Below, in pieces: positions 1-64,000 of a stretch of DNA of 64,000 nucleotides; positions within the stretch are counted from its first letter, which is position 1; the number at the start of each line of letters is the position of its first letter. Under the pieces are notes generated by a model. The model was not told the DNA's origin, searched no databases, and saw only the letters and a program-made list of their open reading frames with translations. The stretch covers positions 62,432 through 126,431 of IMG/VR virus record IMGVR_UViG_3300012933_000323; one strand, given 5' to 3'. A program made the translations under genes and the position numbers. The stretch is from a virus (taxonomy: Duplodnaviria > Heunggongvirae > Uroviricota > Caudoviricetes).

Positions 1-948
1 CTGGATCTCTTCAATGACTTAGAAATTCAGTACCTTGATAGCAATGGTAACACGCGTGCTCGCAACATTCCTGTCAAATACAGTTCAATTGAAAAGCACA
101 AAGAGCTTGACAATTACAGTACAGAGCAATTACTTTCTGGTAATACAAATGTATTACCTAGAGCATCTCTTGCGCTAAGCACAATGATCAAGGCTGAGCA
201 ACGAATTCAGAACAAAAATCTTAAGATAAACAAAGTAAAGAAAGAGAGTGCATTTGAATATATGTACAACTCTGTGCCTTACGAATTTACATTTGAATTA
301 GCTGTGATGTGCCGTGGAATGAACGAGGCAGCAATGGTGATTGAACAGATTGCTCCAAAGTTTAACCCAATTGTCAATATTGATGTATGGGATGCTGAGA
401 ATCTACATGAACCAACTCGTATCCCAGTCAAGTTACTGGACATCGGCATTGAATCAAACGAGTACGATGAACTAAGTTCTAACATCGTAACGGTCAATAT
501 TGGTCTATCAATAATGGGTAACTTATACCCACCAATCAAATCAGTTGAACGTGTTAAAGAATACAAGATCTACATGGCTGACCAAGTTGATGATAAGTTT
601 AAAAGAACAACGGCATTTAACTTTGATATCCAATCTGATGGTTCAACACTATTGACAGAAGATATTCATCTAGCATATCCAAACACGTACGCACCTAATA
701 TTATAGACATTGTTGGTTTCAATGTTAATATTGGCAACAATATCTTAACGGTTATCTTTGATGATAAAGATAACAAAGATGGCGAGTTACGATTTGATTG
801 GATTGTTATAGGCAATGCTTCAATTATACCTACCCGTGAAACTGCTACATTAACCGTACATGCTGCTGGCGATGTAGAAGTACAATGTACAGTGTATGAT
901 TCATTCAATAATTACTCATCGTATTCTAAGGTATTTACTGTGCCGTAA
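1..948 (+). CDS. 5'-truncated virion structural-like protein (tail tube/baseplate gp19-fold-like, tentative); the frame is open from window position 1 into ORF 184..948
   Basis: Frame 1 reads without a stop from nt 1 through the ATG at 184. It carries beta-rich FxFxL motifs loosely reminiscent of gp19/gp48/gp54 tube proteins and is followed by a hairpin terminator. Confidence 0.3.
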   Translation: MDLFNDLEIQYLDSNGNTRARNIPVKYSSIEKHKELDNYSTEQLLSGNTNVLPRASLALSTMIKAEQRIQNKNLKINKVKKESAFEYMYNSVPYEFTFELAVMCRGMNEAAMVIEQIAPKFNPIVNIDVWDAENLHEPTRIPVKLLDIGIESNEYDELSSNIVTVNIGLSIMGNLYPPIKSVERVKEYKIYMADQVDDKFKRTTAFNFDIQSDGSTLLTEDIHLAYPNTYAPNIIDIVGFNVNIGNNILTVIFDDKDNKDGELRFDWIVIGNASIIPTRETATLTVHAAGDVEVQCTVYDSFNNYSSYSKVFTVP

Positions 949-970
949 TTTAAAATACTTGCAGACAACA

Positions 971-998
971 AAGGGAAGCATAAGCTTCCCTTTTTATT
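971..998 (+). terminator. intrinsic terminator (AAGGGAAGC-ATAA-GCTTCCCTT followed by TTTTTATTT)
   Basis: Perfect 9-bp inverted repeat with a 4-nt loop and a T-run, directly after the stop at 948. Confidence 0.5.
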
Positions 999-1011
999 TC
1001 ACTTGAATTTG

Positions 1012-1317
1012 TTAAACTACAATTCGATCAGGATTGTCAAGGATGATACCTGTCGTTGCTTGGATGTACACAGTGTATGCATCTTTAAACTCGTCCAGTG
1101 GTACTGTCCATAGAATGTTCATTGGATGAATTTGGATTGCTCCTGGTGCTGTCGTCATAACATCAACCATGTATGGCATAATGTTACCATTCTTGGCAGT
1201 GAACGGTTTCTTAATTAAGATTTCCGTTACGCCTGATTCTGTTAGAATCGTCTCACATTCGCCAAACACAACTTCGTTGTTGATAAGTTTGAAGAATCTC
1301 TTTCCTACTTCTGCCAT
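1012..1317 (-). CDS. hypothetical protein
   Basis: 101-aa ORF, tightly spaced after ORF 1327..1509. Confidence 0.45.
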   Translation of the reverse strand: MAEVGKRFFKLINNEVVFGECETILTESGVTEILIKKPFTAKNGNIMPYMVDVMTTAPGAIQIHPMNILWTVPLDEFKDAYTVYIQATTGIILDNPDRIVV

Positions 1318-1326
1318 ATAATCCTT

Positions 1327-1509
1327 TTAGTCTTCCCACTTTTCTGATTCGCATTTCTCGCAATTGACCTTTTTATGTGTCTTGCATTTCTTGCCTTTTT
1401 GCGAATGCTTCTCATATCTTTGCACCATATCCAACTTATTATCTACGGATGCAATATCTGCTGATGTGGTTTCTTCAGCTAGATCTTTTAGATATTTCTT
1501 GAACTTCAT
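1327..1509 (-). CDS. small Cys-containing hypothetical protein
   Basis: 60-aa ORF with CKTHKKVNCEKCE; a late promoter lies about 45 nt upstream. Confidence 0.4.
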   Translation of the reverse strand: MKFKKYLKDLAEETTSADIASVDNKLDMVQRYEKHSQKGKKCKTHKKVNCEKCESEKWED

Positions 1510-1555
1510 ATAAATCCTCTGCTTATTACGTTATATCAAGGTTGATTTAAAAAAT

Positions 1556-1563
1556 ATTTATAT
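1556..1563 (-). promoter_or_regulatory. T4-type late promoter box TATAAATA (minus strand)
   Basis: The plus strand reads tatttata, so the minus strand reads TATAAATA about 45 nt upstream of the ATG at 1509. This is the T4 late promoter consensus. Confidence 0.4.
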
Positions 1564-1564
1564 T

Positions 1565-2074
1565 TTATGATAGCTGTTGGCAGAAAATTAGAGAGTAACT
1601 TTCTTTGAGTAAATTCAAATAGTATTTCTCTAATCCAACATTTGTAGGAGTTTCTATAACAAGGTCATTGCCTTTGATGCATGTCGTGGTATGTGTATTT
1701 CGCGGTGCTTGGATTGCGTAGATTTCAACACTCTCTATCATTAGTTCATTCATTGTCCTAATAATTTTGTCATTCGTAGCGTCGGCTCCTAAGCCACGTT
1801 TATATTGACCCATTCTTGAATAAAAGCCACCACCGCCACCAGCTTTTCCGACTTTTAGAATGTCGTCTTTATAAACCATGAAATAGACTACGTCGCCAAG
1901 TGCTAACATTTCTTGGCGATTAATTGCATGATCGAAGTCTATTTTATCGCCATGTAATTTAAATGATCCGAGATAAATTTGTTTTCTAATTGTCTCCAGC
2001 ATCCACCGTTTCCATAAAAGTATATCTTTATTTATCCAAAGATATACACCCACGCCGGAATTCCACCGGCTCAC
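1565..2074 (-). CDS. GIY-YIG-like nuclease (Endo II/DenA-like, tentative)
   Basis: VVYFMVYKDDILKVGKAG...YSRMGQYKRG resembles the GIY...YIG...R block of T4 endonuclease II (VIYAIAINDELVYIGKTKNLRKRINYYR). Confidence 0.3.
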   Translation of the reverse strand: MSRWNSGVGVYLWINKDILLWKRWMLETIRKQIYLGSFKLHGDKIDFDHAINRQEMLALGDVVYFMVYKDDILKVGKAGGGGGFYSRMGQYKRGLGADATNDKIIRTMNELMIESVEIYAIQAPRNTHTTTCIKGNDLVIETPTNVGLEKYYLNLLKESYSLIFCQQLS

Positions 2075-2084
2075 TTAATCTATG

Positions 2085-2621
2085 TTAAGTGTTTAACCAA
2101 TCTGGTTGGTTGCGCTTCGTGTACTTAGATTGATCTTTCTTAGCACCACGATAATAAGCACGATATGCTTGAACAGAATCATCAGTACGGTAAATGTCAG
2201 GCATTGCCTGTGGCATTTTTGTTGTACCAATATCTTTGATATTTCGTGGAGGTTGGCTAAGAATTACTGCAAGCTTAGTGCATGTAGCGTGAACCTTGCC
2301 ATATCTGAACGTGTACTCGTGGCAAAGACTTACGAAAAGGCGATAAAGCCACATGTAATTATCTTTGGATTCACGTGCCCATACGTTAGATGGGTGGTTC
2401 ATATGAGTCGCTTTGTACAAACGTCCTTCCATGAATTCATCATTCATTTTCCAACGTTTGATTTTACGACCAGTGCTTTGATCAATGTACTGCTCACCAT
2501 CAATAACACGATGTGCAGTACTCAACAGCTGAGCTGTCTCGAGAATCATTTTCACGACATGTTTGTCATGGTGATACTCGGCAGCCAGCTGCGGATCCTT
2601 ATCAAGGAAGAAGACGTTCAT
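2085..2621 (-). CDS. conserved hypothetical phage protein (FLDKDPQLAAEYHHDKHVVKMILETAQLL motif)
   Basis: 178-aa ORF with a motif I recognise as conserved in phages but cannot place in a named family. Confidence 0.45.
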   Translation of the reverse strand: MNVFFLDKDPQLAAEYHHDKHVVKMILETAQLLSTAHRVIDGEQYIDQSTGRKIKRWKMNDEFMEGRLYKATHMNHPSNVWARESKDNYMWLYRLFVSLCHEYTFRYGKVHATCTKLAVILSQPPRNIKDIGTTKMPQAMPDIYRTDDSVQAYRAYYRGAKKDQSKYTKRNQPDWLNT

Positions 2622-3031
2622 TATGCTTGCGCTTCTTTAGCAGCTTTAGCGGCAGCACGTGCTTCACGCTTACGAATAGCATCTTTGCTCATTGAGAGTG
2701 ACTTTGTTGGTTTCATATCAGCAGGAATTTCTGCAACAGCTGGAATTGTTTTAGAAACCTTTTCAACTTTAGGCTTCTTAACTTTCTGTGGTTTAACCAA
2801 TGTTGGGTTGTTCACTGCGTTCTTAGATGTACCCATCGCTGTTGCACGAACAGTATCAAAACCGCGTACGCCACAAGTGGTATCTTCATTGAAAAACCAA
2901 CCTTCTTTCAAAGTAACGATGATGCTGTTACCTTGACTACGCTCATCAGAAATATTAGCAACCCAAGAACGAGCAGCGATGAATTCAAAAATTTTGTTTG
3001 CTTTAGACATGATGTTTCCTTTTCGGTACAA
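2621..3031 (-). CDS. basic protein with a Lys/Ala-rich C-terminal tail (DNA/RNA-binding candidate)
   Basis: The C terminus reads KPQKVKKPKVEKVSK...KREARAAAKAAKEAQA and the ORF is driven by an early-type promoter. Confidence 0.4.
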   Translation of the reverse strand: MYRKGNIMSKANKIFEFIAARSWVANISDERSQGNSIIVTLKEGWFFNEDTTCGVRGFDTVRATAMGTSKNAVNNPTLVKPQKVKKPKVEKVSKTIPAVAEIPADMKPTKSLSMSKDAIRKREARAAAKAAKEAQA

Positions 3032-3072
3032 GTTTAAGAAAATCGAATTGCGTTTTGCGATTCGATAAGATT

Positions 3073-3101
3073 ATTATATCATGCATTTCGTACTTGTACA
3101 C
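3073..3101 (-). promoter_or_regulatory. early-type promoter (minus strand) GTGTAC-17-TGATATAAT
   Basis: The reverse complement shows -35 GTGTAC, a 17-nt spacer and an extended -10 TGATATAAT, about 45 nt upstream of the ATG at 3031. Confidence 0.45.
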
Positions 3102-3144
3102 AGAATTTAGAAATTTTTGTGAAAAAACTATAAAAAATCTTAAT

Positions 3145-3164
3145 GTGTATCAAAAATGATACAC
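3145..3164. promoter_or_regulatory. 20-bp perfect palindrome GTGTATCAAAAATGATACAC (candidate operator/UP-associated site)
   Basis: It lies about 75 bp upstream of the -10 at 3076. A second copy sits at 35978..35995 in the same position relative to another early promoter. Confidence 0.4.
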
Positions 3165-3173
3165 TTTTAAGAA

Positions 3174-3401
3174 TTAATCGTAATTGTCGTCTTCATCATT
3201 ATCAAAACTATCACGATCATCAAAATCTTGATAGTCTAATGTATCAGCAACATCAGTGTCAATAGGGAAGTCATTGGAGATCATCATATCTTTAACATCA
3301 GCCTCAGACATATATTCTAGACATGCTTGGATGGCGACATCTTTATCTACTGTGCCATCTTCAACTAATTCTAATAGACGTGTTGTATATTTACGTGACA
3401 T
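3174..3401 (-). CDS. small acidic hypothetical protein
   Basis: 75-aa ORF with a highly acidic C terminus (DFDDRDSFDNDEDDNYD). Confidence 0.4.
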   Translation of the reverse strand: MSRKYTTRLLELVEDGTVDKDVAIQACLEYMSEADVKDMMISNDFPIDTDVADTLDYQDFDDRDSFDNDEDDNYD

Positions 3402-3402
3402 A

Positions 3403-3726
3403 TTAATCCTTTTTCAAATAATTTTTTACGTATCCTTCAAGGACACGTGCTTTACCGTCAGCCTTTGCGATCATTTCATGTAGAATACCAGACGTGTAAC
3501 CGCTGGTGCCTTCTGCATCTTTGTGCACGGTGTATGTACTACCGGAATATCCATAGAAGTGAATAAGATCACCATCTACTTCTACACCAGAAACTCCAGA
3601 GTTTAGACGCCATGAATCGCCTGTAGTATAACCACCTCGCCATGTGCCAAACACCTTAAGAAGTTTCTCTCCGTCTGGTGTATCAATCTCAATAACTTTC
3701 CAACCGTCTGGGTTGTATGTACTCAT
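3403..3726 (-). CDS. hypothetical protein
   Basis: 107-aa ORF whose end overlaps the neighbouring gene by 4 nt. Confidence 0.45.
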   Translation of the reverse strand: MSTYNPDGWKVIEIDTPDGEKLLKVFGTWRGGYTTGDSWRLNSGVSGVEVDGDLIHFYGYSGSTYTVHKDAEGTSGYTSGILHEMIAKADGKARVLEGYVKNYLKKD

Positions 3727-3947
3727 GAATTTACTACCTTTACACTAATCATTTTAAAATAACCTGGAAGCGTTTGGTAGTTTTCAACTACTTGGACATG
3801 ATCAGGATATGATTTACGTAATAGATCTTTATCTTCTGGTGAAGCATAAAAGATAGCATCAAACAATGCCTGTTTGAATGCATCAGCATTTCCATTCATG
3901 TAATCAAAAAATTCAAACTCTACAGGCTCAGCAAAATATTCACTCAT
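3723..3947 (-). CDS. hypothetical protein
   Basis: 74-aa ORF. Confidence 0.4.
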   Translation of the reverse strand: MSEYFAEPVEFEFFDYMNGNADAFKQALFDAIFYASPEDKDLLRKSYPDHVQVVENYQTLPGYFKMISVKVVNS

Positions 3948-3963
3948 TTAGTTACTCCGTTCA

Positions 3964-3971
3964 TATAAATA
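3964..3971 (+). promoter_or_regulatory. T4-type late promoter TATAAATA (plus strand) upstream of terminase
   Basis: TATAAATA sits 37 nt before the ATG at 4008, and a GGAAGG ribosome-binding site is at 3997. Confidence 0.45.
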
Positions 3972-4007
3972 CATTATACCATAAGAAAAATTAAAAATGG
4001 AAGGAAC

Positions 4008-5834
4008 ATGAGTCTACAACAAATAATTGATCAAAAGACCATAGACTATCTTAAAGCTAATAAACAAGACATCACGCTAGATTTGCTTGATGCTTTAAGA
4101 GAACATGGCAATCCTGGCAAGCAAATTGCTTTGGACATTCTTGATCTAGAAAAAGACAACGAACAATATTACTTAGATGCATTCGGAAACAGAATGTCGT
4201 TCAACGGTAACCGTCGTCTTAAAAAAGCATTCTCTAAATTATCAATATCCAAGATCCATGAATTGGAGATGGAGCGATGCGCAAATGACATTCATTACTT
4301 TAAAGACAACTACGTAAGAATTAAGACAAAGTCTGGAGTAAACTTCCCAGATCTTAGAGAATACCAAGACGACTTTATTAACAGTATCAAACCTGATGAG
4401 AACGAAGATAACATTGGATTGATGGGCCGACAATCTGGTAAATCCATTTCAACAGCTATTTATCTATCACATAAGTTCAACTTCAGTAAAGATATTAACA
4501 TCGGCATCGTAGGTAACAAGGGTGCGCAAGCTCGTGAATTCTTAGCAAACACAAAGAACATTTTGATTGAACTTCCGATATGGATGCAACAAGGCGTTAA
4601 CGTGTGGAATAAAGGTTCAATTGAAAATGAATCAAAAATGCGTATCCTTACAGACGTGCCAAACTCTGACGCATTCCGTGGTTACACAATTGCAATTTTA
4701 GTTGTTGACGAATGTGCGTTCATTAAGTCAACAGTTTGGGACGAATTCGCTGATTCCATTTTCCCATCACAATCTGGTCTTGCGTGGAAGAAGAACATCA
4801 TCTTAAGCACCGCTAACGGTATGAACCACTTCTACCAAATGGTTAAGGGTGCACGTGATGAATCAAACGGAATGAATATCTTTGAGGTAAATTGGAAAGA
4901 CGTTCCAAGATACAATCCTGACGGTTCACAAATGAAACCAGAAGAGTTCATGGAAAAGATTGTTAAAAAGCATGGTATCATTTACTTTAACCAAAACTAC
5001 GCAAACGAATTCTTAGGTTCATCATATACGTTGATCTCAGCAGCCAAACTTGGCGAAATGGTGCCAGCGGAGATTCAAAGAATTCGTGACGGTAAGTTAA
5101 ATATCTATCATGAAGCTGAGCCTGGTCATAAATACATTATGTCTGTTGATCCTGCTAAAGATGGCACTGATGCGTTCGCAGTTCAGATTGTTGACATCAC
5201 TGACTTCCACTTTAAGCAAGTGGCAACTGCACAACTGCAGATTGACTATCTATTGATGCCAGAATTTATTGATGAGTGGGGCAGAGAATATAACAATGCT
5301 TACTTAATCATTGAAAACAACGAAGGTGCAGGACAGTCAATTGCAGACCAAATGTTTCAAACTTATGAGTACGAAAACTTACACTTCGACAAAGATGTAG
5401 GTCGTAATAAGAGAAAGAAATACCCAGGCTTTAGAACTACATCTAAATCACGCAAACAAATTCTTCAAACATTGAAGCTGTTTATTGAGAACGACAAATT
5501 AGATGTGAACGACAAAAAGACCATCAATGAATTTTACCAATTCATTTTGATCAATAGTAAGTTCCAAGCTGATGATGGTGCACACGACGATATGATTATG
5601 TCATTAGCATTAATCTTCGTTCCGTTCTGTAATACGAAGAACTTTGAAGATATGAAAGCACTAGTAAAAAATCTATATGACGATGATTTACCAGATGCTG
5701 AAAAGGTTGACTTCGGCGAACTACTTACCATTGGTAGTTTTGACGATGGTGCCGAAGAGGAAGAAGTACAAGTAAGAATGCAAGAACTATGGAATGGTTC
5801 CGTTATTGAAGATGGTGGTTTCTTTACTGACTAA
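4008..5834 (+). CDS. terL: terminase large subunit (T4 gp17 family)
   Basis: Blocks LREYQDDF, Walker A MGRQSGKS, WNKGSIE, Walker B ILVVDECAFI and NGMNHFY, plus a C-terminal nuclease DDGAHDDMIMSLAL, closely match T4 gp17 (LRDYQRDM, SRQLGKT, WNKGSIE, IDECAFI, NGLNHFY). Confidence 0.9.
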   Translation: MSLQQIIDQKTIDYLKANKQDITLDLLDALREHGNPGKQIALDILDLEKDNEQYYLDAFGNRMSFNGNRRLKKAFSKLSISKIHELEMERCANDIHYFKDNYVRIKTKSGVNFPDLREYQDDFINSIKPDENEDNIGLMGRQSGKSISTAIYLSHKFNFSKDINIGIVGNKGAQAREFLANTKNILIELPIWMQQGVNVWNKGSIENESKMRILTDVPNSDAFRGYTIAILVVDECAFIKSTVWDEFADSIFPSQSGLAWKKNIILSTANGMNHFYQMVKGARDESNGMNIFEVNWKDVPRYNPDGSQMKPEEFMEKIVKKHGIIYFNQNYANEFLGSSYTLISAAKLGEMVPAEIQRIRDGKLNIYHEAEPGHKYIMSVDPAKDGTDAFAVQIVDITDFHFKQVATAQLQIDYLLMPEFIDEWGREYNNAYLIIENNEGAGQSIADQMFQTYEYENLHFDKDVGRNKRKKYPGFRTTSKSRKQILQTLKLFIENDKLDVNDKKTINEFYQFILINSKFQADDGAHDDMIMSLALIFVPFCNTKNFEDMKALVKNLYDDDLPDAEKVDFGELLTIGSFDDGAEEEEVQVRMQELWNGSVIEDGGFFTD

Positions 5835-6049
5835 AATCTTTCAGATAGATACTTTAAATAGTAGAAGTTGCGGACTAAGACATCAAGACGATCATCGCTG
5901 ATTTCCTTAATGTCTATTCCGTCTTCTTTGTATTTATTAATGATCTTCCAGCCTTCCCACTTAGGGAATTCTTTTCGATTGATGCCGACATAGTTGTAGT
6001 ACAACCTATCGGTCTTTATCAACACAGCACTAAAGTATTCTTCAAACAA
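5831..6049 (-). CDS. hypothetical protein
   Basis: 72-aa ORF convergent with the terminase gene. Confidence 0.35.
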   Translation of the reverse strand: MFEEYFSAVLIKTDRLYYNYVGINRKEFPKWEGWKIINKYKEDGIDIKEISDDRLDVLVRNFYYLKYLSERF

Positions 6050-6089
6050 AATCTTATCCTATTTTTATTATTATTTATTTGCTTGAGAA

Positions 6090-6686
6090 TTAAGCACCAC
6101 GACGTACTTTTACCATGTGGCGACCTTTCTTAACGGCGGTAGCTCTTGATTTTTGGTAAGATGCTAGTCTCTTCTTGTTAATTCTGTAGAACTTTTTGCG
6201 CTTTGACATGTTCTTACGATTAGCTTTTTTACGAGCAGCTAGACCTTTTCTTAAATCGGCCTTTGTCTTCTTAAAGAATTTGCGCTTCTTACGGTTGAAG
6301 TTCTTGCGCTTCATGACACGACCAACAGCTTCATCCATTTCTTCAGATTCGCCAGACTCGTCATCAAGTTCAATACTATCCCAATCAAAACCATCTTCTT
6401 CTTCGTCAGGCAATAACAAGTCAAGAATATCAACGTAGTATTCAGGACCTAATGTAGCAATCATTTCCTTAACATCGTCAATGTTAAAGTCTTCATAATT
6501 GTCATCTGGATTGTCTTCGTCGTCAAAGAATTCATAATACAATACGTATGCAAAAGCGAAGATTTCATCCTCACTTAGATCGGCTAATTCGCCATTAATT
6601 AGCGCAAGAAGTTGGCTATCTGACAAATAGTCCTCGCCATCTTCTTCCAATAGAAATTGTCTAAACTTACCCATAGTTTTCTCCAA
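6090..6686 (-). CDS. bipartite acidic-N/very-basic-C protein (late gene; virion internal/DNA-binding candidate)
   Basis: The N-terminal half is rich in D/E (DDEDNPDDNYEDF) and the C-terminal 75 aa is about 45% K/R. The track start at 6686 is TTG; an ATG (MGKFRQ) at 6674 is the more likely start, lying 22 nt after the late box. Confidence 0.5.
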   Translation of the reverse strand: MEKTMGKFRQFLLEEDGEDYLSDSQLLALINGELADLSEDEIFAFAYVLYYEFFDDEDNPDDNYEDFNIDDVKEMIATLGPEYYVDILDLLLPDEEEDGFDWDSIELDDESGESEEMDEAVGRVMKRKNFNRKKRKFFKKTKADLRKGLAARKKANRKNMSKRKKFYRINKKRLASYQKSRATAVKKGRHMVKVRRGA

Positions 6687-6696
6687 CGGTTTATTT

Positions 6697-6704
6697 TATT
6701 TATA
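6697..6704 (-). promoter_or_regulatory. T4-type late promoter TATAAATA (minus strand)
   Basis: The reverse complement reads ggTATAAATAaaataaaccgttGGAGaaaactATG. Confidence 0.5.
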
Positions 6705-6705
6705 C

Positions 6706-6738
6706 CGGAAAAGACAAAGGCCACCCGAAGGTGACCTT
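6706..6738 (-). terminator. intrinsic terminator with UUCG tetraloop (minus strand)
   Basis: The RNA AAGGUCACC-UUCG-GGUGGCCUU forms a 9-bp stem (one G.U pair) followed by UGUCUUUUCC, just downstream of the helicase stop at 6825. Confidence 0.55.
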
Positions 6739-6824
6739 GCCCGAGAGGATGATATAGGAATTAGGTAAGGTTTATAAGACCCCTAAGCTATAATGTCTAA
6801 TATAATATGATAACGCCTAAGGAA

Positions 6825-8384
6825 TTAGATACCTAATTCGGCATATAGCTTATCAATATCATTGTCAAAAGGATCCTTCTTCTGAGTATCAGCAGACATT
6901 ATCTTTTGAACGTCCTCTCTAACGATTGCCTTGATTTCGTTTTTCGCGAATTCTTCGGCTGATTTTTGTTTTGTTGAAGTAATGACCCCAAAGTCATCTA
7001 GAATAGACGCCTTAGGCACGGGTGAATCCAATCCAAGAGTCGCTTCGATGTTCAGATCAACCTGTCCTTGGACGAGCATATCATTGAACCGCATGTGTTC
7101 ATAATCAATATTCATTAACCAAGTATCGGTACGACCTGCAAAACGGTTCTTAGTAATCTTACAGACAATTTCCTTTCTTTCCTTCATTTCTTCGTTTTGA
7201 AGTAAGAACATCAAAAAGTCAGCAGTCATTACCGTTCCCATAGAATCGGATACGTTCGAGTTATCCGCTTCATCAATGTTGTTCGTTGCCGAACGGTTCA
7301 ATTGAGAAGCTGAGATAATAGGTACATCCATCTTTTTTGCAGAAGCTCTGGTTTCTTCAGCAATAGATTTGATATAACTATACAGTCCAGCTGATGGGCT
7401 CAGCAGATCTGATTTCATAATGCCAAGATAGTCAACAAAGACTGCGTCAAACTTAATGTTTTTCTCAATCCTAAATGATTCTACCAAGGCTTCCAACATA
7501 AGTGGACTAAATGAGCCTGACGGATAATCCTTAACATAGAACTTGCCACATGTACCAGAAGTTTTCATTTTCTGATATGCGCTAAGAACCATTTCTTTTG
7601 TTACGATTGGTCTATCAAGTTTAGCTAGTTCACCTGCTGTCTTATTCAAATCCAACAAACTATTGATTGGTAAATCCATAGCGTTAGCGTGAACACGTTT
7701 CATGATCTCTTTGTCAGCCATTTCTAAAGAGACCAATAAAATATTTTTGTTATCTTTAATCATACCAGAAATCAAGTCTGTCATCATCAAAGATTTACCT
7801 ACACCGGATGCAGCGAGGATAATTGACAAAGTACCAGGTAAGAAACCTGGGCCAAGTCGTTTGTTCAATTCATTATGCTGTGTGCGAACACCAATCATTC
7901 GTTCGCTATAATATTGAATCATTTGTTCAATATCATCAAAGTCTAAACCAAGATCAGTATCAATACTAATCTTTGCACGCTCATCCATAATCTTTTGAGC
8001 TTTAAGCTTTAGATTATCGTCCTTCTTCATCAGACCATCTGAACCAACTTGGAGAGCTTCCATGTACATTGCATCTTTAACCCAAGACACGGTCTCGTCA
8101 CAGAGAAATTCAATGTTTTGTACTTCTTCTGTCGAACTTACGGTCTGCAAAGACTTGATTACTTCAGCACGAATCTCTGCATTTGAGACGTTCTTAACTT
8201 TGGCTACAAGTTCAGTCAATGATGGGATGTTGCGGTACTCGCCATAGTACTCTTGCACCAAGTTAAATAGTTCTTGGTTACCGATGTCAACAAAATATTT
8301 TTTCTTGAGGATGGGCATAACTTTACCAAAGAACTCGCCGTTATGGGTAAGCTTCTTCAGCAAAATTGGTTCAAATACATTCAT
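6825..8384 (-). CDS. 41: replicative DNA helicase, DnaB family (T4 gp41-like)
   Basis: Walker A AASGVGKSLMMTDL, SLEMADKEIMKRVHANAM (compare DnaB SLEM..QL..R), Walker B VFVDYLG and the arginine-finger region ISASQLNRS are present. Confidence 0.85.
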   Translation of the reverse strand: MNVFEPILLKKLTHNGEFFGKVMPILKKKYFVDIGNQELFNLVQEYYGEYRNIPSLTELVAKVKNVSNAEIRAEVIKSLQTVSSTEEVQNIEFLCDETVSWVKDAMYMEALQVGSDGLMKKDDNLKLKAQKIMDERAKISIDTDLGLDFDDIEQMIQYYSERMIGVRTQHNELNKRLGPGFLPGTLSIILAASGVGKSLMMTDLISGMIKDNKNILLVSLEMADKEIMKRVHANAMDLPINSLLDLNKTAGELAKLDRPIVTKEMVLSAYQKMKTSGTCGKFYVKDYPSGSFSPLMLEALVESFRIEKNIKFDAVFVDYLGIMKSDLLSPSAGLYSYIKSIAEETRASAKKMDVPIISASQLNRSATNNIDEADNSNVSDSMGTVMTADFLMFLLQNEEMKERKEIVCKITKNRFAGRTDTWLMNIDYEHMRFNDMLVQGQVDLNIEATLGLDSPVPKASILDDFGVITSTKQKSAEEFAKNEIKAIVREDVQKIMSADTQKKDPFDNDIDKLYAELGI

Positions 8385-8419
8385 TAATTATTCCTAGCAC
8401 TGTTTACGCGATTTCTATA

Positions 8420-8448
8420 ATTATAACATTGCACCGTTTAAATAAACA
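8420..8448 (-). promoter_or_regulatory. early-type promoter GTTTAT-16-TGTTATAAT (minus strand)
   Basis: The reverse complement shows the T4 early consensus (-35 GTTTAC-like, extended -10), about 36 nt upstream of the helicase ATG. Confidence 0.45.
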
Positions 8449-8671
8449 TTTCAGGATTATCAAGTTTAGCAATTTTTACTTGATCAGTAACAACAAAAAT
8501 ATCTGAACTATGACGGTTACATTCGCTCTTTAGATCTTTACCGTATTTGCATGTTACGCTCTTTGGCATCAGCCTTGTAACTTTGCCAATATGCAGGCCG
8601 GATGAATTTGGTGGATTGAACGCAATCCAATCACCGATCTCAATTTCTTGATACATGCAATCAATTGTCAT
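8438..8671 (-). CDS. small beta-barrel (KOW/SH3-like) protein, paralog of 10686..10913
   Basis: IEIGDWIAFNPPNSSGLHIGKVTRL aligns with VKVGDTIAFPASGTMMKAVVKQI in the second copy. Confidence 0.35.
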   Translation of the reverse strand: MTIDCMYQEIEIGDWIAFNPPNSSGLHIGKVTRLMPKSVTCKYGKDLKSECNRHSSDIFVVTDQVKIAKLDNPEMFI

Positions 8672-8843
8672 ATAAACTCCTCAGGCGCTAAATTTTTGAT
8701 AATTTCTTTGAACTTTTCTTCGTCAATGCCATAATATGTCTGAAGATATGTATTGAATGTTTGTTTGAAATATATTTGCATCTTACATTCAAAGTCACGC
8801 TCTTCTACTAAATGTGCGTTACTCCCGTTCATTGATAATTGAA

Positions 8844-9095
8844 TCATATTCGTCCTTTATTTACTGGTACTTTGAATTTTGATTTAATATCTTTAATACA
8901 AGTATCACAAATATCAAATGACCATGTTTCCCCATCATTTTCAGACCCATAACTGAATTCAATATCAACGGGTGTGATGTCGGTACAGTCAGGGTGCTTT
9001 GCTACTTTACCACAGCAATTACAAATGATCTTTGGGATTAATTTTTCGGGGTGTTTAGTTACGCTCTTTGTTGTTCTCATTACAGATCCGTCCAA
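8844..9095 (-). CDS. zinc-ribbon protein
   Basis: Paired Cys motifs CNCCGK...CTD and CDTC. Confidence 0.4.
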   Translation of the reverse strand: MDGSVMRTTKSVTKHPEKLIPKIICNCCGKVAKHPDCTDITPVDIEFSYGSENDGETWSFDICDTCIKDIKSKFKVPVNKGRI

Positions 9096-10005
9096 TTGCT
9101 TCAGTAACTTTTTTAACTTCAGTCATGATAGCATTAAAATCAACCTGTCCTTGAACTTTATAAGTGAAGGCATGCATATGACCGATGTTCTCGTTACCAG
9201 TCAATTCTAATCTAAGTTTGTTTAATTGTTGCGGTGTAACAGGTGCGTCTTGATTAATACGTACCTTTACGATTCCGTAAGAGTTAACACCAATCACGAA
9301 GTTTTTGCCTTGGCGCATTTCTTTAATCATGATTTGATTAAACCAATCATTCACAAAACAAACTGTTGTATTGCCAGCACGATGAATGAGGTTACGCTTT
9401 TCATAACTTTCCATTGTCTTCATATACTCAATGTGAGTCTTATTTACAATGTCTGTATAGTTTCGTGGTAGTGCGTAATTTCCACGAACAACTTCATCTT
9501 TGAACCATGCGATATCAACTTTCCAGAAGTATTCGTTCAGGTCTTGTGCAGTGTCAAAGTGAGTATTTTTATCTTGCCATAAGTCATACACATCAATTAG
9601 ATATGTCAACTTGTCAAGGTTTTGGTTCTTGCCAGTATTGCCAAGATATTCATTACACAACTTAGTAGCACATTTAGTTTTGTCCCAAACTACTTTCATT
9701 TTTGGAAACTCATCCCAAAAGCCATCAGCATATAAGTGATGGTCAATATGAGTACAGTTTGGAAACGCTTCATAGATTCTACGTAACGATTCTTTGTTAT
9801 CACTAAATGAAACATCGGGCATTACGATATGCGTATTGCCGTTTACTTTTTGGTGTTCAATGATTTGATCTGTTAAGTCAACAATGTTTGCATAATTAGT
9901 ATGGAAGTACTTCTTTTTAACTGTTGGAAACTTAAACTCCAAGTTCAACATGCAGCCTAATGCATCCAAGTCATTGTGGGTAAATACGATTAGTTCATCA
10001 CTCAT
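9055..10005 (-). CDS. DHH-family phosphoesterase
   Basis: Motif I FTHNDLDALG, motif III THIDHH and a GHMHA block are present. Confidence 0.6.
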   Translation of the reverse strand: MSDELIVFTHNDLDALGCMLNLEFKFPTVKKKYFHTNYANIVDLTDQIIEHQKVNGNTHIVMPDVSFSDNKESLRRIYEAFPNCTHIDHHLYADGFWDEFPKMKVVWDKTKCATKLCNEYLGNTGKNQNLDKLTYLIDVYDLWQDKNTHFDTAQDLNEYFWKVDIAWFKDEVVRGNYALPRNYTDIVNKTHIEYMKTMESYEKRNLIHRAGNTTVCFVNDWFNQIMIKEMRQGKNFVIGVNSYGIVKVRINQDAPVTPQQLNKLRLELTGNENIGHMHAFTYKVQGQVDFNAIMTEVKKVTEAIGRICNENNKERN

Positions 10006-10301
10006 TCTTCTACTCTTTCATAAGTCTTTTCAAAAATATCTGGTTTGCAAGCATAGAATTCGCCATGCACACCTTTAATAATCCAGTCACCTTCTGTAGC
10101 AACATGCTTGGCTTCACCACCTTCGCCATCTTCTAGTGTACCAATCCATGCCCAAGCTTTTGCACCCATGTGGCGCTCAGTGCCAAACTTCAATAGTTCG
10201 TCGCCACAAAATGCAATTAATGCTTCTAATCCTGCGACGTTATATTCAAATTTTAATGCTTCAATTACAACAGGTTTCTTTCTAAATCGTAGTACGGCCA
10301 T
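10002..10301 (-). CDS. hypothetical protein
   Basis: 99-aa ORF. Confidence 0.4.
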   Translation of the reverse strand: MAVLRFRKKPVVIEALKFEYNVAGLEALIAFCGDELLKFGTERHMGAKAWAWIGTLEDGEGGEAKHVATEGDWIIKGVHGEFYACKPDIFEKTYERVEE

Positions 10302-10302
10302 A

Positions 10303-10695
10303 TCATCCTTTCTTCTTTAATTCATATTCTGTGTACATATCCACAATGGACTTTAACTCTTCTTTCGATATCAAATCCATATATTCCTTAGCTTTCTCTT
10401 CACTAATGTTAAAGTGCAAAGCAACAAATTCTGCTTTCTTAAACTTATCAACAGTTTCACTCTTAGGATATGGGATGTACTTGATCTTGCCGCCAAATGC
10501 TCTCTTAACCATGTAGTACTGATTTTCAATAGGAATGTCAGTATACAAGTTAATGGCATTTGCAGCAATAATTGCGTGTGGAGAACCACTTAACCAACGA
10601 CAGAAAATATAAGACGGGATCTTTTGGATTTCTTCTGCTGTTGGTGTTTTCTTAGGATCTAAAGCTGATGTTAATGTTTTGAACATTAGATACAA
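10303..10695 (-). CDS. hypothetical protein
   Basis: 130-aa ORF. Confidence 0.4.
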   Translation of the reverse strand: MYLMFKTLTSALDPKKTPTAEEIQKIPSYIFCRWLSGSPHAIIAANAINLYTDIPIENQYYMVKRAFGGKIKYIPYPKSETVDKFKKAEFVALHFNISEEKAKEYMDLISKEELKSIVDMYTEYELKKKG

Positions 10696-10913
10696 TCTTC
10701 CGGGAATAGTTGTTTATATGCACCGTATAATGCGGTTACATTAATGCAGTCACGAGCGTACTTATCGGCTTTATTACCGCTTTCATTTATACACCTAAGA
10801 TAATCTTTTCCGTCAATTTGTTTAACGACGGCCTTCATCATTGTTCCGCTTGCTGGGAATGCAATGGTGTCGCCAACTTTAACTGGTATTTCAAGATAGT
10901 CCAATGCACTCAT
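10686..10913 (-). CDS. small beta-barrel (KOW/SH3-like) protein, paralog of 8438..8671
   Basis: Shares the GDxIAF...G...V motif with the first copy. Confidence 0.35.
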   Translation of the reverse strand: MSALDYLEIPVKVGDTIAFPASGTMMKAVVKQIDGKDYLRCINESGNKADKYARDCINVTALYGAYKQLFPEDCI

Positions 10914-10954
10914 AATTCGTTCCTTCAGATAATTGTAACACCAACTCTATTAAT

Positions 10955-11656
10955 TTATGTTGACTTAAATATAGTTAATACACTGACTTCTGCTGCACCG
11001 TTTGTTAAAAGTACATCTGCTATATTCTTTGCGCTTGTGCCGGTTGTCATAATGTCATCAATCACAACAACTTTCTTACCTTCAAATTTTGCTAAAAGCG
11101 CGGGGTCTGTAATCTCAAACATGTTCTTAATGAACTTGCGGTGCATTGGTGAAAACATCTTAACTGATAAGTGATTCCTACGAATCGCTCGTTCAATTGT
11201 TGTCTCCATGCTTTTGATAATTGCATCGGTAATCTTTGGGTGATTACGGTCAATCTCAACCTTTGAAATATCTGGTTGTTTCTTAAAGGCATCTACATAC
11301 ACATCAACATGTATACGATCTTTGATTCGTTTAACAAACTCTTTAGTCAAATCTGACGATGAAATTGGCGACACAATGATGTCAGCGCCCAAATCACGTA
11401 GAACACGAGCAGCATAAATTGCTGACCTTGTTAAGAATGCATCGCCTTCACCAGTTTTAAAGTTAGCAGTCTTTAGTGCAGCCATCACCTGGTTTGCTTC
11501 ATTACCCTTGGCGCTGTACAAGCTGTAAGAAATTAAATCTTCTTCAATTTCTTTTTTAAATGGCTTTAGGTTTTTACCTTTGCCGAATGTTGTTAGGAAG
11601 TCAGATGCAATGTTCTGATCATGTATAAAATCTTTAAAACTCATTATTAAGCCCAA
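10955..11656 (-). CDS. phosphoribosyltransferase-domain protein (ComFC-like, type I PRTase)
   Basis: A C-terminal PRPP-binding loop KKVVVIDDIMTTGTS is present. Confidence 0.5.
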   Translation of the reverse strand: MGLIMSFKDFIHDQNIASDFLTTFGKGKNLKPFKKEIEEDLISYSLYSAKGNEANQVMAALKTANFKTGEGDAFLTRSAIYAARVLRDLGADIIVSPISSSDLTKEFVKRIKDRIHVDVYVDAFKKQPDISKVEIDRNHPKITDAIIKSMETTIERAIRRNHLSVKMFSPMHRKFIKNMFEITDPALLAKFEGKKVVVIDDIMTTGTSAKNIADVLLTNGAAEVSVLTIFKST

Positions 11657-12014
11657 GCTGTGGTTGAATGTAATTTATCACATAGGTTGGTAAACCAGCC
11701 TTACGAGATATGTTTATCATGTGTTTACTCCCACGAGATATGCCGTCCCAAAAGATTAATGTATCGGTGCCGTACTTGGCCATCTGTTCATTACGAATAA
11801 AGCCAGCACGCTTACCATACAATTTCCAATCAGCTGGAAACTCTTTAACAGGAATGTTATGCTCTTCAGCAAAACGCTTACCTAGCAAATCTGCCCCTCT
11901 TGCCATCCCACACACGACCTCTTCAATACTATTTATCAAGTTGCTATCTTTCAGCACTTTGACCAAATAGTCGTAATCGGTGAATTCTCTAGAGCCAGCA
12001 ATAATAAGTTTCAT
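11634..12014 (-). CDS. DprA/SLOG-like Rossmann-fold protein (DUF2493-like)
   Basis: IIAGSRE, VVCGMARGADLLG and GFIRNEQM follow the DprA/SLOG pattern (GxARGxD...RN). Confidence 0.5.
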   Translation of the reverse strand: MKLIIAGSREFTDYDYLVKVLKDSNLINSIEEVVCGMARGADLLGKRFAEEHNIPVKEFPADWKLYGKRAGFIRNEQMAKYGTDTLIFWDGISRGSKHMINISRKAGLPTYVINYIQPQLGLNNEF

Positions 12015-12035
12015 AAAGAAATTATAACACAGATT

Positions 12036-13160
12036 TTACCAATCATCCAGTTCAGCCGTTTCTTTCCTTAGATCATAATTTAGCGGAGCAACCATTAAAT
12101 CTAAAGGTTTCAAAAATCCTTTTTCAAATTGAGTATCGTAATCAACGCAATTTGCTTTAAGAATTTCCTTTACGAAACCATCGTTGGTATAACCAATGAT
12201 CTCAGTATTGAACACGTTTGGTGTCTGAAGGAAGATTCGTTTACATTTATCTCCAGCCTGGACTGGTGCGTACACGTCTTCTAGATTGTTTTGCTTAATG
12301 TAATGATTATGCATGATGGCAGCACGGGAACCAAACGGCGTACCTTTTTCACCAATCTTATAATCAATGCGAGACACGCCACCTACGCCAGCAATCTGAT
12401 TTAGGTTTACTTTTGTGAACTCATTCTTGATTGATTTAATCCAATCACGTAAATCATTTTCATTCTTGTCAAGAATATGTGGAATTGCTTCTTTTAGATA
12501 TTTCTTAGACCAAGGTGGTGTACTTGACTTAATGATTTCTAAGCCCATGACTTTAATCTTTGGCGCATCATCAGGGTAACGTGTACCTTCTGAATCACGA
12601 ACACGTGCATAGTATTTTTTCTTTGCAGTAAATACAGCCGTGTCAGCAATAATTTCTCGTTCAGCGCCGATCTTATCTTTGTTGTACGCATTCAGTTGAG
12701 CAGCAAACTCTTCAATAGTTTTTTCAATAACTGGTTGAATTACTTTCTTTTCAAACTTGTCTGCGAATTCAACATAGTCATTAATTGGCAAGCCAGGATT
12801 TTGCTGAATGTATTTTTCAATAAACGGTTCAAGATGGTAGTACACAGAGTCGGTATCACCATAAATGATGTACGGTTTTTCTTGTGCCAACAATTTCTGT
12901 AAAGCGTCTTCAATGTTGATAGCCAACTTCTGAATGAAGTATCGACCATTACCAGTAATCGCTGCGGCCATCAACTCATTGAACAGAGGGAACCACTTAT
13001 TAGCCATAGCGCCATAAAGCGAGTTAATCATTGTCTTTTCAACAAGTTGGCGGGTGTTATAAAGTGATTCGCCTTCTTCAGCCTGTGAAAGAAGAATGTT
13101 CAATTCCTCTACAGGCAAAGCGCGTAGTTCATCTTCTGTATATGTAAGTACGTTTTTCAT
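12036..13160 (-). CDS. 43: family-B DNA polymerase, C-terminal fragment (palm motifs B and C, thumb) = gp43B-like
   Basis: Motif B KTMINSLYGAMAN (Kx3NSxYG) and motif C YIIYGDTDSVY. Confidence 0.85.
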   Translation of the reverse strand: MKNVLTYTEDELRALPVEELNILLSQAEEGESLYNTRQLVEKTMINSLYGAMANKWFPLFNELMAAAITGNGRYFIQKLAINIEDALQKLLAQEKPYIIYGDTDSVYYHLEPFIEKYIQQNPGLPINDYVEFADKFEKKVIQPVIEKTIEEFAAQLNAYNKDKIGAEREIIADTAVFTAKKKYYARVRDSEGTRYPDDAPKIKVMGLEIIKSSTPPWSKKYLKEAIPHILDKNENDLRDWIKSIKNEFTKVNLNQIAGVGGVSRIDYKIGEKGTPFGSRAAIMHNHYIKQNNLEDVYAPVQAGDKCKRIFLQTPNVFNTEIIGYTNDGFVKEILKANCVDYDTQFEKGFLKPLDLMVAPLNYDLRKETAELDDW

Positions 13161-13166
13161 GATGTA

Positions 13167-13391
13167 TTATACACCGCTTCTTTTTAAAACACCAAGCACA
13201 ATTTTTGTCACGTCTGCTTCATACTTTTGTTTGGAACACGGCCGACAAAATTTTGATAATTCAGTTGGTTGTTCTTTATCCCAAAATGATGAAAGGCGTT
13301 TCTCACGTTTACAGCATGGGCAAACTTTTGTATTTTCCGTGATGTAACGATGACGCTCCATCGGCCCCATATTTTTGATACTTTTAGCCAT
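13167..13391 (-). CDS. small zinc-ribbon ORF lying in the gap of the split polymerase gene
   Basis: CPCCKREK...CRPCSK motif; the ORF overlaps the stop of the N-terminal polymerase fragment by 8 nt. Confidence 0.35.
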   Translation of the reverse strand: MAKSIKNMGPMERHRYITENTKVCPCCKREKRLSSFWDKEQPTELSKFCRPCSKQKYEADVTKIVLGVLKRSGV

Positions 13392-14985
13392 GTCTTTCCT
13401 TTAGAATTTCTTTGATAAGAATCTTACGTTGTTCAAATTGGAACATCGTCTTTTTTGCGGATTTACGTGAGTCGTAAATTTCTTGAACCATCTCTGGTAC
13501 CATGCCAAGCTTTTCTTTACTAAACACTGCACCGTTGATACCAAGTGTTAGATTATACAACTTAAGTAGATCTGTTGTTGTATCCCAAACTTCGTCAGAT
13601 AGATGTAAACGATTTTCTTCGTTTTGATCATTAAAGTAAGTAAGAACGATATCACGAAGATCTGGTGGTAGCTTACTCTTTGGGATAAACGTTTCAGGAC
13701 TCATGTTGAAACCAACCATACCAAGTAACGGGTACATGGAGTTTACGTCAGCTGATACCACCCATCTATGTTTGCCTGTGTTTGGATCACGAACATAACC
13801 ACCAACGACATGCGGATCAGGAAACTCCTGGCGCATTGGCATAACTTGCATGTTCTTAATAGAACGGTTAGAGATGTACTGTGACCAAGGTTTCACGGTA
13901 CCCATTGAATCGCCGATCTGTACACCCATCTTCTCGGCAATCATACTCATCAATACTGTGAAGTTCTGAGCTTCATCAATACGCTTAATTAGATATGTAT
14001 CGGTTGCGCCGTAGTACACGAATTCCGAATGGGCAAGTTCTTTTACTTCATCCCAGTCACCAGCAATAGCTGCTTTATAGATCAAAGAATTTTTCTGTTC
14101 TTCTGTAGGTTCTTCAGGGATAATGTACTTACCTGTATAGAAGTCGTCAAAGCCAGCGTACTCAGAGTGTTGAACTTTGTTTTCGTTAAGCTCAAACTCT
14201 GCGACGGTGTCCAATGAATATGATGGCATTGGGTGGAATGTGAACTTCTTGTACACATCCATTAAGTCAATCCAAAAGTGACCATCTGCGTTGAACTTAA
14301 ACTCCATCTTGCCTTGGAATTCACCTTCGCTGTATGATACTTTACCGTAGTTTGATAAGCGTGTAGTATCCATGCCTAGGTTCTTTAGGCGGTTATGAAT
14401 GTATGGGAAGTCAAATCCTGAACCGTTCCATGCATACACGATCAATGGATCTAGTTTCTTATAGATGTTTAGGAATGTTTCTAATAGGTGGATTTCATCT
14501 GTACACTTTACATACTTAACTTGATATTTAAATACATAAAGGCTTTGATGTTTCCATTCGCGAAGGCCAAGAATGAACATTGTCTTGACTTCTGAATCAT
14601 AGAACTGCATCAATGAGATGGGTTCTAATGCTTTTTCTGGGACTGGGAAACCAGTACTACATGTACCTACACGTGTTTCAATGTCGAGATACCAGATGCG
14701 TGGAGATGCGTTATAACCACGCTCTTTGCCCCAATAGTTATCGCGGATATTGCGATACATTGGATCCAAGAAACCGTAGTGTTCACGGCCTTGTTTGGCG
14801 TTGCCTTGCTTCTTTTCTAACTTAATTGTTTCATCAAGAATATATGTATAGATACCACGAGATGATGGCTCATACCATTCATACGGTAGATCAATCTGCT
14901 TCTTAACCGAACGATTTAATTGATCATCATACGCTCGTTCATAGAAATTGTAACCATCACGCCAAGTAGCTTCAAATAATTTCAT
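13384..14985 (-). CDS. 43: family-B DNA polymerase, N-terminal fragment (3'-5' exonuclease + motif A) = gp43A-like
   Basis: Exo I WYLDIETR, further exonuclease motifs, and motif A ADVNSMYPLL (DxxSLYPS). Confidence 0.85.
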   Translation of the reverse strand: MKLFEATWRDGYNFYERAYDDQLNRSVKKQIDLPYEWYEPSSRGIYTYILDETIKLEKKQGNAKQGREHYGFLDPMYRNIRDNYWGKERGYNASPRIWYLDIETRVGTCSTGFPVPEKALEPISLMQFYDSEVKTMFILGLREWKHQSLYVFKYQVKYVKCTDEIHLLETFLNIYKKLDPLIVYAWNGSGFDFPYIHNRLKNLGMDTTRLSNYGKVSYSEGEFQGKMEFKFNADGHFWIDLMDVYKKFTFHPMPSYSLDTVAEFELNENKVQHSEYAGFDDFYTGKYIIPEEPTEEQKNSLIYKAAIAGDWDEVKELAHSEFVYYGATDTYLIKRIDEAQNFTVLMSMIAEKMGVQIGDSMGTVKPWSQYISNRSIKNMQVMPMRQEFPDPHVVGGYVRDPNTGKHRWVVSADVNSMYPLLGMVGFNMSPETFIPKSKLPPDLRDIVLTYFNDQNEENRLHLSDEVWDTTTDLLKLYNLTLGINGAVFSKEKLGMVPEMVQEIYDSRKSAKKTMFQFEQRKILIKEILKERHG

Positions 14986-15020
14986 ACATATCCTTCAACA
15001 ATCAATTATTATATCACCCG

Positions 15021-15236
15021 TTAAATTAACAACTCTGGGTGAGATTTCTTCAGTTCATTGATCAATTCTTCATTTCGTCTAAGTCGTTGGTATTCACTAA
15101 TGAACTCCTGTGATTCTTTTTCTGATGCCTTCTCCCAACGGATATCCCAGTCTCCCGGGTATCCTGTTGGGTAGCGATTCTTCTTCATTAAAACCATTCC
15201 TAGGAATGTCTTTTTAAAGTAGAAGTTCATACGCAT
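15021..15236 (-). CDS. hypothetical small protein (occupies the regA-position upstream of the polymerase)
   Basis: 71-aa ORF; the functional assignment rests on position only. Confidence 0.3.
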   Translation of the reverse strand: MRMNFYFKKTFLGMVLMKKNRYPTGYPGDWDIRWEKASEKESQEFISEYQRLRRNEELINELKKSHPELLI

Positions 15237-16417
15237 TATACACCGATTGTCTTAGCACGGCCAGCTTTTAGAACTTTACTAATACCGTCTTCTTTCAAGT
15301 ACGGCATTGTAGCTGTTGTGATGCGTGTGTTCAATCGTTTTGAAATTTCAGAACCAAGTTCAGCTGGAAGAACTTCATGAGCTGTAAAAAGAGCGTTGAA
15401 GTCTTCTTCATTTAGTTCATTATCTTTCCAGATATCTAATGCTTCTTTCTTATCAAGATGTCGTAGTTCAAGAATATCAAATAAGCGACCTTTGCGAAGT
15501 AACGCACTATCAATGTCATCGTATTTCTGGTTAGTAGTAATGATGAATTTTGTTTTGTGCTTCTCAACGCCATCCGTAAAGCTTAAGAACTGATTTAAGA
15601 AATCATTTTTCTTTTGATCTTCAGAAGAAGTTACTTCAGAATCACGTTTAGTCAACATGTAATCCAAGTCATCGATGATACAGAAATCAGCATCATGCTT
15701 TTCGAGTTCACGCCAGAATTTATCATTAACCAACACGTCTGTACTCTTAACATACACTACGGTAATGAATTGATTATCTAATGCAGGATTCTCTTTAAGT
15801 TTATCGTAAGGCAATTTATCAGGATTCTTAAATGCGTGCTTTAGCGCAAGCGTACTCATCTTTGATTTACCAAGGCCAGGTTCGCCAACCAACAAGAGGA
15901 TATTCTCTGAACCAGTGAAGAACTGATCAAACATAATCTGTGTATTGATGTATGGGTAGTACTTATCAGAGATATAGTTCAATTCTTCGAACTTGATTTG
16001 CTTTGTGTTATCATCAAGAATGTTGTTATTGATAAAGTACGAATGCATGAACAAATCAATTGACTCATCGGCATCTTCATATTTGATAACTGCTTGCCAA
16101 ACGGCATTACAAATTTCTTCTGATTGGCAGCACAGGGTGCCGTAAACATCAACAGAATTACCACGAACGTACATACGAATCTTGTCGCCAAGAAGCTTTT
16201 TGTACATACTGTTCTTGTTTCGGCTGTAATCGTATTCCTTAATGGAAGGATCAATTACCATCAAGTCTTTAACAAATAATTTGAATTCGTGAGACTTTTG
16301 AGCAAAATCTTCAATTGGAAATAGAAAGCCTTCCTCAATATCACGCTGATATTGAACTGCTTCGTCAATTGTAATCTCGTCTGTTTGGTGGGTAATCGTT
16401 AGTTGAGGTTTAATCAT
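15236..16417 (-). CDS. AAA-family ATPase (classic AAA clade) with an unknown 170-aa N-terminal domain
   Basis: Walker A LLVGEPGLGKS, Walker B CIIDDLD, and second region of homology FIITTN...ALLRKGRLFD. Confidence 0.65.
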   Translation of the reverse strand: MIKPQLTITHQTDEITIDEAVQYQRDIEEGFLFPIEDFAQKSHEFKLFVKDLMVIDPSIKEYDYSRNKNSMYKKLLGDKIRMYVRGNSVDVYGTLCCQSEEICNAVWQAVIKYEDADESIDLFMHSYFINNNILDDNTKQIKFEELNYISDKYYPYINTQIMFDQFFTGSENILLLVGEPGLGKSKMSTLALKHAFKNPDKLPYDKLKENPALDNQFITVVYVKSTDVLVNDKFWRELEKHDADFCIIDDLDYMLTKRDSEVTSSEDQKKNDFLNQFLSFTDGVEKHKTKFIITTNQKYDDIDSALLRKGRLFDILELRHLDKKEALDIWKDNELNEEDFNALFTAHEVLPAELGSEISKRLNTRITTATMPYLKEDGISKVLKAGRAKTIGV

Positions 16418-16657
16418 TTAGTTTCCTTTTTTCTTTGGCGGTTGAGCCTTTGGTTTTTGTTGTTCTTCTTTATAGGATTCAACGCCAACTTTCACCAACA
16501 GTCCTAAGAGTGTTGCTAGTGAGATTGGCCAAAACAAACTTTGTACTACATCATCCATTGTTGTTTGCTTGCCAAAATAACCAGCAAGCACAGCATTAAC
16601 GATTAGAACGCAAAATGCGACAATAAAATAGAATGTAACCATTGATAAAATTTCCAT
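16418..16657 (-). CDS. small membrane protein
   Basis: 79-aa ORF with two hydrophobic helices and a basic tail. Confidence 0.4.
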   Translation of the reverse strand: MEILSMVTFYFIVAFCVLIVNAVLAGYFGKQTTMDDVVQSLFWPISLATLLGLLVKVGVESYKEEQQKPKAQPPKKKGN

Positions 16658-16668
16658 TTATACTCCTT

Positions 16669-16884
16669 TTAATTTATGCACACGGCATTGACTTTAACTT
16701 TTGGGTAATTGTTGACGAATTTTACAAGTTCATCTGTATCACCATCGGTAAATTTGCATGCAGAAGGTTCATATCGACACTTCTCATAACTATTCCCTTC
16801 ACTATCGGATGCGTAGATAACATCGACATCGCCATGTTTTGCCAACAGCACTTCAAGTTTAGCAATGTACTCTTTCAGTTTCAT
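16669..16884 (-). CDS. small hypothetical protein (sits in the position of the clamp-loader small subunit)
   Basis: 71-aa ORF overlapping the gp44-like stop; no recognisable motif. Confidence 0.3.
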   Translation of the reverse strand: MKLKEYIAKLEVLLAKHGDVDVIYASDSEGNSYEKCRYEPSACKFTDGDTDELVKFVNNYPKVKVNAVCIN

Positions 16885-17813
16885 GATTTCACCTTCATAA
16901 GTTCAGTAAGGCATGCTGCCAAGTTTAAGTTTTTGTCACGAACAGAATCAGACATATGCTGATACTTAGCAATCGTAATCACAACCGTTGGATAATGCTG
17001 TGGTTGGAAATACTTTGCTGCATTGTTGTACAAGAACGTGTACATGTTATCTGGGCCGTTGAGTTTGTTGACCTCGGTGATCATTTCAGTGTATGAATTA
17101 GGATTTACCCATTGCATAACTTTATCGAAAACGTTTACGTCGTCAAGTTCGCTTTCGGAGACTTTAAATTCTCCATCTTTGGAGTACTTTTGCAAAGCGC
17201 CGACCATTGACCGTATGCGAGGATAGTAAGTATTAATAATAGGAACAAGCGCTTTCGGGTCATACTGAACTTTCTCATTTTCTAAAATAAACTTCAACCG
17301 ACCAAAGATCGGCTTGATCATTTCTTCTTTGCTGAATGTGTTAAAGTCATACACTTCAAGGCGATCCAACAACGGTTGAATAATCTTTTCTTTGTAGTTA
17401 CCTGTGAAGATGAATCGGCAATTTGCAGAGAATTCATCAATGAATCCACGGAATGCAGCTTGGCCATCTTTAGAGAAGTGATCAAACTCATCCATAACAA
17501 CAATCTTAATGTTGTCATCAAAGCTTGATTGAGACGCAAACTTACCGACCTTACCACGAAGAACGTCGATACCTTTTTCCATGGATGCGTTAATCCATAG
17601 TGCTTCGCCACCAATTTCTTTAATGATAGCGTGAGCCGTAGATGACTTACCAGTTCCAGGATTAGAACTGAAAAGACCAATGTTAGGGATTTCCTGCGTG
17701 CTTACGTACTTCTGTAGTTTAGATTTGATTTCTTGTGGAATAACAAGATCATCAATACAGCTTGGCTTATAACGCTCGTACCAAACTGATTTTGTGCTGT
17801 CAATAATTTTCAT
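16881..17813 (-). CDS. 44: sliding-clamp loader large subunit (T4 gp44-like, RFC family)
   Basis: YKPSCIDD, P-loop SNPGTGKSSTAHA (T4 SPSPGTGKTT), Walker B VVMDEFDHF and an ANC block are present. Confidence 0.8.
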   Translation of the reverse strand: MKIIDSTKSVWYERYKPSCIDDLVIPQEIKSKLQKYVSTQEIPNIGLFSSNPGTGKSSTAHAIIKEIGGEALWINASMEKGIDVLRGKVGKFASQSSFDDNIKIVVMDEFDHFSKDGQAAFRGFIDEFSANCRFIFTGNYKEKIIQPLLDRLEVYDFNTFSKEEMIKPIFGRLKFILENEKVQYDPKALVPIINTYYPRIRSMVGALQKYSKDGEFKVSESELDDVNVFDKVMQWVNPNSYTEMITEVNKLNGPDNMYTFLYNNAAKYFQPQHYPTVVITIAKYQHMSDSVRDKNLNLAACLTELMKVKS

Positions 17814-17822
17814 TTCTTTCCT

Positions 17823-18038
17823 TTAAACTTCCATTGGTTGCAATGGAACTTCACCACGGTCAAGATATCCACGATCTATCTGACGCTGTAGTTCTTCTTT
17901 ACCTTCATAGATAAACGCATATTTTCCACCGTCAGTTCCATCAAACGCAAGCATGCGTGCTGCACGGTAATCATCGGCCATAATGACTGTGTAACAACCA
18001 ATAAGATTGTTACCATAAGTGATGAAAAAGAATTCCAT
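17823..18038 (-). CDS. hypothetical protein
   Basis: 71-aa ORF with an early-type promoter (TGTTATAAT) at about 18066. Confidence 0.4.
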   Translation of the reverse strand: MEFFFITYGNNLIGCYTVIMADDYRAARMLAFDGTDGGKYAFIYEGKEELQRQIDRGYLDRGEVPLQPMEV

Positions 18039-18086
18039 GTTAACCTTTCAATTTATTTATCTATGTAAATTATAACACACTGCGAT

Positions 18087-18347
18087 TTAACTAAAGTTGT
18101 AGATACCCATTGCATTAATGACACCAAAAATGATATTCATGATTAGCAAGTTCATCTGTTTTGTACGAGCGGCATAGATGATCCACGCTGTAGAACTGGA
18201 GAAGAATAGTAAGTACCCAAAAAGAAAAAGGCCAGCGTTAGAGGCAACCATAAAGGCACCAATAACACCAGCCATAAGTCCTAATGAGCTTAGAACTTTA
18301 TTAAGCATTTTACGCTCGGAATGGAAGTTTAGCCAAGAGGTATGCAC
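18087..18347 (-). CDS. small multi-pass membrane protein
   Basis: 86-aa ORF with three hydrophobic segments. Confidence 0.4.
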   Translation of the reverse strand: MHTSWLNFHSERKMLNKVLSSLGLMAGVIGAFMVASNAGLFLFGYLLFFSSSTAWIIYAARTKQMNLLIMNIIFGVINAMGIYNFS

Positions 18348-18591
18348 CCTTTTCTGTTACTTCATAAGTACTATTGAACTTGTTGTATTTCAAAATACCG
18401 TGATCCATCCAACCACGCATGTAGCAAGAGTAGTATCCACGGAGTGATTGGCGTGAACCAACTTTACCAAGAACTTTAGTAACCAACTCGTACTTTGATA
18501 CTGTACCGTGATCAACGATGTATTTCAACATCTTGTGACCTTTGGAACCTAGCTTAATACGTGAGCCATCTGCATTATACATTGAGTACAT
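18310..18591 (-). CDS. hypothetical protein
   Basis: 93-aa ORF. Confidence 0.4.
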   Translation of the reverse strand: MYSMYNADGSRIKLGSKGHKMLKYIVDHGTVSKYELVTKVLGKVGSRQSLRGYYSCYMRGWMDHGILKYNKFNSTYEVTEKGAYLLAKLPFRA

Positions 18592-18636
18592 CTGTCTTTC
18601 CTTTCAATTTAAAAATTAAATTATAACAAAAGTTAA

Positions 18637-18825
18637 TTAATTTTTCTTGATTCCGATAAAATATTTCAGACGCTTTGAAACTTCCTTAGCAACTTTAAGA
18701 TAACCGTAGGATTGATTGTAAACAAATGGTTTACCATCCTTCAGTCCTTTGACCTGAACGGTCTTTTCATTTGTTTCAACAGATTCAATAACATCAAACA
18801 GATTAACGATATCCAAGTAGTACAT
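18637..18825 (-). CDS. hypothetical protein
   Basis: 62-aa ORF. Confidence 0.35.
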   Translation of the reverse strand: MYYLDIVNLFDVIESVETNEKTVQVKGLKDGKPFVYNQSYGYLKVAKEVSKRLKYFIGIKKN

Positions 18826-18895
18826 GATGGTTCCTTTGTTTTGTTAGATTAATTATAACATAAAAACTTAACATGTACAACTTTTTTTCACTTTT

Positions 18896-19141
18896 TTAGA
18901 AAAATCTTTTCTTGCTGGTAACTTGACCTTCGCCAAGTACCATGCCAATGATCAAGGAACCAATGCCAGTGCCAATCATTTTTAACCACAAGACAAAGGC
19001 TCCCCATGCTGCCATTGCTAGATCTGTATTGAAGGCCCAATCATAAAGACCGGAACCCAGAGCTGTAATGTTTGCTGCAATGATCAAAAAGAAACCGATG
19101 ATTACAAGAATGTACCCGATCATCAATTTTAAATCTCTCAT
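18896..19141 (-). CDS. small membrane protein (holin-like topology)
   Basis: 81-aa ORF with two to three transmembrane segments and a charged C terminus KKRFF. Confidence 0.35.
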   Translation of the reverse strand: MRDLKLMIGYILVIIGFFLIIAANITALGSGLYDWAFNTDLAMAAWGAFVLWLKMIGTGIGSLIIGMVLGEGQVTSKKRFF

Positions 19142-19142
19142 A

Positions 19143-19562
19143 TTAGTCCTTTAAAAAGTTAGATGGCACCAACGTATCCAAAGCATAACGTTCAAAATAT
19201 TGATTGCCTGCATTACCTTGCTTTTGATCGCAGATTGCTTTATCAGCATCATTCAATTTACCGTAACGAACGAAGTCGCCATCTTTATTCAAACCTTTGC
19301 GAAGTTCAATAACATCAAATGCGCCTTTCAAACAATCTTCGGCATTCATGTTTACGGTCTTAGCCAAGTTGATCAATGTTACGACTGTATCACCGATAGC
19401 ATCAGATACTTCAGCCATGTCGTTGTTGTTCATCGCATCATGAATTTCAACAACTTCTTGTAGTACACGTTGGTACTGACGTTGGAACGATGCTCCACCG
19501 ATACCGCGAATTGCACCCCATTGGCGAACCGCTTCAAATTCTTTTAAAACTTTTTCTGTCAT
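19143..19562 (-). CDS. MazG-like all-alpha NTP pyrophosphohydrolase (dCTPase/gp56-analog candidate)
   Basis: EVVEIHDAM...DAIGDTVVTLINLA matches the MazG EExxE...D metal-binding helices. Confidence 0.55.
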   Translation of the reverse strand: MTEKVLKEFEAVRQWGAIRGIGGASFQRQYQRVLQEVVEIHDAMNNNDMAEVSDAIGDTVVTLINLAKTVNMNAEDCLKGAFDVIELRKGLNKDGDFVRYGKLNDADKAICDQKQGNAGNQYFERYALDTLVPSNFLKD

Positions 19563-19601
19563 ATCTTTCCTTTGTAAAAAATAATTTTAATCTGCAATCA
19601 A

Positions 19602-20042
19602 TTAAATATTATGAATGCTTTCTATAGTAAACACATTGGTATCTGTATCATATGAAATGACAATTACCTTTGTGCTAAAAAACCATTGCCTTGTGGCACT
19701 TTTCCTTCTTCGTAATTTAGAGATTTCTCTATCTGTACCAGATTCTGTCATGGTGTGTTTGCGCCATGTCTTTACTTCTGTTCTTGTGCCACCTGGCGAA
19801 ATTAGATCATGCCATTTTGCATCATCATTCGTATAGTTAAATTGTGACATAAGAATGTACTCGCCAATCTTACCTAGCAAAGTATCTTTCCGTATATCAT
19901 CAAATGTACGAGGTCTACCCGATAGTGAATTATTATCTGCATAATCTGATTCATAAATCGAAGTAGCCTCAAGGTCCGCAGCATCTAATACATATTGCGG
20001 AAGTGCATCCCTATCAACAACAAATTGATCACCAATCACCAT
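19602..20042 (-). CDS. hypothetical protein
   Basis: 146-aa ORF. Confidence 0.4.
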   Translation of the reverse strand: MVIGDQFVVDRDALPQYVLDAADLEATSIYESDYADNNSLSGRPRTFDDIRKDTLLGKIGEYILMSQFNYTNDDAKWHDLISPGGTRTEVKTWRKHTMTESGTDREISKLRRRKSATRQWFFSTKVIVISYDTDTNVFTIESIHNI

Positions 20043-21325
20043 TGCTCCGCTTCAGGCATAGACGGTGTATCTAACCTTTGCTTGATGTTATCCTGCATTA
20101 CGAATGGTGTACTAGAAATTTGAAGCTTGCCATTCAAATATTCTTTGATCTGTGATCCGATAAATGTAGCAGTTTTAACTGGTACGTTTTGAGAAATGTG
20201 GTTCCAATTCTTTTTGGCTTCAATCATCTCAAAGTCATGAGGGTGACCCATTAGATGTAACAGTTCACGAATGTTATATCCTCGTTCTTCAGTAGGATGT
20301 AATGATCTATGAATGTTTTTAGAAATAACAGCATTAACATACTGACCATCATTGGCCAAGTATGTTGTGCTATCCCAGTATCCTAGACCTTGTTCACGCT
20401 TCTTCTTACAATGTCTACAAATTCTTGCGGCTCTTAGGTACTTATCTTTATCAGATGTTTCGCCAAGTTCCTTAGCTTTCTTTTCAAACCATTCAATGGC
20501 AGTATCAAAACCAATGTGGTCCGTTAATTGTAAAGCTGTCCATGTATTCTTACCTGGGCCAATCTTTTGCATGGACTTATAGTAATTTGATTCACCTGAA
20601 TATGCTAAGATAAAGTCATAGAATTGATCTTTAGAATCAATAGCAACTTCTTCATCCCAGTGCGGCATACCTTCACCAACAAATGTCAAATATTCCGGCA
20701 ATGGTGTATATGGAACCAATTGGTAGTTAAATAAACCAGGATTACCGTCACGGTAAAAGTTAATAAATGTCCTCTTACGAGATTGCGGGATACCATGTAG
20801 CAATGTATCAGTACGGAATAATTGTGTGGTGTAACCAGCATCTTTAGCGATTGCTTCCAATCTTTCAACGACTGACTTACCAGCTTTCGTGTATGCAGCT
20901 GGCGCATTCTCAAATGCAACCACCTTAGCACTCATTTTAAAACCAAGCTTAGTTAGCCCGTACATATTTTGGTTTTGGTCGTTATCGGCATCACCCCGTG
21001 CTTTTGAACCAGTTGAACATGCGTTCAATTGACTTAGGCCAGCACAAACAGCTACGTGCATTAATACATCAACACCATCTTCAACAATTTTGTTGAAAAG
21101 TGTCTCGTCTTCGTTGGACTTAAATGTAATATAGTCCGTTTCCATATTAATGACAGGAATGTTAAGTTTCTTGATTTCATTCATGTACTTGATGTAATGA
21201 TTGTCATTACCGAACCCAGCGGTGATGATTGCCTTTGGTGGTGTACCAAAAGCATTTTGAAACCCAATCGGCATGCCACCAATTAGTGGCTGTGCCACAA
21301 CCCATTTAATATTTTTACCAGTCAT
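20036..21325 (-). CDS. DNA C5-cytosine methyltransferase-like protein (divergent) with a 250-aa C-terminal extension
   Basis: Motif I LIGGMPIGF, motif IV VAVCAGLS (PCQ-like with Cys), motif VI FENAPAAY (ENV) and motif VIII GIPQSRKRTFI (QxRxR) occur in canonical order and spacing. Confidence 0.5.
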   Translation of the reverse strand: MTGKNIKWVVAQPLIGGMPIGFQNAFGTPPKAIITAGFGNDNHYIKYMNEIKKLNIPVINMETDYITFKSNEDETLFNKIVEDGVDVLMHVAVCAGLSQLNACSTGSKARGDADNDQNQNMYGLTKLGFKMSAKVVAFENAPAAYTKAGKSVVERLEAIAKDAGYTTQLFRTDTLLHGIPQSRKRTFINFYRDGNPGLFNYQLVPYTPLPEYLTFVGEGMPHWDEEVAIDSKDQFYDFILAYSGESNYYKSMQKIGPGKNTWTALQLTDHIGFDTAIEWFEKKAKELGETSDKDKYLRAARICRHCKKKREQGLGYWDSTTYLANDGQYVNAVISKNIHRSLHPTEERGYNIRELLHLMGHPHDFEMIEAKKNWNHISQNVPVKTATFIGSQIKEYLNGKLQISSTPFVMQDNIKQRLDTPSMPEAEQW

Positions 21326-22541
21326 CTAATCCCTCTTCTTTAATAATTTCTTGAATGGAAAATGCATTTCCATTTTTATTTATGGCTGGCATGGCGGCCT
21401 TGATCGTGTTTGACAATGTTTTACCGTTCAAGTCATCTTCTTTGATACATGATAGACATTCAGCTACAATCTTACCGTATAGTTCTGGATCTGCGTTCAG
21501 CTGAGAAATCTTTTCGCCAAGATCAGATGGTTTGGATAAGCGAATAAAGTCAGGGACATTACAGTGTTTTTGTTCATCATATGTTGGATGAAAGAATGGA
21601 ATGATACCGTTAGAAATCATTTCAACCCACTTCGCAGTAACCCAACCTGGTTTGATTGGAATGATCAACGTGTACTTTACGGATGGCAATTCAGTCTGAA
21701 GATCTTCAAACTTTTTAGGCCCTTTGAATCTTTGATCACTGCCAATTGTTGCCTCGTCCCACTTACCATAAATGGCTACATCCTGCATTGAATCAAGAAC
21801 ATATTCTTTAAGCATCGGGTAACGTGACTTAACTCCGTTATTACCTTCGTTAAGAACCATCATAAAACCAATTGTCTTATTCATGGTTGCTGGAATCTTT
21901 TTATCAATCAGAAAGATTTTTTCCATACCTGCATAAACGGCCGGAATTTTGTTCTTGACATAATTCTGATCAACCCAATTATCGAAAGTTTGCATCTCGA
22001 TGGTTTCAGTGTACTGCGAAAGAATCTTCTTTGGTTGATTCATGCAGTCATTGCCTTGGCCGATGTATCTAGGATCATTCGCAATCATAACCCAAGGGAT
22101 GTTGCTTTCATTTAAGTATTGATATACTGGCGCTACATAATTTGTAAATGTTTCCAATGACTTTGCATATTCTTTCTTGCCAACTTTTAAGTCATTTCGT
22201 TTCCATGATTTGTTTGGAATATTACAATTAGCAACAGGTCCACTAAGCATGAAACATCCATCTACTTGGACATCCTTAAGTCGTTGGACGATATAGTTGA
22301 CGTCTTTACGTTGCTCAGAAGTTGCTCCTTCATAAACATCTCGCAAGTTGGTTGGTAAGTTCATCTCTTTGCGATGCTTATCTACATCATTTCGACCGAT
22401 GATGATAAATGTATCATCTGGGTTTAACTCAGCCATTTTGCGAATAAGTTCAGGTGCTTCGTTGTCGCCACCAATAGCGCCCCAAGTACTTGGGTTAAAT
22501 TTTACAGACTTACCAATCTTACCGCACAAATATGTTGCCAT
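21315..22541 (-). CDS. glycosyltransferase resembling T4 DNA beta-glucosyltransferase (Bgt-like, tentative)
   Basis: LNEGNNGVKSRYPMLKEYVLDSMQDVAIYG aligns with Bgt YGGSFRSGQRESKMVEFLFDTGLNIEFFG, and AKWVEMISNGIIPFF with Bgt RVWETMASDAVMLI. Confidence 0.4.
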   Translation of the reverse strand: MATYLCGKIGKSVKFNPSTWGAIGGDNEAPELIRKMAELNPDDTFIIIGRNDVDKHRKEMNLPTNLRDVYEGATSEQRKDVNYIVQRLKDVQVDGCFMLSGPVANCNIPNKSWKRNDLKVGKKEYAKSLETFTNYVAPVYQYLNESNIPWVMIANDPRYIGQGNDCMNQPKKILSQYTETIEMQTFDNWVDQNYVKNKIPAVYAGMEKIFLIDKKIPATMNKTIGFMMVLNEGNNGVKSRYPMLKEYVLDSMQDVAIYGKWDEATIGSDQRFKGPKKFEDLQTELPSVKYTLIIPIKPGWVTAKWVEMISNGIIPFFHPTYDEQKHCNVPDFIRLSKPSDLGEKISQLNADPELYGKIVAECLSCIKEDDLNGKTLSNTIKAAMPAINKNGNAFSIQEIIKEEGLDDW

Positions 22542-22578
22542 TTTCTATCCTTCAATAATATTTTATTGTACATTTAAT

Positions 22579-23979
22579 TCAGTTAAAAATTTTGTCAATT
22601 TGCATCTGAATCATTTCATCCGAGTTTTCAATATACTCATTAATACGAAGATGTTTCTTTAAATCATTTAAGACATTAATTCTTTCATCGTCATGTTCAT
22701 TATAGAAATTGATGCGTTTCTCAATATCTTCTGCACATCTTACAATAAGCTTAGATTGAATTTCTGCTGGAATCTGTAAACAAGCAGGATCGTATTGGTG
22801 ATCTAATAACGGTAAGATATCTCTATATGTGTACAGAACTGGTCTAAAGTTCAATGAATCATTAATTGATACACACCTAAAGACCATGCCGTACTTGTAT
22901 CTTTGCGTTTTTTCATTTAACTCATGTGGTAGTAAAGAACCTTTAAAGTGCGCATGATTTTTAACACTTTCATATAGATCAATGAAGTTCTCGTTCTCTT
23001 TTAATAATGATTCTTGGTACTCAGCTTTTCCGCCATGACTCTTATTAATGCCGTTTCTTCTTAATGGGATATAGTAAGAACACTTTTGTGATTTAACACC
23101 ATTTAAGAATTCGTCCCATATAAATCTACGTGAACCTTTATCCTGGAAAATTGTACCAGCAAAGAACATGTTATGCGACTTTTCAACTAGTGGTTCGTCC
23201 CAATCATCCAACCCAACAGGTTTGAATTTATTGTCGTAGACGATGTGTTGTAATTGCGCAATGTCCAACTGATTAAAATTTCTAGTGCCCCGCTTATCGT
23301 CGGCAAAATAGAAAAATGTTGATTTGACATTATGTTTATCAAAGTAAGGTGTATAGATGGCTGGGTCAATTGAAAAACCAATTACTTTGCCATTTAACTT
23401 ACCACTACGATTAATAAATTCAATTGCGCGCGTAAACAAGTTATAGTCCTGTGTACTAAATGCAAACGGAGAAACATATTTGTCATAATATTTAATGACC
23501 ATATCGTTCACTTCGTCGATGTCTTTTAGTACTTGTTCATCTGATCCAACATAATCAAAGAATTCGTTCTCAAGGTCACTTAGATATGCGTGAGTTTTTC
23601 TTGATGCATAAGCTGTTAACGGAAGTCTAAAGAAGTCGTCTGTGCCAAGTACAATATAATCAATCTGTGGCAAATCTTTAAAGCTTTCAGCTAGCCAACC
23701 GTCCAAGGTAACTTTGTTCTTTTCCCTATAGTCTGGTCCAGCAACTTTTCTCAACAGCTTTGCAGTTGGCTTGCGGTTAATCTCATAGTAATTATCAGTT
23801 AGTCCACAGCCTGAACCCACTGTGATGATATTGAACTTATCTTTAATATGTTCTTTAATAACGCGCGCTGCACCATAGATATGGGTGTACGCACTTTGGT
23901 CACCCTTATCCATAAAAATTACAGTTTTCTTACTATCATCAATAATAAGTTTCCCTCGTAACTCAAAAATCATTTTCAA
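22579..23979 (-). CDS. hypothetical 466-aa protein (second glycosyltransferase candidate)
   Basis: No motif recognised; the call rests on its position inside the modification operon. Confidence 0.35.
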   Translation of the reverse strand: MKMIFELRGKLIIDDSKKTVIFMDKGDQSAYTHIYGAARVIKEHIKDKFNIITVGSGCGLTDNYYEINRKPTAKLLRKVAGPDYREKNKVTLDGWLAESFKDLPQIDYIVLGTDDFFRLPLTAYASRKTHAYLSDLENEFFDYVGSDEQVLKDIDEVNDMVIKYYDKYVSPFAFSTQDYNLFTRAIEFINRSGKLNGKVIGFSIDPAIYTPYFDKHNVKSTFFYFADDKRGTRNFNQLDIAQLQHIVYDNKFKPVGLDDWDEPLVEKSHNMFFAGTIFQDKGSRRFIWDEFLNGVKSQKCSYYIPLRRNGINKSHGGKAEYQESLLKENENFIDLYESVKNHAHFKGSLLPHELNEKTQRYKYGMVFRCVSINDSLNFRPVLYTYRDILPLLDHQYDPACLQIPAEIQSKLIVRCAEDIEKRINFYNEHDDERINVLNDLKKHLRINEYIENSDEMIQMQIDKIFN

Positions 23980-25498
23980 CCTTTAAATAAATTTCTTTAA
24001 AGATGTTATAGTAAATCTCTTGATTATTTTTATTATGTGAGTGCAATGGTATCATGCTTAGGAATAAGCTTGCACAAATCAATAAAATATACTCTTGTTC
24101 ATCCTTTGAGTAGTATTTATTGAACTTATCTTTAAACAGATTTTTGATGCTGTCTTTGCCTTTGTTATAAAGTTGGTATGTACTTCCATCTTTTACATAA
24201 AGTTCAGCGTCAACAAAATCGTAATCAAACATAATTGAATGGCACATTTTTGCTACTTCATAATAGTGATCACCAAATAATTCACCACGTGGGTCAATCA
24301 TTGTAAGGTTACCGTTGAAGTCATAAAGTAGATTACTAAAACAATAATCGCCATGCATCAATGTTGGCCGAGGGCAAATAGAAGCAATTGCACTTTCAAA
24401 GTCTTCAATGAAATCATTTACTAACTTATTTTCAATTGGAATTTCAATATCTTTCACACGAGACTTCGTCTTGTCAATTACGGTTTTCATAAAACTATTA
24501 TGTTGACCATACGTCTGCATAACACGAAGTTGCTCAAACATTGCTTCAAACAACGTATCCCAGGTTTCTTCTGAAGAATCTAAAAACAAGTAAATTTCGC
24601 GAACCGATGGGGCTTTAACTTTTTCCATCTTATACCATGTACGCGCAGCGAATAAATCTTTTGCAAAAATTCTTGGAGTATGAATCGCAATATCATCTGG
24701 TAAATTCATAAACCAGTTGCACTCTTTAATGATCTTTTCGCGCTCTTTCTCGCTTGACTTAGTAATAAATGGTCCGTCAATTTTAATGTCATTAAATGAT
24801 CTAGAAATCTTAACAGATCTATTCTCCAAGTACTCTTCCAATGTCCCGAAGTCAACCATTGAAAGATTGATAGTACTCATGTAATATTCATCAGCCGTCC
24901 ATTGAAGAGTTGTGCTTAACTGGAATTCACCCGCAATTTTGTATGATGCATCACTTAGTTGTTTAGCCAGCATTTTAAACAATGTCTTTGAACTAACAAA
25001 ATGATACACTCCGCTAACAGACAGGTTAGTATTAGGTCTATCCTGTGGCTTATCCAGGAATTGTTTACAGTAACCGTCAGCATCAGTTTCAACCATACAC
25101 CAACGTGAATAGTCAGGTACTTCCTTAACGGAAATAAAATTTGCATAGAACATGTCACTTGGGATATCATCTTGCACAACTAGATCACCCAAGAGAATAA
25201 GCACATTCTCGTTAACGTCAGTTGGATCCTCTGCTGCCAAGACGGCACCAGCTAATCCATTTCGTTCTTCTTGATGGCAAATAGTGACGTTCTTATTGTA
25301 AAACTTTAGAATGTCTTTTACTGTATCTTCTGCATGATTTAGTACTACACGGATTTCTGTACACCCGTGCTTTTCCAACCACTCAATCTGGTGAATAAGA
25401 ATTGGCTTTTCTTTGTACGGTAAGATTGTCTTACTGTAGTGCTTGCCCAATTCTTTAAATCTAACACCGCGACCGGCGGCTGGAATAATACCTAACAT
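23963..25498 (-). CDS. bifunctional sugar-1-phosphate nucleotidyltransferase (N-term) / APH-choline-kinase-like anomeric kinase (C-term)
   Basis: The N terminus reads MLGIIPAAGRGVRF...LILLGD (RmlA/GlmU/LicC fold). The C terminus carries LMHGDYCFSNLL and MIDPRGE (HGDxxxxN...D kinase motifs, as in LicA/NahK/AmgK). Confidence 0.65.
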   Translation of the reverse strand: MLGIIPAAGRGVRFKELGKHYSKTILPYKEKPILIHQIEWLEKHGCTEIRVVLNHAEDTVKDILKFYNKNVTICHQEERNGLAGAVLAAEDPTDVNENVLILLGDLVVQDDIPSDMFYANFISVKEVPDYSRWCMVETDADGYCKQFLDKPQDRPNTNLSVSGVYHFVSSKTLFKMLAKQLSDASYKIAGEFQLSTTLQWTADEYYMSTINLSMVDFGTLEEYLENRSVKISRSFNDIKIDGPFITKSSEKEREKIIKECNWFMNLPDDIAIHTPRIFAKDLFAARTWYKMEKVKAPSVREIYLFLDSSEETWDTLFEAMFEQLRVMQTYGQHNSFMKTVIDKTKSRVKDIEIPIENKLVNDFIEDFESAIASICPRPTLMHGDYCFSNLLYDFNGNLTMIDPRGELFGDHYYEVAKMCHSIMFDYDFVDAELYVKDGSTYQLYNKGKDSIKNLFKDKFNKYYSKDEQEYILLICASLFLSMIPLHSHNKNNQEIYYNIFKEIYLKVENDF

Positions 25499-25845
25499 TA
25501 TAGTCCTTCTAGTAAATGCAGTTCATCAGGTCGAACCGCCTTATCATCAATGTAAATTATACCGAACGGTTTGTTAAAATCCAAGCGATCATACTTCACA
25601 TTATATTTATGCAACCACGAATTTATGATAGATCGGTATTTCTTATCAGCATCTTGCCTATTTGACGCTGATACATGACCGCGTGCAGTATAGATGTGAA
25701 TTAGATAACCTCTATTATGTAGTTCATTTAGTTTATTTATGAGTTCAACATTTGGTTTACCATCAGCGATATTTGACTTATCATGCGCTGGGTGTAAGCA
25801 CAGTGTATCATCAAAATCTACGATGACGAGCTTATCATAATTCAT
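25498..25845 (-). CDS. small HAD-superfamily phosphatase
   Basis: Motif I VDFDDTL, motif II IYTAR, motif IV IYIDDK. Confidence 0.55.
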   Translation of the reverse strand: MNYDKLVIVDFDDTLCLHPAHDKSNIADGKPNVELINKLNELHNRGYLIHIYTARGHVSASNRQDADKKYRSIINSWLHKYNVKYDRLDFNKPFGIIYIDDKAVRPDELHLLEGL

Positions 25846-26390
25846 TATACTGTCCTATGTAATGATCCAAACATTAGCGTCAACTCAATTGGTTTGGATC
25901 GCAGGTCTTTCATCAGTTCGTCAGTAATTTCGCTGTAGCCTTTAGCTTCACGCATGCGCTCAAGGTGCACGATCAATTCAGTTGGTAATTCAGTAATAAA
26001 TCTAAGATCTGCTGGCAAAGCACCGTCAATATCTGAACTTCGGAAGTACACATTCAAATAAATTTTATCACGAACCAAGATCTGAATAGTACTGATGCAA
26101 TCTGGTGAAACAGCAACTAAACGACGAGTGTCCAAGATATTTACATTGCTGTAGTATTTGATTTCTTGAAGTTTAGAAAACAACTGATGCTTTAGAAAAT
26201 TATGGAAGTGCAGTTCATTTCCACGACGCTCAATCAGCTTATCATTAATGTATTTACTCCAAAGAATGATTCCGTAATCGCTACAATGAACGAAGTTATC
26301 AAATGTTGCTTTGTATGTAACTGCGCATAATTCGCGAGAATCTAAACTATGATCTAAATTCTCATACATTTCTTCAATGATATTATACAT
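25845..26390 (-). CDS. hypothetical 181-aa protein within the hmC modification operon
   Basis: No motif recognised. Confidence 0.4.
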   Translation of the reverse strand: MYNIIEEMYENLDHSLDSRELCAVTYKATFDNFVHCSDYGIILWSKYINDKLIERRGNELHFHNFLKHQLFSKLQEIKYYSNVNILDTRRLVAVSPDCISTIQILVRDKIYLNVYFRSSDIDGALPADLRFITELPTELIVHLERMREAKGYSEITDELMKDLRSKPIELTLMFGSLHRTV

Positions 26391-27054
26391 TCATGTCCTT
26401 TAACATATCAAAGTGGCGTTCATATACATGCAAGTTGGATGCTGTCCAGATTAGATCACCAACTTCTACATTCAATGATTTAGCAAGTTTAGTTTGGATA
26501 TGACGAGCCCACGCATAATCATTATTATAGCCGAAGACGCTATCGTTACTACGCATGATGTAATGAGAAATTAGTTTACCATTACGAATAAAGAATGAGT
26601 TAGCGAATGTACACATGAAGTCATTCATGCCATCTTTATTGAAGTCCGTATGCATTGATGGTCGATTATAAATCATCGTAGCACGGCGAGAGTCTGGGTT
26701 GTTTTTGAGTTCTTGTAATACATGTGAATATTGATATCCATTTTCTGGAGTGTAAACACACCATCCATAATTGGAATTAATCTTTCCTTCTGTAGATGAA
26801 ACCGCTTCCCAAATAGCAGGAGTTTTACCAGGGATATCTCGAACATATAGACTCATGGATTCATACCATGCTAATTCACGTTCGATGTATTCATATGCAG
26901 GTGTACGAACGATATGATCTTCATCAGCAATGAATGTAGCACCAAGAATTTCGATTGTCTTTGCACCAGTTCGGTCAATAGTAAACTCTTGGCTATCGTA
27001 AGCCTGTTTAAACATCTTACGGATGTCTTGTACTTTTAATCCAGTATTAATCAT
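26383..27054 (-). CDS. 42: dCMP hydroxymethylase (T4 gp42 homolog, thymidylate-synthase fold)
   Basis: Near-identity with T4 gp42 blocks: DRTGAKTIEILGATFIADE, NPDSRRATMIYNRPSMHTDFNKDGMNDFMCT, and MRSNDSVFGYNNDYAW, where Asp occupies the cytosine-specificity position (TS has Asn). Confidence 0.85.
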   Translation of the reverse strand: MINTGLKVQDIRKMFKQAYDSQEFTIDRTGAKTIEILGATFIADEDHIVRTPAYEYIERELAWYESMSLYVRDIPGKTPAIWEAVSSTEGKINSNYGWCVYTPENGYQYSHVLQELKNNPDSRRATMIYNRPSMHTDFNKDGMNDFMCTFANSFFIRNGKLISHYIMRSNDSVFGYNNDYAWARHIQTKLAKSLNVEVGDLIWTASNLHVYERHFDMLKDMNV

Positions 27055-27062
27055 GGTATTCC

Positions 27063-27632
27063 TTAATATGTATGGTTAATAAAATATGTAACACGCTCAG
27101 AAACTTTTTCGGCATCAGAATGAACAATGTTGATCAATAATTTATTCTTAATCAATGACTTATCGTGTGCATTGATAAAATTGTTGATTTCTGTTTTCTT
27201 CTTTTCTTTATCTGTGCTAAAAGACAAGCCATCGTCACGCATAATCAAATTGTCTGGTTGATCAATGAGTGTGATAAGATAAAGATTATCCCAGATAGGA
27301 TGGATGTGTTTGAACTTGCGTTCAACATCAAGAACGTACTCACCTGTATATCCGCGATAAATCGGGCCATACACCATTTCACCCAGATGTGAACGATCAA
27401 AAATCATACCTGATTTATCGTACTTTGAACACTCAAACATGTTTTGGAACATTTCTGTGTACATCTTTGTACTGTATTCAATAGTTTTTGCAGGTGATTC
27501 TTGCTTTACATTTGAATAATGTAATGCGTGTAAAGTAAAGTTGTTGAATTTATTTTTAAGGTTTTGGATCAATGTACTCTTACCTACATTGTCTGGACCT
27601 TCAATGATGATGAATAGATTTCGTTTATTCAT
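27063..27632 (-). CDS. dNMP kinase of the thymidylate-kinase family (hm-dCMP/dTMP kinase candidate)
   Basis: P-loop IIIEGPDNVGKSTL and a thymidylate-kinase-like overall length. Confidence 0.6.
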   Translation of the reverse strand: MNKRNLFIIIEGPDNVGKSTLIQNLKNKFNNFTLHALHYSNVKQESPAKTIEYSTKMYTEMFQNMFECSKYDKSGMIFDRSHLGEMVYGPIYRGYTGEYVLDVERKFKHIHPIWDNLYLITLIDQPDNLIMRDDGLSFSTDKEKKKTEINNFINAHDKSLIKNKLLINIVHSDAEKVSERVTYFINHTY

Positions 27633-27641
27633 TTATATCCT

Positions 27642-27884
27642 TTAAGCACGACGGTTAGATTGCATAGCTCGTTGCATACGCATTTCAGAAAGTAGAAAGC
27701 TATCGTACTTTTTCATACCATGCTCTTCTAACTTCTGTACTTGATATTCGTCTAATTGATAATCAGCAATGATCGGCAAGGATGCTTCTACGGCCTTTTG
27801 GAGCTGTTTGATGTCCCTTGATTTAGCAATCATATCAAAGATTTTGTTGTAACCGTCTTTTTGTTTGTTAGCATCAATTTTCAT
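27642..27884 (-). CDS. hypothetical protein
   Basis: 80-aa ORF. Confidence 0.4.
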   Translation of the reverse strand: MKIDANKQKDGYNKIFDMIAKSRDIKQLQKAVEASLPIIADYQLDEYQVQKLEEHGMKKYDSFLLSEMRMQRAMQSNRRA

Positions 27885-27898
27885 AGCAATCTTTCATT

Positions 27899-27929
27899 AG
27901 AGTTCAAAAAAGGTAGACCGTTTCCGATC
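27899..27929 (-). terminator. intrinsic terminator (imperfect hairpin GGTAGATCGG-AAA-CGGTCTACC followed by UUUUUU on the minus-strand RNA)
   Basis: Inverted repeat with one mismatch flanked by a plus-strand A6 run, just after the stop of ORF 27976..28425. Confidence 0.4.
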
Positions 27930-27975
27930 TACCTTGTAATTATAACCTGAATTTTATTAAAAATCAATCAATGTA

Positions 27976-28425
27976 TTATGACATGTTAAATTTGTAAAGC
28001 TTGGCATCGATAACTTCTTGTAAGTCGGTAATACCGTCTACAATAGATGCCATTCGTGCGTCTGTATTAATTGCTGATGTCACGATAATTCTGAATTCTT
28101 CGAACTTTGAACGTACTTCTGATTCGTCATAATAAGACATTAGTGGAAAACTAATGCTTTCTAACACACCGCCTTGCGCGATAAATTTTTCAGCTAAACC
28201 GTCAACTTCAGATTGAAGTTCTTCATATAGTTCGCCAAGTGCCGTATGCTTCTGGCCGTTTGTGCATAATAGATGCCACACGTGAGCCTGTGCAATAAAT
28301 TGTAATGTGTACGGGATAATGTAACCAATGCCAGTAGAATTAATGCCATCCACAGCTTCCGTTATTTTCTCAGATTGTTCTGGTTGTGGCGGAACTTTCT
28401 TTTCAACAATGTCTCTAAATTTCAT
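27976..28425 (-). CDS. late protein sharing the N-terminus MKFRDI with the adjacent gene (internal-protein-like candidate)
   Basis: MKFRDIVE-K; an I-V-E tripeptide at residues 6-8 fits the T4 prohead-protease L/I-x-E cleavage rule. Confidence 0.4.
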   Translation of the reverse strand: MKFRDIVEKKVPPQPEQSEKITEAVDGINSTGIGYIIPYTLQFIAQAHVWHLLCTNGQKHTALGELYEELQSEVDGLAEKFIAQGGVLESISFPLMSYYDESEVRSKFEEFRIIVTSAINTDARMASIVDGITDLQEVIDAKLYKFNMS

Positions 28426-28427
28426 GA

Positions 28428-28820
28428 TTATTCCTTAGAAGTTTTAACGGCTTTAGCTGCTTTGGCAGATTTAGCATCTTCATCATCAACTTTGATTTCT
28501 GAATCATCACCAGCTTCAGCATCGCCAACATCAGAAATATGTTTTTGAATAAACTGAGCAACTTCACTAGCTAATGCGTCAAGCTTAGACTCTAAATCTT
28601 TAACTTCATTGACCGCCGGATTGTCTGGACTCATTACTGACAACATCTCAATGAATGAGATGCCAGCCAATGTTGTTTGAATTTCTTTAGCCATAGCCAA
28701 AGCTTGGAATTTCATTTCCGATTCTTTGATGGTTGTACAATTACATGGAGTTTGACCACATACTTGACAAACATCTCTAACTTGGCTTGTTTTATCCTGG
28801 ATAATGTCTCTAAATTTCAT
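28428..28820 (-). CDS. late protein with a shared MKFRDI N-terminus and acidic/Lys-Ala-rich tail
   Basis: N terminus MKFRDIIQ; a late promoter lies 25 nt upstream. Confidence 0.4.
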   Translation of the reverse strand: MKFRDIIQDKTSQVRDVCQVCGQTPCNCTTIKESEMKFQALAMAKEIQTTLAGISFIEMLSVMSPDNPAVNEVKDLESKLDALASEVAQFIQKHISDVGDAEAGDDSEIKVDDEDAKSAKAAKAVKTSKE

Positions 28821-28845
28821 AATTGTCCCCGACGTTGTTTATTTT

Positions 28846-28853
28846 TATTTATA
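28846..28853 (-). promoter_or_regulatory. T4-type late promoter TATAAATA (minus strand)
   Basis: The reverse complement reads TATAAATAaaaataaacaacgtcggggacaattATG. Confidence 0.45.
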
Positions 28854-29426
28854 TTAAACAACTTTGTCAATTAAACCTAAGCATTTTGCATCTTCAGCTG
28901 ACATATAAAAGTCACGTTGTGTTTTCATTTTTAATGTTTCTAATGTAGATTTGCCGTTTGTAAAGTTGGCAATATCAATTAGTAAACTATCTTGTAAGAA
29001 CTTTGTTTCTTCATAATCAATTTTCATGTCATGAAATGTACCCATTGTCCCAGAACTAACGGAGTGAATCATAATACGGCAATGCTTCATTGCCCTACGT
29101 TCTCCAGTTCCTGATGCTAACAAGTAAGCACCCATTGACGCACACATACCAACACCAACTGTATTTACTTTGCACGGGATATGATCAATAATATCTTTAA
29201 TGGCCAATCCATCATACACAGAACCACCTGGGCTATTAATGTAAAAATTAATTGGTAACTCAGGATTATCCGCAGCAAGCCAAAGCATCTGCATAATGAT
29301 AATATTTGCGGTATCAGGATTTACATCCTCTCCCAAATATACAATTCGGTCTTGCAGCAATCGACTTGGTAAATCGATTGGTTTTTCTGAGCGACCGGTT
29401 TTTTCAATTACGTTTGGGATTAACAT
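28854..29426 (-). CDS. clpP: ClpP serine protease homolog
   Basis: INSPGGSVYDGLAIKDII...GMCASMGAYLLASG...CRIMIHSV is collinear with E. coli ClpP (INSPGGVITAGMSIYD...GQAASMGAFLL...SRVMIHQP). Confidence 0.85.
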   Translation of the reverse strand: MLIPNVIEKTGRSEKPIDLPSRLLQDRIVYLGEDVNPDTANIIIMQMLWLAADNPELPINFYINSPGGSVYDGLAIKDIIDHIPCKVNTVGVGMCASMGAYLLASGTGERRAMKHCRIMIHSVSSGTMGTFHDMKIDYEETKFLQDSLLIDIANFTNGKSTLETLKMKTQRDFYMSAEDAKCLGLIDKVV

Positions 29427-29629
29427 TCAAGATCCTTCCTATGTTTTTCTTTACGGTTATACTTTTTCTTATTTTGCTCAACTTTAGTTACCAAGCTGAT
29501 TTCACGTGCAAAAGCGGCTACGATCATTGGATTCCTTGGTTTAAATTTTAGTTTCTTAGACATAGCCACTCCTTTATTTATTCTAATATAATAACAGTTA
29601 AAAAAAGGGATGGACATCGTCCATCCCAT
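29420..29629 (-). CDS. small basic protein
   Basis: K/R-rich ORF; the true start is probably the internal MSKKLKF. Confidence 0.3.
   Translation of the reverse strand: MGWTMSIPFFNCYYIRINKGVAMSKKLKFKPRNPMIVAAFAREISLVTKVEQNKKKYNRKEKHRKDLEC
29599..29627 (-). terminator. intrinsic terminator (GGGATGGA-CGATG-TCCATCCC + U-run, minus strand)
   Basis: Perfect 8-bp inverted repeat with a plus-strand A8 run immediately 5' of it (a U-run on the minus-strand RNA), downstream of the stop at 29682. Confidence 0.45.
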
Positions 29630-29681
29630 ATCCTTTCGGATTAAATGTTACCGGGCCGAAACCGTCTGTAACAAAATTTAT

Positions 29682-30074
29682 TTATAATTTGTCCCACTCT
29701 TCAGGATCAATATAGGGTCGTTTCCAGCCTTCAATATAGCCTTCTTTGCCAATCTTAAAGATGATGTAATCACCATATCCTTTGCCAAAAGCTAGAATAT
29801 CATCAGGTACGTAATGATCTTTGTATTTTGCAATGCGTTCGCGGTTAACATCTAGAAGATAATAATCACCAGCATCGCATACTTTATAATGGATATCTGC
29901 CTCAACACCAATTGGCCAATCACATACCCAACCAGTGTGAAAATTAATGATTGGGCACCATTCGTCTTTAACACGTGATGGCATGTTGCCTTCTACATCG
30001 TCTTTTCCGTTTAGTGTAGCATCTTCCCAATATCTTACTTGAGCAAATACACTAATGAACTGTACGTCTTTCAT
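29682..30074 (-). CDS. hypothetical protein
   Basis: 130-aa ORF. Confidence 0.4.
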   Translation of the reverse strand: MKDVQFISVFAQVRYWEDATLNGKDDVEGNMPSRVKDEWCPIINFHTGWVCDWPIGVEADIHYKVCDAGDYYLLDVNRERIAKYKDHYVPDDILAFGKGYGDYIIFKIGKEGYIEGWKRPYIDPEEWDKL

Positions 30075-30457
30075 TTCTGTTCTTTCTGTGGTTCGTAATA
30101 ATCTTTATATGCTTTAACGATGCTCCGCTGTTTAAGAATATAAGCTCTGATTTCTGCCATGTTTAAACTAAGATTTTCATATCCATCGTCAGTTAAACCA
30201 AACAGTACTAAATCATACTTTTTCTTCTCAAGGTCAGCGAACACTTCTTCAGCATTCTCAGGTGTAATTATAAACCATTGAACCTTACGTGGTTCTAGCG
30301 GTGCAGGTTCTTGTACATTTAAATGGACTTTTTCTTGTTGAACCGTCTTGACTTCAATTGGTTTTACCTTTGGTGACCCAAAGAAATCAAATGAAGCACA
30401 TCCACTTAATACGAAACTACTTAGGAGTACTGTTAACCAAATCTTTGCATTCTGCAT
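30071..30457 (-). CDS. outer-membrane lipoprotein, o-spanin candidate (overlaps the i-spanin 3' end)
   Basis: An internal start MQNAKIWLTVLLSSFVLSGC provides a lipobox LSGC. The ORF track extends it to 30514 with an upstream start. Confidence 0.4.
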   Translation of the reverse strand: MQNAKIWLTVLLSSFVLSGCASFDFFGSPKVKPIEVKTVQQEKVHLNVQEPAPLEPRKVQWFIITPENAEEVFADLEKKKYDLVLFGLTDDGYENLSLNMAEIRAYILKQRSIVKAYKDYYEPQKEQK

Positions 30458-30878
30458 TTGATTCTCCTTCTCTAAGTTTAGCGCCAGTTGCAAGTTCAAA
30501 ACATCTATGTACATTCATGGTTGCTTTATCAACCAATTTATTAACGGTTTCTGGCTTTGCAGCTGCAATAGCACCAAAGTCACGTGAATTACCGTTTGCC
30601 TTAACATTGAACTTTTTATCCAAGTCTTTAACTTGCTTATCAAGCTCAGCGTTACGTTTAGCTAAGTCAACATTTGTTGTTTGAACTTGCTCAATCTCTC
30701 GTTCTTGTTTTTCAATCACTTGGCCTTGAAGAATCGATGCTTCTTTCAAGGCTTTCGTGTTAGCTTCAGAAACGGCAAGATCGGCTTTCAGATTCATTAA
30801 ATGATTTGCACCAATCAATGCTGCAACTGCAAGAATGCCGATTACGACGTACTTAACAATTGTATCTGTGCCGAACAT
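30417..30878 (-). CDS. i-spanin candidate (N-terminal TM + coiled coil)
   Basis: The N-terminal TM segment IVKYVVIGILAVAALIGANHL is followed by a long E/K/Q-rich helix. Confidence 0.4.
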   Translation of the reverse strand: MFGTDTIVKYVVIGILAVAALIGANHLMNLKADLAVSEANTKALKEASILQGQVIEKQEREIEQVQTTNVDLAKRNAELDKQVKDLDKKFNVKANGNSRDFGAIAAAKPETVNKLVDKATMNVHRCFELATGAKLREGESNAECKDLVNSTPK

Positions 30879-30879
30879 A

Positions 30880-31122
30880 TTAAGCCTTTGCTTCTTCTGG
30901 CTTTGGCATCTCTGTCATCTTTGGAACTTCTTTATAAAGTTCATCGATCAATTTTGCCTTCGCCAATTTTGCGATAGAAACTTGAAGACCGTAATCTTTG
31001 ATTTTGTCTTCAATGGTTTTCATATCTTTGATGATTGCCCATGCCAATTCTGACACTGTCTTTGCATCATAAAATTTATCGCCAATTTGAACTGTGTCAC
31101 CTGGTTTAATTTCTTCTGTCAT
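30880..31122 (-). CDS. hypothetical protein
   Basis: 80-aa ORF. Confidence 0.4.
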   Translation of the reverse strand: MTEEIKPGDTVQIGDKFYDAKTVSELAWAIIKDMKTIEDKIKDYGLQVSIAKLAKAKLIDELYKEVPKMTEMPKPEEAKA

Positions 31123-31123
31123 T

Positions 31124-31417
31124 TCATTCTCCTAGTAAATTAATTAATGCTGATTTTGTTTGAGCACCTGATACGCGCTTAACTTCTTTACCATCTTCAA
31201 AAACGATAAAGGTTGGAACGCCACGAATGCCATACTTAATTGCTGAATCTTGATCTTCATCAGTATTCACATCAAATACTTGATGTCCTTCTGTTGCCAT
31301 TGCTTCTAATGTTGGTGCAACAGATTGGCAAGGGCCACACCACGGTGCGCCGAACTTAACCAAGATTTTGCCAGAACCATCTAAGGTTTCTTCTGTAAAT
31401 TTTTGTAGATTTGCCAT
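31124..31417 (-). CDS. thioredoxin
   Basis: Active site WCGPCQ, plus the cis-Pro region GVPTFIVF. Confidence 0.8.
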   Translation of the reverse strand: MANLQKFTEETLDGSGKILVKFGAPWCGPCQSVAPTLEAMATEGHQVFDVNTDEDQDSAIKYGIRGVPTFIVFEDGKEVKRVSGAQTKSALINLLGE

Positions 31418-31443
31418 TTTAACTTCCTTCTTATTAATTTATA

Positions 31444-31746
31444 TCAAATGAATTCTTCTGGATTTGCATCCTTTGTAATTTTTAACAGATGCTTTAAACA
31501 TGCTTCAAGCTGTTCAACTTCTATCTCAAATTCACCAATTTTGACGGTGCCATCTTTCAATGTTAGCGCTGGTGTTGGAGATATGTTAACTGTGCTCATT
31601 GCAATGTTTTGGTAAGAACTACCAGTATTTACTGCAATAGAGTTTGTGTTGATATCATATAAAATATCTCCGATAGCGCCACCGTTAATTATGTTTGATA
31701 TACCTGCGATACTGTATTCTTTAATCTCGTCTTTTTCATCATTCAT
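31444..31746 (-). CDS. hypothetical protein
   Basis: 100-aa ORF. Confidence 0.4.
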   Translation of the reverse strand: MNDEKDEIKEYSIAGISNIINGGAIGDILYDINTNSIAVNTGSSYQNIAMSTVNISPTPALTLKDGTVKIGEFEIEVEQLEACLKHLLKITKDANPEEFI

Positions 31747-31754
31747 ATTCTCTC

Positions 31755-32633
31755 CTAAATAAAGTACTCAGCGTACTTTAAACGAACTTCTTGTTTATCT
31801 GTACACTTATATGATGGCATTTTTATTGATCTTAGCAATAAAAATAGATATAGTTCGTCAGACATATCTTTTATTTCTTTATCAAGCAAAGCTGGCAACT
31901 TAGAAAATATATTTAATCTAGTTGGTACATCCTTTGATTGAATGTAGTCATGGACAGCTTGCGCTATTTCAATGAAATCATTTCTGATTGCGTTTTCAAG
32001 TAGTTCTGTACCAGTGATACATGGCTGCGCTTTGTATCCTGTGTCAAAACGTACATCGCAATTATTGATTAAATATCTAATGATCTGCTTATAAGTAACG
32101 TTATCATCATCTTTACAATTCTTTTTGGATTTGTACTTATGATAGCGTTCAAGAACCATGCCATTGATATTTTTCTCGTCAACAGTAATATGTGTTGTGT
32201 AATGTACACTTTTCACAAATTCACCTTGTGATGTATATGCAACTTTACTACAATTAAAATCAAATGTTGACATAACATCATGCACATCTCCGACATGTAA
32301 TTTCACAAATTGTATCTGGCGTCGCAACGGCGATTTTGCTAAAGACGGTACGGTTACAGCATTTGATGTCACATAAGAATTTACAGTACACGTGATAGTG
32401 GTAATATCGCCGTCAACAGTTATTGCTGATTGATTATCTGGTGATAATTTATTTATGACAGCATCGCAATCTTCCTGTGTGTAGAAAAATACATCGATGT
32501 CGTCATAAACACTATTGTCATTAATAACACTATAAACACTACCACCAGCCACGAAGAATGGAACTTGAACTCCAAGCTCTTCCAAATAATCATTGACAGT
32601 TTTAACCAACTTCTCTAACTGGTGGACATACAT
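31755..32633 (-). CDS. nucleotidyltransferase with a CCA-adding/poly(A)-polymerase head-domain signature
   Basis: Motif A GGSVYSVINDNSVYDDIDV (compare GGxVRDxLLGxxxxDxD) and motif-B-like TFDFNCSKVAY (compare RDFTINALAY). The likely start is the ATG at 32633, 1 nt after the upstream stop; the track begins at 32684. Confidence 0.5.
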   Translation of the reverse strand: MYVHQLEKLVKTVNDYLEELGVQVPFFVAGGSVYSVINDNSVYDDIDVFFYTQEDCDAVINKLSPDNQSAITVDGDITTITCTVNSYVTSNAVTVPSLAKSPLRRQIQFVKLHVGDVHDVMSTFDFNCSKVAYTSQGEFVKSVHYTTHITVDEKNINGMVLERYHKYKSKKNCKDDDNVTYKQIIRYLINNCDVRFDTGYKAQPCITGTELLENAIRNDFIEIAQAVHDYIQSKDVPTRLNIFSKLPALLDKEIKDMSDELYLFLLLRSIKMPSYKCTDKQEVRLKYAEYFI

Positions 32634-32634
32634 T

Positions 32635-33738
32635 TTATTCTTTGTCAGCAGCCTGAACAATGCGTTTGAAAAGCTTTTTATCATTTAACATGGTATCTAC
32701 TGCAGCCAGCTTTTTGTACATCTCAGGCTCATCCTTGCGATAACTCTTCAAGAATGCAACACAGATCTCAATTTCAAGACTGTACATATAAACCAAGAAT
32801 GGCAAAATGTCATCCTTCTTCATATGTCGTTGTGCTAACTGACGAGCCATTTCAGTTTTACGAATAGCTTCAGTCTTTGCCATTCGTTCAGAAATTAGTT
32901 CAGCGAGCTCTTCAATTGTTTCTGTAGTATCTTTGTTATCTTCAACGATAGATTCAATGTCTTCTGCTTTAATAACATCAACGTAGTTCTTGAAGAACGA
33001 ATAGAACTGAGACGCAATTTCTGTTCCGACTTTACCTTTCATAACTTGAAAGAGGATGTCTTCTGAAATATCGTTAACACGATCCATGAAGTCGCCAAGC
33101 TTTGCCCATGAACGTGGCGTAGCACCGATGCCACCATCACTAGGTGTCCAATGCAAGCGATCTGGGAATTCACCAATGAAGTCCAACACAATTTGGTTCA
33201 CTTCATTTTTACGACCCCATTTAAGAAACGCTGGTGCATCAGCTTCAACAGAAACATGCAAGAATCGGTCAAGCAATGCAGGGTCAAGTTCGTCAACTTG
33301 GTAATCAGATGCCGGATTAATCGCAGCAACAACCAGTGTACGAACACCATTAACAATAGGCAATGTATGTTCATGGATTTGTCGTTCAAGCACAAGCTGC
33401 AATGCAGATTGACGAACGTCAATTGGTGCGCGGTTCAACTCATCTAGGAATAGAACGCTATGCTTACCTTCGGATGCCGCCTTATGCATACGCTGCAACC
33501 AAATTGGCATTGACCATGTGGTGAGCGTTAAACCATCATGTTCGATGGTGTGTGGAATACCAATAAGATCACCGACTTCTTGGTGTGAAAGGAAAAGTTC
33601 TACAAGGTGATAACCTTGTTCATTGGCAAATTGCTTGACAATGTTTGACTTACCAATGCCGTGTGGGCCTTCCATGATAACAGTATCATCGGCTAACGCA
33701 GCTGCTTTAATGATTTCCTTTGCGGATTGGATGTCCAT
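32635..33738 (-). CDS. MoxR/CobS-like AAA+ ATPase
   Basis: Walker A MEGPHGIGKS, Walker B VLFLDELNRA, and sensor region LLDRF are present. Confidence 0.65.
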   Translation of the reverse strand: MDIQSAKEIIKAAALADDTVIMEGPHGIGKSNIVKQFANEQGYHLVELFLSHQEVGDLIGIPHTIEHDGLTLTTWSMPIWLQRMHKAASEGKHSVLFLDELNRAPIDVRQSALQLVLERQIHEHTLPIVNGVRTLVVAAINPASDYQVDELDPALLDRFLHVSVEADAPAFLKWGRKNEVNQIVLDFIGEFPDRLHWTPSDGGIGATPRSWAKLGDFMDRVNDISEDILFQVMKGKVGTEIASQFYSFFKNYVDVIKAEDIESIVEDNKDTTETIEELAELISERMAKTEAIRKTEMARQLAQRHMKKDDILPFLVYMYSLEIEICVAFLKSYRKDEPEMYKKLAAVDTMLNDKKLFKRIVQAADKE

Positions 33739-33794
33739 CTCTCTGTCTTTCTGTGATGTAAAATTAAATTATATCAACGGTTGGTTTAAAAAAT

Positions 33795-34214
33795 TCAAAT
33801 ATCCATGTCTAACATGAAAGCACACGCTAAAATTTCTTCATAACGATGCGCTTCCTTTTCCCAAGGATGTTCCCAATAGTCAAGGTTCTGTGGATTAATC
33901 GGGCGTGATTTCCAACGAACAGAACCTGATGGCATATCACACATCTCATGTAGCACATATTGTTTTACATGAATCATTTCATGCATCACCGTGACAATGA
34001 AATGATCTATACTAAGGCGTTCATCAATTTCTAACATGTACTTACGCTTTTTCAGCTGTGTACATGAACCATTGACTTCATCTAATTTATCGATGTGTAA
34101 ATCAATGTGAAGCTTTTTAACCTTTGGTAAGAACAAATCAATGTACCAATTGATTGCACTCTTTGCAAGTTTTTGGCGGACCTTTGTAGCGCCGTGCGTA
34201 TGAATACTTTTCAT
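33795..34214 (-). CDS. small HExxH metallopeptidase-like protein (SprT/WLM-like)
   Basis: VMHEMIHVKQ with a downstream EKEAHRYEE. Confidence 0.4.
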   Translation of the reverse strand: MKSIHTHGATKVRQKLAKSAINWYIDLFLPKVKKLHIDLHIDKLDEVNGSCTQLKKRKYMLEIDERLSIDHFIVTVMHEMIHVKQYVLHEMCDMPSGSVRWKSRPINPQNLDYWEHPWEKEAHRYEEILACAFMLDMDI

Positions 34215-34267
34215 ATGAACCTTTGATGTAGGTTAATTATAACACACTTTCGATCCTGCTTGCTAGT

Positions 34268-34525
34268 TTAATGAATAGTTGTACCTTCAGGGATAGTATA
34301 TTCGTTCGTTAAAACATCACCAGACGCTTTGCCAATTAGTACAATAGCGTCTGTCAGCATGTCATCGTCGAACCATCTATCATACATTAAGTACACATCT
34401 GCAATGACTCTCGGCCATTGCACAATATCATTCTCGATATTTTCTGGTCTTTCATTGATTTGATGTACCATAAAGATACATAAATCAACCAAATCCGCGT
34501 AATATTCTTCTTGTGTTTCGTACAT
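34268..34525 (-). CDS. hypothetical protein
   Basis: 85-aa ORF. Confidence 0.4.
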   Translation of the reverse strand: MYETQEEYYADLVDLCIFMVHQINERPENIENDIVQWPRVIADVYLMYDRWFDDDMLTDAIVLIGKASGDVLTNEYTIPEGTTIH

Positions 34526-35067
34526 TATGCCTTTGGCTTATAGTAAATATGTGCACCTATTTGTGCCACTTGTGTAAATGCCTTTCTCCAATATGGCTTA
34601 ATTTTTACTGTGTGATAGTGCGTAGCACCTTCAGTAATTCCACGGTAAGTACGATTATGTACGATGTCCCATGCTAACTGTTTAGCATCGGCCCATGCAG
34701 CTTCTTCATTAATTCGCTTCTTCTTACCATCACAATACCATGAGAACTGGCATTTATTTTTTACTGGATTTCCGTGCTTATCATGTTTTGCTTGCTTTAC
34801 AACACCACAGATGGTCTTTGGGAATTTATCATGATTAACTCTATTCAACGTAACATCTGCTACCGCCGCGCGATCGGCTAATGTTGAACCACGAGCTTCA
34901 TGGTAAATGTTTTGCGCAAGGCAAAATTCCTGTGGATATTCCTTTGCTGTTAGTTCAACTGGTTGCTGAACTACCTGAACATCCTTCTTCTGTAAAATCG
35001 AAAACAATCCGATACATCCAGTCAATAACATCGACACGACGATAATCGCTCTTTTGTTAATTAGCAT
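34525..35067 (-). CDS. SleB/CwlJ-family cell-wall hydrolase with N-terminal signal/SAR anchor (endolysin candidate)
   Basis: CLAQNIYHEARGS...AVADVTLNRV...FPKTICGVVKQ...QFSWYCDG motifs and a hydrophobic N terminus IIVVSMLLTGCIGLFSIL. A strong AAGGAG ribosome-binding site precedes it. Confidence 0.6.
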   Translation of the reverse strand: MLINKRAIIVVSMLLTGCIGLFSILQKKDVQVVQQPVELTAKEYPQEFCLAQNIYHEARGSTLADRAAVADVTLNRVNHDKFPKTICGVVKQAKHDKHGNPVKNKCQFSWYCDGKKKRINEEAAWADAKQLAWDIVHNRTYRGITEGATHYHTVKIKPYWRKAFTQVAQIGAHIYYKPKA

Positions 35068-35149
35068 ATTATGCTCCTTTATTACAAGTTGTAATTTTAC
35101 AACATTTTTATTCGCGCATTTTCTGTCTTAACAACAGATCTTCTAAGAG

Positions 35150-35157
35150 TATTTATA
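35150..35157 (-). promoter_or_regulatory. candidate late promoter TATAAATA (minus strand) upstream of the lysin gene
   Basis: The plus strand reads tatttata, about 85 nt upstream of the ATG at 35067. Confidence 0.3.
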
Positions 35158-35159
35158 AC

Positions 35160-35396
35160 TCAAAGATCTGCAGTAATTACATTGGTGAAATGATTGAATG
35201 AGACGAATACTTTGCCAAGTTCATCCTCTTCTTTGTACAAATTGTACACAACTTTATAACAAAACTGACCACCGTTTGTAATCCCGATAAACTTAGCATC
35301 CGAAATTATTACACCGTATGCGTTAGAAGTAACGAGAGACGTCAGATTTGCTGGACTTAACGTAGTCAGTTCTTGAAGTTTTTCTGCTGTAATCAT
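35160..35396 (-). CDS. hypothetical protein
   Basis: 78-aa ORF. Confidence 0.4.
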   Translation of the reverse strand: MITAEKLQELTTLSPANLTSLVTSNAYGVIISDAKFIGITNGGQFCYKVVYNLYKEEDELGKVFVSFNHFTNVITADL

Positions 35397-35397
35397 A

Positions 35398-35679
35398 TTA
35401 GATTTTTGACAAGAGTGAAGGAGAGCAAGACCACTGTTGGTTAGATGCTGTAATCACTTTAATTGTTTTGTGGTTAATCTTAGTGATTGTGCCTTGTTCA
35501 ACGTAGCCAAACTTTGAATTCCATTGCACTTTATCACCAACACGGAGTGCTACGGCTGCGTTATGTTGACGCATAGACTGAGCATGCTTAAACATACTAG
35601 CTACTTTTTTGTAATCTTCGCCGCTCATTTTCATCATGAGTGAATTGATTGTTTGGAGTTCTTGTGTAGTGAGTGACAT
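35398..35679 (-). CDS. hypothetical protein (KOW-like GDKVQW...G.I motif)
   Basis: 93-aa ORF. Confidence 0.4.
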   Translation of the reverse strand: MSLTTQELQTINSLMMKMSGEDYKKVASMFKHAQSMRQHNAAVALRVGDKVQWNSKFGYVEQGTITKINHKTIKVITASNQQWSCSPSLLSKI

Positions 35680-35702
35680 GATTTTATTCCTTTACGATTG
35701 AA

Positions 35703-35867
35703 TTACTTAACAGATTTCATTGCAGAAATACCTGCAGCCATCAGACCTAAGCCAGCAATTGCGAGTGCAACAAGTGGAAACAATTGCGAATCAGTTGCGT
35801 TATCTAAACCGCCGGCTGCTCCCATAACAAGAATGAGACCGATGAATGTACGAATGGAACCTTGCAT
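35703..35867 (-). CDS. unlisted 54-aa membrane protein (MQGSIRTFIGLILVMGAAGGLDNATDSQLFPLVALAIAGLGLMAAGISAMKSVK)
   Basis: Found by manual translation. It has a GGAGtaaattATG ribosome-binding site, two hydrophobic helices and an early promoter upstream. It is too short for the track, which instead lists a plus-strand shadow ORF 35698..35901. Confidence 0.4.
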   Translation of the reverse strand: MQGSIRTFIGLILVMGAAGGLDNATDSQLFPLVALAIAGLGLMAAGISAMKSVK

Positions 35868-35905
35868 AATTTACTCCGTTTGGTTGTTACGTTGTCGATA
35901 GAGTA

Positions 35906-35934
35906 ATTATAACAAGATTTTTGTACCTGTAAAC
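35906..35934 (-). promoter_or_regulatory. early-type promoter GTTTAC-17-TGTTATAAT (minus strand), perfect T4 early consensus
   Basis: The reverse complement shows -35 GTTTAC, a 17-nt spacer and an extended -10 TGTTATAAT. Confidence 0.55.
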
Positions 35935-35977
35935 AAAAAATGAACTTTCTTCACATTTTTATGAAAAAAGTTCACTT

Positions 35978-35995
35978 TGTATCAAAAATGATACA
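35978..35995. promoter_or_regulatory. second copy of the palindrome (T)GTATCAAAAATGATACAC
   Basis: It lies about 77 bp upstream of the -10 at 35906, the same geometry as the copy at 3145..3164. Confidence 0.4.
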
Positions 35996-36010
35996 CAATT
36001 TAAAGAAAAT

Positions 36011-36421
36011 TTAAACAGATTCTACAAATTGTCCATCTTTAACTCTAAAATGCCGTACATTACCTGACGACCGTGTATATGCACGTCCGCCATCAATCAT
36101 ATTTCCATCAATAAAGATACAATCGTGATGGCTTTGGCTGTACCAAAGTTTGCCATCTTTGTCTTCAATCATGTCAAAGTCAAGTTCTTCAACGTAGTCA
36201 GCACCGGTAATCATAATGTGGCCGTTGATTGGATTGTAAAACATCCCAAAGTAACGATTGCCAAATTGTGGATGCGGTGTACTACGATAAAAGATATCCA
36301 TAGGACGGTCAGAAGCTTTTAGATCACTTGTACAAACATATGTAATTGGTACACCATCTTTTTCTTGATAGTGTTCAATGACAGTTTGTCGATTAAAAAT
36401 ATTTGCGTGGTTGATATCCAT
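36011..36421 (-). CDS. hypothetical protein
   Basis: 136-aa ORF. Confidence 0.45.
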   Translation of the reverse strand: MDINHANIFNRQTVIEHYQEKDGVPITYVCTSDLKASDRPMDIFYRSTPHPQFGNRYFGMFYNPINGHIMITGADYVEELDFDMIEDKDGKLWYSQSHHDCIFIDGNMIDGGRAYTRSSGNVRHFRVKDGQFVESV

Positions 36422-36582
36422 TATTGGACCTCTGGGTAAATCGCGAGAATTGTAAAGTGCGGCATTACTTTACGAAGATGATCACGCACAGCCACTGGAT
36501 TTGGGCCATACGCAGAAATTGTTTTCTTTTGGTTTGTTTTAGTATCAAACCCAAAGACTTCAAAAAGTGTAGTAACGATCAT
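36421..36582 (-). CDS. unlisted 53-aa ORF (MIVTTLFEVFGFDTKTNQKK...), TAATG-coupled to the downstream gene
   Basis: Found by manual translation; it has a GGAGttaatATG ribosome-binding site and its stop overlaps the next ATG. Confidence 0.3.
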   Translation of the reverse strand: MIVTTLFEVFGFDTKTNQKKTISAYGPNPVAVRDHLRKVMPHFTILAIYPEVQ

Positions 36583-36624
36583 ATTAACTCCAAGCATTGA
36601 AAAATTAATTATACACCAACTTAT

Positions 36625-37113
36625 TTAAATATCGCCTTCATAACCAGCAGGTACGATTAAACCACTGTCTAATACGACACCATTGATTGTGTGAGGTTCA
36701 TTTTCATCATAAGTCCAGCCTAAATGTTTCATCATCTTATGTTTAACCAAAAGATTAGGACTACGAAAGACTTCGGTATCATCAAAGCCAAGCATCACGC
36801 CAATTTCGCAAACTGCACCACTACGACATACACCAGCTACGCAATGAACAATCACGTTCATATGATTTTCTTTAGCGTGTTGTAATAGTTCAACCAACTG
36901 CTTTGCTTGGTCATCTGTGACTTTGAATTCTTCACCCCAAGGATCATCCTTCTCTAAGTCTAGAAACTCAAATTGGTGAGTCTCTTTAAATTGATAGAGC
37001 GGTGTTGGGAATTCCATTGCTGGATCAACAATCTGGATCAACATGGCATTAATACCAGGATTGATATGGTGGCCTTTTGTAATATCAGCCAGTGCTACGT
37101 TTTGAATCCACAT
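36625..37113 (-). CDS. protein tyrosine/dual-specificity phosphatase (CX5R)
   Basis: P-loop VHCVAGVCRSG. Confidence 0.6.
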   Translation of the reverse strand: MWIQNVALADITKGHHINPGINAMLIQIVDPAMEFPTPLYQFKETHQFEFLDLEKDDPWGEEFKVTDDQAKQLVELLQHAKENHMNVIVHCVAGVCRSGAVCEIGVMLGFDDTEVFRSPNLLVKHKMMKHLGWTYDENEPHTINGVVLDSGLIVPAGYEGDI

Positions 37114-37121
37114 ATATGTCC

Positions 37122-37565
37122 TTAAGGATTAACCAAGAATGTTGACACGTCGATGTAGCCAACGTTCTCAAAATATCCAGCAGCAGGATTACTTTGAGTT
37201 ACGTATTCGCCACCGTCAACTTCAAATTTAATGCTAAAGTCTGGGTTTGGTTTATCGTTTTCAATTCGCCATTGTTCTTTAGCTTTCATAGCCAAATTAG
37301 CATCTTTGAATACCCAGATGACTTCGCCTTGGCCTCTCGCTGTACCAAAGGTATCACCACTATCGTATGTCATATACAAAACAAATACTGGTTCGCCTGC
37401 TTTGACATCAACTAAACATCCGAGCTTTTCTTCGGTATAATGGTTTTTGCTAGTTAGGCTAACGCCATCTACGCCAAAGTCGTAACTACTACGCCAATCG
37501 CCGTATTGCTCGCCACTATGGTAACTTTCAGTGCAATTTTGATGGTACTGTACAAATAAATCCAT
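37122..37565 (-). CDS. hypothetical protein
   Basis: 147-aa ORF. Confidence 0.4.
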   Translation of the reverse strand: MDLFVQYHQNCTESYHSGEQYGDWRSSYDFGVDGVSLTSKNHYTEEKLGCLVDVKAGEPVFVLYMTYDSGDTFGTARGQGEVIWVFKDANLAMKAKEQWRIENDKPNPDFSIKFEVDGGEYVTQSNPAAGYFENVGYIDVSTFLVNP

Positions 37566-37575
37566 TTTTCTATCC

Positions 37576-37761
37576 TTAGTTATATCGTGTTAGCAACTCT
37601 TGCGCACGTTGGTTGACATCTTTCATATGTACATCCAACTTTTTCTGAGCGGCGTTACGATCTTTCTTTTCTTTCTGCCATTCTTCCCAAAGTTCCAATG
37701 CTTTAGAACCTTTAGCTAAGATGGAACCTTTATATTGAACTTCTTTCATGATGCGTACCAA
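37576..37761 (-). CDS. small hypothetical protein
   Basis: 61-aa ORF. Confidence 0.3.
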   Translation of the reverse strand: MVRIMKEVQYKGSILAKGSKALELWEEWQKEKKDRNAAQKKLDVHMKDVNQRAQELLTRYN

Positions 37762-38219
37762 ATTTCGTCAAAACCTTCTTCCAAGGTAGGGGGATTATCT
37801 CTTAATTGATCTGCCATTGACAGTTGAACACTTCTAGGAATGTTTTTACCAGGGCGGTTAGACAATCGGCGCTGAAGTTCTTCATCGTCTGGTGTTTTGA
37901 AGACAACGGCAATCTTATAGTAATCAGGCAACATATTGAATTTCTTCTTACGAGCCTTTACAGATGTTGATGTCTGATCCCAAATAATATCACATTTGTT
38001 AGCTTTACAAACTAAGACTTGATTTGCCATTAGCTTTACAGCAACAGGCATACGTTCGTCAAAAACTTCGTTATATGTTTTGCCTTGCTGAGTTGCATAT
38101 TCATCAATGTAGAAATCTGTTGAAACAACAGGGATGCCGATTGCCCAATCTTGATTCTTAATCCATGTGGACTTACCAGAACCAGGTACACCGACTAAAA
38201 CATATAACTTGTTTTTCAT
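37746..38219 (-). CDS. P-loop kinase resembling the T4 polynucleotide kinase kinase domain (PNK-like, no phosphatase domain)
   Basis: VLVGVPGSGKSTW matches T4 Pnk TIGCPGSGKSTW. Confidence 0.5.
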   Translation of the reverse strand: MKNKLYVLVGVPGSGKSTWIKNQDWAIGIPVVSTDFYIDEYATQQGKTYNEVFDERMPVAVKLMANQVLVCKANKCDIIWDQTSTSVKARKKKFNMLPDYYKIAVVFKTPDDEELQRRLSNRPGKNIPRSVQLSMADQLRDNPPTLEEGFDEIWYAS

Positions 38220-38629
38220 AACTTACGTTGCCTTTTTGGTTCTTTTGTGAGCTTTTCTTCGGCCTCTTTCACGCCGTCTTCAATGATTCCATCAAGTTTC
38301 TGTTCAATAATTGTTAGAACCTTACCAGACATTTCTTGTACTTTATCATTTTCAGAAACTTTCTGAGCAGCATATGCACCGACCATTGTGTATGCTGTCT
38401 TCTCTGTCGGCAACAGGATCACCACCCAAGCTGCTACAATGGCAACCCAGAAGCCTTTCCACATGCGTGAAATACTTCGCTTGGCAGGTTCGGTGTCACC
38501 AGCACAATAATCAGTATAGTGAATAGCATTGCCAACGACAGTTAGCGTGCCAAGTGCACATAAAAATATGAAGAACTTACTGATGCCGCTTAGCAACGAA
38601 ATTGCGTAAACCAATAATGCGAGATCCAT
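38216..38629 (-). CDS. membrane protein
   Basis: 137-aa ORF with three hydrophobic segments. Confidence 0.4.
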   Translation of the reverse strand: MDLALLVYAISLLSGISKFFIFLCALGTLTVVGNAIHYTDYCAGDTEPAKRSISRMWKGFWVAIVAAWVVILLPTEKTAYTMVGAYAAQKVSENDKVQEMSGKVLTIIEQKLDGIIEDGVKEAEEKLTKEPKRQRKL

Positions 38630-38649
38630 TTTACTTCCTTCTTATTTAA

Positions 38650-39033
38650 TTACATTGATTTGTACATCGCACTGGTCGCGACGAACGATTGTTTCCAAGT
38701 CCATTCATCAAGTACCAATTGATTAAAGATGTGTTCTTCAATCTCAATTGTGTCTTCTACAGATAGTTCAAGCATACGAATTGCTCGATTGTAGTTATCT
38801 GCATAAGCAACTGGTTCTTGCGGAATTCGTTTCATTTTTGCGATTTCTTTAAGATCACCAGTGTTAGCCAACTTCAAATTGGTTTTTGCTAGTTTTGCAA
38901 CAACAACCTTGAAGTCAATGACTGATTCGTCATAATCAATAAGATGCTTTGCAGCATTATCTTTAACGATCTTGAGCAATTCAAGACGATTCATTTTTAC
39001 ACTTTTCATAACATTCCTTTTATTATCTAACAT
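38650..39033 (-). CDS. hypothetical protein
   Basis: 127-aa ORF. Confidence 0.4.
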   Translation of the reverse strand: MLDNKRNVMKSVKMNRLELLKIVKDNAAKHLIDYDESVIDFKVVVAKLAKTNLKLANTGDLKEIAKMKRIPQEPVAYADNYNRAIRMLELSVEDTIEIEEHIFNQLVLDEWTWKQSFVATSAMYKSM

Positions 39034-39039
39034 ATTATA

Positions 39040-39585
39040 TCACCAATCTGAAGATGGACTTGACGAACTATCAGAAGAACTCCAAGAAGATGAACTATCT
39101 GATGAACTTGACGAACTTGAAGAACCCCATGAATAGCTTGGGGATTCATCCCTGTAACTTGGCGACGTATCTTTGTATGGTACATCATCATTACGACTTG
39201 AGCTTCGAGAAGTGTCGCTATGTGAACTCATGATGTTATTAATCACCATTGCGGTTACCACATTATCAACGAAACTGTCATCTTGCTTTGTCACTGTTTG
39301 CGCAGTAGGTTTGTTATCAGCATAAATGTACGTTCTTGGTTGGTTCTTTGCCGCTTTTTCTAACTCAGCTTTGCGATCAGCATCTTGCTTAGCAAGGGCT
39401 GCTCTTGCGTAACGCTTGCTTTCAGCTTCGCGAGCTTCACGCCCACGGCGCATGATTTCTTCATTCAATTCATTGCGCGCTTTTTGTTTAGCACGGCATG
39501 ATTTTACAATACTAACAATCATGTAAATTCCAATGAAAAGGATTAAGGAGGCAAAACCTCCTAAGATTAGGAGGTCTTCCATCAC
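39040..39585 (-). CDS. membrane-anchored protein with charged helix and Ser-rich low-complexity tail
   Basis: N-terminal TM segment, a KQKARNELNEEIMRRGREAREAE helix, and a C-terminal SSSSSSSSDSSSSWSSSDSSSS tail. Confidence 0.4.
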   Translation of the reverse strand: MMEDLLILGGFASLILFIGIYMIVSIVKSCRAKQKARNELNEEIMRRGREAREAESKRYARAALAKQDADRKAELEKAAKNQPRTYIYADNKPTAQTVTKQDDSFVDNVVTAMVINNIMSSHSDTSRSSSRNDDVPYKDTSPSYRDESPSYSWGSSSSSSSSDSSSSWSSSDSSSSPSSDW

Positions 39586-40931
39586 TTGCCTTTCGATGTA
39601 AATTTATCTAGCAGTTGTTTACCGATCTCGCTTTGGGCAAGTCCTTCAAGAGCTGCACCAACATTGCTACCACCTTGTGAAGTAAACAATTCACCTAGTG
39701 AACTAATACCGCCAGTGACGGTACCGCTGTTAGCAATAACCTTGATGTCTGCTTTATCCAATGCGCGAGCTTGTTCAACACCGATTGCCTGGTTAGCTTC
39801 AACTTGACGAATTGTGATAAGGTACTGTTGGTAACTTTGGTTCTCGCCGATTTCTTTAGCAAGGACAATCTGTGCTTCAACTGGAGCAAGTTGTAGTAAC
39901 TTTTCAGCTTCAGCTTTAGCTTGACCGTTAACCAATAGACCTTCAGCTTCTCGTTTCTGAGCTTCAAGAGTACCTTCAGCAATTAGAACCGTTTTCTGCT
40001 TTTGACCTTCGGCACTGATAACATCAGTTTGCTTACGTTCTTCAGCTTGAACAATATTAACGTCTTTAGTAATCTCTGCAGCTTTCACGTTTTCAACACG
40101 TTGAACTTCCATTGATTTTTCAGCAGTTACTTTTTGTTGCTGTTTGATGTCTTGTTGAGCCATCTCATTGGCAATACCAACCGCTTTATCTTTCTCAGCC
40201 GTTTTGATACCAACTTGTTCAGCAGCCAATTGGCGATTAATTTCAACTTCACGTTGAGCATCAATCTCAGCATTTTGAGCAGCTTTCTTGTTAGATGCAA
40301 CGACGATTCGTGATTCTTTTTCGATCTCGGACTTTTTCTTGTCCATGATATTCTGAATTACTTGTGAATCTCGACTGTCTCGAATGTCCATCAGTTCGAT
40401 GTTCTTAACAGTTGTAACACCCCAAGCTTTGAGTTGTTCGTTAACTTCTTTTGTGAAAGCATCACCGAACTCAGAACGACCTTGCATGATTTCTTCAATC
40501 GTTTTGCTTGCAAGAATTGTACGAGCAGCACCTTGAAGAATAGACATCAATTGTGAACTAAGTTCTTGGAAACTAAATACACGTTGAGCCGCAATGTTTG
40601 AATTCTCAATACGGAAGAATGCTTCAAGGTCAAGTACGAATGGCAAGCGACCGTTGTCATATGCTTCATAGTCTTTCAAGCGCAAACTAAACACAGATAC
40701 TGGAAGTTTGATAACTTGAATACCAATTACTGGAATCCAACTTGGCCACTCATAGTAAGTATTACCGTCTGCTTGATCTTTACCGTAAGAAACGGTTTGT
40801 TTTGAACTTTGGATAATGTGTACTTCATTAGTGCTTACAACACGACGAAGACCTAGAATCCAAAATACGATTGTTAATGTAAATGCAATAGCAAGCATTA
40901 GTCCAATTGTGGGGAGGAGTGCGATTTCCAT
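39582..40931 (-). CDS. flotillin-like SPFH/Band-7 membrane protein
   Basis: N-terminal TM segment, an SPFH core, and a long flotillin-type Ala/Glu/Gln-rich coiled coil (AEQVGIKTAEKDKA... EAQK). Confidence 0.6.
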   Translation of the reverse strand: MEIALLPTIGLMLAIAFTLTIVFWILGLRRVVSTNEVHIIQSSKQTVSYGKDQADGNTYYEWPSWIPVIGIQVIKLPVSVFSLRLKDYEAYDNGRLPFVLDLEAFFRIENSNIAAQRVFSFQELSSQLMSILQGAARTILASKTIEEIMQGRSEFGDAFTKEVNEQLKAWGVTTVKNIELMDIRDSRDSQVIQNIMDKKKSEIEKESRIVVASNKKAAQNAEIDAQREVEINRQLAAEQVGIKTAEKDKAVGIANEMAQQDIKQQQKVTAEKSMEVQRVENVKAAEITKDVNIVQAEERKQTDVISAEGQKQKTVLIAEGTLEAQKREAEGLLVNGQAKAEAEKLLQLAPVEAQIVLAKEIGENQSYQQYLITIRQVEANQAIGVEQARALDKADIKVIANSGTVTGGISSLGELFTSQGGSNVGAALEGLAQSEIGKQLLDKFTSKGK

Positions 40932-40942
40932 TTTTGTCTTTC

Positions 40943-41743
40943 TTACTTATTCACAACCACTTGACCTTTGAAGTCACGTGGAACGATGATGGTATTGATA
41001 TGACCAGCCAATGCAGCTTGTGAGTAGTTCAACTCTGCTTGTGCTTGGATGTAAGCAATAGATTGTGCACCTTGGCTTGATAGTGCTTGCATACGCTGAG
41101 CTTCAAGTTTCGCGGTTTCAACCTCTACTTCTTTCTGACGCTTTTCGTTTTTAGAACGAACCAATGAGTTAGCAGACTCAACAACGATGTCGGCTGGAAC
41201 TACACTACGAATAAGAACTTGCGTAATATTGATAGCGCCGTCAAGACCTTCATCATGCAATGTTTTCTGAATTTGCTCTTTAATTGCAATTTCCATAGCT
41301 TGACGGTTATCACCCATGTCAAGAGCTTCGTATTTGCGAGCTTCTTTGTACATTGCATTACGAGCCGCGTTGTAGATGTAGTTAAACATCAAGTAAGTAT
41401 CACCGTCATGACGAACGTGGAATGCTTTAGACTTTGTGTTGTAAAGTTCAGCAACCTGTGACTGGTTCAAACTGTAGATAACAATAGCATCAACATCTTT
41501 CATTGTTGAGTTATCTTTAGCAACCGGTGTCATGTCATCAAGTTTGACGTTGACATCCTTAACTGGAAATGTAAGAACATCGCCAACTAGTGTTTGGTTC
41601 CAAGAACCTGGTACCAACTCTGTCGTGTTGACTTGTTTGTTGATATCAACACGAAGGCCGACCTCACCTGTCTCGATGCGAGTGCACCCAGTGGTAAGGA
41701 CGGCCAGTGCGCCAATAATGGCAAAAGACTTCAAAATTTTCAT
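40943..41743 (-). CDS. SPFH/Band-7 domain lipoprotein (prohibitin/HflC-like)
   Basis: Lipobox LTTGC, an SPFH core, and a C-terminal coiled coil. Confidence 0.5.
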   Translation of the reverse strand: MKILKSFAIIGALAVLTTGCTRIETGEVGLRVDINKQVNTTELVPGSWNQTLVGDVLTFPVKDVNVKLDDMTPVAKDNSTMKDVDAIVIYSLNQSQVAELYNTKSKAFHVRHDGDTYLMFNYIYNAARNAMYKEARKYEALDMGDNRQAMEIAIKEQIQKTLHDEGLDGAINITQVLIRSVVPADIVVESANSLVRSKNEKRQKEVEVETAKLEAQRMQALSSQGAQSIAYIQAQAELNYSQAALAGHINTIIVPRDFKGQVVVNK

Positions 41744-41801
41744 ATCTTTCCTTCTTCAAAAATACACCAAAATTGGTGCGATATGAAAATTATAACATAG
41801 A

Positions 41802-44800
41802 TTAGTTAAAGTATTTCAAGAATTTTTCATATTCCTTAGGATAATTCACTCTAAAATCTCTAACTGATGTAAATGTGTAGTCCATGTTGTTTTCGGTGCC
41901 AGCCACTACAATGGTTGGTCCGTATGCAGATGGTTCTAAAGTAATTTTATCTGATGGAGATTTAAATTCTGTGAAGTCACAAACGTTTTCAGGGTTTGGC
42001 CCATTTGGCAGAATGCCATTAATAAATGTGTATGTTGTGTAGTTCATCTTCTCATCAATCTGTTCTGTTAAATAATCTTTAAATGATTTCTCTGTCACGG
42101 CTTGTTGGTATTTCTTTAATAGATCATTCATATCCGTTGGGCTGATTAGTTCTACTTCATAGGCTTGGTAAATCTTAAACTGTGCATTTGGTGTAAATAC
42201 ACACCATTCTGGCGAACGAATACTATCAGATCCTAAACCAGCAACTTTATAATCAACACCCTTTGTACCAAGCGCTGCGTTCATCTTAAAGATGTAACCC
42301 TTGGTACCGTAGCGACGTGAAAATCCAGTATCACCAACATATTGCTGAGCTTTATCAATAATGTTTGAACCGTAAATACCATCACCAAGCATACGGCCAA
42401 CTACTAAAGAATCACCAGACTTAAGAACTCTAAAGCCATAGCGTAGAATCATTGAAGCACCAATAGAACCAGTTCCATGGAACATTGGGTTAATGATTTC
42501 TTCACCTTCGTGTGAGGCCATCCATGCCTTTTGTTGTTCTTCTTGGATAGGGATAGACACTTTAAATGATTTGATGACTCTTAGTGTAGTATCACCGTGA
42601 CGGCCATTTCGTTTGTTTCTATGTAAGTCAACTGAAATTCTGTCGAGGTCTTCTTGTGAAGCATTAACAACTTCAACCTTTTGACCTTCTAGTTTGCCAT
42701 GACTGTAATCGTTATCCTTAACATCTTTGATGTAAGCATCCATTGTATCAAACGTCTTTGTGAATTTAGCAGGCACTTTCGTTTCGGCGTTAGATACGTT
42801 ATTGTATTTTAGGATTTCTTTGATACGTTTCTTATCTAGTTTTTGGTAAGGTACAATTGGGCTTTCATCATTGTGCAATAGGCCTTCAACAGTTGAAGAG
42901 AACCCAGCTTTCGTTAGGTAACTTTCTGCCATACGAGCACGCATGTTATATGACATTTTGTCATACATTTTTTGAGCACCAGCACGATCTTCATCTACCA
43001 TATTATCAAAGTATTCCTGCACAGCACCAACGTTGTCTTTGAAATAGTTTGATTGTTTCTTAATCCATGTGGCGTCGTCCATAAGATCTAATGTACTATT
43101 AAAGATTGCGTCCTTTTGAACTTTAGAAATATTCTTATAGTCTTTAGTGTTAACATTCTCAAGAATATCGCTAACGCTATGTTGACGATTACTTTGCTTA
43201 ATCATCTGGAATGTTCTTGTTATTGCAGAATCAATGTCATCTTTAAATGCATCAGTGTATTCGTTAATCGCAAGCATATCGTTCAATGTACTAACTTGCG
43301 TAGTATCTATGAAGATACGTTTCTTGTCTGGGTTAGAAAAATATCTCGTGAAAATTGTTGTCTTTTCAGCTTCATCAAAATTACCAACGGTATTTGAAAG
43401 ATTATGATAGCCAATCTTCTGCAATTCTGTATCGGATAACGCGGCAATAAATTCAGAGTCAGTTAAAGCCATAGTGCCAGTCGCATTATGAATAAACATA
43501 TATGCTGGTTTTGTCTTTGCGTTCAAATCTTTATATGTGAATACCTTGCCTATGCCAGCAACACTGTTAAGTATTGATGTAGTATCACTCTTTCTACCAG
43601 ATAGTTCGTTAAGTGTCGATAACTTAAATACAATATCGTTCAATAATGTAGTTTGTTCATCTGATGTCAAAATATCCCAAATGTTATTTCTTTGGGTGAT
43701 ATGAGTATACACTTGATTGCTGTACGTGTCGATATTTCTCATGTCCAACGCAGATTCGTGAATCTTGTCTGCAATGTCTTTACGCAAAGAAGCATTTGCA
43801 CGAACCAATCTAACAAAATGCGAGAACATTGATGTCGTACCAGGTACTGTTCCCATGCTACGAATTCTTCTTAAGATTGTGTTAAGATCAACACCTGCTC
43901 CAATGATGAATGAAATAAGATGAGTATTTAGTTTATCAAGTTTTCTATTTTCAGCTAAAGATAGTGTATATGAGAATACGTTCAGAACATTTTCATGGTC
44001 AGTACTTGACATTCGTTTCTTTACGAACTCATCTAACTTAGCAATTAGTTTATCTGTCAATAATTCGATGTCGTAACCACTTATATAGCTAAGAATGCCA
44101 CGAATGAATATCAACGCTTTAATATCGTCAAACTGATCAATGATTTGAATAAGTTGTTGCTCAATTGATTGTAAAGCTGTAGCACTAAACGGCTTGGCGC
44201 CGTATGTAGTTGTTAGCAAACGATCAAAGTCATATCCATAACCGTAAGTACCGGTTGTTCTAATAGCGTATGCTAAGATGATGTTATCTTTATCTGATTT
44301 GGTTAAATGGTATTCGTTCATGATCGCTTTGATCGTATTGTTATTCCAATCAAATTCAGAATCAGCGTATGATAGAACACTTGTGCCGTTTACGTTTTGT
44401 ACACTTGAACCAAGTGACATGATGAACTCATCAACGGTTTTAAATTTTAAGTAAGAGTTAATAAATTGTATGTTCGGACCACCAGAAATATATCCTGGAC
44501 GAATGCCGTGATCAAGTTTAGAAACAGTTTCTTTTGCTTCTTTAAGATTAGCTGCATTTGGGTTATCAAACAAACTCTTGGCTAAACCACCAAATACATT
44601 TTGCATTGTGTATTTGAACTGAGCATAATCACATGCATTAATAACACCATCAAACAAACCGATATTTTGCGCAATCAGAAGCCTCTTTACCATGTGCGCA
44701 TAATTTTTTGATAAGCGAATAGCACTATCAATAGTACCGGACATAGTACTTAATACATTTTTAGTTTGTACGTTTGCAGTAATGAATTTTGCAAGTTCTT

Positions 44801-45707
44801 TTAATTGCGGTTCTTGTGGTTCATTTGATGTACTCATGATCATCTGCAGAGATGCAATTAATGCACCTTTTCTTTGTTCAGCTGTACTCTTATAAACGTT
44901 ATTGAAGTTATCAAGAGTTCCACCATTTACAAAATATGCAACAACTTGCATATTTCCTGGCCACTCTTGCTTTTCAATTTTTTCAGGCTTCTTTGGTTTC
45001 TCGACTTGCTTTGGTGTGGCAGGCACTTGTACTACAGGTTCCACGGTTGGTGCAATTGCTTTACTAATTCCAGCGATGTTTGCCAATCTATGGTCAATAG
45101 ATTTCTTAGACATCATATCAACGTCCCAAGCAGTTATCTTTGACTTCTCAACGTTCAACCCTCTAAATGCATCAAAGAAATCCTTAGATACATCCGTCTG
45201 AACACGTGCACGAACACGTAAGTTCATAAATGCTTTGTACTGATCTTTGTCAAGAATGAATTCTTCTTTAGTTACCTTTAGGTGTGATCCTAATTTTGAC
45301 CACCATGAATCTTTGATCCCGTTCATCCACTCGATAAGAATGGTTGGATCTACTTCATCAATACCACCTTGCTTTAATTTAACCAAGAATCTTGTGATTT
45401 GTGCAGATGTAGTTGAACTCTTAAAAGCACCCTTGTCATCTAGTAATTTAATGATCAATGACATGTTGTTATTTTCATCTGAAATGTTGTTCAGTTGAAG
45501 TTTTAAGTCATTTTTAAAATATGTATGAGCTCTTTGTTTATCTTTAATAATGTTGTAGCCGATTAGCATACCAACAAAATTAAACATAAAAGCAGACATC
45601 ATGGCCTTTTCATCGGTCACGAATGTCTGCTTTGAAGTTGCGTCTGTATAAAGTGTATTTTCGCGTAGAGCTTCTTGCTGTTTGCGATATTCATTAAAAG
45701 TCGTCAT
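41802..45707 (-). CDS. 1301-aa multidomain protein with a C-terminal PARP-like (H-Y-E) ADP-ribosyltransferase catalytic domain
   Basis: [20 protein letters not shown] aligns with PARP1 [41 protein letters not shown] aligns with [41 protein letters not shown] aligns with [20 protein letters not shown], which holds the catalytic Glu. The catalytic region maps to about nt 42130..42540. Confidence 0.6.
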   Translation of the reverse strand: [1301 protein letters not shown]

Positions 45708-45761
45708 TTTTAAATCCCTAGAAATTACATAGTATATGTTTATTTATAAGGATATCATATG

Positions 45762-46226
45762 TCAAGATTCTGATAGTTCCTGCTTGCGAATTGCTTCTTG
45801 ACGTTCTTTTTCATGTTTATCGCAAAGTGTTCTGACCCATCCACCCGTACGACGAGTGCCAATGTCACCACATGTTTCACATGTTCGACTAGCGATTGAT
45901 TCTGCCATACTGATCATACCTTGGACCTGGGCATCTCCACCTTGGCAGTAAAAGCGCAATCCACCAAATTTTTCTTTGACTTGTTGGACTTTAACTTGTT
46001 TAACATAATCTGGAATCACATTATCGTATTGGTTGTCTTTTAGCAATCGTTCACGGCTCTCATTTACCCAATTAATGTGACTTTGGATGTTAGCACATAA
46101 TGCTTCAATGATATGCCACCAACCTTCGCCAATACAGAACCCGCCGTATGGCTCAGAAAACATTTTAGGGTATGTCTCTTCCATACGTTTTACAAATGCA
46201 TCATATTTTGCCTCTTCAAGACTCAT
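45762..46226 (-). CDS. hypothetical Cys-containing protein (KFGGLRFYCQGG...CETCG)
   Basis: 154-aa ORF. Confidence 0.4.
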   Translation of the reverse strand: MSLEEAKYDAFVKRMEETYPKMFSEPYGGFCIGEGWWHIIEALCANIQSHINWVNESRERLLKDNQYDNVIPDYVKQVKVQQVKEKFGGLRFYCQGGDAQVQGMISMAESIASRTCETCGDIGTRRTGGWVRTLCDKHEKERQEAIRKQELSES

Positions 46227-46235
46227 AATAATCCT

Positions 46236-46412
46236 TTAAAATAAGAAGATGAAAACAGAAAGAATCACCATAGTAATGATAGAAATCAATGATGCGTAAG
46301 ACATAGTCTTGATAACTGACCACCGTTGTGCGCCGCTGAGCGACTGCCAAGCTACAATACTAAAATGTAGAAAGGCAGCGATGATAAAGAATGCTAAAAT
46401 GATTCTTATCAT
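46236..46412 (-). CDS. unlisted ~58-aa membrane protein (MIRIILAFFIIAAFLHFSIVAW...), ATGA-coupled to the upstream gene
   Basis: Found by manual translation; it has two hydrophobic helices. The track ORF 46360..46545 in this region is likely spurious. Confidence 0.3.
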   Translation of the reverse strand: MIRIILAFFIIAAFLHFSIVAWQSLSGAQRWSVIKTMSYASLISIITMVILSVFIFLF

Positions 46413-46783
46413 TTGATTGCTGCAATACGGTTAAGATGCAATGTAACGTGTACTGTGCGTGTTTTGTTTTCAATATGAAGTGTATCTTTAACTTCAGCCC
46501 ACGTACGACTGTCGTACTCCGTCTTCCAATCAAACTCACGACCATCTGGATGGCACCAATGTGAATATTTTTGTTCCATTGCTACTCGGGCACGAAAATT
46601 ACCAGTTGGCTTACTTACGATATAACCAATGTATGTACCCTTATCACAACCAACGTGGTTGCCATAACCAGAACGAACCATCATTACTTGTTCACCTGGT
46701 TGAATCGTAGTACCAATAGCACCAGTGATTGGTTTAACGTGAACCTCAACCGGTACATACTTTTTGTATTTCTTTTCAGTCAT
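46409..46783 (-). CDS. hypothetical protein
   Basis: 124-aa ORF. Confidence 0.4.
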   Translation of the reverse strand: MTEKKYKKYVPVEVHVKPITGAIGTTIQPGEQVMMVRSGYGNHVGCDKGTYIGYIVSKPTGNFRARVAMEQKYSHWCHPDGREFDWKTEYDSRTWAEVKDTLHIENKTRTVHVTLHLNRIAAIK

Positions 46784-47868
46784 TACTTCTCTCCTAGTAG
46801 ATATTTGTTAGAGATTGCCTTGAATGTAAATCCACCGTTGACTTCTTTGAACACTACGCCTTCACGTAGATGGCCAGTGAAACCAATTACAGATTTACCA
46901 TCAGCATAGTCTAACAGTTGCGGGATATCCGTGATATTCAATGAGCCGTGCAAAGTAGCAGATTCTTCAATCACTGGTGCATGCTTCAAACCCATACGAG
47001 CGATGAGGTCGCGGCGCGCCTGTGGCATTAGGTATTCACCGGTCTGAATATTGTAAACATCAAACACTCGGAACTCTGTTTCTGTTAGACCGTAAATGTT
47101 ATCCTGGATGCCTGGACCAACAAGCTCACCTTGAATTGCGAAATCCCAGAACTCATCAACTGCTTTCATCTTAGCTTCGATGTCATCCTTGCGAGCTCTA
47201 TCCCAGAATGAGTTACCTTCTGTTTCTTTTAGGTTCAAGTTACGTGAACATACGCCAAACTCCATTTCATCATCTACCTTCATTCGGTAAACGGTCATAG
47301 AAGAACCTTCGCACTTTTCAGTAATTTCAAATGCTGTATCTGCTTCGTTAGCTTGAGTGATTTCTTTCTTCAAGTTCTGGCATCGCTCTTGATCCGTCTT
47401 AGGAATCTTTGATGGGAAGTTACCTTTGCACGTACCTGCTAGTTGAGCAGGAATTGCCTTTTCCCATTTCTTGATACCAAGATATTCCGTTAGGTCTTCA
47501 CCTTCAGTGACACCAAACTCGTAGCCCATAGAACCTTTAGGGATTTGCGCCAATGGGATTAGCAAACCTTGGGAAATTTGACCACGAAGTTTGATAGTCT
47601 TTAGACGTTCACCTTCTACACCCTCAAATGATTTTGGGTAGTGCCCAGCTTTTGTCAAGAACGGCGCGATGGTGGATGGGATCCAAGAGTCGATTTCAAA
47701 ATATACTGCTAGATCACCAACATTATACAAGCCTTTTTGTGCAACAACTTTCCAACCACCTACTGTGGCAACCTCAATTTTGTCAGCACCTTCGATAGGA
47801 TCCAAAGAATCAATTGTTCGAATTGTAGCTAATTTTCTCATTTTCTTTCCTTCTTTATTCAATAACAC
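46783..47868 (-). CDS. ATP-dependent RNA ligase, DraRnl/TIGR02306-like (N-terminal OB-like domain + nucleotidyltransferase)
   Basis: The N terminus reads MRKLATIRTIDSLDPIEGADKIEVATVGGWKVVAQKG...GDLAVYFEIDSWIP, and motif I is ITEKCEGSS (KxEG). Confidence 0.5.
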   Translation of the reverse strand: MLLNKEGKKMRKLATIRTIDSLDPIEGADKIEVATVGGWKVVAQKGLYNVGDLAVYFEIDSWIPSTIAPFLTKAGHYPKSFEGVEGERLKTIKLRGQISQGLLIPLAQIPKGSMGYEFGVTEGEDLTEYLGIKKWEKAIPAQLAGTCKGNFPSKIPKTDQERCQNLKKEITQANEADTAFEITEKCEGSSMTVYRMKVDDEMEFGVCSRNLNLKETEGNSFWDRARKDDIEAKMKAVDEFWDFAIQGELVGPGIQDNIYGLTETEFRVFDVYNIQTGEYLMPQARRDLIARMGLKHAPVIEESATLHGSLNITDIPQLLDYADGKSVIGFTGHLREGVVFKEVNGGFTFKAISNKYLLGEK

Positions 47869-48133
47869 GAATGATTTTCAACCACATGTTGAATTCTTTT
47901 TGAGACCAAATTCCTTGGCGAATCCAATAGTGAATTTTTTCAATTGGCAAATCTGCAATCTCATCATCAGTCAAAAGACCTTTAATTTTAACGTCAGCGC
48001 CATAAATACCTTTACGCTTAATGCGCATACGCATTTGTTCAAATTGCGTCATGTGAACTTTCATTAAATAGATGTTGCGGCACTGAACCAAACAACTTAT
48101 ACAGAGTGGCACTTGACGTACTAGAGACAGCAA
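47855..48133 (-). CDS. hypothetical protein
   Basis: 92-aa ORF. Confidence 0.3.
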   Translation of the reverse strand: MLSLVRQVPLCISCLVQCRNIYLMKVHMTQFEQMRMRIKRKGIYGADVKIKGLLTDDEIADLPIEKIHYWIRQGIWSQKEFNMWLKIIRVIE

Positions 48134-48395
48134 GTTTCATATTTTTCTGAGCCGCCTGCAGTTTGTAATAATCACGAGCAATTTTATTTCTTCTATTACC
48201 ACGACTATTATTGCAATCAAAGCAAGCAGCAACCAAGTTTGATGATGACTCAATCTTTTTGTTCCGAGGACTTGCCCATTTATCACGTAGATGTTCAATT
48301 GTCGCATGTTGAATTGAGTTCTTAATGCTGTTCATTTCACAATTGCAGTAATAGCACTTGTTATTTTGTTTTGCAACTAAACTTAAAAGAGTCAT
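48039..48395 (-). CDS. HNH endonuclease
   Basis: CYYCNCEM...HATIEHL...NLVAACFDCNNSRGN. Confidence 0.6.
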   Translation of the reverse strand: MTLLSLVAKQNNKCYYCNCEMNSIKNSIQHATIEHLRDKWASPRNKKIESSSNLVAACFDCNNSRGNRRNKIARDYYKLQAAQKNMKLAVSSTSSATLYKLFGSVPQHLFNESSHDAI

Positions 48396-48425
48396 ACACT
48401 GATGTTGTTTGTTTTGATTGATTAA

Positions 48426-48617
48426 TTATAACACCAATTTGTTAAATTTCGCCATTTTGTACCGTTCATGTCCAATGTTTATACACAATTGTCTTAACTT
48501 ATAATTATGATCTTTGATTTCTTTAGAAGCATCTTTACCTTCAGGAATAAACTGTAACCGAATTGATTCAAGTTGCTTTGTGGTACTATCCCAATCTTGT
48601 GTTGTGTTTTTCGTCAT
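48426..48617 (-). CDS. small hypothetical protein
   Basis: 63-aa ORF. Confidence 0.3.
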   Translation of the reverse strand: MTKNTTQDWDSTTKQLESIRLQFIPEGKDASKEIKDHNYKLRQLCINIGHERYKMAKFNKLVL

Positions 48618-48795
48618 ATTCTTTTTGAATTTCTTGTTCAGCTTTGTATGAGATGTACGCCACTAAAAGTTCAGCGTTGGTTTCCTTATCAAAACACTCT
48701 TGTTTATAGTTGGAAATAGTACAACAACGGCAAGTAAGATGCATGTGTTTCTTACCTTTTAGTTTGAACTGGCCAGCATCCCATCTCGTTTTCAT
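48586..48795 (-). CDS. small Cys-containing hypothetical protein
   Basis: 69-aa ORF. Confidence 0.3.
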   Translation of the reverse strand: MKTRWDAGQFKLKGKKHMHLTCRCCTISNYKQECFDKETNAELLVAYISYKAEQEIQKEYDEKHNTRLG

Positions 48796-49205
48796 CGTGG
48801 TACCTCTACCAACATAAAAATTTTCCAGTCTTTATCTGGACTTTGTTCTTTAACGTACTTCAAGAAATTCTCTGCATCTTCCATTGTGCCGGAATGTGTT
48901 TCGGTGTGGTACGCATAACATCCTACGCTGTCTTTATCTTTATCCCAATAATGACCTACTGCGTATGTGAATTTTTTCTTAGGTGGATTCTTGTAATATT
49001 TCCGTACTTTCTTTTGAAGTTCTTTCCAAGCTATTTCTTTATTAGCATGGTCAGATCGTTCCATACCAGCACGAGCAAATACTCCACTAGGGGTATGCTC
49101 AATCTTCACAACACGTGAAGGCGAACCAAATCCACGAGGTACACTCTCAACGCTGATTACAATGTCTTTTGGATCAATTTTCATGTTTAGTCCTAAGCTT
49201 TTCAA
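48792..49205 (-). CDS. hypothetical protein
   Basis: 137-aa ORF. Confidence 0.4.
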   Translation of the reverse strand: MKSLGLNMKIDPKDIVISVESVPRGFGSPSRVVKIEHTPSGVFARAGMERSDHANKEIAWKELQKKVRKYYKNPPKKKFTYAVGHYWDKDKDSVGCYAYHTETHSGTMEDAENFLKYVKEQSPDKDWKIFMLVEVPR

Positions 49206-49407
49206 TTAACTGTTCTGCGGCGAAGTGGTCGTCTAATTCATCCATTAGAAATTTAGCGCATAGATCAATTGTAAGATTATAAAAATCTTCAATCCTGTCA
49301 TCCCAAAGTTCAACACTCTCACGGTATTGAACAGGATTGCTTGCTAAATTATGAGTTGAAATGTGGCCACGAGATTTACGGACCAATTCTTTGATTTTAG
49401 GATTCAT
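49174..49407 (-). CDS. hypothetical protein
   Basis: 77-aa ORF. Confidence 0.35.
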   Translation of the reverse strand: MNPKIKELVRKSRGHISTHNLASNPVQYRESVELWDDRIEDFYNLTIDLCAKFLMDELDDHFAAEQLIEKLRTKHEN

Positions 49408-49429
49408 TTTTTTAAACCTATGTTGATTC

Positions 49430-49795
49430 CTAATTAGTAATTAGTGCTACTAAACCAATGTATGTCAACGCATGTAAAAGTTGGTCAACACCAAGAAGCC
49501 ACCAGAACTCTTCATGAGTATCTGCTTTCCAACCACATTGTTTATTGATGTTCATCTTTGCCCAATCAATATGATAGTGCAAGAACGCATCCATAAATCC
49601 TAAATAGATACAGGCCATTGGCGCATACCACCACAAACATAACATAGTACCCAAGCCGTGTAGGGACGCATGAAGCAGACCACCAGGATGACCATAAGTT
49701 CCCTTGTTCATCCATTGATATGACTTCTGTAATGGGAAGTCAACAATGAAATGTTTCATAAATAGAAACGTGATCAAAAATAAAGTATCGTTCAT
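49430..49795 (-). CDS. membrane protein with His-rich motifs
   Basis: HPGGLLHASLHG and FLHYHIDW motifs. Confidence 0.4.
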   Translation of the reverse strand: MNDTLFLITFLFMKHFIVDFPLQKSYQWMNKGTYGHPGGLLHASLHGLGTMLCLWWYAPMACIYLGFMDAFLHYHIDWAKMNINKQCGWKADTHEEFWWLLGVDQLLHALTYIGLVALITN

Positions 49796-49824
49796 TTTCT
49801 AACTCCACATCAACAAGGTGTACA

Positions 49825-50052
49825 TTACAAATCCTTTAGACCTAATGCATTTAAGACTTCTTCGCGTTTAAAGTCTTTACCAGCATTATAAGCCAATTTC
49901 ATTAAACGTGTAACTTGGAATGCGTTGTACTTACCATCTTCTTGCGGTTGTTCCATAACCTGTGCCCTGCGTGCATCATCGTACCAGCACATGATAATTT
50001 GGCCGCTTGGTTGTTGCGAATAAAAAGAATGATCTTTCATTAAACACCCCAA
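49825..50052 (-). CDS. hypothetical protein
   Basis: 75-aa ORF. Confidence 0.3.
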   Translation of the reverse strand: MGCLMKDHSFYSQQPSGQIIMCWYDDARRAQVMEQPQEDGKYNAFQVTRLMKLAYNAGKDFKREEVLNALGLKDL

Positions 50053-50291
50053 ATAAATAGGAAGATACTTGCGATCAGATTTACAAAACCAACCATGACA
50101 GCCAAGCCACCAATGATTTTAACCCACAATAGAGGTGTACCCATTGGCTTAGTGGCATCTTCAATTACTACGCTCGCAATAAAAATTAACAAACATGTTA
50201 AGAATATTTTAAATGCAATGACTGCCATATTAAGCCTTTGAAGTTTTTGTAGGTGGGGTTGATGGGGTTGATGGGGTTGTGATACGTTCAA
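50040..50291 (-). CDS. small membrane protein
   Basis: 83-aa ORF with two TM segments; its upstream part overlaps the 3' end of the HD-hydrolase gene, so its real start is uncertain. Confidence 0.3.
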   Translation of the reverse strand: MNVSQPHQPHQPHLQKLQRLNMAVIAFKIFLTCLLIFIASVVIEDATKPMGTPLLWVKIIGGLAVMVGFVNLIASIFLFIWGV

Positions 50292-50796
50292 ATGCTTCTA
50301 CGCGACCTTTGATTTCTGTGTAGAACATTTGGTACTTTGCAATGCGAGCGATGTCTTTTTCAGTCACGCCCTTTAGTCGACGAATGTCTGTATTATGGCG
50401 CAAGTCGGCCATCTTTACACGCATAGCATCAATATTACTAAAGACTGCAGTTTTATATTCGTCGTATGTTTGGCCACGCTGTTTAGTCAAGCACTGCAAA
50501 CCTTTAATGACACGTTCAGAAATACCCATTTCACGAAGATCTTGGTACGTAGTGTTTGTATCTTCAATCACGTCGTGACCAAGTGCCATGCACATGAGTT
50601 CTTCATCATCTGACTTTAGATAATGCATAACTTTTAATGGATGCAAGATGTACGGATTTCCGCCTTTATCAAATTGACCGTGATGCGCATTAACAGCAAT
50701 GTTAAGCATCTTATCTAGCATTTCGCCTTTTTTCATTTTATGTTCCAAAGTTATAATCAACGTCATGTCCAGTAGCGACAATATCATAACTGTCAT
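50230..50796 (-). CDS. small alarmone hydrolase, RelA/SpoT-type HD domain (Mesh1-like)
   Basis: AVNAHHGQFDKGGNPYILHPLKV...ALGHDVIEDT matches the (p)ppGpp hydrolase HD_4 signature. Confidence 0.6.
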   Translation of the reverse strand: MTVMILSLLDMTLIITLEHKMKKGEMLDKMLNIAVNAHHGQFDKGGNPYILHPLKVMHYLKSDDEELMCMALGHDVIEDTNTTYQDLREMGISERVIKGLQCLTKQRGQTYDEYKTAVFSNIDAMRVKMADLRHNTDIRRLKGVTEKDIARIAKYQMFYTEIKGRVEAFERITTPSTPSTPPTKTSKA

Positions 50797-51019
50797 TCTT
50801 TACTGAACTGCCGTCTAAATTCCAACAACTTAACCAATCTTCTGTGTGGAATACCGCTGTTTCAGAAGTTGCTTCATTTTCTGGCCTGAACAGTACGCGC
50901 ACAACCATGTCATTGCGAAGACGAACGCGCTGTGGGCCACAAACCTCACACATACGCTTTAAACTAAACGTAAAGTCATTGAAACTATTACGATCAGCAA
51001 ACATTGCATGGTTAATCAT
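50738..51019 (-). CDS. hypothetical protein
   Basis: 93-aa ORF. Confidence 0.35.
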   Translation of the reverse strand: MINHAMFADRNSFNDFTFSLKRMCEVCGPQRVRLRNDMVVRVLFRPENEATSETAVFHTEDWLSCWNLDGSSVKNDSYDIVATGHDVDYNFGT

Positions 51020-51193
51020 TTTAACTCCTAAATCCTTAACAATTTACTTGCAAAATTACAATTTCGCCGTCAATCTCATCATTGAAATAATCGACTTGAT
51101 CAAGATTATGAATCTCTCCACTTCGATTATCGTTTACCTCAACACGTACATGCTGTGGTAACATTTGCAATTCTTTGATAAGTTCTTCTACGG

Positions 51194-51598
51194 TCATTTT
51201 GTATCGAGTGCTTCAAAAAGCAACTTCCATTTTTCAGATGGCGTGATAGTACCTTCAGCCATTTCTTTCAGGACTTCTTCATATCCAGGAGGATACCTGA
51301 AAAAGATGTCTGCATACGTGTTATCAAAATCACCATCAACATCATGTGAGTACAGCGGATGATCTTCTACCCATTCTGGGAAATAATCTTCACGATTACC
51401 GCCACCACAACGAGTGTGTACGACAATGTATCCGTCAGTCACGTATGTAGCACGGAATCGACCAAAGTCACCACGCTCGGCATCAAGCAACTTCAATAGA
51501 AAATCGGTGCAGTCGCCTTCGCCAAATAACATATTATACGAACTCATTTTCCACTCCACATATAGATTGAAACACCAACAATTACCAACAAGAGCCAT
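51194..51598 (-). CDS. hypothetical protein
   Basis: 134-aa ORF. Confidence 0.4.
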   Translation of the reverse strand: MALVGNCWCFNLYVEWKMSSYNMLFGEGDCTDFLLKLLDAERGDFGRFRATYVTDGYIVVHTRCGGGNREDYFPEWVEDHPLYSHDVDGDFDNTYADIFFRYPPGYEEVLKEMAEGTITPSEKWKLLFEALDTK

Positions 51599-51742
51599 GC
51601 ACTAACAACAATTGCTGCAAACTTCAATCCTGATAATAGGAATGTAGGTATTGCGAAAGTAAAAGTTGTAGTTTCAATGAACATCTTGTTTCCTTTGAAG
51701 TATTATAACACCAAAATTGGATAAATTCTTATTGAAAGAAAT

Positions 51743-52300
51743 TTATTCACCCTTTTGGTGATGTTGTCTGATTGTACCAGTTAAAGCTTTTTCTAAGATA
51801 TCATCTAACAAAACGGCTACTTTGCCAGTTGCATCCATGCCGACATCTAATGCGCGTGAACCCTCGAGTCCTGTTTTACCACCATGAACATGGCCATGGA
51901 AGTGTACAGATCCTCGATGCATTTGGTCCCACTCAGCAATAGGATAGTGAAACATAACGATTCGTGTTCCATTATGAGTGATGTGTTTGTAGTGACAAAT
52001 TTCAATGAAACAATCGGCGAACTCTGGACTTTTGATTAACTTTGTATCATGGTTGCCAATGATCAAAGTCTTAGCACCGTTACAACTATTTAGTAATCGC
52101 GCCGCGGTCAAATGACTGCAGAACGCAACATCGCCTAAGATGTACGTATGATCTTCAGGTTGAACGATTTCATTCCATTCAAGAACGATCTTATTGTTCA
52201 TGTATTCAACATCATGGTTGAAACGCGCCCGTGTCTCTGGGCAAAAGTTCATAATGTTCTTATGACCAAAATGGATGTCACTTGTAATAAAGTGTCTCAT
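51743..52300 (-). CDS. calcineurin-like metallophosphoesterase
   Basis: SDIHFGH, GDVAF, GNHD and GHVHG motifs. Confidence 0.6.
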   Translation of the reverse strand: MRHFITSDIHFGHKNIMNFCPETRARFNHDVEYMNNKIVLEWNEIVQPEDHTYILGDVAFCSHLTAARLLNSCNGAKTLIIGNHDTKLIKSPEFADCFIEICHYKHITHNGTRIVMFHYPIAEWDQMHRGSVHFHGHVHGGKTGLEGSRALDVGMDATGKVAVLLDDILEKALTGTIRQHHQKGE

Positions 52301-52485
52301 GGATTTTCCTTATATTCTTTAATTTGTTCTGGTGTCAGTGCCAGAACTTTTGTGATTAGATCTACGTCTGCTTCTTTGGCACCGTCAAAAGTGATTAACC
52401 GATTGGTGCCTTCATATAGAGAAGCACTATCACCCTGAATTACTACAAGGCGGGTGGTGGTTTGTTCGTTTTGTTCTTTTTTCAT
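52297..52485 (-). CDS. small hypothetical protein
   Basis: 62-aa ORF. Confidence 0.3.
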   Translation of the reverse strand: MKKEQNEQTTTRLVVIQGDSASLYEGTNRLITFDGAKEADVDLITKVLALTPEQIKEYKENP

Positions 52486-52497
52486 ATTTGTATTATA

Positions 52498-52719
52498 TCA
52501 CAATTCTAGTCTTGCTTGCACTAATTTTGCAATTATTTGTTGAAGATTCACAATTTCATCTGCGGCTTCATCTAGCAAGTTAGCAATCTTGTCGGGCTTG
52601 CCTTCAACTACTGCTAACCTACCAGGAATCTGTCTACGAATTTCTGCGCGTTTTCTCAAACGAAAGATTAGACTTTGTTCAGAAACAGGTAGGTGGCTTT
52701 CGTCAATCATTTGAGTCAT
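52498..52719 (-). CDS. small hypothetical protein
   Basis: 73-aa ORF. Confidence 0.3.
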   Translation of the reverse strand: MTQMIDESHLPVSEQSLIFRLRKRAEIRRQIPGRLAVVEGKPDKIANLLDEAADEIVNLQQIIAKLVQARLEL

Positions 52720-52976
52720 TTCATTTCCTCTGACTGATAGGTGTACATTTTGAATGCAATTAATTTCATGAAGATGATACCCTTGCAGGTATGGCCATCA
52801 TAGTAAGTATCTTCAATACCAAACCACTTATCAGCAATGCCAAAACCAACAGACCACTCTTCCCAAATGTGCCAAGGTTTATTTTCACAGTGTTTATTCA
52901 ACCAAATGTCGTACTGCATCTTGTATACGAAATACAATTTATTGCAGTACACATAGAATCGTTTAGGCTTTTCCAT
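52716..52976 (-). CDS. small hypothetical protein
   Basis: 86-aa ORF. Confidence 0.3.
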   Translation of the reverse strand: MEKPKRFYVYCNKLYFVYKMQYDIWLNKHCENKPWHIWEEWSVGFGIADKWFGIEDTYYDGHTCKGIIFMKLIAFKMYTYQSEEMK

Positions 52977-53873
52977 TTATTTCTCCAAAAACTTACGTAC
53001 CCATTCCAAACGTTGCTGTTCATCTAGTGCAGTGTACATTTCAATGTTCTGTTGAATAGCATCAATCAAAGGATAGTATTCTTCATCAATTGATTGTTTG
53101 ATATCAGCACGCATTAGTTTATCAGTGCGAGGATTACGAGCAACAAATTTCTTAACCAAGTAGTACGGTGACTTGATCTTTGTTGCAGTACCATTGGCAC
53201 CATAGATAACGAAACCTTCATGCTTAACATGCTTTGCAAGAATCTCAATATATCCCATCGGCGCGTACACATGTGGTACGTGTTCAGCACCGAATTCACA
53301 AGCGTCAAAGTGAGTTACCTTAATTGGTGAACCCAAGTCCTTTAAGCGAGCGCCTAAGAAGTACATGCCTTCTTTTTCAGGAATGATATGTGGATCATTA
53401 CGGTGTACACACTCAAACATAAATGTGTATTTTGAATTATCACTGCAAGTAATTCTATAATGATTGAGGTGTGGTTCTATCAGTTCTTTGGCCATCTTGA
53501 CATAGTCAGAGTCAATAGAACCTGTTGTTGATACGAGAAGATCTCCTTTGTACCATGTCACAGCAACCATAAAGCCATTTACTTTGCGAACAGCATGAAC
53601 CATTTCATCTGGATAAAACGTTGGTGCATTTTTCTCAACACCGTAGTTATAGATCTTTGTAAAAGGATAACTTACGATGTTGAAATCTGCATCAACGATT
53701 AGTCCACGGCATTCTTCCAAATACTCGTTCCAAAGACCATCATAGAATACTTTACGTTTGTATTTAAGAACATGCAAGCCATTACCAGCATCCTTTATTT
53801 GGACTAGGTTTGACGTCTGTGCATATTCTTTTAATTCATCTAATGTCATATTCATCTTTCTATTATTGTGCAA
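52977..53873 (-). CDS. RNA ligase 1-like (T4 Rnl1 family nucleotidyltransferase domain, short form)
   Basis: Motif I RKVNGFMVAV...LLVSTTGSIDSDY (T4 Rnl1 KEDGSLVSTY...LFKSKGSIKSEQ), motif IV EGFVIYGA (EGYVAV) and motif V ATKIKSPYY (HFKIKSDWY). Confidence 0.55.
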   Translation of the reverse strand: MHNNRKMNMTLDELKEYAQTSNLVQIKDAGNGLHVLKYKRKVFYDGLWNEYLEECRGLIVDADFNIVSYPFTKIYNYGVEKNAPTFYPDEMVHAVRKVNGFMVAVTWYKGDLLVSTTGSIDSDYVKMAKELIEPHLNHYRITCSDNSKYTFMFECVHRNDPHIIPEKEGMYFLGARLKDLGSPIKVTHFDACEFGAEHVPHVYAPMGYIEILAKHVKHEGFVIYGANGTATKIKSPYYLVKKFVARNPRTDKLMRADIKQSIDEEYYPLIDAIQQNIEMYTALDEQQRLEWVRKFLEK

Positions 53874-53899
53874 AAAAGCCCTCTTGCGAGGGCTTCTGA

Positions 53900-55330
53900 T
53901 TACTTGTTAGAGTTTGCTCGAACTTCATCAAATGTATATTCACTGATGATTTTTCCATCACGGAATACTGTTTGCATTGCTTCAGTCCAACCACCGAAAC
54001 CCTTATCAGTCCAACCCGTTGGTGGAGTTACACCACTAGCGAATTCACCACCAGAGTTTGTCCATAAGGTAACTCGGCCAGCTTTTGATTTCTTACCAGC
54101 GTCAGTGATAGGATCTTTCTGAACATCAATCCATTTGCCATTGATTTGAGCAGAAGAACACTTCATAGCAAACTTTTGTGTATCACGATTAATGCCTTGT
54201 AGTAAAGCACCACCCATACCGAATGCAATGTTGTCAGCAGAGTAGCCAAGAACGCTAAAGTGGCCAAGGATGTTACGAATCACTCGTTCATTAATACCAT
54301 CACCTTGAATCAAACGAACATTGTTCAATACTTTGAAACCTTTGTCGTTTGTTGTGTATCCAAATTTCTTAGCAAGGATCTGGACCAATCTGACGCATAC
54401 GGCTTCAGGATCACCAGAGTCGGGTCGGATAACCACTGTTGCACCAGAGTCGATAATCTCTGCCTTGAGTTCGTCACCCCAAATATTTTCTGTTGCATTG
54501 AATACGTCATACGAATCGCTTACCACTGCGAAGATGGCCCCTTCACGTCCGAATTGCTGCAGCATATTTCTGTAGGCTGAGGCTTCGTTTTCTCGTCCCC
54601 AACTTGTGATGGTGCTGTGCTCTGCGGCGGGGATGGAGAATCCTGCGATTCCGGCGTTATAGTATTCACGAGCAAAAAGCAGGCCACTAACAGTGTCTGT
54701 ACCCATAAAGTTAACGAGGTGGGCCGCTCCTCCAAGTCCTGCAGACTCGAGACTAGATACACCCCGAGAGCCAAAGTCATGAAGTTTAAAGTTAAGACCA
54801 TTAATGTCTCCTGTTCTATTTAAGAAACCAGCAATCACATTCTTAATTGATTTAGATTGTGTCGCAACGGTTGTGGGATACCATACTGCACGAAGCAATG
54901 CGGTCTCTAAGTATGTAGTCAGCCAGAAACATTCAGGATCCGTGTTTTCAATAGTCGCCAATACGTTTTTAACAGGTACCACTGTGCCTTCAGGAACAGC
55001 GCGGATAACGACAGGAAGGTAACCTCCGTGTACCCGTAGAATGTACTCCCATCCTTGTCGGTTAAAGGGTTCTCCGTGAGCACTGAGAATCTCGTCAGCA
55101 ATATCAATGTCGGCTTGTGTGATTGGCTCAAGTAGGTATTCCTTAATGAAGGCTTGCAAACCGAAGAATACTGTTTCATCGTAAACACCACCACGGGATT
55201 CAATGTAACTATACACGCCGGTTGTGTTAGCTGGGTATTGCTTAAACATTGAAACTTTGTATGAGTCAGTGTTCAAAAGAATGTTTTTAGTTAATTTCAT
55301 GATAAACTCCTTATCGTTTGTTATGTACAA
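53900..55330 (-). CDS. nadV: nicotinamide phosphoribosyltransferase (NadV/NAMPT)
   Basis: Long collinear blocks match NAMPT: FSIPAAEHSTITSWG, VSDSYD, IRPDSGDP, IQGDGI, NIAFGMGGALLQ, and KKSKAGR. Confidence 0.85.
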   Translation of the reverse strand: MYITNDKEFIMKLTKNILLNTDSYKVSMFKQYPANTTGVYSYIESRGGVYDETVFFGLQAFIKEYLLEPITQADIDIADEILSAHGEPFNRQGWEYILRVHGGYLPVVIRAVPEGTVVPVKNVLATIENTDPECFWLTTYLETALLRAVWYPTTVATQSKSIKNVIAGFLNRTGDINGLNFKLHDFGSRGVSSLESAGLGGAAHLVNFMGTDTVSGLLFAREYYNAGIAGFSIPAAEHSTITSWGRENEASAYRNMLQQFGREGAIFAVVSDSYDVFNATENIWGDELKAEIIDSGATVVIRPDSGDPEAVCVRLVQILAKKFGYTTNDKGFKVLNNVRLIQGDGINERVIRNILGHFSVLGYSADNIAFGMGGALLQGINRDTQKFAMKCSSAQINGKWIDVQKDPITDAGKKSKAGRVTLWTNSGGEFASGVTPPTGWTDKGFGGWTEAMQTVFRDGKIISEYTFDEVRANSNK

Positions 55331-55362
55331 ATTATGTACGGTTTTATTATAACACGGTTTTG

Positions 55363-55842
55363 TTAATTTTTATATTTGTTTTTAATAAATTCAGCAACTT
55401 CTTCAAGAGAATTCGCCATCTTCATTCCAGTGTGCTTACACATTATGTCAACATTACCTTTTCGCCAAAATCCGTAAGGACAGCAAACAATAACATCGGT
55501 TAAATGCCGCTGCATTGATGCAACATACCCAAGTTCCATTAATGTGATTGGGCTTTTTGTATTAGGATCAAAATAAAATACAATGGTTTCGGCATAATCT
55601 AATCCATCAAGTTCCCATGTAACTTGTTGATTAAATTCTGGATTATCAATTGATTGTACCCATGATGAATCCCAATCATCACGCCGAGGATTTAATAGAA
55701 TACATTTTATATCGGTTAACATGTTACCGAGACGTTCTTGCCATTGTTCGGCTACTCCCATTTCAATTGATCCTGCCAAGAAAATACTTGGCGAATCAAA
55801 TTCAGGAATAACATTTGGTGCTTTGAGCATTTTCATAGTTGC
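55363..55842 (-). CDS. nucleoside 2-deoxyribosyltransferase/Rcl-like (NDT-fold) protein
   Basis: SIFLAGSIEMG...NP...E...ELGYVAS fits the NDT pattern. The likely start is MATMKML at about 55842; the track start at 55935 overlaps the upstream gene. Confidence 0.4.
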   Translation of the reverse strand, partial: ATMKMLKAPNVIPEFDSPSIFLAGSIEMGVAEQWQERLGNMLTDIKCILLNPRRDDWDSSWVQSIDNPEFNQQVTWELDGLDYAETIVFYFDPNTKSPITLMELGYVASMQRHLTDVIVCCPYGFWRKGNVDIMCKHTGMKMANSLEEVAEFIKNKYKN

Positions 55843-56777
55843 CATTCCTTTGGAGTATGTACTTTTTGAAGTCCACAACCAACTGATGGTTTGACATGTT
55901 CTGGGTGATCTTTCATCCAATCTTGGACATACCACAATTGACCACAGCCTCCACCGATAGTATCTTGACCAGCCGGATCAAATATTCGAACATCGTAGCC
56001 GTTAACAACCAACTTGTTTCCGAACTCAATTGCTAGGTTACGTTGAATCTCATTAGTTGCTTCTGCATGAGCATCCCGTTCACAAATAACTGAAACTGTG
56101 GCATTCCATATAGCAGGATGGAACAATTTCAAAAGACGAGAAACATCTTCATATTTGTCGTTATTTTCATGAGCACAGTAGTTGAAGTACGGCTTGCGAC
56201 CAGTATCCAAGTACCAACGAACACCTACATCTGCAATTTCTTGTAGATTTAGTTTCTTATCAAATGGAATCAACTTATCACGAGCCTCATCAGTTGATTC
56301 GTGAATACTGAATTGCAAACCAACCGTTGGGATTCGCTTACTCATATCGATAATCCATTGATAGGAAACTTTAGGACCTGACGAACTAATTAGCAGTGCA
56401 GCATTTGGGTATTTTTCGTAGAGGATCTCAAATGCTTCTTCTAATGCTTTGTTCAAAGCAGGTTCACCCATTGACATTACCATGATTTGAAGCTTCTTGA
56501 TGTCATTTGGATTTAAACCGTCAATCTGTGTTTCAAGAATGTACTCGGCTTGTCCTACGATTTCATCGGCGGTAAGATTTCTAACAAAATAATCCCCTGT
56601 GCCACAGAAACGGCAACCCATAGGGCAACCGCACATAGTGCTAATACAAAGAACAGTTCGTTCTTCATATGTCGGATAACGGTAAAGAACTGACTCAATT
56701 GCGATGTCGTCTTTTTCAAATACGTATTTTTTAACATGTTCTTTTTCGTCTTCAAAGACATTAATATTTTTCCACAT
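55833..56777 (-). CDS. radical SAM enzyme of the RlmN/Cfr family
   Basis: LCISTMCGCPMGCRFCGTG (RlmN CVSSQVGCALGCTFCSTG), MSMGEPALN (MGMGEPLLN) and a C-terminal GGCGQLW (the second catalytic Cys, GAACGQL). Confidence 0.5.
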   Translation of the reverse strand: MWKNINVFEDEKEHVKKYVFEKDDIAIESVLYRYPTYEERTVLCISTMCGCPMGCRFCGTGDYFVRNLTADEIVGQAEYILETQIDGLNPNDIKKLQIMVMSMGEPALNKALEEAFEILYEKYPNAALLISSSGPKVSYQWIIDMSKRIPTVGLQFSIHESTDEARDKLIPFDKKLNLQEIADVGVRWYLDTGRKPYFNYCAHENNDKYEDVSRLLKLFHPAIWNATVSVICERDAHAEATNEIQRNLAIEFGNKLVVNGYDVRIFDPAGQDTIGGGCGQLWYVQDWMKDHPEHVKPSVGCGLQKVHTPKEWQL

Positions 56778-56787
56778 AGTAAGCTCC

Positions 56788-57774
56788 TTACAGTTTTGCG
56801 AAAGCAGGCATTGGCATTACGCCAGTTACTTTTGAGACGATGTCTTTGTGGTCATCATACATCTCAATATTATTGAGAGCATCAGTGAGTGGCACCCACT
56901 TACACAAAGCAGCATCATCGGCACCATTTGCTCGTGGAAGCGAACCATCTGGGTTAGGACTGATTCGCATATAGACCGCAAGAGTATTGCGTGGAATACC
57001 AAATGAACGACTAGGATCGTCAAACAGTTCAGTCTTTACGATAGAACCACGGAGAACTTTTTCAGGAACTCTTACGTTTGTTTCTTCTTGAAGTTCGCGG
57101 ATGGCGCAGTCAAGAAATGTTTCGCGCTGGTTCCTGAACCCACCAGGTAAAGCCCAAGCTCCTGCCCCTGGCGCATACTTCCGTTGGATAAGAAGGATGT
57201 GGCCTTGGCATTCAAGGATGGCGTCACTACAGTTGAAGTTGAGTGTTTCTGGGAATGGGTAGTTTGCAAAGGTAGCCGCCTCTTTCTTATAGTAATTATA
57301 ATCAGCTTGAACAGATGCTGGCATATCAGGATCATCTGTTTCAAACATACGCTTACGTGTTGCAGATGCATCAATTTTGTACTGAGATTCAATGCTTTTG
57401 AATTTCCAGTCAGGAAACCATGTGAGATAGTCGTTACCATCTTTCATGTGGCCAAACAATGTTGGAACTTCTTCAGTGAAGTGTTCAATTGTTGCTCGTA
57501 CGTCTGCCATCCATTGAGTATCGCTATAACGATAATCATTGATTGGAACAATCTCGTAGTTGTAGATGCGGTGAGCATGCAACTTAGCCATTAACATAGC
57601 TTTACGTTCTTGGAACGTCCATGGATTCTTAATACTACGACACTGATTTGCTGATCCCACAAAGATGTACAGCTGAGCTACTTGGGATGCTGCGATTCCT
57701 AACGCATGTATATGTCCTTGGTGGACTGGTTGGAATCGACCGATGAAGATACCGGCTTTGATTTTTTCTGTCAT
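56788..57774 (-). CDS. natV: bifunctional NMN adenylyltransferase / Nudix hydrolase (NatV-like)
   Basis: The N terminus GIFIGRFQPVHQGH matches the NadM (H/T)xGH motif, and the C-terminal Nudix box reads PGGFRNQRETFLDCAIRELQEETN. Confidence 0.8.
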   Translation of the reverse strand: MTEKIKAGIFIGRFQPVHQGHIHALGIAASQVAQLYIFVGSANQCRSIKNPWTFQERKAMLMAKLHAHRIYNYEIVPINDYRYSDTQWMADVRATIEHFTEEVPTLFGHMKDGNDYLTWFPDWKFKSIESQYKIDASATRKRMFETDDPDMPASVQADYNYYKKEAATFANYPFPETLNFNCSDAILECQGHILLIQRKYAPGAGAWALPGGFRNQRETFLDCAIRELQEETNVRVPEKVLRGSIVKTELFDDPSRSFGIPRNTLAVYMRISPNPDGSLPRANGADDAALCKWVPLTDALNNIEMYDDHKDIVSKVTGVMPMPAFAKL

Positions 57775-57846
57775 TCTAAACTCCTTAGAAATACAACAGT
57801 AGACTGCCTACCGTTGATTTATTTATTATAACACGATTTAGTTAAT

Positions 57847-58176
57847 TTAATACAAGATCATCAAATCTTCTGCATCAACATTAAGATCTCGACCAAATTT
57901 ATGTGCAACTTCAGCTGCTTTTAACAGTTTCTCAATACGATTTGCTCGATATGTATCGCAAAGTTTAACCATGTGGAACCTACTCCAGATGTCAGAGCAC
58001 TCTAAATGAGCCGTAGCCTCGTTACGAGTTTTACCTTTAACCAATCCAAACCACTTTGGTTTCATTTCTTTTTGGATTAGTGGTTCTTGTAGTTTCATGA
58101 TATATGCATAGTGTTTATCTGCCCAGTTGACGCACTTTTCCATTACATCATCTGCTGGTAATGTTACATAGCTCAT
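57847..58176 (-). CDS. hypothetical protein
   Basis: 109-aa ORF. Confidence 0.4.
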   Translation of the reverse strand: MSYVTLPADDVMEKCVNWADKHYAYIMKLQEPLIQKEMKPKWFGLVKGKTRNEATAHLECSDIWSRFHMVKLCDTYRANRIEKLLKAAEVAHKFGRDLNVDAEDLMILY

Positions 58177-58457
58177 TCTTCAACTCCGAAACGATGTTTA
58201 ATGTTGTAACGTATTGCTTCGCAAGTTGCCTCACCCTCTGCGTACATATTCTTGTCGATAAAGACATCAGACGCCAGGCGTTTGCCGAAGTAAACTGCTC
58301 TTCGCTCTTCACAAATGTTCATGCATTCTAGCGCAATCAACTCGGCTAACTTTTCTGTATAACCAGCAGGAATATGTGACGATATTGGAAAATTAGTGTT
58401 GTCCATTGCCCAGAGTTTAGCCTGCTTATCAAGTTCTTTAATTCGTTCGTTCATCAT
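58173..58457 (-). CDS. small protein, paralog of 59832..60086 (MMNERIKEL... family)
   Basis: Shared N terminus MMNERIKELxxQA and C terminus ATCExxxxxIKxxFxVEE. Confidence 0.4.
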   Translation of the reverse strand: MMNERIKELDKQAKLWAMDNTNFPISSHIPAGYTEKLAELIALECMNICEERRAVYFGKRLASDVFIDKNMYAEGEATCEAIRYNIKHRFGVEE

Positions 58458-58684
58458 TTAAAAATTACCTCGAAAGGTGCATACTGACTAAAAAGTACAT
58501 ACCAAAAATAACCAAGTGCGAACGGTGAAACTGCACTGATGGTACGCACATACCATGGCTGCACAGCTCCACCAATTGTGAAAGGACCAGTGCATAACGC
58601 AAACATCGTTAAGCTAATGATGCTAAATTGAATCAGCACCAAACAACATAAAATAAAACCGAGTACCGCCATCATATTTACCAT
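58454..58684 (-). CDS. small membrane protein
   Basis: 76-aa ORF with two TM segments. Confidence 0.35.
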   Translation of the reverse strand: MVNMMAVLGFILCCLVLIQFSIISLTMFALCTGPFTIGGAVQPWYVRTISAVSPFALGYFWYVLFSQYAPFEVIFK

Positions 58685-59007
58685 CCAATCACAATGCCAT
58701 AGTTTTGAATTGTTGGGCCGTTGCCGTTATCGTCTGCTAGACCGCGAGGCACATAAGATTCACCGTCTAGCCTAATCTCAACACGATATCCCAACTCTTT
58801 GAGTCGCCATTCTACTGCTTTTTGCAAAGGTGTAATTGTGCTCTGTAGGTACTCAAACTGTTTCACGCTACCCATGTCAATAAACACTTGGCGCTTGCCA
58901 CCATTTGCAGCATCTTTTACCTTTTGTTCAACACTGTGCTTCAAGTAGTCAGCAACCTCTTGACCACTTTGGTCATAAAGTTCTTTGGCTTCTTTTGCGG
59001 TAATCAT
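58678..59007 (-). CDS. hypothetical protein
   Basis: 109-aa ORF. Confidence 0.4.
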   Translation of the reverse strand: MITAKEAKELYDQSGQEVADYLKHSVEQKVKDAANGGKRQVFIDMGSVKQFEYLQSTITPLQKAVEWRLKELGYRVEIRLDGESYVPRGLADDNGNGPTIQNYGIVIGW

Positions 59008-59354
59008 AATACATCCTATCGTTTGTAATAGCGTTTGTGAGAGTGTATATCACTTCGTATTTGTACAATTGTATTATACCAAGAATGTTTTAAAGAATGA
59101 TAGATGTTGCCAAATAAATTCATTAAAAATAGAATTGGTACTAGGATATACCCTGCATAATACATCAATGATTTAAACATTAATAAACTTCTTTGATGAT
59201 ATCAAAATCAGTCTTAGGAAACTTTTCCTTGAACTCATCTGTCTTCACGTACTCGTTGTAAGACTTAGCATCAAAGAATACTTTCTTCAATACAGAGATG
59301 TGATTGTTTTTAGGACATACTGTCAAATAGATTGATGTTGCTTTGCCGGCCATG

Positions 59355-59819
59355 TTATTCTTCCTGTGATTTGAATTTAATTTTGAAACAAGTTTTATCT
59401 TTAAACTTACGATACAGCAATGTAAGGAACGTTGGTGGTCGTTCTTGTTTACGTTTACCGTACATGACTTTTTGGTATGCTTGCACTCCAGTGGGAATTG
59501 CTTTTTCAGCAATAAACCACATAATAAGCATAATACTAAAAATACCGAATGACGATATATAACACACGTATGCAATTTCTGCAAACACGCTTAATTCAAT
59601 ACCATTGATAAAGAATTCGTAAAGCTCATACAGCATATTGATAGTTAGACCAACACCGATTAGTGCCAATCCATATACAACAATGAATAGTAATAGACCT
59701 TTTAGGAATGCTCGAGTGTAAGAGCAAAAGTCATTATCATCTCGCCATTCTCGAACTCGACGCCAACCAAAGTTAGCCAGCCAAAAGTGCCATGAGTTAG
59801 TTTTTAATTCAAATTCCAT
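59355..59819 (-). CDS. membrane protein
   Basis: 154-aa ORF with two to three TM segments. Track ORF 59180..59584 partly overlaps; a shorter ORF MAGKATSIY (59180..59354) may follow. Confidence 0.4.
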   Translation of the reverse strand: MEFELKTNSWHFWLANFGWRRVREWRDDNDFCSYTRAFLKGLLLFIVVYGLALIGVGLTINMLYELYEFFINGIELSVFAEIAYVCYISSFGIFSIMLIMWFIAEKAIPTGVQAYQKVMYGKRKQERPPTFLTLLYRKFKDKTCFKIKFKSQEE

Positions 59820-59831
59820 TTTCTTTTCCTT

Positions 59832-60086
59832 TCATTCTTCAACTTCGAAATGTTGTTTAATCCCTTTTGCGTAATCTTCGCAAGTGGCGTGGCCACCATC
59901 GTCATCAAATATGTTCTCAACAAAATTAGCACATTCTTTCGCAATCAACTCAGCGAACTTTGCATCACGGTCTTGTTGAAACTTGCGAGGATTTGCAGAA
60001 CGACCATACGAATCTTGTTCTGGATTCATCTTGTAAGCATAATTGTCAGCCTGTTCAGCAAGTTCTTTGATTCGTTCGTTCATCAT
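59832..60086 (-). CDS. small protein, paralog of 58173..58457
   Basis: MMNERIKELAEQA...ATCEDYAKGIKQHFEVEE. Confidence 0.4.
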   Translation of the reverse strand: MMNERIKELAEQADNYAYKMNPEQDSYGRSANPRKFQQDRDAKFAELIAKECANFVENIFDDDGGHATCEDYAKGIKQHFEVEE

Positions 60087-60445
60087 AGAATCACCTTTAT
60101 GATGTGGTCGTGTTTGATGTTCATTTCAAGAAATTTCATTCTAGCTTGTGCTTTGTCAGTTGCATCAACTTCAAAATGCTCGGTGCCAGGTTTTTGATAT
60201 GACTTATACACAACGAAATAATGTTTCATTTTGGTCCTTTTTGTTTCATGGTTTTATTATAACATAGAAACTTGAAGTTTTCAAAAATTACATATCTTTT
60301 ATGCAAGTTTTATTTGCATCAGTGTAAAAGTCGTCATTCCAATGTTGGACGTATACTTTACCGTTTATGCATTTAGAACGTGGTGTACCTTCTTTTTTGC
60401 CACAGGCCGACAATACAAATATCAAAATAACAATACTAATTATTT

Positions 60446-60643
60446 TCATAGTTTTACTATAACTTGGTGACTACACTCAGGACATTCAATGTAATGATAT
60501 ACTTCTCGGCCACCACCGTAGTCAACTTCTACTCGTTCTTTAATGTCGCGAGGTACATATTCTAATGTACACCCGCAATTTTTACAAACGATTTCTTTAA
60601 CGACACTACGATGTGGAGGTTTATTTACAACTGTTACCATCAT
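60446..60643 (-). CDS. zinc-ribbon protein
   Basis: CKNCGC...CPECSH. Confidence 0.4.
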   Translation of the reverse strand: MMVTVVNKPPHRSVVKEIVCKNCGCTLEYVPRDIKERVEVDYGGGREVYHYIECPECSHQVIVKL

Positions 60644-60870
60644 TTAACTCCAAACTTTCTGAACATATCGTCCTCATCGCCTTGAAGTGTACAACTCTTA
60701 CCGCATTCGCGAACAACCAACTTAATCAGCATTTCGATATCTTCAAGATTGCAAACAGCAGCATGGCCATCGTATCCGTCGTATTCCCAAAGAATACTAA
60801 TACCGGACTTTTTGCAAAGTTCTAATGTTTGTTCATTCATTTCATCGCCCAACTGCGTTATAACGAGCAA
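60640..60870 (-). CDS. hypothetical protein
   Basis: 76-aa ORF. Confidence 0.35.
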   Translation of the reverse strand: MLVITQLGDEMNEQTLELCKKSGISILWEYDGYDGHAAVCNLEDIEMLIKLVVRECGKSCTLQGDEDDMFRKFGVK

Positions 60871-61045
60871 TCATATTCGTCAAACTGGTCTTCATATCAG
60901 TCAGTTCAGTTAACGCTTTTGTAAAGTGCCCGTTCTCATGACGATCATGGGACATCTTACGATTGATCACCGTTGCATGTTTAGTAGCTTCGATTGCTGC
61001 GTTGGTAGCATTCAATCGAGCTTCAAGTTTTTCTAAATCATTCAT
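60842..61045 (-). CDS. hypothetical protein
   Basis: 67-aa ORF. Confidence 0.3.
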   Translation of the reverse strand: MNDLEKLEARLNATNAAIEATKHATVINRKMSHDRHENGHFTKALTELTDMKTSLTNMIARYNAVGR

Positions 61046-61281
61046 TCGTTAACTCCTAATAAATCGTTTAGAACTTTGGCGTCTTGTTCACCTCGGCTCT
61101 TAACTCTACAACTAATGCTTTCACCGTAGCATTCATACTTGTCATAAGCAATATAACAGAATCCAGCACCGATGACTGTTCCGCCAATTGCGCGGGCAAC
61201 ATCTGAATGAGTACTTAACTCACTAAAGACAAACGGTAATGCGATTCCACCTAACTCAACGACGATGTATTTTGATTTCAT
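61042..61281 (-). CDS. hypothetical protein
   Basis: 79-aa ORF. Confidence 0.35.
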   Translation of the reverse strand: MKSKYIVVELGGIALPFVFSELSTHSDVARAIGGTVIGAGFCYIAYDKYECYGESISCRVKSRGEQDAKVLNDLLGVNE

Positions 61282-61520
61282 TTCAATAACCCTAAAAGTT
61301 TAAAAATTAAAATATCTTGTTCAGTAGCATCACGAACGTATTCTTCGCTAATACTACCATGACGATGCCAAGGATCATCCTGTTTTAGAACAGTTATACC
61401 CTTCTCTTCACGAAGATATTCACCAGGAGAAATCAATGTTTTCAAGTAACAAATCGTTACCTCTTTCATTTGTTCGTTGTTAAGATTAACAACTTCAGGT
61501 TTATAGATTGTTACTTGCAT
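61278..61520 (-). CDS. hypothetical protein
   Basis: 80-aa ORF. Confidence 0.35.
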   Translation of the reverse strand: MQVTIYKPEVVNLNNEQMKEVTICYLKTLISPGEYLREEKGITVLKQDDPWHRHGSISEEYVRDATEQDILIFKLLGLLK

Positions 61521-61858
61521 TATATACCTTTTCCAGCAAATTTCTTCTTAAGACGTTCATATTCAGCGAGTTCTTTAGCTTCTTTAACAGCTTTTTGTTC
61601 TTTCTCTTTGGCTTTAGCCTTAGCTTCTTCTGCTAAACGTTTGTTGTATTCTCGATCAGTTTCCAAACGACGTTCACGCATAGTCATTTCTTTGCCACCG
61701 TCATAGCCATAACGATTGATATGGAAGTAAAGATCACGTCCTGGATATTCAGCCCTAAAGGCTACCATGTTTTCAATGATTTGTTCTGGTGTCTTATCAT
61801 CAAAATCATCAAAATCACAATAGATATCTGCGTCAACATCTAAAACCTTTTTACTCAT
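61520..61858 (-). CDS. basic coiled-coil protein
   Basis: The C terminus reads KAKAKEKEQKAVKEAKELAEYERLKKK. Confidence 0.35.
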   Translation of the reverse strand: MSKKVLDVDADIYCDFDDFDDKTPEQIIENMVAFRAEYPGRDLYFHINRYGYDGGKEMTMRERRLETDREYNKRLAEEAKAKAKEKEQKAVKEAKELAEYERLKKKFAGKGI

Positions 61859-61859
61859 A

Positions 61860-62120
61860 TCACGTTCCTGAGCAAACTAAACCAGATTCACAGCAAACTT
61901 CAACGTCTTGTAGAATACGTTTGAGTTCGTCAATGTTGAGTTCTAACATCTTACCGACCGTGTATGCTACCATACGCACATGTGCATCTTCCGATTGTCG
62001 ATTCTCGGTTTCACGAGCCAAGTATGCTTCTTTACCAGCAATCGTATTCTTCAAGTTATCACGAACTACAAAAATATTCATTTCAGACATATCAAAACCA
62101 CCCATTTCCAATATAACCAA
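61860..62120 (-). CDS. hypothetical protein
   Basis: 86-aa ORF. Confidence 0.35.
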   Translation of the reverse strand: MVILEMGGFDMSEMNIFVVRDNLKNTIAGKEAYLARETENRQSEDAHVRMVAYTVGKMLELNIDELKRILQDVEVCCESGLVCSGT

Positions 62121-62242
62121 GCTCTTTCATTTTCTTTTCATAATCACGATCAGCTTGGTTCTGTTTATACACAAAGAAATAACCAACAACCCATGCCATG
62201 GCTAGTACAAATAATACCAACAATGGAATTAATAAATTGCAG

Positions 62243-62461
62243 TTACTCATCTTTACTCATTGATTTGAACATTATGTACGCTGAATTAACGTCAATTGCT
62301 ATTACGATAAACAGAATACTTAGAAATTCGCCGACTCTATTCATGATACTAACACCAACCACCCCAAGCATAAATCCAAGCAAAGCGTACAGCAAGATGC
62401 TTAGATAGTTTGTACTCAAATATTGTTTAATCATCTTAACCTCCGAAATAGATTGCGCCAC
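62243..62461 (-). CDS. small membrane protein
   Basis: 72-aa ORF with two TM segments. Confidence 0.35.
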   Translation of the reverse strand: MAQSISEVKMIKQYLSTNYLSILLYALLGFMLGVVGVSIMNRVGEFLSILFIVIAIDVNSAYIMFKSMSKDE

Positions 62462-62684
62462 AGTTGTTACAACCGTATGTCAAATTGTCATCCCATAGAT
62501 CATTAGATCCGCATTTCTTGCAACGACCAGTAAAATGACCAGTTGGTTGATTTTGTGGATTCGTTTCGCTTGGCGGACGATTAGGATATCGGTGACGTTG
62601 TACTTGATCTTGTTTTGTATTCACATTATACTCCAAATTGTTTAGAGACATCTTCAATCTGGATATCTTGTGGGATGTACTCAA
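62436..62684 (-). CDS. zinc-ribbon protein
   Basis: CKKCGS...CNNCG. Confidence 0.35.
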   Translation of the reverse strand: MSTSHKISRLKMSLNNLEYNVNTKQDQVQRHRYPNRPPSETNPQNQPTGHFTGRCKKCGSNDLWDDNLTYGCNNCGAIYFGG

Positions 62685-63051
62685 CGGTAATAGATTCTGC
62701 TACACGTGTCATGTAACCATCGCTATAACCAGTGTAATCACTAAGGATATCCATTGCGATATCTAACACATCATCGCTATCATCACATTCTTCGCCGTGT
62801 TTCTTGAACACCTTGACGAGTGCTTCCTTGAATGCGCTGATTTCTGAATCACGTGGTTCGTACAAATTACCAAACACGGTCTTGTCATTGCAATGGCTAC
62901 TTTCAATAAGTTTCAGCAGGTCAACGTGAAACTTGGCAGTCTTCTCGTCAATGCCATGCGTACAAGTTGTGTTGTAATTGTCAGCATCATTTTCCCATGA
63001 TGTAACAGTGATTCGATAACCCGCTTTAATGGTGTTTACAATTTTATTCAT
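62626..63051 (-). CDS. hypothetical protein
   Basis: 141-aa ORF. Confidence 0.4.
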   Translation of the reverse strand: MNKIVNTIKAGYRITVTSWENDADNYNTTCTHGIDEKTAKFHVDLLKLIESSHCNDKTVFGNLYEPRDSEISAFKEALVKVFKKHGEECDDSDDVLDIAMDILSDYTGYSDGYMTRVAESITVEYIPQDIQIEDVSKQFGV

Positions 63052-63399
63052 TTCGTTTCCTTCGTTTATACAATTACTTTAAATGCAATGAGTGTTAGAA
63101 TGACCGCGCTGAAGAACGGCACAACTTTAAAAACCAATGCGCTCATAATGTTGTTTGTAACTAATACAAACGAAAAGATGACATTGATTGATGCAATGAT
63201 TAATAGAATGATTTCACTTGTACTCATCGGCGTGCCTCTCTTCTTCCTTGTTCAACTAACGTTACTGCGTAAATCTTGTCTTTTTCAGTTTCATCTGCAA
63301 GCATCTTATTGATTGCATCACGAATTTTTCCAGCCGCAGATGGTTTTGATCGTTCATACTTATAACCAATAGTCACATAGTCATTTTCTGCGTGTACCA

Positions 63400-63915
63400 T
63401 TATTTGAACTCCACCAATGTTACTGAACCACCTTTTTCTGCTACACCGTGAGCAAATGCGTCAATCATACCTAAAATTGTTTCCTTGGCGCCCCCGGCAA
63501 GTCCCATACCAATGTAGGGCAAGCCGATGCGCTTGTCACCATACGCATGAATGAGTTTTAGCAAAATCAATTCAAATGCAACATACTCAAACACATCGAA
63601 ACCACGAGACACACTGTACTGTGTGTAAGCGTTGATGATATCAAATGAAACTGTGCCATTTTTTAAAATGACATTTTCTTGTGTCCAGTTACCTAACTTA
63701 TTGTAGTCGCCACGAACAGTTCGACCGTCAACTGCGGCAACATGCGGATAGCGTTCACGGATCTCACGGGCAATACCACCACCCATTGTGTTAAAGCAAT
63801 TACAGCCTTGAACCACAACATCAAACTCGCCAGCTTCTGCTAGATCAAGTAAATTGCCTTGTGTATGTTTAAGTCCCATATGTCCCCCATGATGGCATTT
63901 CAAATTCTTTATCAA
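63400..63915 (-). CDS. macrodomain protein (ADP-ribose binding/hydrolase fold)
   Basis: FDVVVQGCNCFNTMGGGIAREIRERYP matches the macrodomain signature DAIVNAAN...GGGVDGAI. The track start at 63915 is TTG; an ATG (MGLKHT) about 36 nt downstream is the more likely start. Confidence 0.65.
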   Translation of the reverse strand: MIKNLKCHHGGHMGLKHTQGNLLDLAEAGEFDVVVQGCNCFNTMGGGIAREIRERYPHVAAVDGRTVRGDYNKLGNWTQENVILKNGTVSFDIINAYTQYSVSRGFDVFEYVAFELILLKLIHAYGDKRIGLPYIGMGLAGGAKETILGMIDAFAHGVAEKGGSVTLVEFK

Positions 63916-64000
63916 TCATTTTGAGTTTCTTCTCATTTTCCTTAACTTCATCGCTGAAGCCAGGATCTTTTCCGCCACATACGAAACTCCAATATTGTTT

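What the first reader, a model, noticed from the sequence alone, without database searches (positions are those of the whole stretch)
41802..45707. Giant 1301-aa phage protein ending in a PARP-like H-Y-E ADP-ribosyltransferase domain
Three consecutive blocks near the C terminus (about nt 42130..42540) align with the PARP catalytic core: FHGTG...[11 protein letters not shown] with the H-G-S loop; [20 protein letters not shown] with the G-x-G-I-Y-F...Y donor-site loop; and SPEWCVF with the catalytic Glu strand. T4 itself uses R-S-E type ARTs (Alt/ModA/ModB), so a PARP-clade ART on a very large, otherwise unrecognisable protein is unusual. It could be an injected effector that ADP-ribosylates host proteins or nucleic acids, in the manner of DarT- or PARP-type enzymes. 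The upstream about 1000 aa have no motif I can place.
Basis: partly seen in the sequence, partly recalled or inferred. Interest (0 to 1): 0.75.

Follow-up and report, generated by a model that had tools for sequence, protein, structure and literature searches.

The report
Phage head-packaged PARP-like ADP-ribosyltransferase
This 1301-residue phage protein really does end in a PARP-type NAD+-using enzyme domain, and its promoter and N-terminal signal suggest it is loaded into the phage head and injected like T4 Alt; its family has been known from sequence since 2005 but has never been tested.

Summary

New here:
- A T4-type late promoter box (TATAAATA) lies 34 nt upstream and is conserved in relatives.
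- The N-terminus ([17 protein letters not shown]) resembles the T4 internal-protein capsid-targeting sequence (MKTYQEFIAE|A).
- It ends in an [LI]-x-E prohead-protease site. E16 is the only invariant residue in the first 900 aa across 101 relatives.

I conclude, by inference, that this is a capsid-packaged, injected PARP-clade ART. It is an analog, not a homolog, of T4 Alt. Targets are unknown, as is mono- versus poly-ADP-ribosylation.

The family is not new. The Aeh1 homolog was called a PARP-like ART in 2005, 2014 and 2022, and some GenBank records say "ADP-ribosyltransferase". It is large (239 clusters at 50% identity) and experimentally untouched.

Verdict: new member of a known kind, moderate interest.

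The parts
45741..45748 (-). T4-type late promoter box TATAAATA, 34 nt upstream of the ATG, inside the 54-nt intergenic gap
   Evidence: The window holds only 7 copies; others lie 37 nt upstream of the terminase gene and 83 nt upstream of a cell-wall hydrolase gene. An exact box is kept in close relatives L003 and L070. In 28 distinct related loci, 17 have a box with at most 1 mismatch within 100 nt upstream, against a 7.4% background. T4 alt has the same arrangement.
45715..45719 (-). Shine-Dalgarno-like AGGGA, 7 nt before the ATG
   Evidence: Read directly from the sequence.
41802..45707 (-). Whole ORF, 1301 aa, 147.5 kDa, including the stop codon at 41802-41804
   Evidence: Matches PHROG 18612 at 2e-112. 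Full-length relatives are 46-96% identical.
45660..45707 (-). Residues 1-16, [16 protein letters not shown]: putative capsid-targeting pro-peptide ending in an L-R-E|N prohead-protease site
   Evidence: T4 IPII and IPIII start MKTYQEFIAE|A, and IPI starts MKTFKEF..ITE|A. The regex M.T[FYW].E[FYW] at the N-terminus hits only these giant proteins and the three T4 IPs among 397 control ORFs. 154 of 161 relatives have [LIVF]-x-E-N-x-hydrophobic-aromatic near the start; P3 is L or I in 145, P2 is free, and the commonest pro-peptide length is 10 aa. E16 is the only invariant column of the first 900 aa over 101 sequences. The model shows low pLDDT here, and the site lies between helices.
45075..45659 (-). 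Residues 17-211: conserved all-alpha N-domain (pI 9.1), found only at the N-terminus of this family
   Evidence: The profile finds 239 clusters, and the domain starts at residue 2-24 in nearly all of them. 128 of the 150 listed also carry the PARP module; the 22 without it are 48-867-aa fragments. pLDDT is above 90.
44958..45074 (-). Residues 212-250: disordered Pro/Lys/Glu-rich linker
   Evidence: pLDDT is below 50 for residues 212-243. Identity to relatives is 28-51%. A spurious Ribosomal_60s hit falls here.
43011..44957 (-). Residues 251-899: fast-evolving all-alpha solenoid body
42681..43010 (-). Residues 900-1009: conserved helical pre-ART region (motif I-x-P...LD..R...ILKYNN), in the position PARP1-3 use for the regulatory helical domain
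42138..42680 (-). Residues 1010-1190: PARP-fold ADP-ribosyltransferase core
42477..42479 (-). His1077 codon (F-H-G-T-G), aligned with PARP1 H862
   Evidence: Alignments. H in 22 of 23 relatives and Y in one.
42372..42374 (-). Tyr1112 codon (G-D-G-I-Y), aligned with PARP1 Y896. Nearby K1119 and Y1123 align with PARP1 K903 and Y907.
   Evidence: Y1112, K1119 and Y1123 are invariant in 23 of 23.
42207..42209 (-). Glu1167 codon (S-P-E-W-C-V-F): inferred counterpart of PARP1 E988
   Evidence: Invariant in 23 of 23, and at least 90% conserved over 101 sequences. It is the first residue of strand 268-271 of the model, in the same order of secondary-structure elements as PARP. No sequence method aligns it.
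41805..42137 (-). Residues 1191-1301: conserved acidic (pI 4.7) beta-rich C-terminal domain with no match to anything known
   Evidence: No Pfam or PDB match falls outside the ART region.

Best explanation
The gene encodes a ~147-kDa internal virion (ejection) protein of a distant T4-like phage. It is a functional analog of T4 Alt, but built on a PARP-clade (H-Y-E) catalytic domain.

Proposed sequence of events:
1. The gene is transcribed late from a gp55-type TATAAATA promoter.
2. The 16-residue N-terminal pro-peptide acts as a capsid-targeting sequence and takes the protein into the prohead scaffolding core.
3. The prohead protease cuts after Glu16 (L-R-E|N). The mature 145-kDa protein (N-domain, linker, alpha-solenoid body, PARP module) stays in the head.
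4. At the next infection it is ejected with the DNA.
5. Before any phage gene is expressed, the C-terminal PARP-like domain binds host NAD+ (His1077, Tyr1112, Tyr1123) and, with Glu1167 as the catalytic residue, transfers ADP-ribose onto host macromolecules. The fast-evolving alpha-solenoid body is the likely target- or partner-binding part.

What is shown and what is inferred:
- Shown: PARP-family fold and homology, His/Tyr equivalence, promoter box, pro-peptide motif, and family architecture.
- Inferred: Glu equivalence, catalytic activity, packaging, cleavage, and injection.
- Unknown: the target, and whether mono- or poly-ADP-ribose is made.
For: PARP domain:
- The family profile hits only PARPs in the PDB (79 hits, PARP1 2e-9).
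- All 23 relatives match PF00644.
- hhalign against PARP1 gives 94.7% probability.
- H, Y, K, Y and S-P-E-W are invariant.

Late expression:
- An exact TATAAATA lies 34 nt upstream and is kept in L003 and L070.
- The box is enriched upstream of the gene in 28 related loci: 61% have a box with at most 1 mismatch, against 7.4% background, and 14% have an exact box, against 0.35%.
- The same box precedes the terminase and cell-wall hydrolase genes of this phage and precedes T4 alt.

Packaging signal:
- The N-terminus matches the real T4 IP capsid-targeting sequences. Among 397 control ORFs the motif hits only these proteins and the T4 IPs.
- Relatives have near-copies of the T4 signal, for example MKRLQSFIAE|N and MKKFNEFIQE|N.
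- A conserved [LI]-x-E has a free P2 residue and follows a leader of variable length. E16 is the sole invariant residue of the first 900 aa.
- The literature says all T4 internal head proteins use such a targeting sequence, that gp21 removes N-terminal pro-peptides from Alt and the IPs, and that Alt is cut at ITE-6 and is present at about 40 copies per head (PMC5694885; PMC7697877).
- About 44% of phage ARTs lie in head-packaging contexts (PMC9503650).
Against: - There is no virion proteomics or biochemistry for any family member.
- The Glu is not aligned to PARP1 E988 by any sequence method.
- The gene sits among small early-type and nucleotide-metabolism genes, not in the head-gene module.
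- The gp21-type prohead protease of this phage is not in the window and was not verified. The only protease in the window is a ClpP.
- The conserved L-x-E-N-x-L-Y could simply be a structural element of the N-domain.
- In Aeh1 the upstream box is degenerate (ACTAAATA).
- In Aeromonas phages an ADP-ribosylglycohydrolase gene sits next door, which others read as a toxin-antitoxin-like pair (PMC9503650).
Confidence: 0.6

Rival explanations
1. The protein is an active PARP-like ART that stays in the infected cell and is not packaged. It is made late and modifies phage or host proteins during late infection. Alternatively it acts with an ADP-ribose eraser (ARH or macrodomain) as a toxin-antitoxin-like or superinfection-exclusion pair.
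For: - An ADP-ribosylglycohydrolase gene (Pfam 1.7e-32) lies directly upstream of the Aeh1 homolog. Iyer et al. describe an ART-ARG toxin-antitoxin-like pair in Aeromonas phages (PMC9503650).
- A macro-like ORF is present in the window, and its homologs lie 3-4 kb downstream of the ART in 4 phages.
- The gene neighbourhood is not a head module.
Against: - An eraser lies within 10 kb in only about 6 of 40 long loci, and none is adjacent here.
- This reading does not explain the T4 capsid-targeting-like leader, the invariant E16 of an [LI]-x-E site, or the variable-length pro-peptide.
- T4 alt itself lies outside the head module and still has the same promoter and pro-peptide layout.
- An eraser is equally expected for a packaged enzyme, to protect the producing cell.
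Confidence: 0.2
2. The protein is a catalytically dead pseudo-PARP, like PARP13, TASOR or RCD1, kept as a structural or binding module of a large virion or scaffold protein.
For: - The query itself scores below Pfam's gathering threshold.
- The Glu is not aligned by sequence methods.
Against: - H-G, G-x-G-I-Y, K, Q-Y and S-P-E-W are invariant or more than 90% conserved across 23 to 101 divergent members.
- The ART region has the lowest dN of the protein (0.035).
- Pseudo-PARPs characteristically lose these residues (general knowledge of PARP13 and TASOR).
Confidence: 0.07
3. The PARP module acts on nucleic acid rather than protein. For example, it ADP-ribosylates DNA or RNA ends or bases of the host or of the incoming phage genome, as PARP1-3 and DarT do.
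For: - A capsid-internal enzyme travels with DNA.
- The N-domain and the ART region are basic (pI 9.1 and 8.9).
- The best matches are to the DNA-dependent PARP1 and PARP2.
- The pre-ART helical region sits where the PARP1-3 regulatory helical domain sits.
- PARP-type and DarT enzymes are known to modify nucleic acids (PMC8385414, listed).
Against: - No recognisable DNA-binding domain was found: no zinc finger, WGR or OB hit.
- Helical-domain homology is not supported by sequence.
- This is a sub-variant of the main explanation and concerns the substrate only.
Confidence: 0.13

Closest known systems
Aeromonas phage Aeh1 ORF131c (AAQ17796, 1211 aa) and the rest of PHROG 18612 (Aeromonas PX29 and phiAS5, Stenotrophomonas Moby and Mendera, Pseudomonas pf16, Ralstonia RSP15, Xanthomonas X1 and BUDD)
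   Same: Same family and architecture: N-domain, variable body and C-terminal PARP module. Identity to Aeh1 is 38-43% in the conserved parts, and the PHROG match is 2e-112. The PARP-like domain of Aeh1 was already reported in silico (PMC1266365, PMC4245714). Some GenBank records are annotated 'ADP-ribosyltransferase'.
   Different: No cultured phage has a protein closer than about 40% identity, and there is no nucleotide-level match. The query clade has a longer, more T4-IP-like 16-aa leader. It has no adjacent ARH gene. The window phage belongs to another T4-like lineage, nearest to 191-kb Vibrio phages by terminase. None of these proteins has been studied experimentally.
Bacteriophage T4 Alt (gpAlt, 682 aa)
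   Same: It is the working model: a large ART transcribed from a TATAAATA late promoter about 30 nt upstream. It has a short N-terminal pro-peptide removed at an [LI]-x-E site (ITE-6), is packaged at about 40 copies in the head, and is injected with the DNA.
   Different: There is no detectable homology (hhalign probability 0.04%). Alt is an R-S-E clade mono-ART, whereas this protein belongs to the H-Y-E PARP clade. This protein is twice as large and has an alpha-solenoid body.
Eukaryotic PARP catalytic domains (PARP1, PARP2, tankyrases; Pfam PF00644)
   Different: - Sequence identity is about 13-20%.
- The loop between the G-L-G strand and the Glu strand is about 9 residues here, against about 40 in PARP1, so it resembles tankyrases and mono-ARTs more.
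- There are no zinc fingers, BRCT, WGR, ankyrin or SAM domains.
- There is an extra C-terminal beta domain.
- Polymerase activity is untested.
T4 internal proteins IPI, IPII and IPIII
   Same: The N-terminal capsid-targeting leader M-x-T-[YF]-x-E-[FY]... is followed by [LI]-x-E|.
   Different: The IPs are small (95-193 aa) non-enzymatic or inhibitor proteins. Only the leader is similar.
DarT (DarTG) and diphtheria-toxin-type ARTs
   Same: They belong to the same broad H-Y-[EDQ] ART clade and use NAD+.

Membership tests
PARP catalytic domain family (Pfam PF00644; ARTD / H-Y-E clade) | Significant sequence-profile match to the PARP catalytic domain | tested here: met
   The query alone is sub-threshold (18.2-20.7 bits against a gathering score of 26.7). 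The family profile gives PARP1 E=2e-9, and all 79 PDB hits are PARPs. 23 of 23 relatives hit PF00644, several above the gathering score. hhalign gives 94.7% probability.
PARP catalytic domain family (Pfam PF00644; ARTD / H-Y-E clade) | ART beta-alpha-loop-beta-alpha NAD+ fold closest to PARPs | tested here: met
   [not shown]
PARP catalytic domain family (Pfam PF00644; ARTD / H-Y-E clade) | His and Tyr of the H-Y-E triad at equivalent positions (PARP1 H862, Y896) | tested here: met
   H1077 aligns with H862 and Y1112 with Y896. In addition K1119 aligns with K903 and Y1123 with Y907, in the HMMER and hhalign alignments. These residues are invariant in the family.
PARP catalytic domain family (Pfam PF00644; ARTD / H-Y-E clade) | Catalytic Glu at the position of PARP1 E988 | tested here: inconclusive
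   No sequence method extends to this strand. Pfam matches end at profile position 137 of 199 or earlier. Local and global hhalign, the sub-profile search and the pairwise alignment were all uninformative. Three things support the assignment: E1167 is invariant, it opens the penultimate core strand in the model, and the order of secondary-structure elements is the same as in PARP. The tools give no access to residue-level superposition.
PARP catalytic domain family (Pfam PF00644; ARTD / H-Y-E clade) | NAD+-dependent ADP-ribosyl transfer (mono or poly) | not testable with these tools
   Needs biochemistry. No experimental paper on any family member was found.
T4-type capsid-internal (ejection) proteins: IPs and Alt | Late (gp55-type, TATAAATA) promoter | tested here: met
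   An exact box lies 34 nt upstream. It is conserved or enriched in relatives. T4 alt has the same layout. It is a sequence motif only; transcript timing was not measured.
T4-type capsid-internal (ejection) proteins: IPs and Alt | N-terminal capsid-targeting sequence followed by an [LI]-x-E prohead-protease site | tested here: met
   [17 protein letters not shown] compared with T4 MKTYQEFIAE|A and MKTFKEF..ITE|A. The motif is specific among 397 control ORFs. 154 of 161 relatives keep the site, and E16 is invariant. This is a motif-level match; function was not tested.
T4-type capsid-internal (ejection) proteins: IPs and Alt | A gp21-type prohead protease encoded by the same phage | not tested
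   It is outside the 64-kb window. The only protease in the window is a ClpP. gp21 is a core gene of T4-like phages by established knowledge, and the window phage has a T4-type terminase, a gp41-type helicase and a split family-B polymerase.
T4-type capsid-internal (ejection) proteins: IPs and Alt | Physical presence of the processed protein in virions and its ejection into the host | not testable with these tools
   No virion proteome covering a homolog was found.
DarT-type DNA ADP-ribosyltransferases | DarT fold or sequence similarity and a cognate DarG-type macrodomain antitoxin adjacent | tested here: not met
   [not shown]

The most novel reading that the evidence does not exclude
The family is a true capsid-delivered poly(ADP-ribose) polymerase of bacterial viruses. 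It would be injected with the genome, with the pre-ART helical region acting like the autoinhibitory helical domain of PARP1-3. On entry it would be switched on, for example by DNA ends or a host factor. It would then build ADP-ribose chains on host defence or nucleoid proteins, or cap the incoming linear genome ends. The phage's own NAMPT and NMNAT/Nudix genes would recycle the released nicotinamide, and a macrodomain would erase the mark. That would put regulated PARylation, so far regarded as essentially eukaryotic signalling, at the very first step of phage infection.
Probability: 0.12. Interest if true: 0.85.

Novelty: new member of a known kind. Interest (0 to 1): 0.5.

Why it matters
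T4's injected ART (Alt) is a classic example of a virus reprogramming its host before any viral gene is expressed. This family would be a second, unrelated solution to the same problem, using the enzyme clade that eukaryotes use for PARP signalling.

The family is large: 239 clusters at 50% identity, in T4-like phages of Aeromonas, Stenotrophomonas, Pseudomonas, Ralstonia and Xanthomonas and in many uncultured phages. It is completely uncharacterised.

The packaging prediction makes it directly testable, through virion mass spectrometry for a peptide starting at Asn17 and early chloramphenicol-insensitive ADP-ribosylation. If the enzyme makes polymers, it bears on the origin of eukaryotic PARPs, which Aravind and colleagues trace to bacterial and phage conflict systems. 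The fast-evolving alpha-solenoid body suggests an arms-race interface with host targets.

Tried and rejected
1. Aligning Glu1167 to PARP1 E988 by sequence. Local hhalign stops at 'ALG'. A pairwise tail alignment is not significant, with 132 of 1000 shuffles scoring as well. A sub-profile of the Glu-strand region against the PDB aligns only the G-I-Y part. Forced global hhalign has zero confidence and picks another register. Pfam matches in ten relatives end at profile position 137 of 199 or earlier. The Glu equivalence is therefore left as an inference from structure.

2. The N-domain as a swappable delivery module with alternative warheads. Rejected: 128 of 150 N-domain proteins carry the PARP module, and the other 22 are short fragments. 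In cultured phages the N-domain occurs only in these genes.

3. Obligatory linkage to NAD+ salvage or eraser genes. Rejected as a general rule. Within 10 kb of the gene in 40 long loci, NAMPT occurs in 6, NMNAT/Nudix in 2, ARH in 2 and macro in 3-4.

5. Homology to T4 Alt. None.

6. Window ORF 28854-29426 as the prohead protease. It is a ClpP, so it is not informative.

7. dN/dS by region. The DNA of the 96%-identical relative was unavailable. Against the 80%-identical relative dS is saturated, so only 'purifying everywhere, body fastest' can be said.

8. Virion proteomics in the literature (pf16, Stenotrophomonas phages). None was found.

9. PADLOC defence models. No hit for the giant protein.

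Full report
OBSERVATION. The ORF is exactly as described: 41802..45707, minus strand, ATG start, 1301 aa, 147.5 kDa. GC content matches its surroundings. The three quoted motif blocks are present and map to residues 1076-1173, which is nt ~42190-42480. As a single sequence the PARP signal is weak: Pfam PF00644 gives E=0.0018 and 18.2 bits, below the gathering score of 26.7, and PDB phmmer gives PARP1 at E~0.1. PHROGs places the protein in phrog_18612, of unknown function, at E=2e-112.

IS IT A PARP DOMAIN? Yes.
- Database searches returned 12 full-length relatives (46-96% identity) and 18 shorter or partial ones. Several of these pass Pfam PARP on their own.
- An alignment of 23 C-terminal modules (A1) shows invariant or near-invariant H1077-G, G-x-G-I-Y1112, K1119, Q-Y1123 and S-P-E1167-W.
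- The profile of that alignment finds 79 PDB sequences, all of them PARPs: PARP1 E=2e-9, PARP2 2e-8, tankyrase 7e-5. All 23 members hit PF00644, with a best E of 4.5e-11. hhalign against the PARP1 catalytic fragment gives 94.7% probability.
- The alignments place H1077 on H862, Y1112 on Y896, K1119 on K903 and Y1123 on Y907.

ANATOMY OF THE REST. The protein has six further parts.
1. Residues 1-16 form a leader.
2. Residues 17-211 form a conserved, basic, all-alpha N-domain.
3. Residues 212-250 form a disordered Pro/Lys/Glu linker (pLDDT below 50).
4. Residues 251-899 form an all-alpha solenoid. It is confidently modelled (pLDDT above 90) but evolves fast, at 27-45% identity in relatives whose ART is 73-88% identical.
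5. Residues 900-1009 form a conserved helical pre-ART region. It sits in the place and has the size of the PARP1-3 helical regulatory domain, but without sequence support.
6. Residues 1191-1301 form an acidic beta-rich C-terminal domain with no match.

A profile of the N-domain, searched against 1.84 billion representative proteins, finds 239 clusters. Almost all are 1050-1700 aa long with the domain at the extreme N-terminus. Of the 150 listed, 128 carry the PARP module and the other 22 are short fragments. This is one obligate architecture, not a modular delivery system.

PACKAGING SIGNALS. Three lines of evidence are new here.

(a) Promoter. A perfect T4 late-promoter box, TATAAATA, lies 34 nt upstream of the ATG in the 54-nt gap.
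- Of the other six copies in the window, one lies 37 nt upstream of the terminase gene and one 83 nt upstream of a cell-wall hydrolase gene.
- The exact box is retained in the 61%- and 80%-identical relatives.
- In 28 distinct related loci, a box with at most 1 mismatch (mostly N-ATAAATA, 20-45 nt upstream) occurs in 17, against a 7.4% background. The exact box occurs in 4, against 0.35%.

(b) Leader. Real T4 sequences start MKTYQEFIAE|A (IPII, IPIII) and MKTFKEF...ITE|A (IPI). The query starts [17 protein letters not shown].
- Among 397 control ORFs, the pattern M-x-T-[FYW]-x-E-[FYW] at the N-terminus hits only the giant proteins and the three T4 IPs.
- Relatives have leaders such as MKRLQSFIAE|N and MKKFNEFIQE|N.

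(c) Protease site. 154 of 161 family members have [LIVF]-x-E-N-x-hydrophobic-aromatic near the start.
- P3 is L or I in 145 of them, and P2 takes 18 different residues.
- The leader is 4-45 aa long, most often 10 aa.
- E16 is the only invariant column in the first 900 residues over 101 sequences.
- In the model the site lies in a lower-confidence, non-helical stretch.

[quoted passage not shown] T4 alt itself shows the same layout of terminator, TATAAATA about 27 nt upstream and MELITE|. It is not homologous to this family.

CONTEXT. The window is from a distant T4-like phage. It has a gp17-type terminase, a gp41-type helicase and a split family-B polymerase. The nearest cultured relatives by terminase are 191-kb Vibrio phages at 66% identity, and these did not appear among the giant-protein matches.

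The gene is flanked by an RNA ligase and small ORFs upstream and by two SPFH/Band-7 genes downstream. NAMPT and NMNAT/Nudix genes lie 8-12 kb away. A macro-like ORF, nearest to DarG-type macrodomains, lies 17.7 kb away.

In Aeh1 an ARH gene is adjacent and NAMPT is nearby. In Moby, NMNAT/Nudix and NAMPT are nearby. Across 40 long related loci, however, these links are the exception. They are therefore lineage-specific accessories, not part of a fixed system. They are plausibly NAD+ replenishment and self-protection.

MECHANISM. The proposed steps are: late transcription; capsid targeting through the leader; cleavage after E16; storage in the head; ejection with the DNA; immediate NAD+-dependent ADP-ribosylation of host macromolecules by the PARP module; and the variable solenoid providing target or partner binding. 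My confidences are about 0.95 for PARP homology, about 0.7 for catalytic activity and about 0.6 for packaging and injection.

Mono- versus poly-ADP-ribosylation is open. Glu and the K903 equivalent are kept, as in polymerising PARPs (this point rests on my own knowledge of PARP1 acceptor-site residues). The acceptor loop, however, is short. The target is also open.

The rivals, with evidence for and against each, are listed separately: an unpackaged late enzyme or toxin-antitoxin-like pair, a dead pseudo-PARP, and nucleic acid as the substrate.

WHAT IS KNOWN. The Aeh1 protein was listed as one of two viral PARP-like ARTs in 2005 (PMC1266365). It was listed again in 2014 with a conserved H-Y-E (PMC4245714). 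'PART (PARP)' is named among the most frequent viral ART families, and an ART-ARG pair in Aeromonas phages is noted (PMC9503650). Phage PARPs in jumbo phages were mentioned in 2021 (PMC7824862). Several GenBank records already say 'ADP-ribosyltransferase'. I found no experimental work.

The finding is therefore a new, fairly divergent member of a family known only from sequence analysis. The capsid-targeting leader, protease site and late-promoter evidence for packaging appear not to have been spelled out for this family in the papers I could read.

VERDICT. Novelty: new member of a known kind. Interest 0.5.

Noticed in passing
The best PDB match is 5m3i (E=9e-4), aligned through the N-x6-G-G-G-I-A signature. 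The PADLOC DarG model scores 3.9e-4, and PHROG 335 'phosphatase' scores 3e-33. Homologs lie 3-4 kb downstream of the giant ART gene in four other phages, including pf16 (L031, L032, L035, L048).
   Followed up: partly
window 53900-55330 (-) and 56788-57774 (-), with 55833-56777 (-) between them: NAMPT (NAPRTase plus NAMPT_N domains) and a bifunctional NMN adenylyltransferase/Nudix form a phage NAD+ salvage pair of the NARP2 type. A radical-SAM ORF sits between them. NAMPT lies within 10 kb of the giant ART in only 6 of 40 related loci.
   Followed up: partly
window 28854-29426 (-): A full-length ClpP protease (Pfam CLP_protease E=5.6e-49) is encoded by this T4-like phage among nucleotide-metabolism genes. 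A TATAAATA box lies about 250 nt upstream.
   Followed up: no
window 39582-40931 (-) and 40943-41743 (-): Two tandem SPFH/Band-7 genes lie immediately downstream of the giant gene; the second is a predicted lipoprotein (PHROG 200). They are conserved in this position in the close relatives L003 and L070 but not in more distant loci.
   Followed up: partly
L001 4942-5823 (Aeromonas phage Aeh1 ORF132c): An ADP-ribosylglycohydrolase gene (Pfam 1.7e-32) lies directly upstream of the Aeh1 homolog of the giant ART, and a NAMPT-like gene lies about 5 kb downstream. The window phage has no ARH next to its copy.
   Followed up: partly
[not shown]
   Followed up: partly
window 12036-13160 (-) and 13384-14985 (-): The family-B DNA polymerase is split into two ORFs, an exonuclease/N-terminal part and a polymerase C-terminal part, as in some divergent T4-like phages.
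   Followed up: no
window 20036-21325 (-) and 23963-25498 (-): A C5-cytosine DNA-methylase-like ORF and a nucleotidyl-transferase/aminoglycoside-kinase-like fusion ORF lie close together. This possibly points to a DNA or sugar-nucleotide modification pathway.
   Followed up: no
window 46783-47868 (-) and L003 1064-1939: An RNA ligase (PHA02142 OB fold plus RNA_ligase domains) lies two genes upstream of the giant ART and is conserved there in close relatives. A second, T4 Rnl1-type ligase lies nearby in L003.
   Followed up: no
L071 3440-3570 (T4 alt upstream region): T4 alt has a terminator hairpin, then TATAAATA about 27 nt before its ATG, then MELITE|. This is the same promoter and pro-peptide layout as the window gene, although the proteins are unrelated in sequence.
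   Followed up: yes
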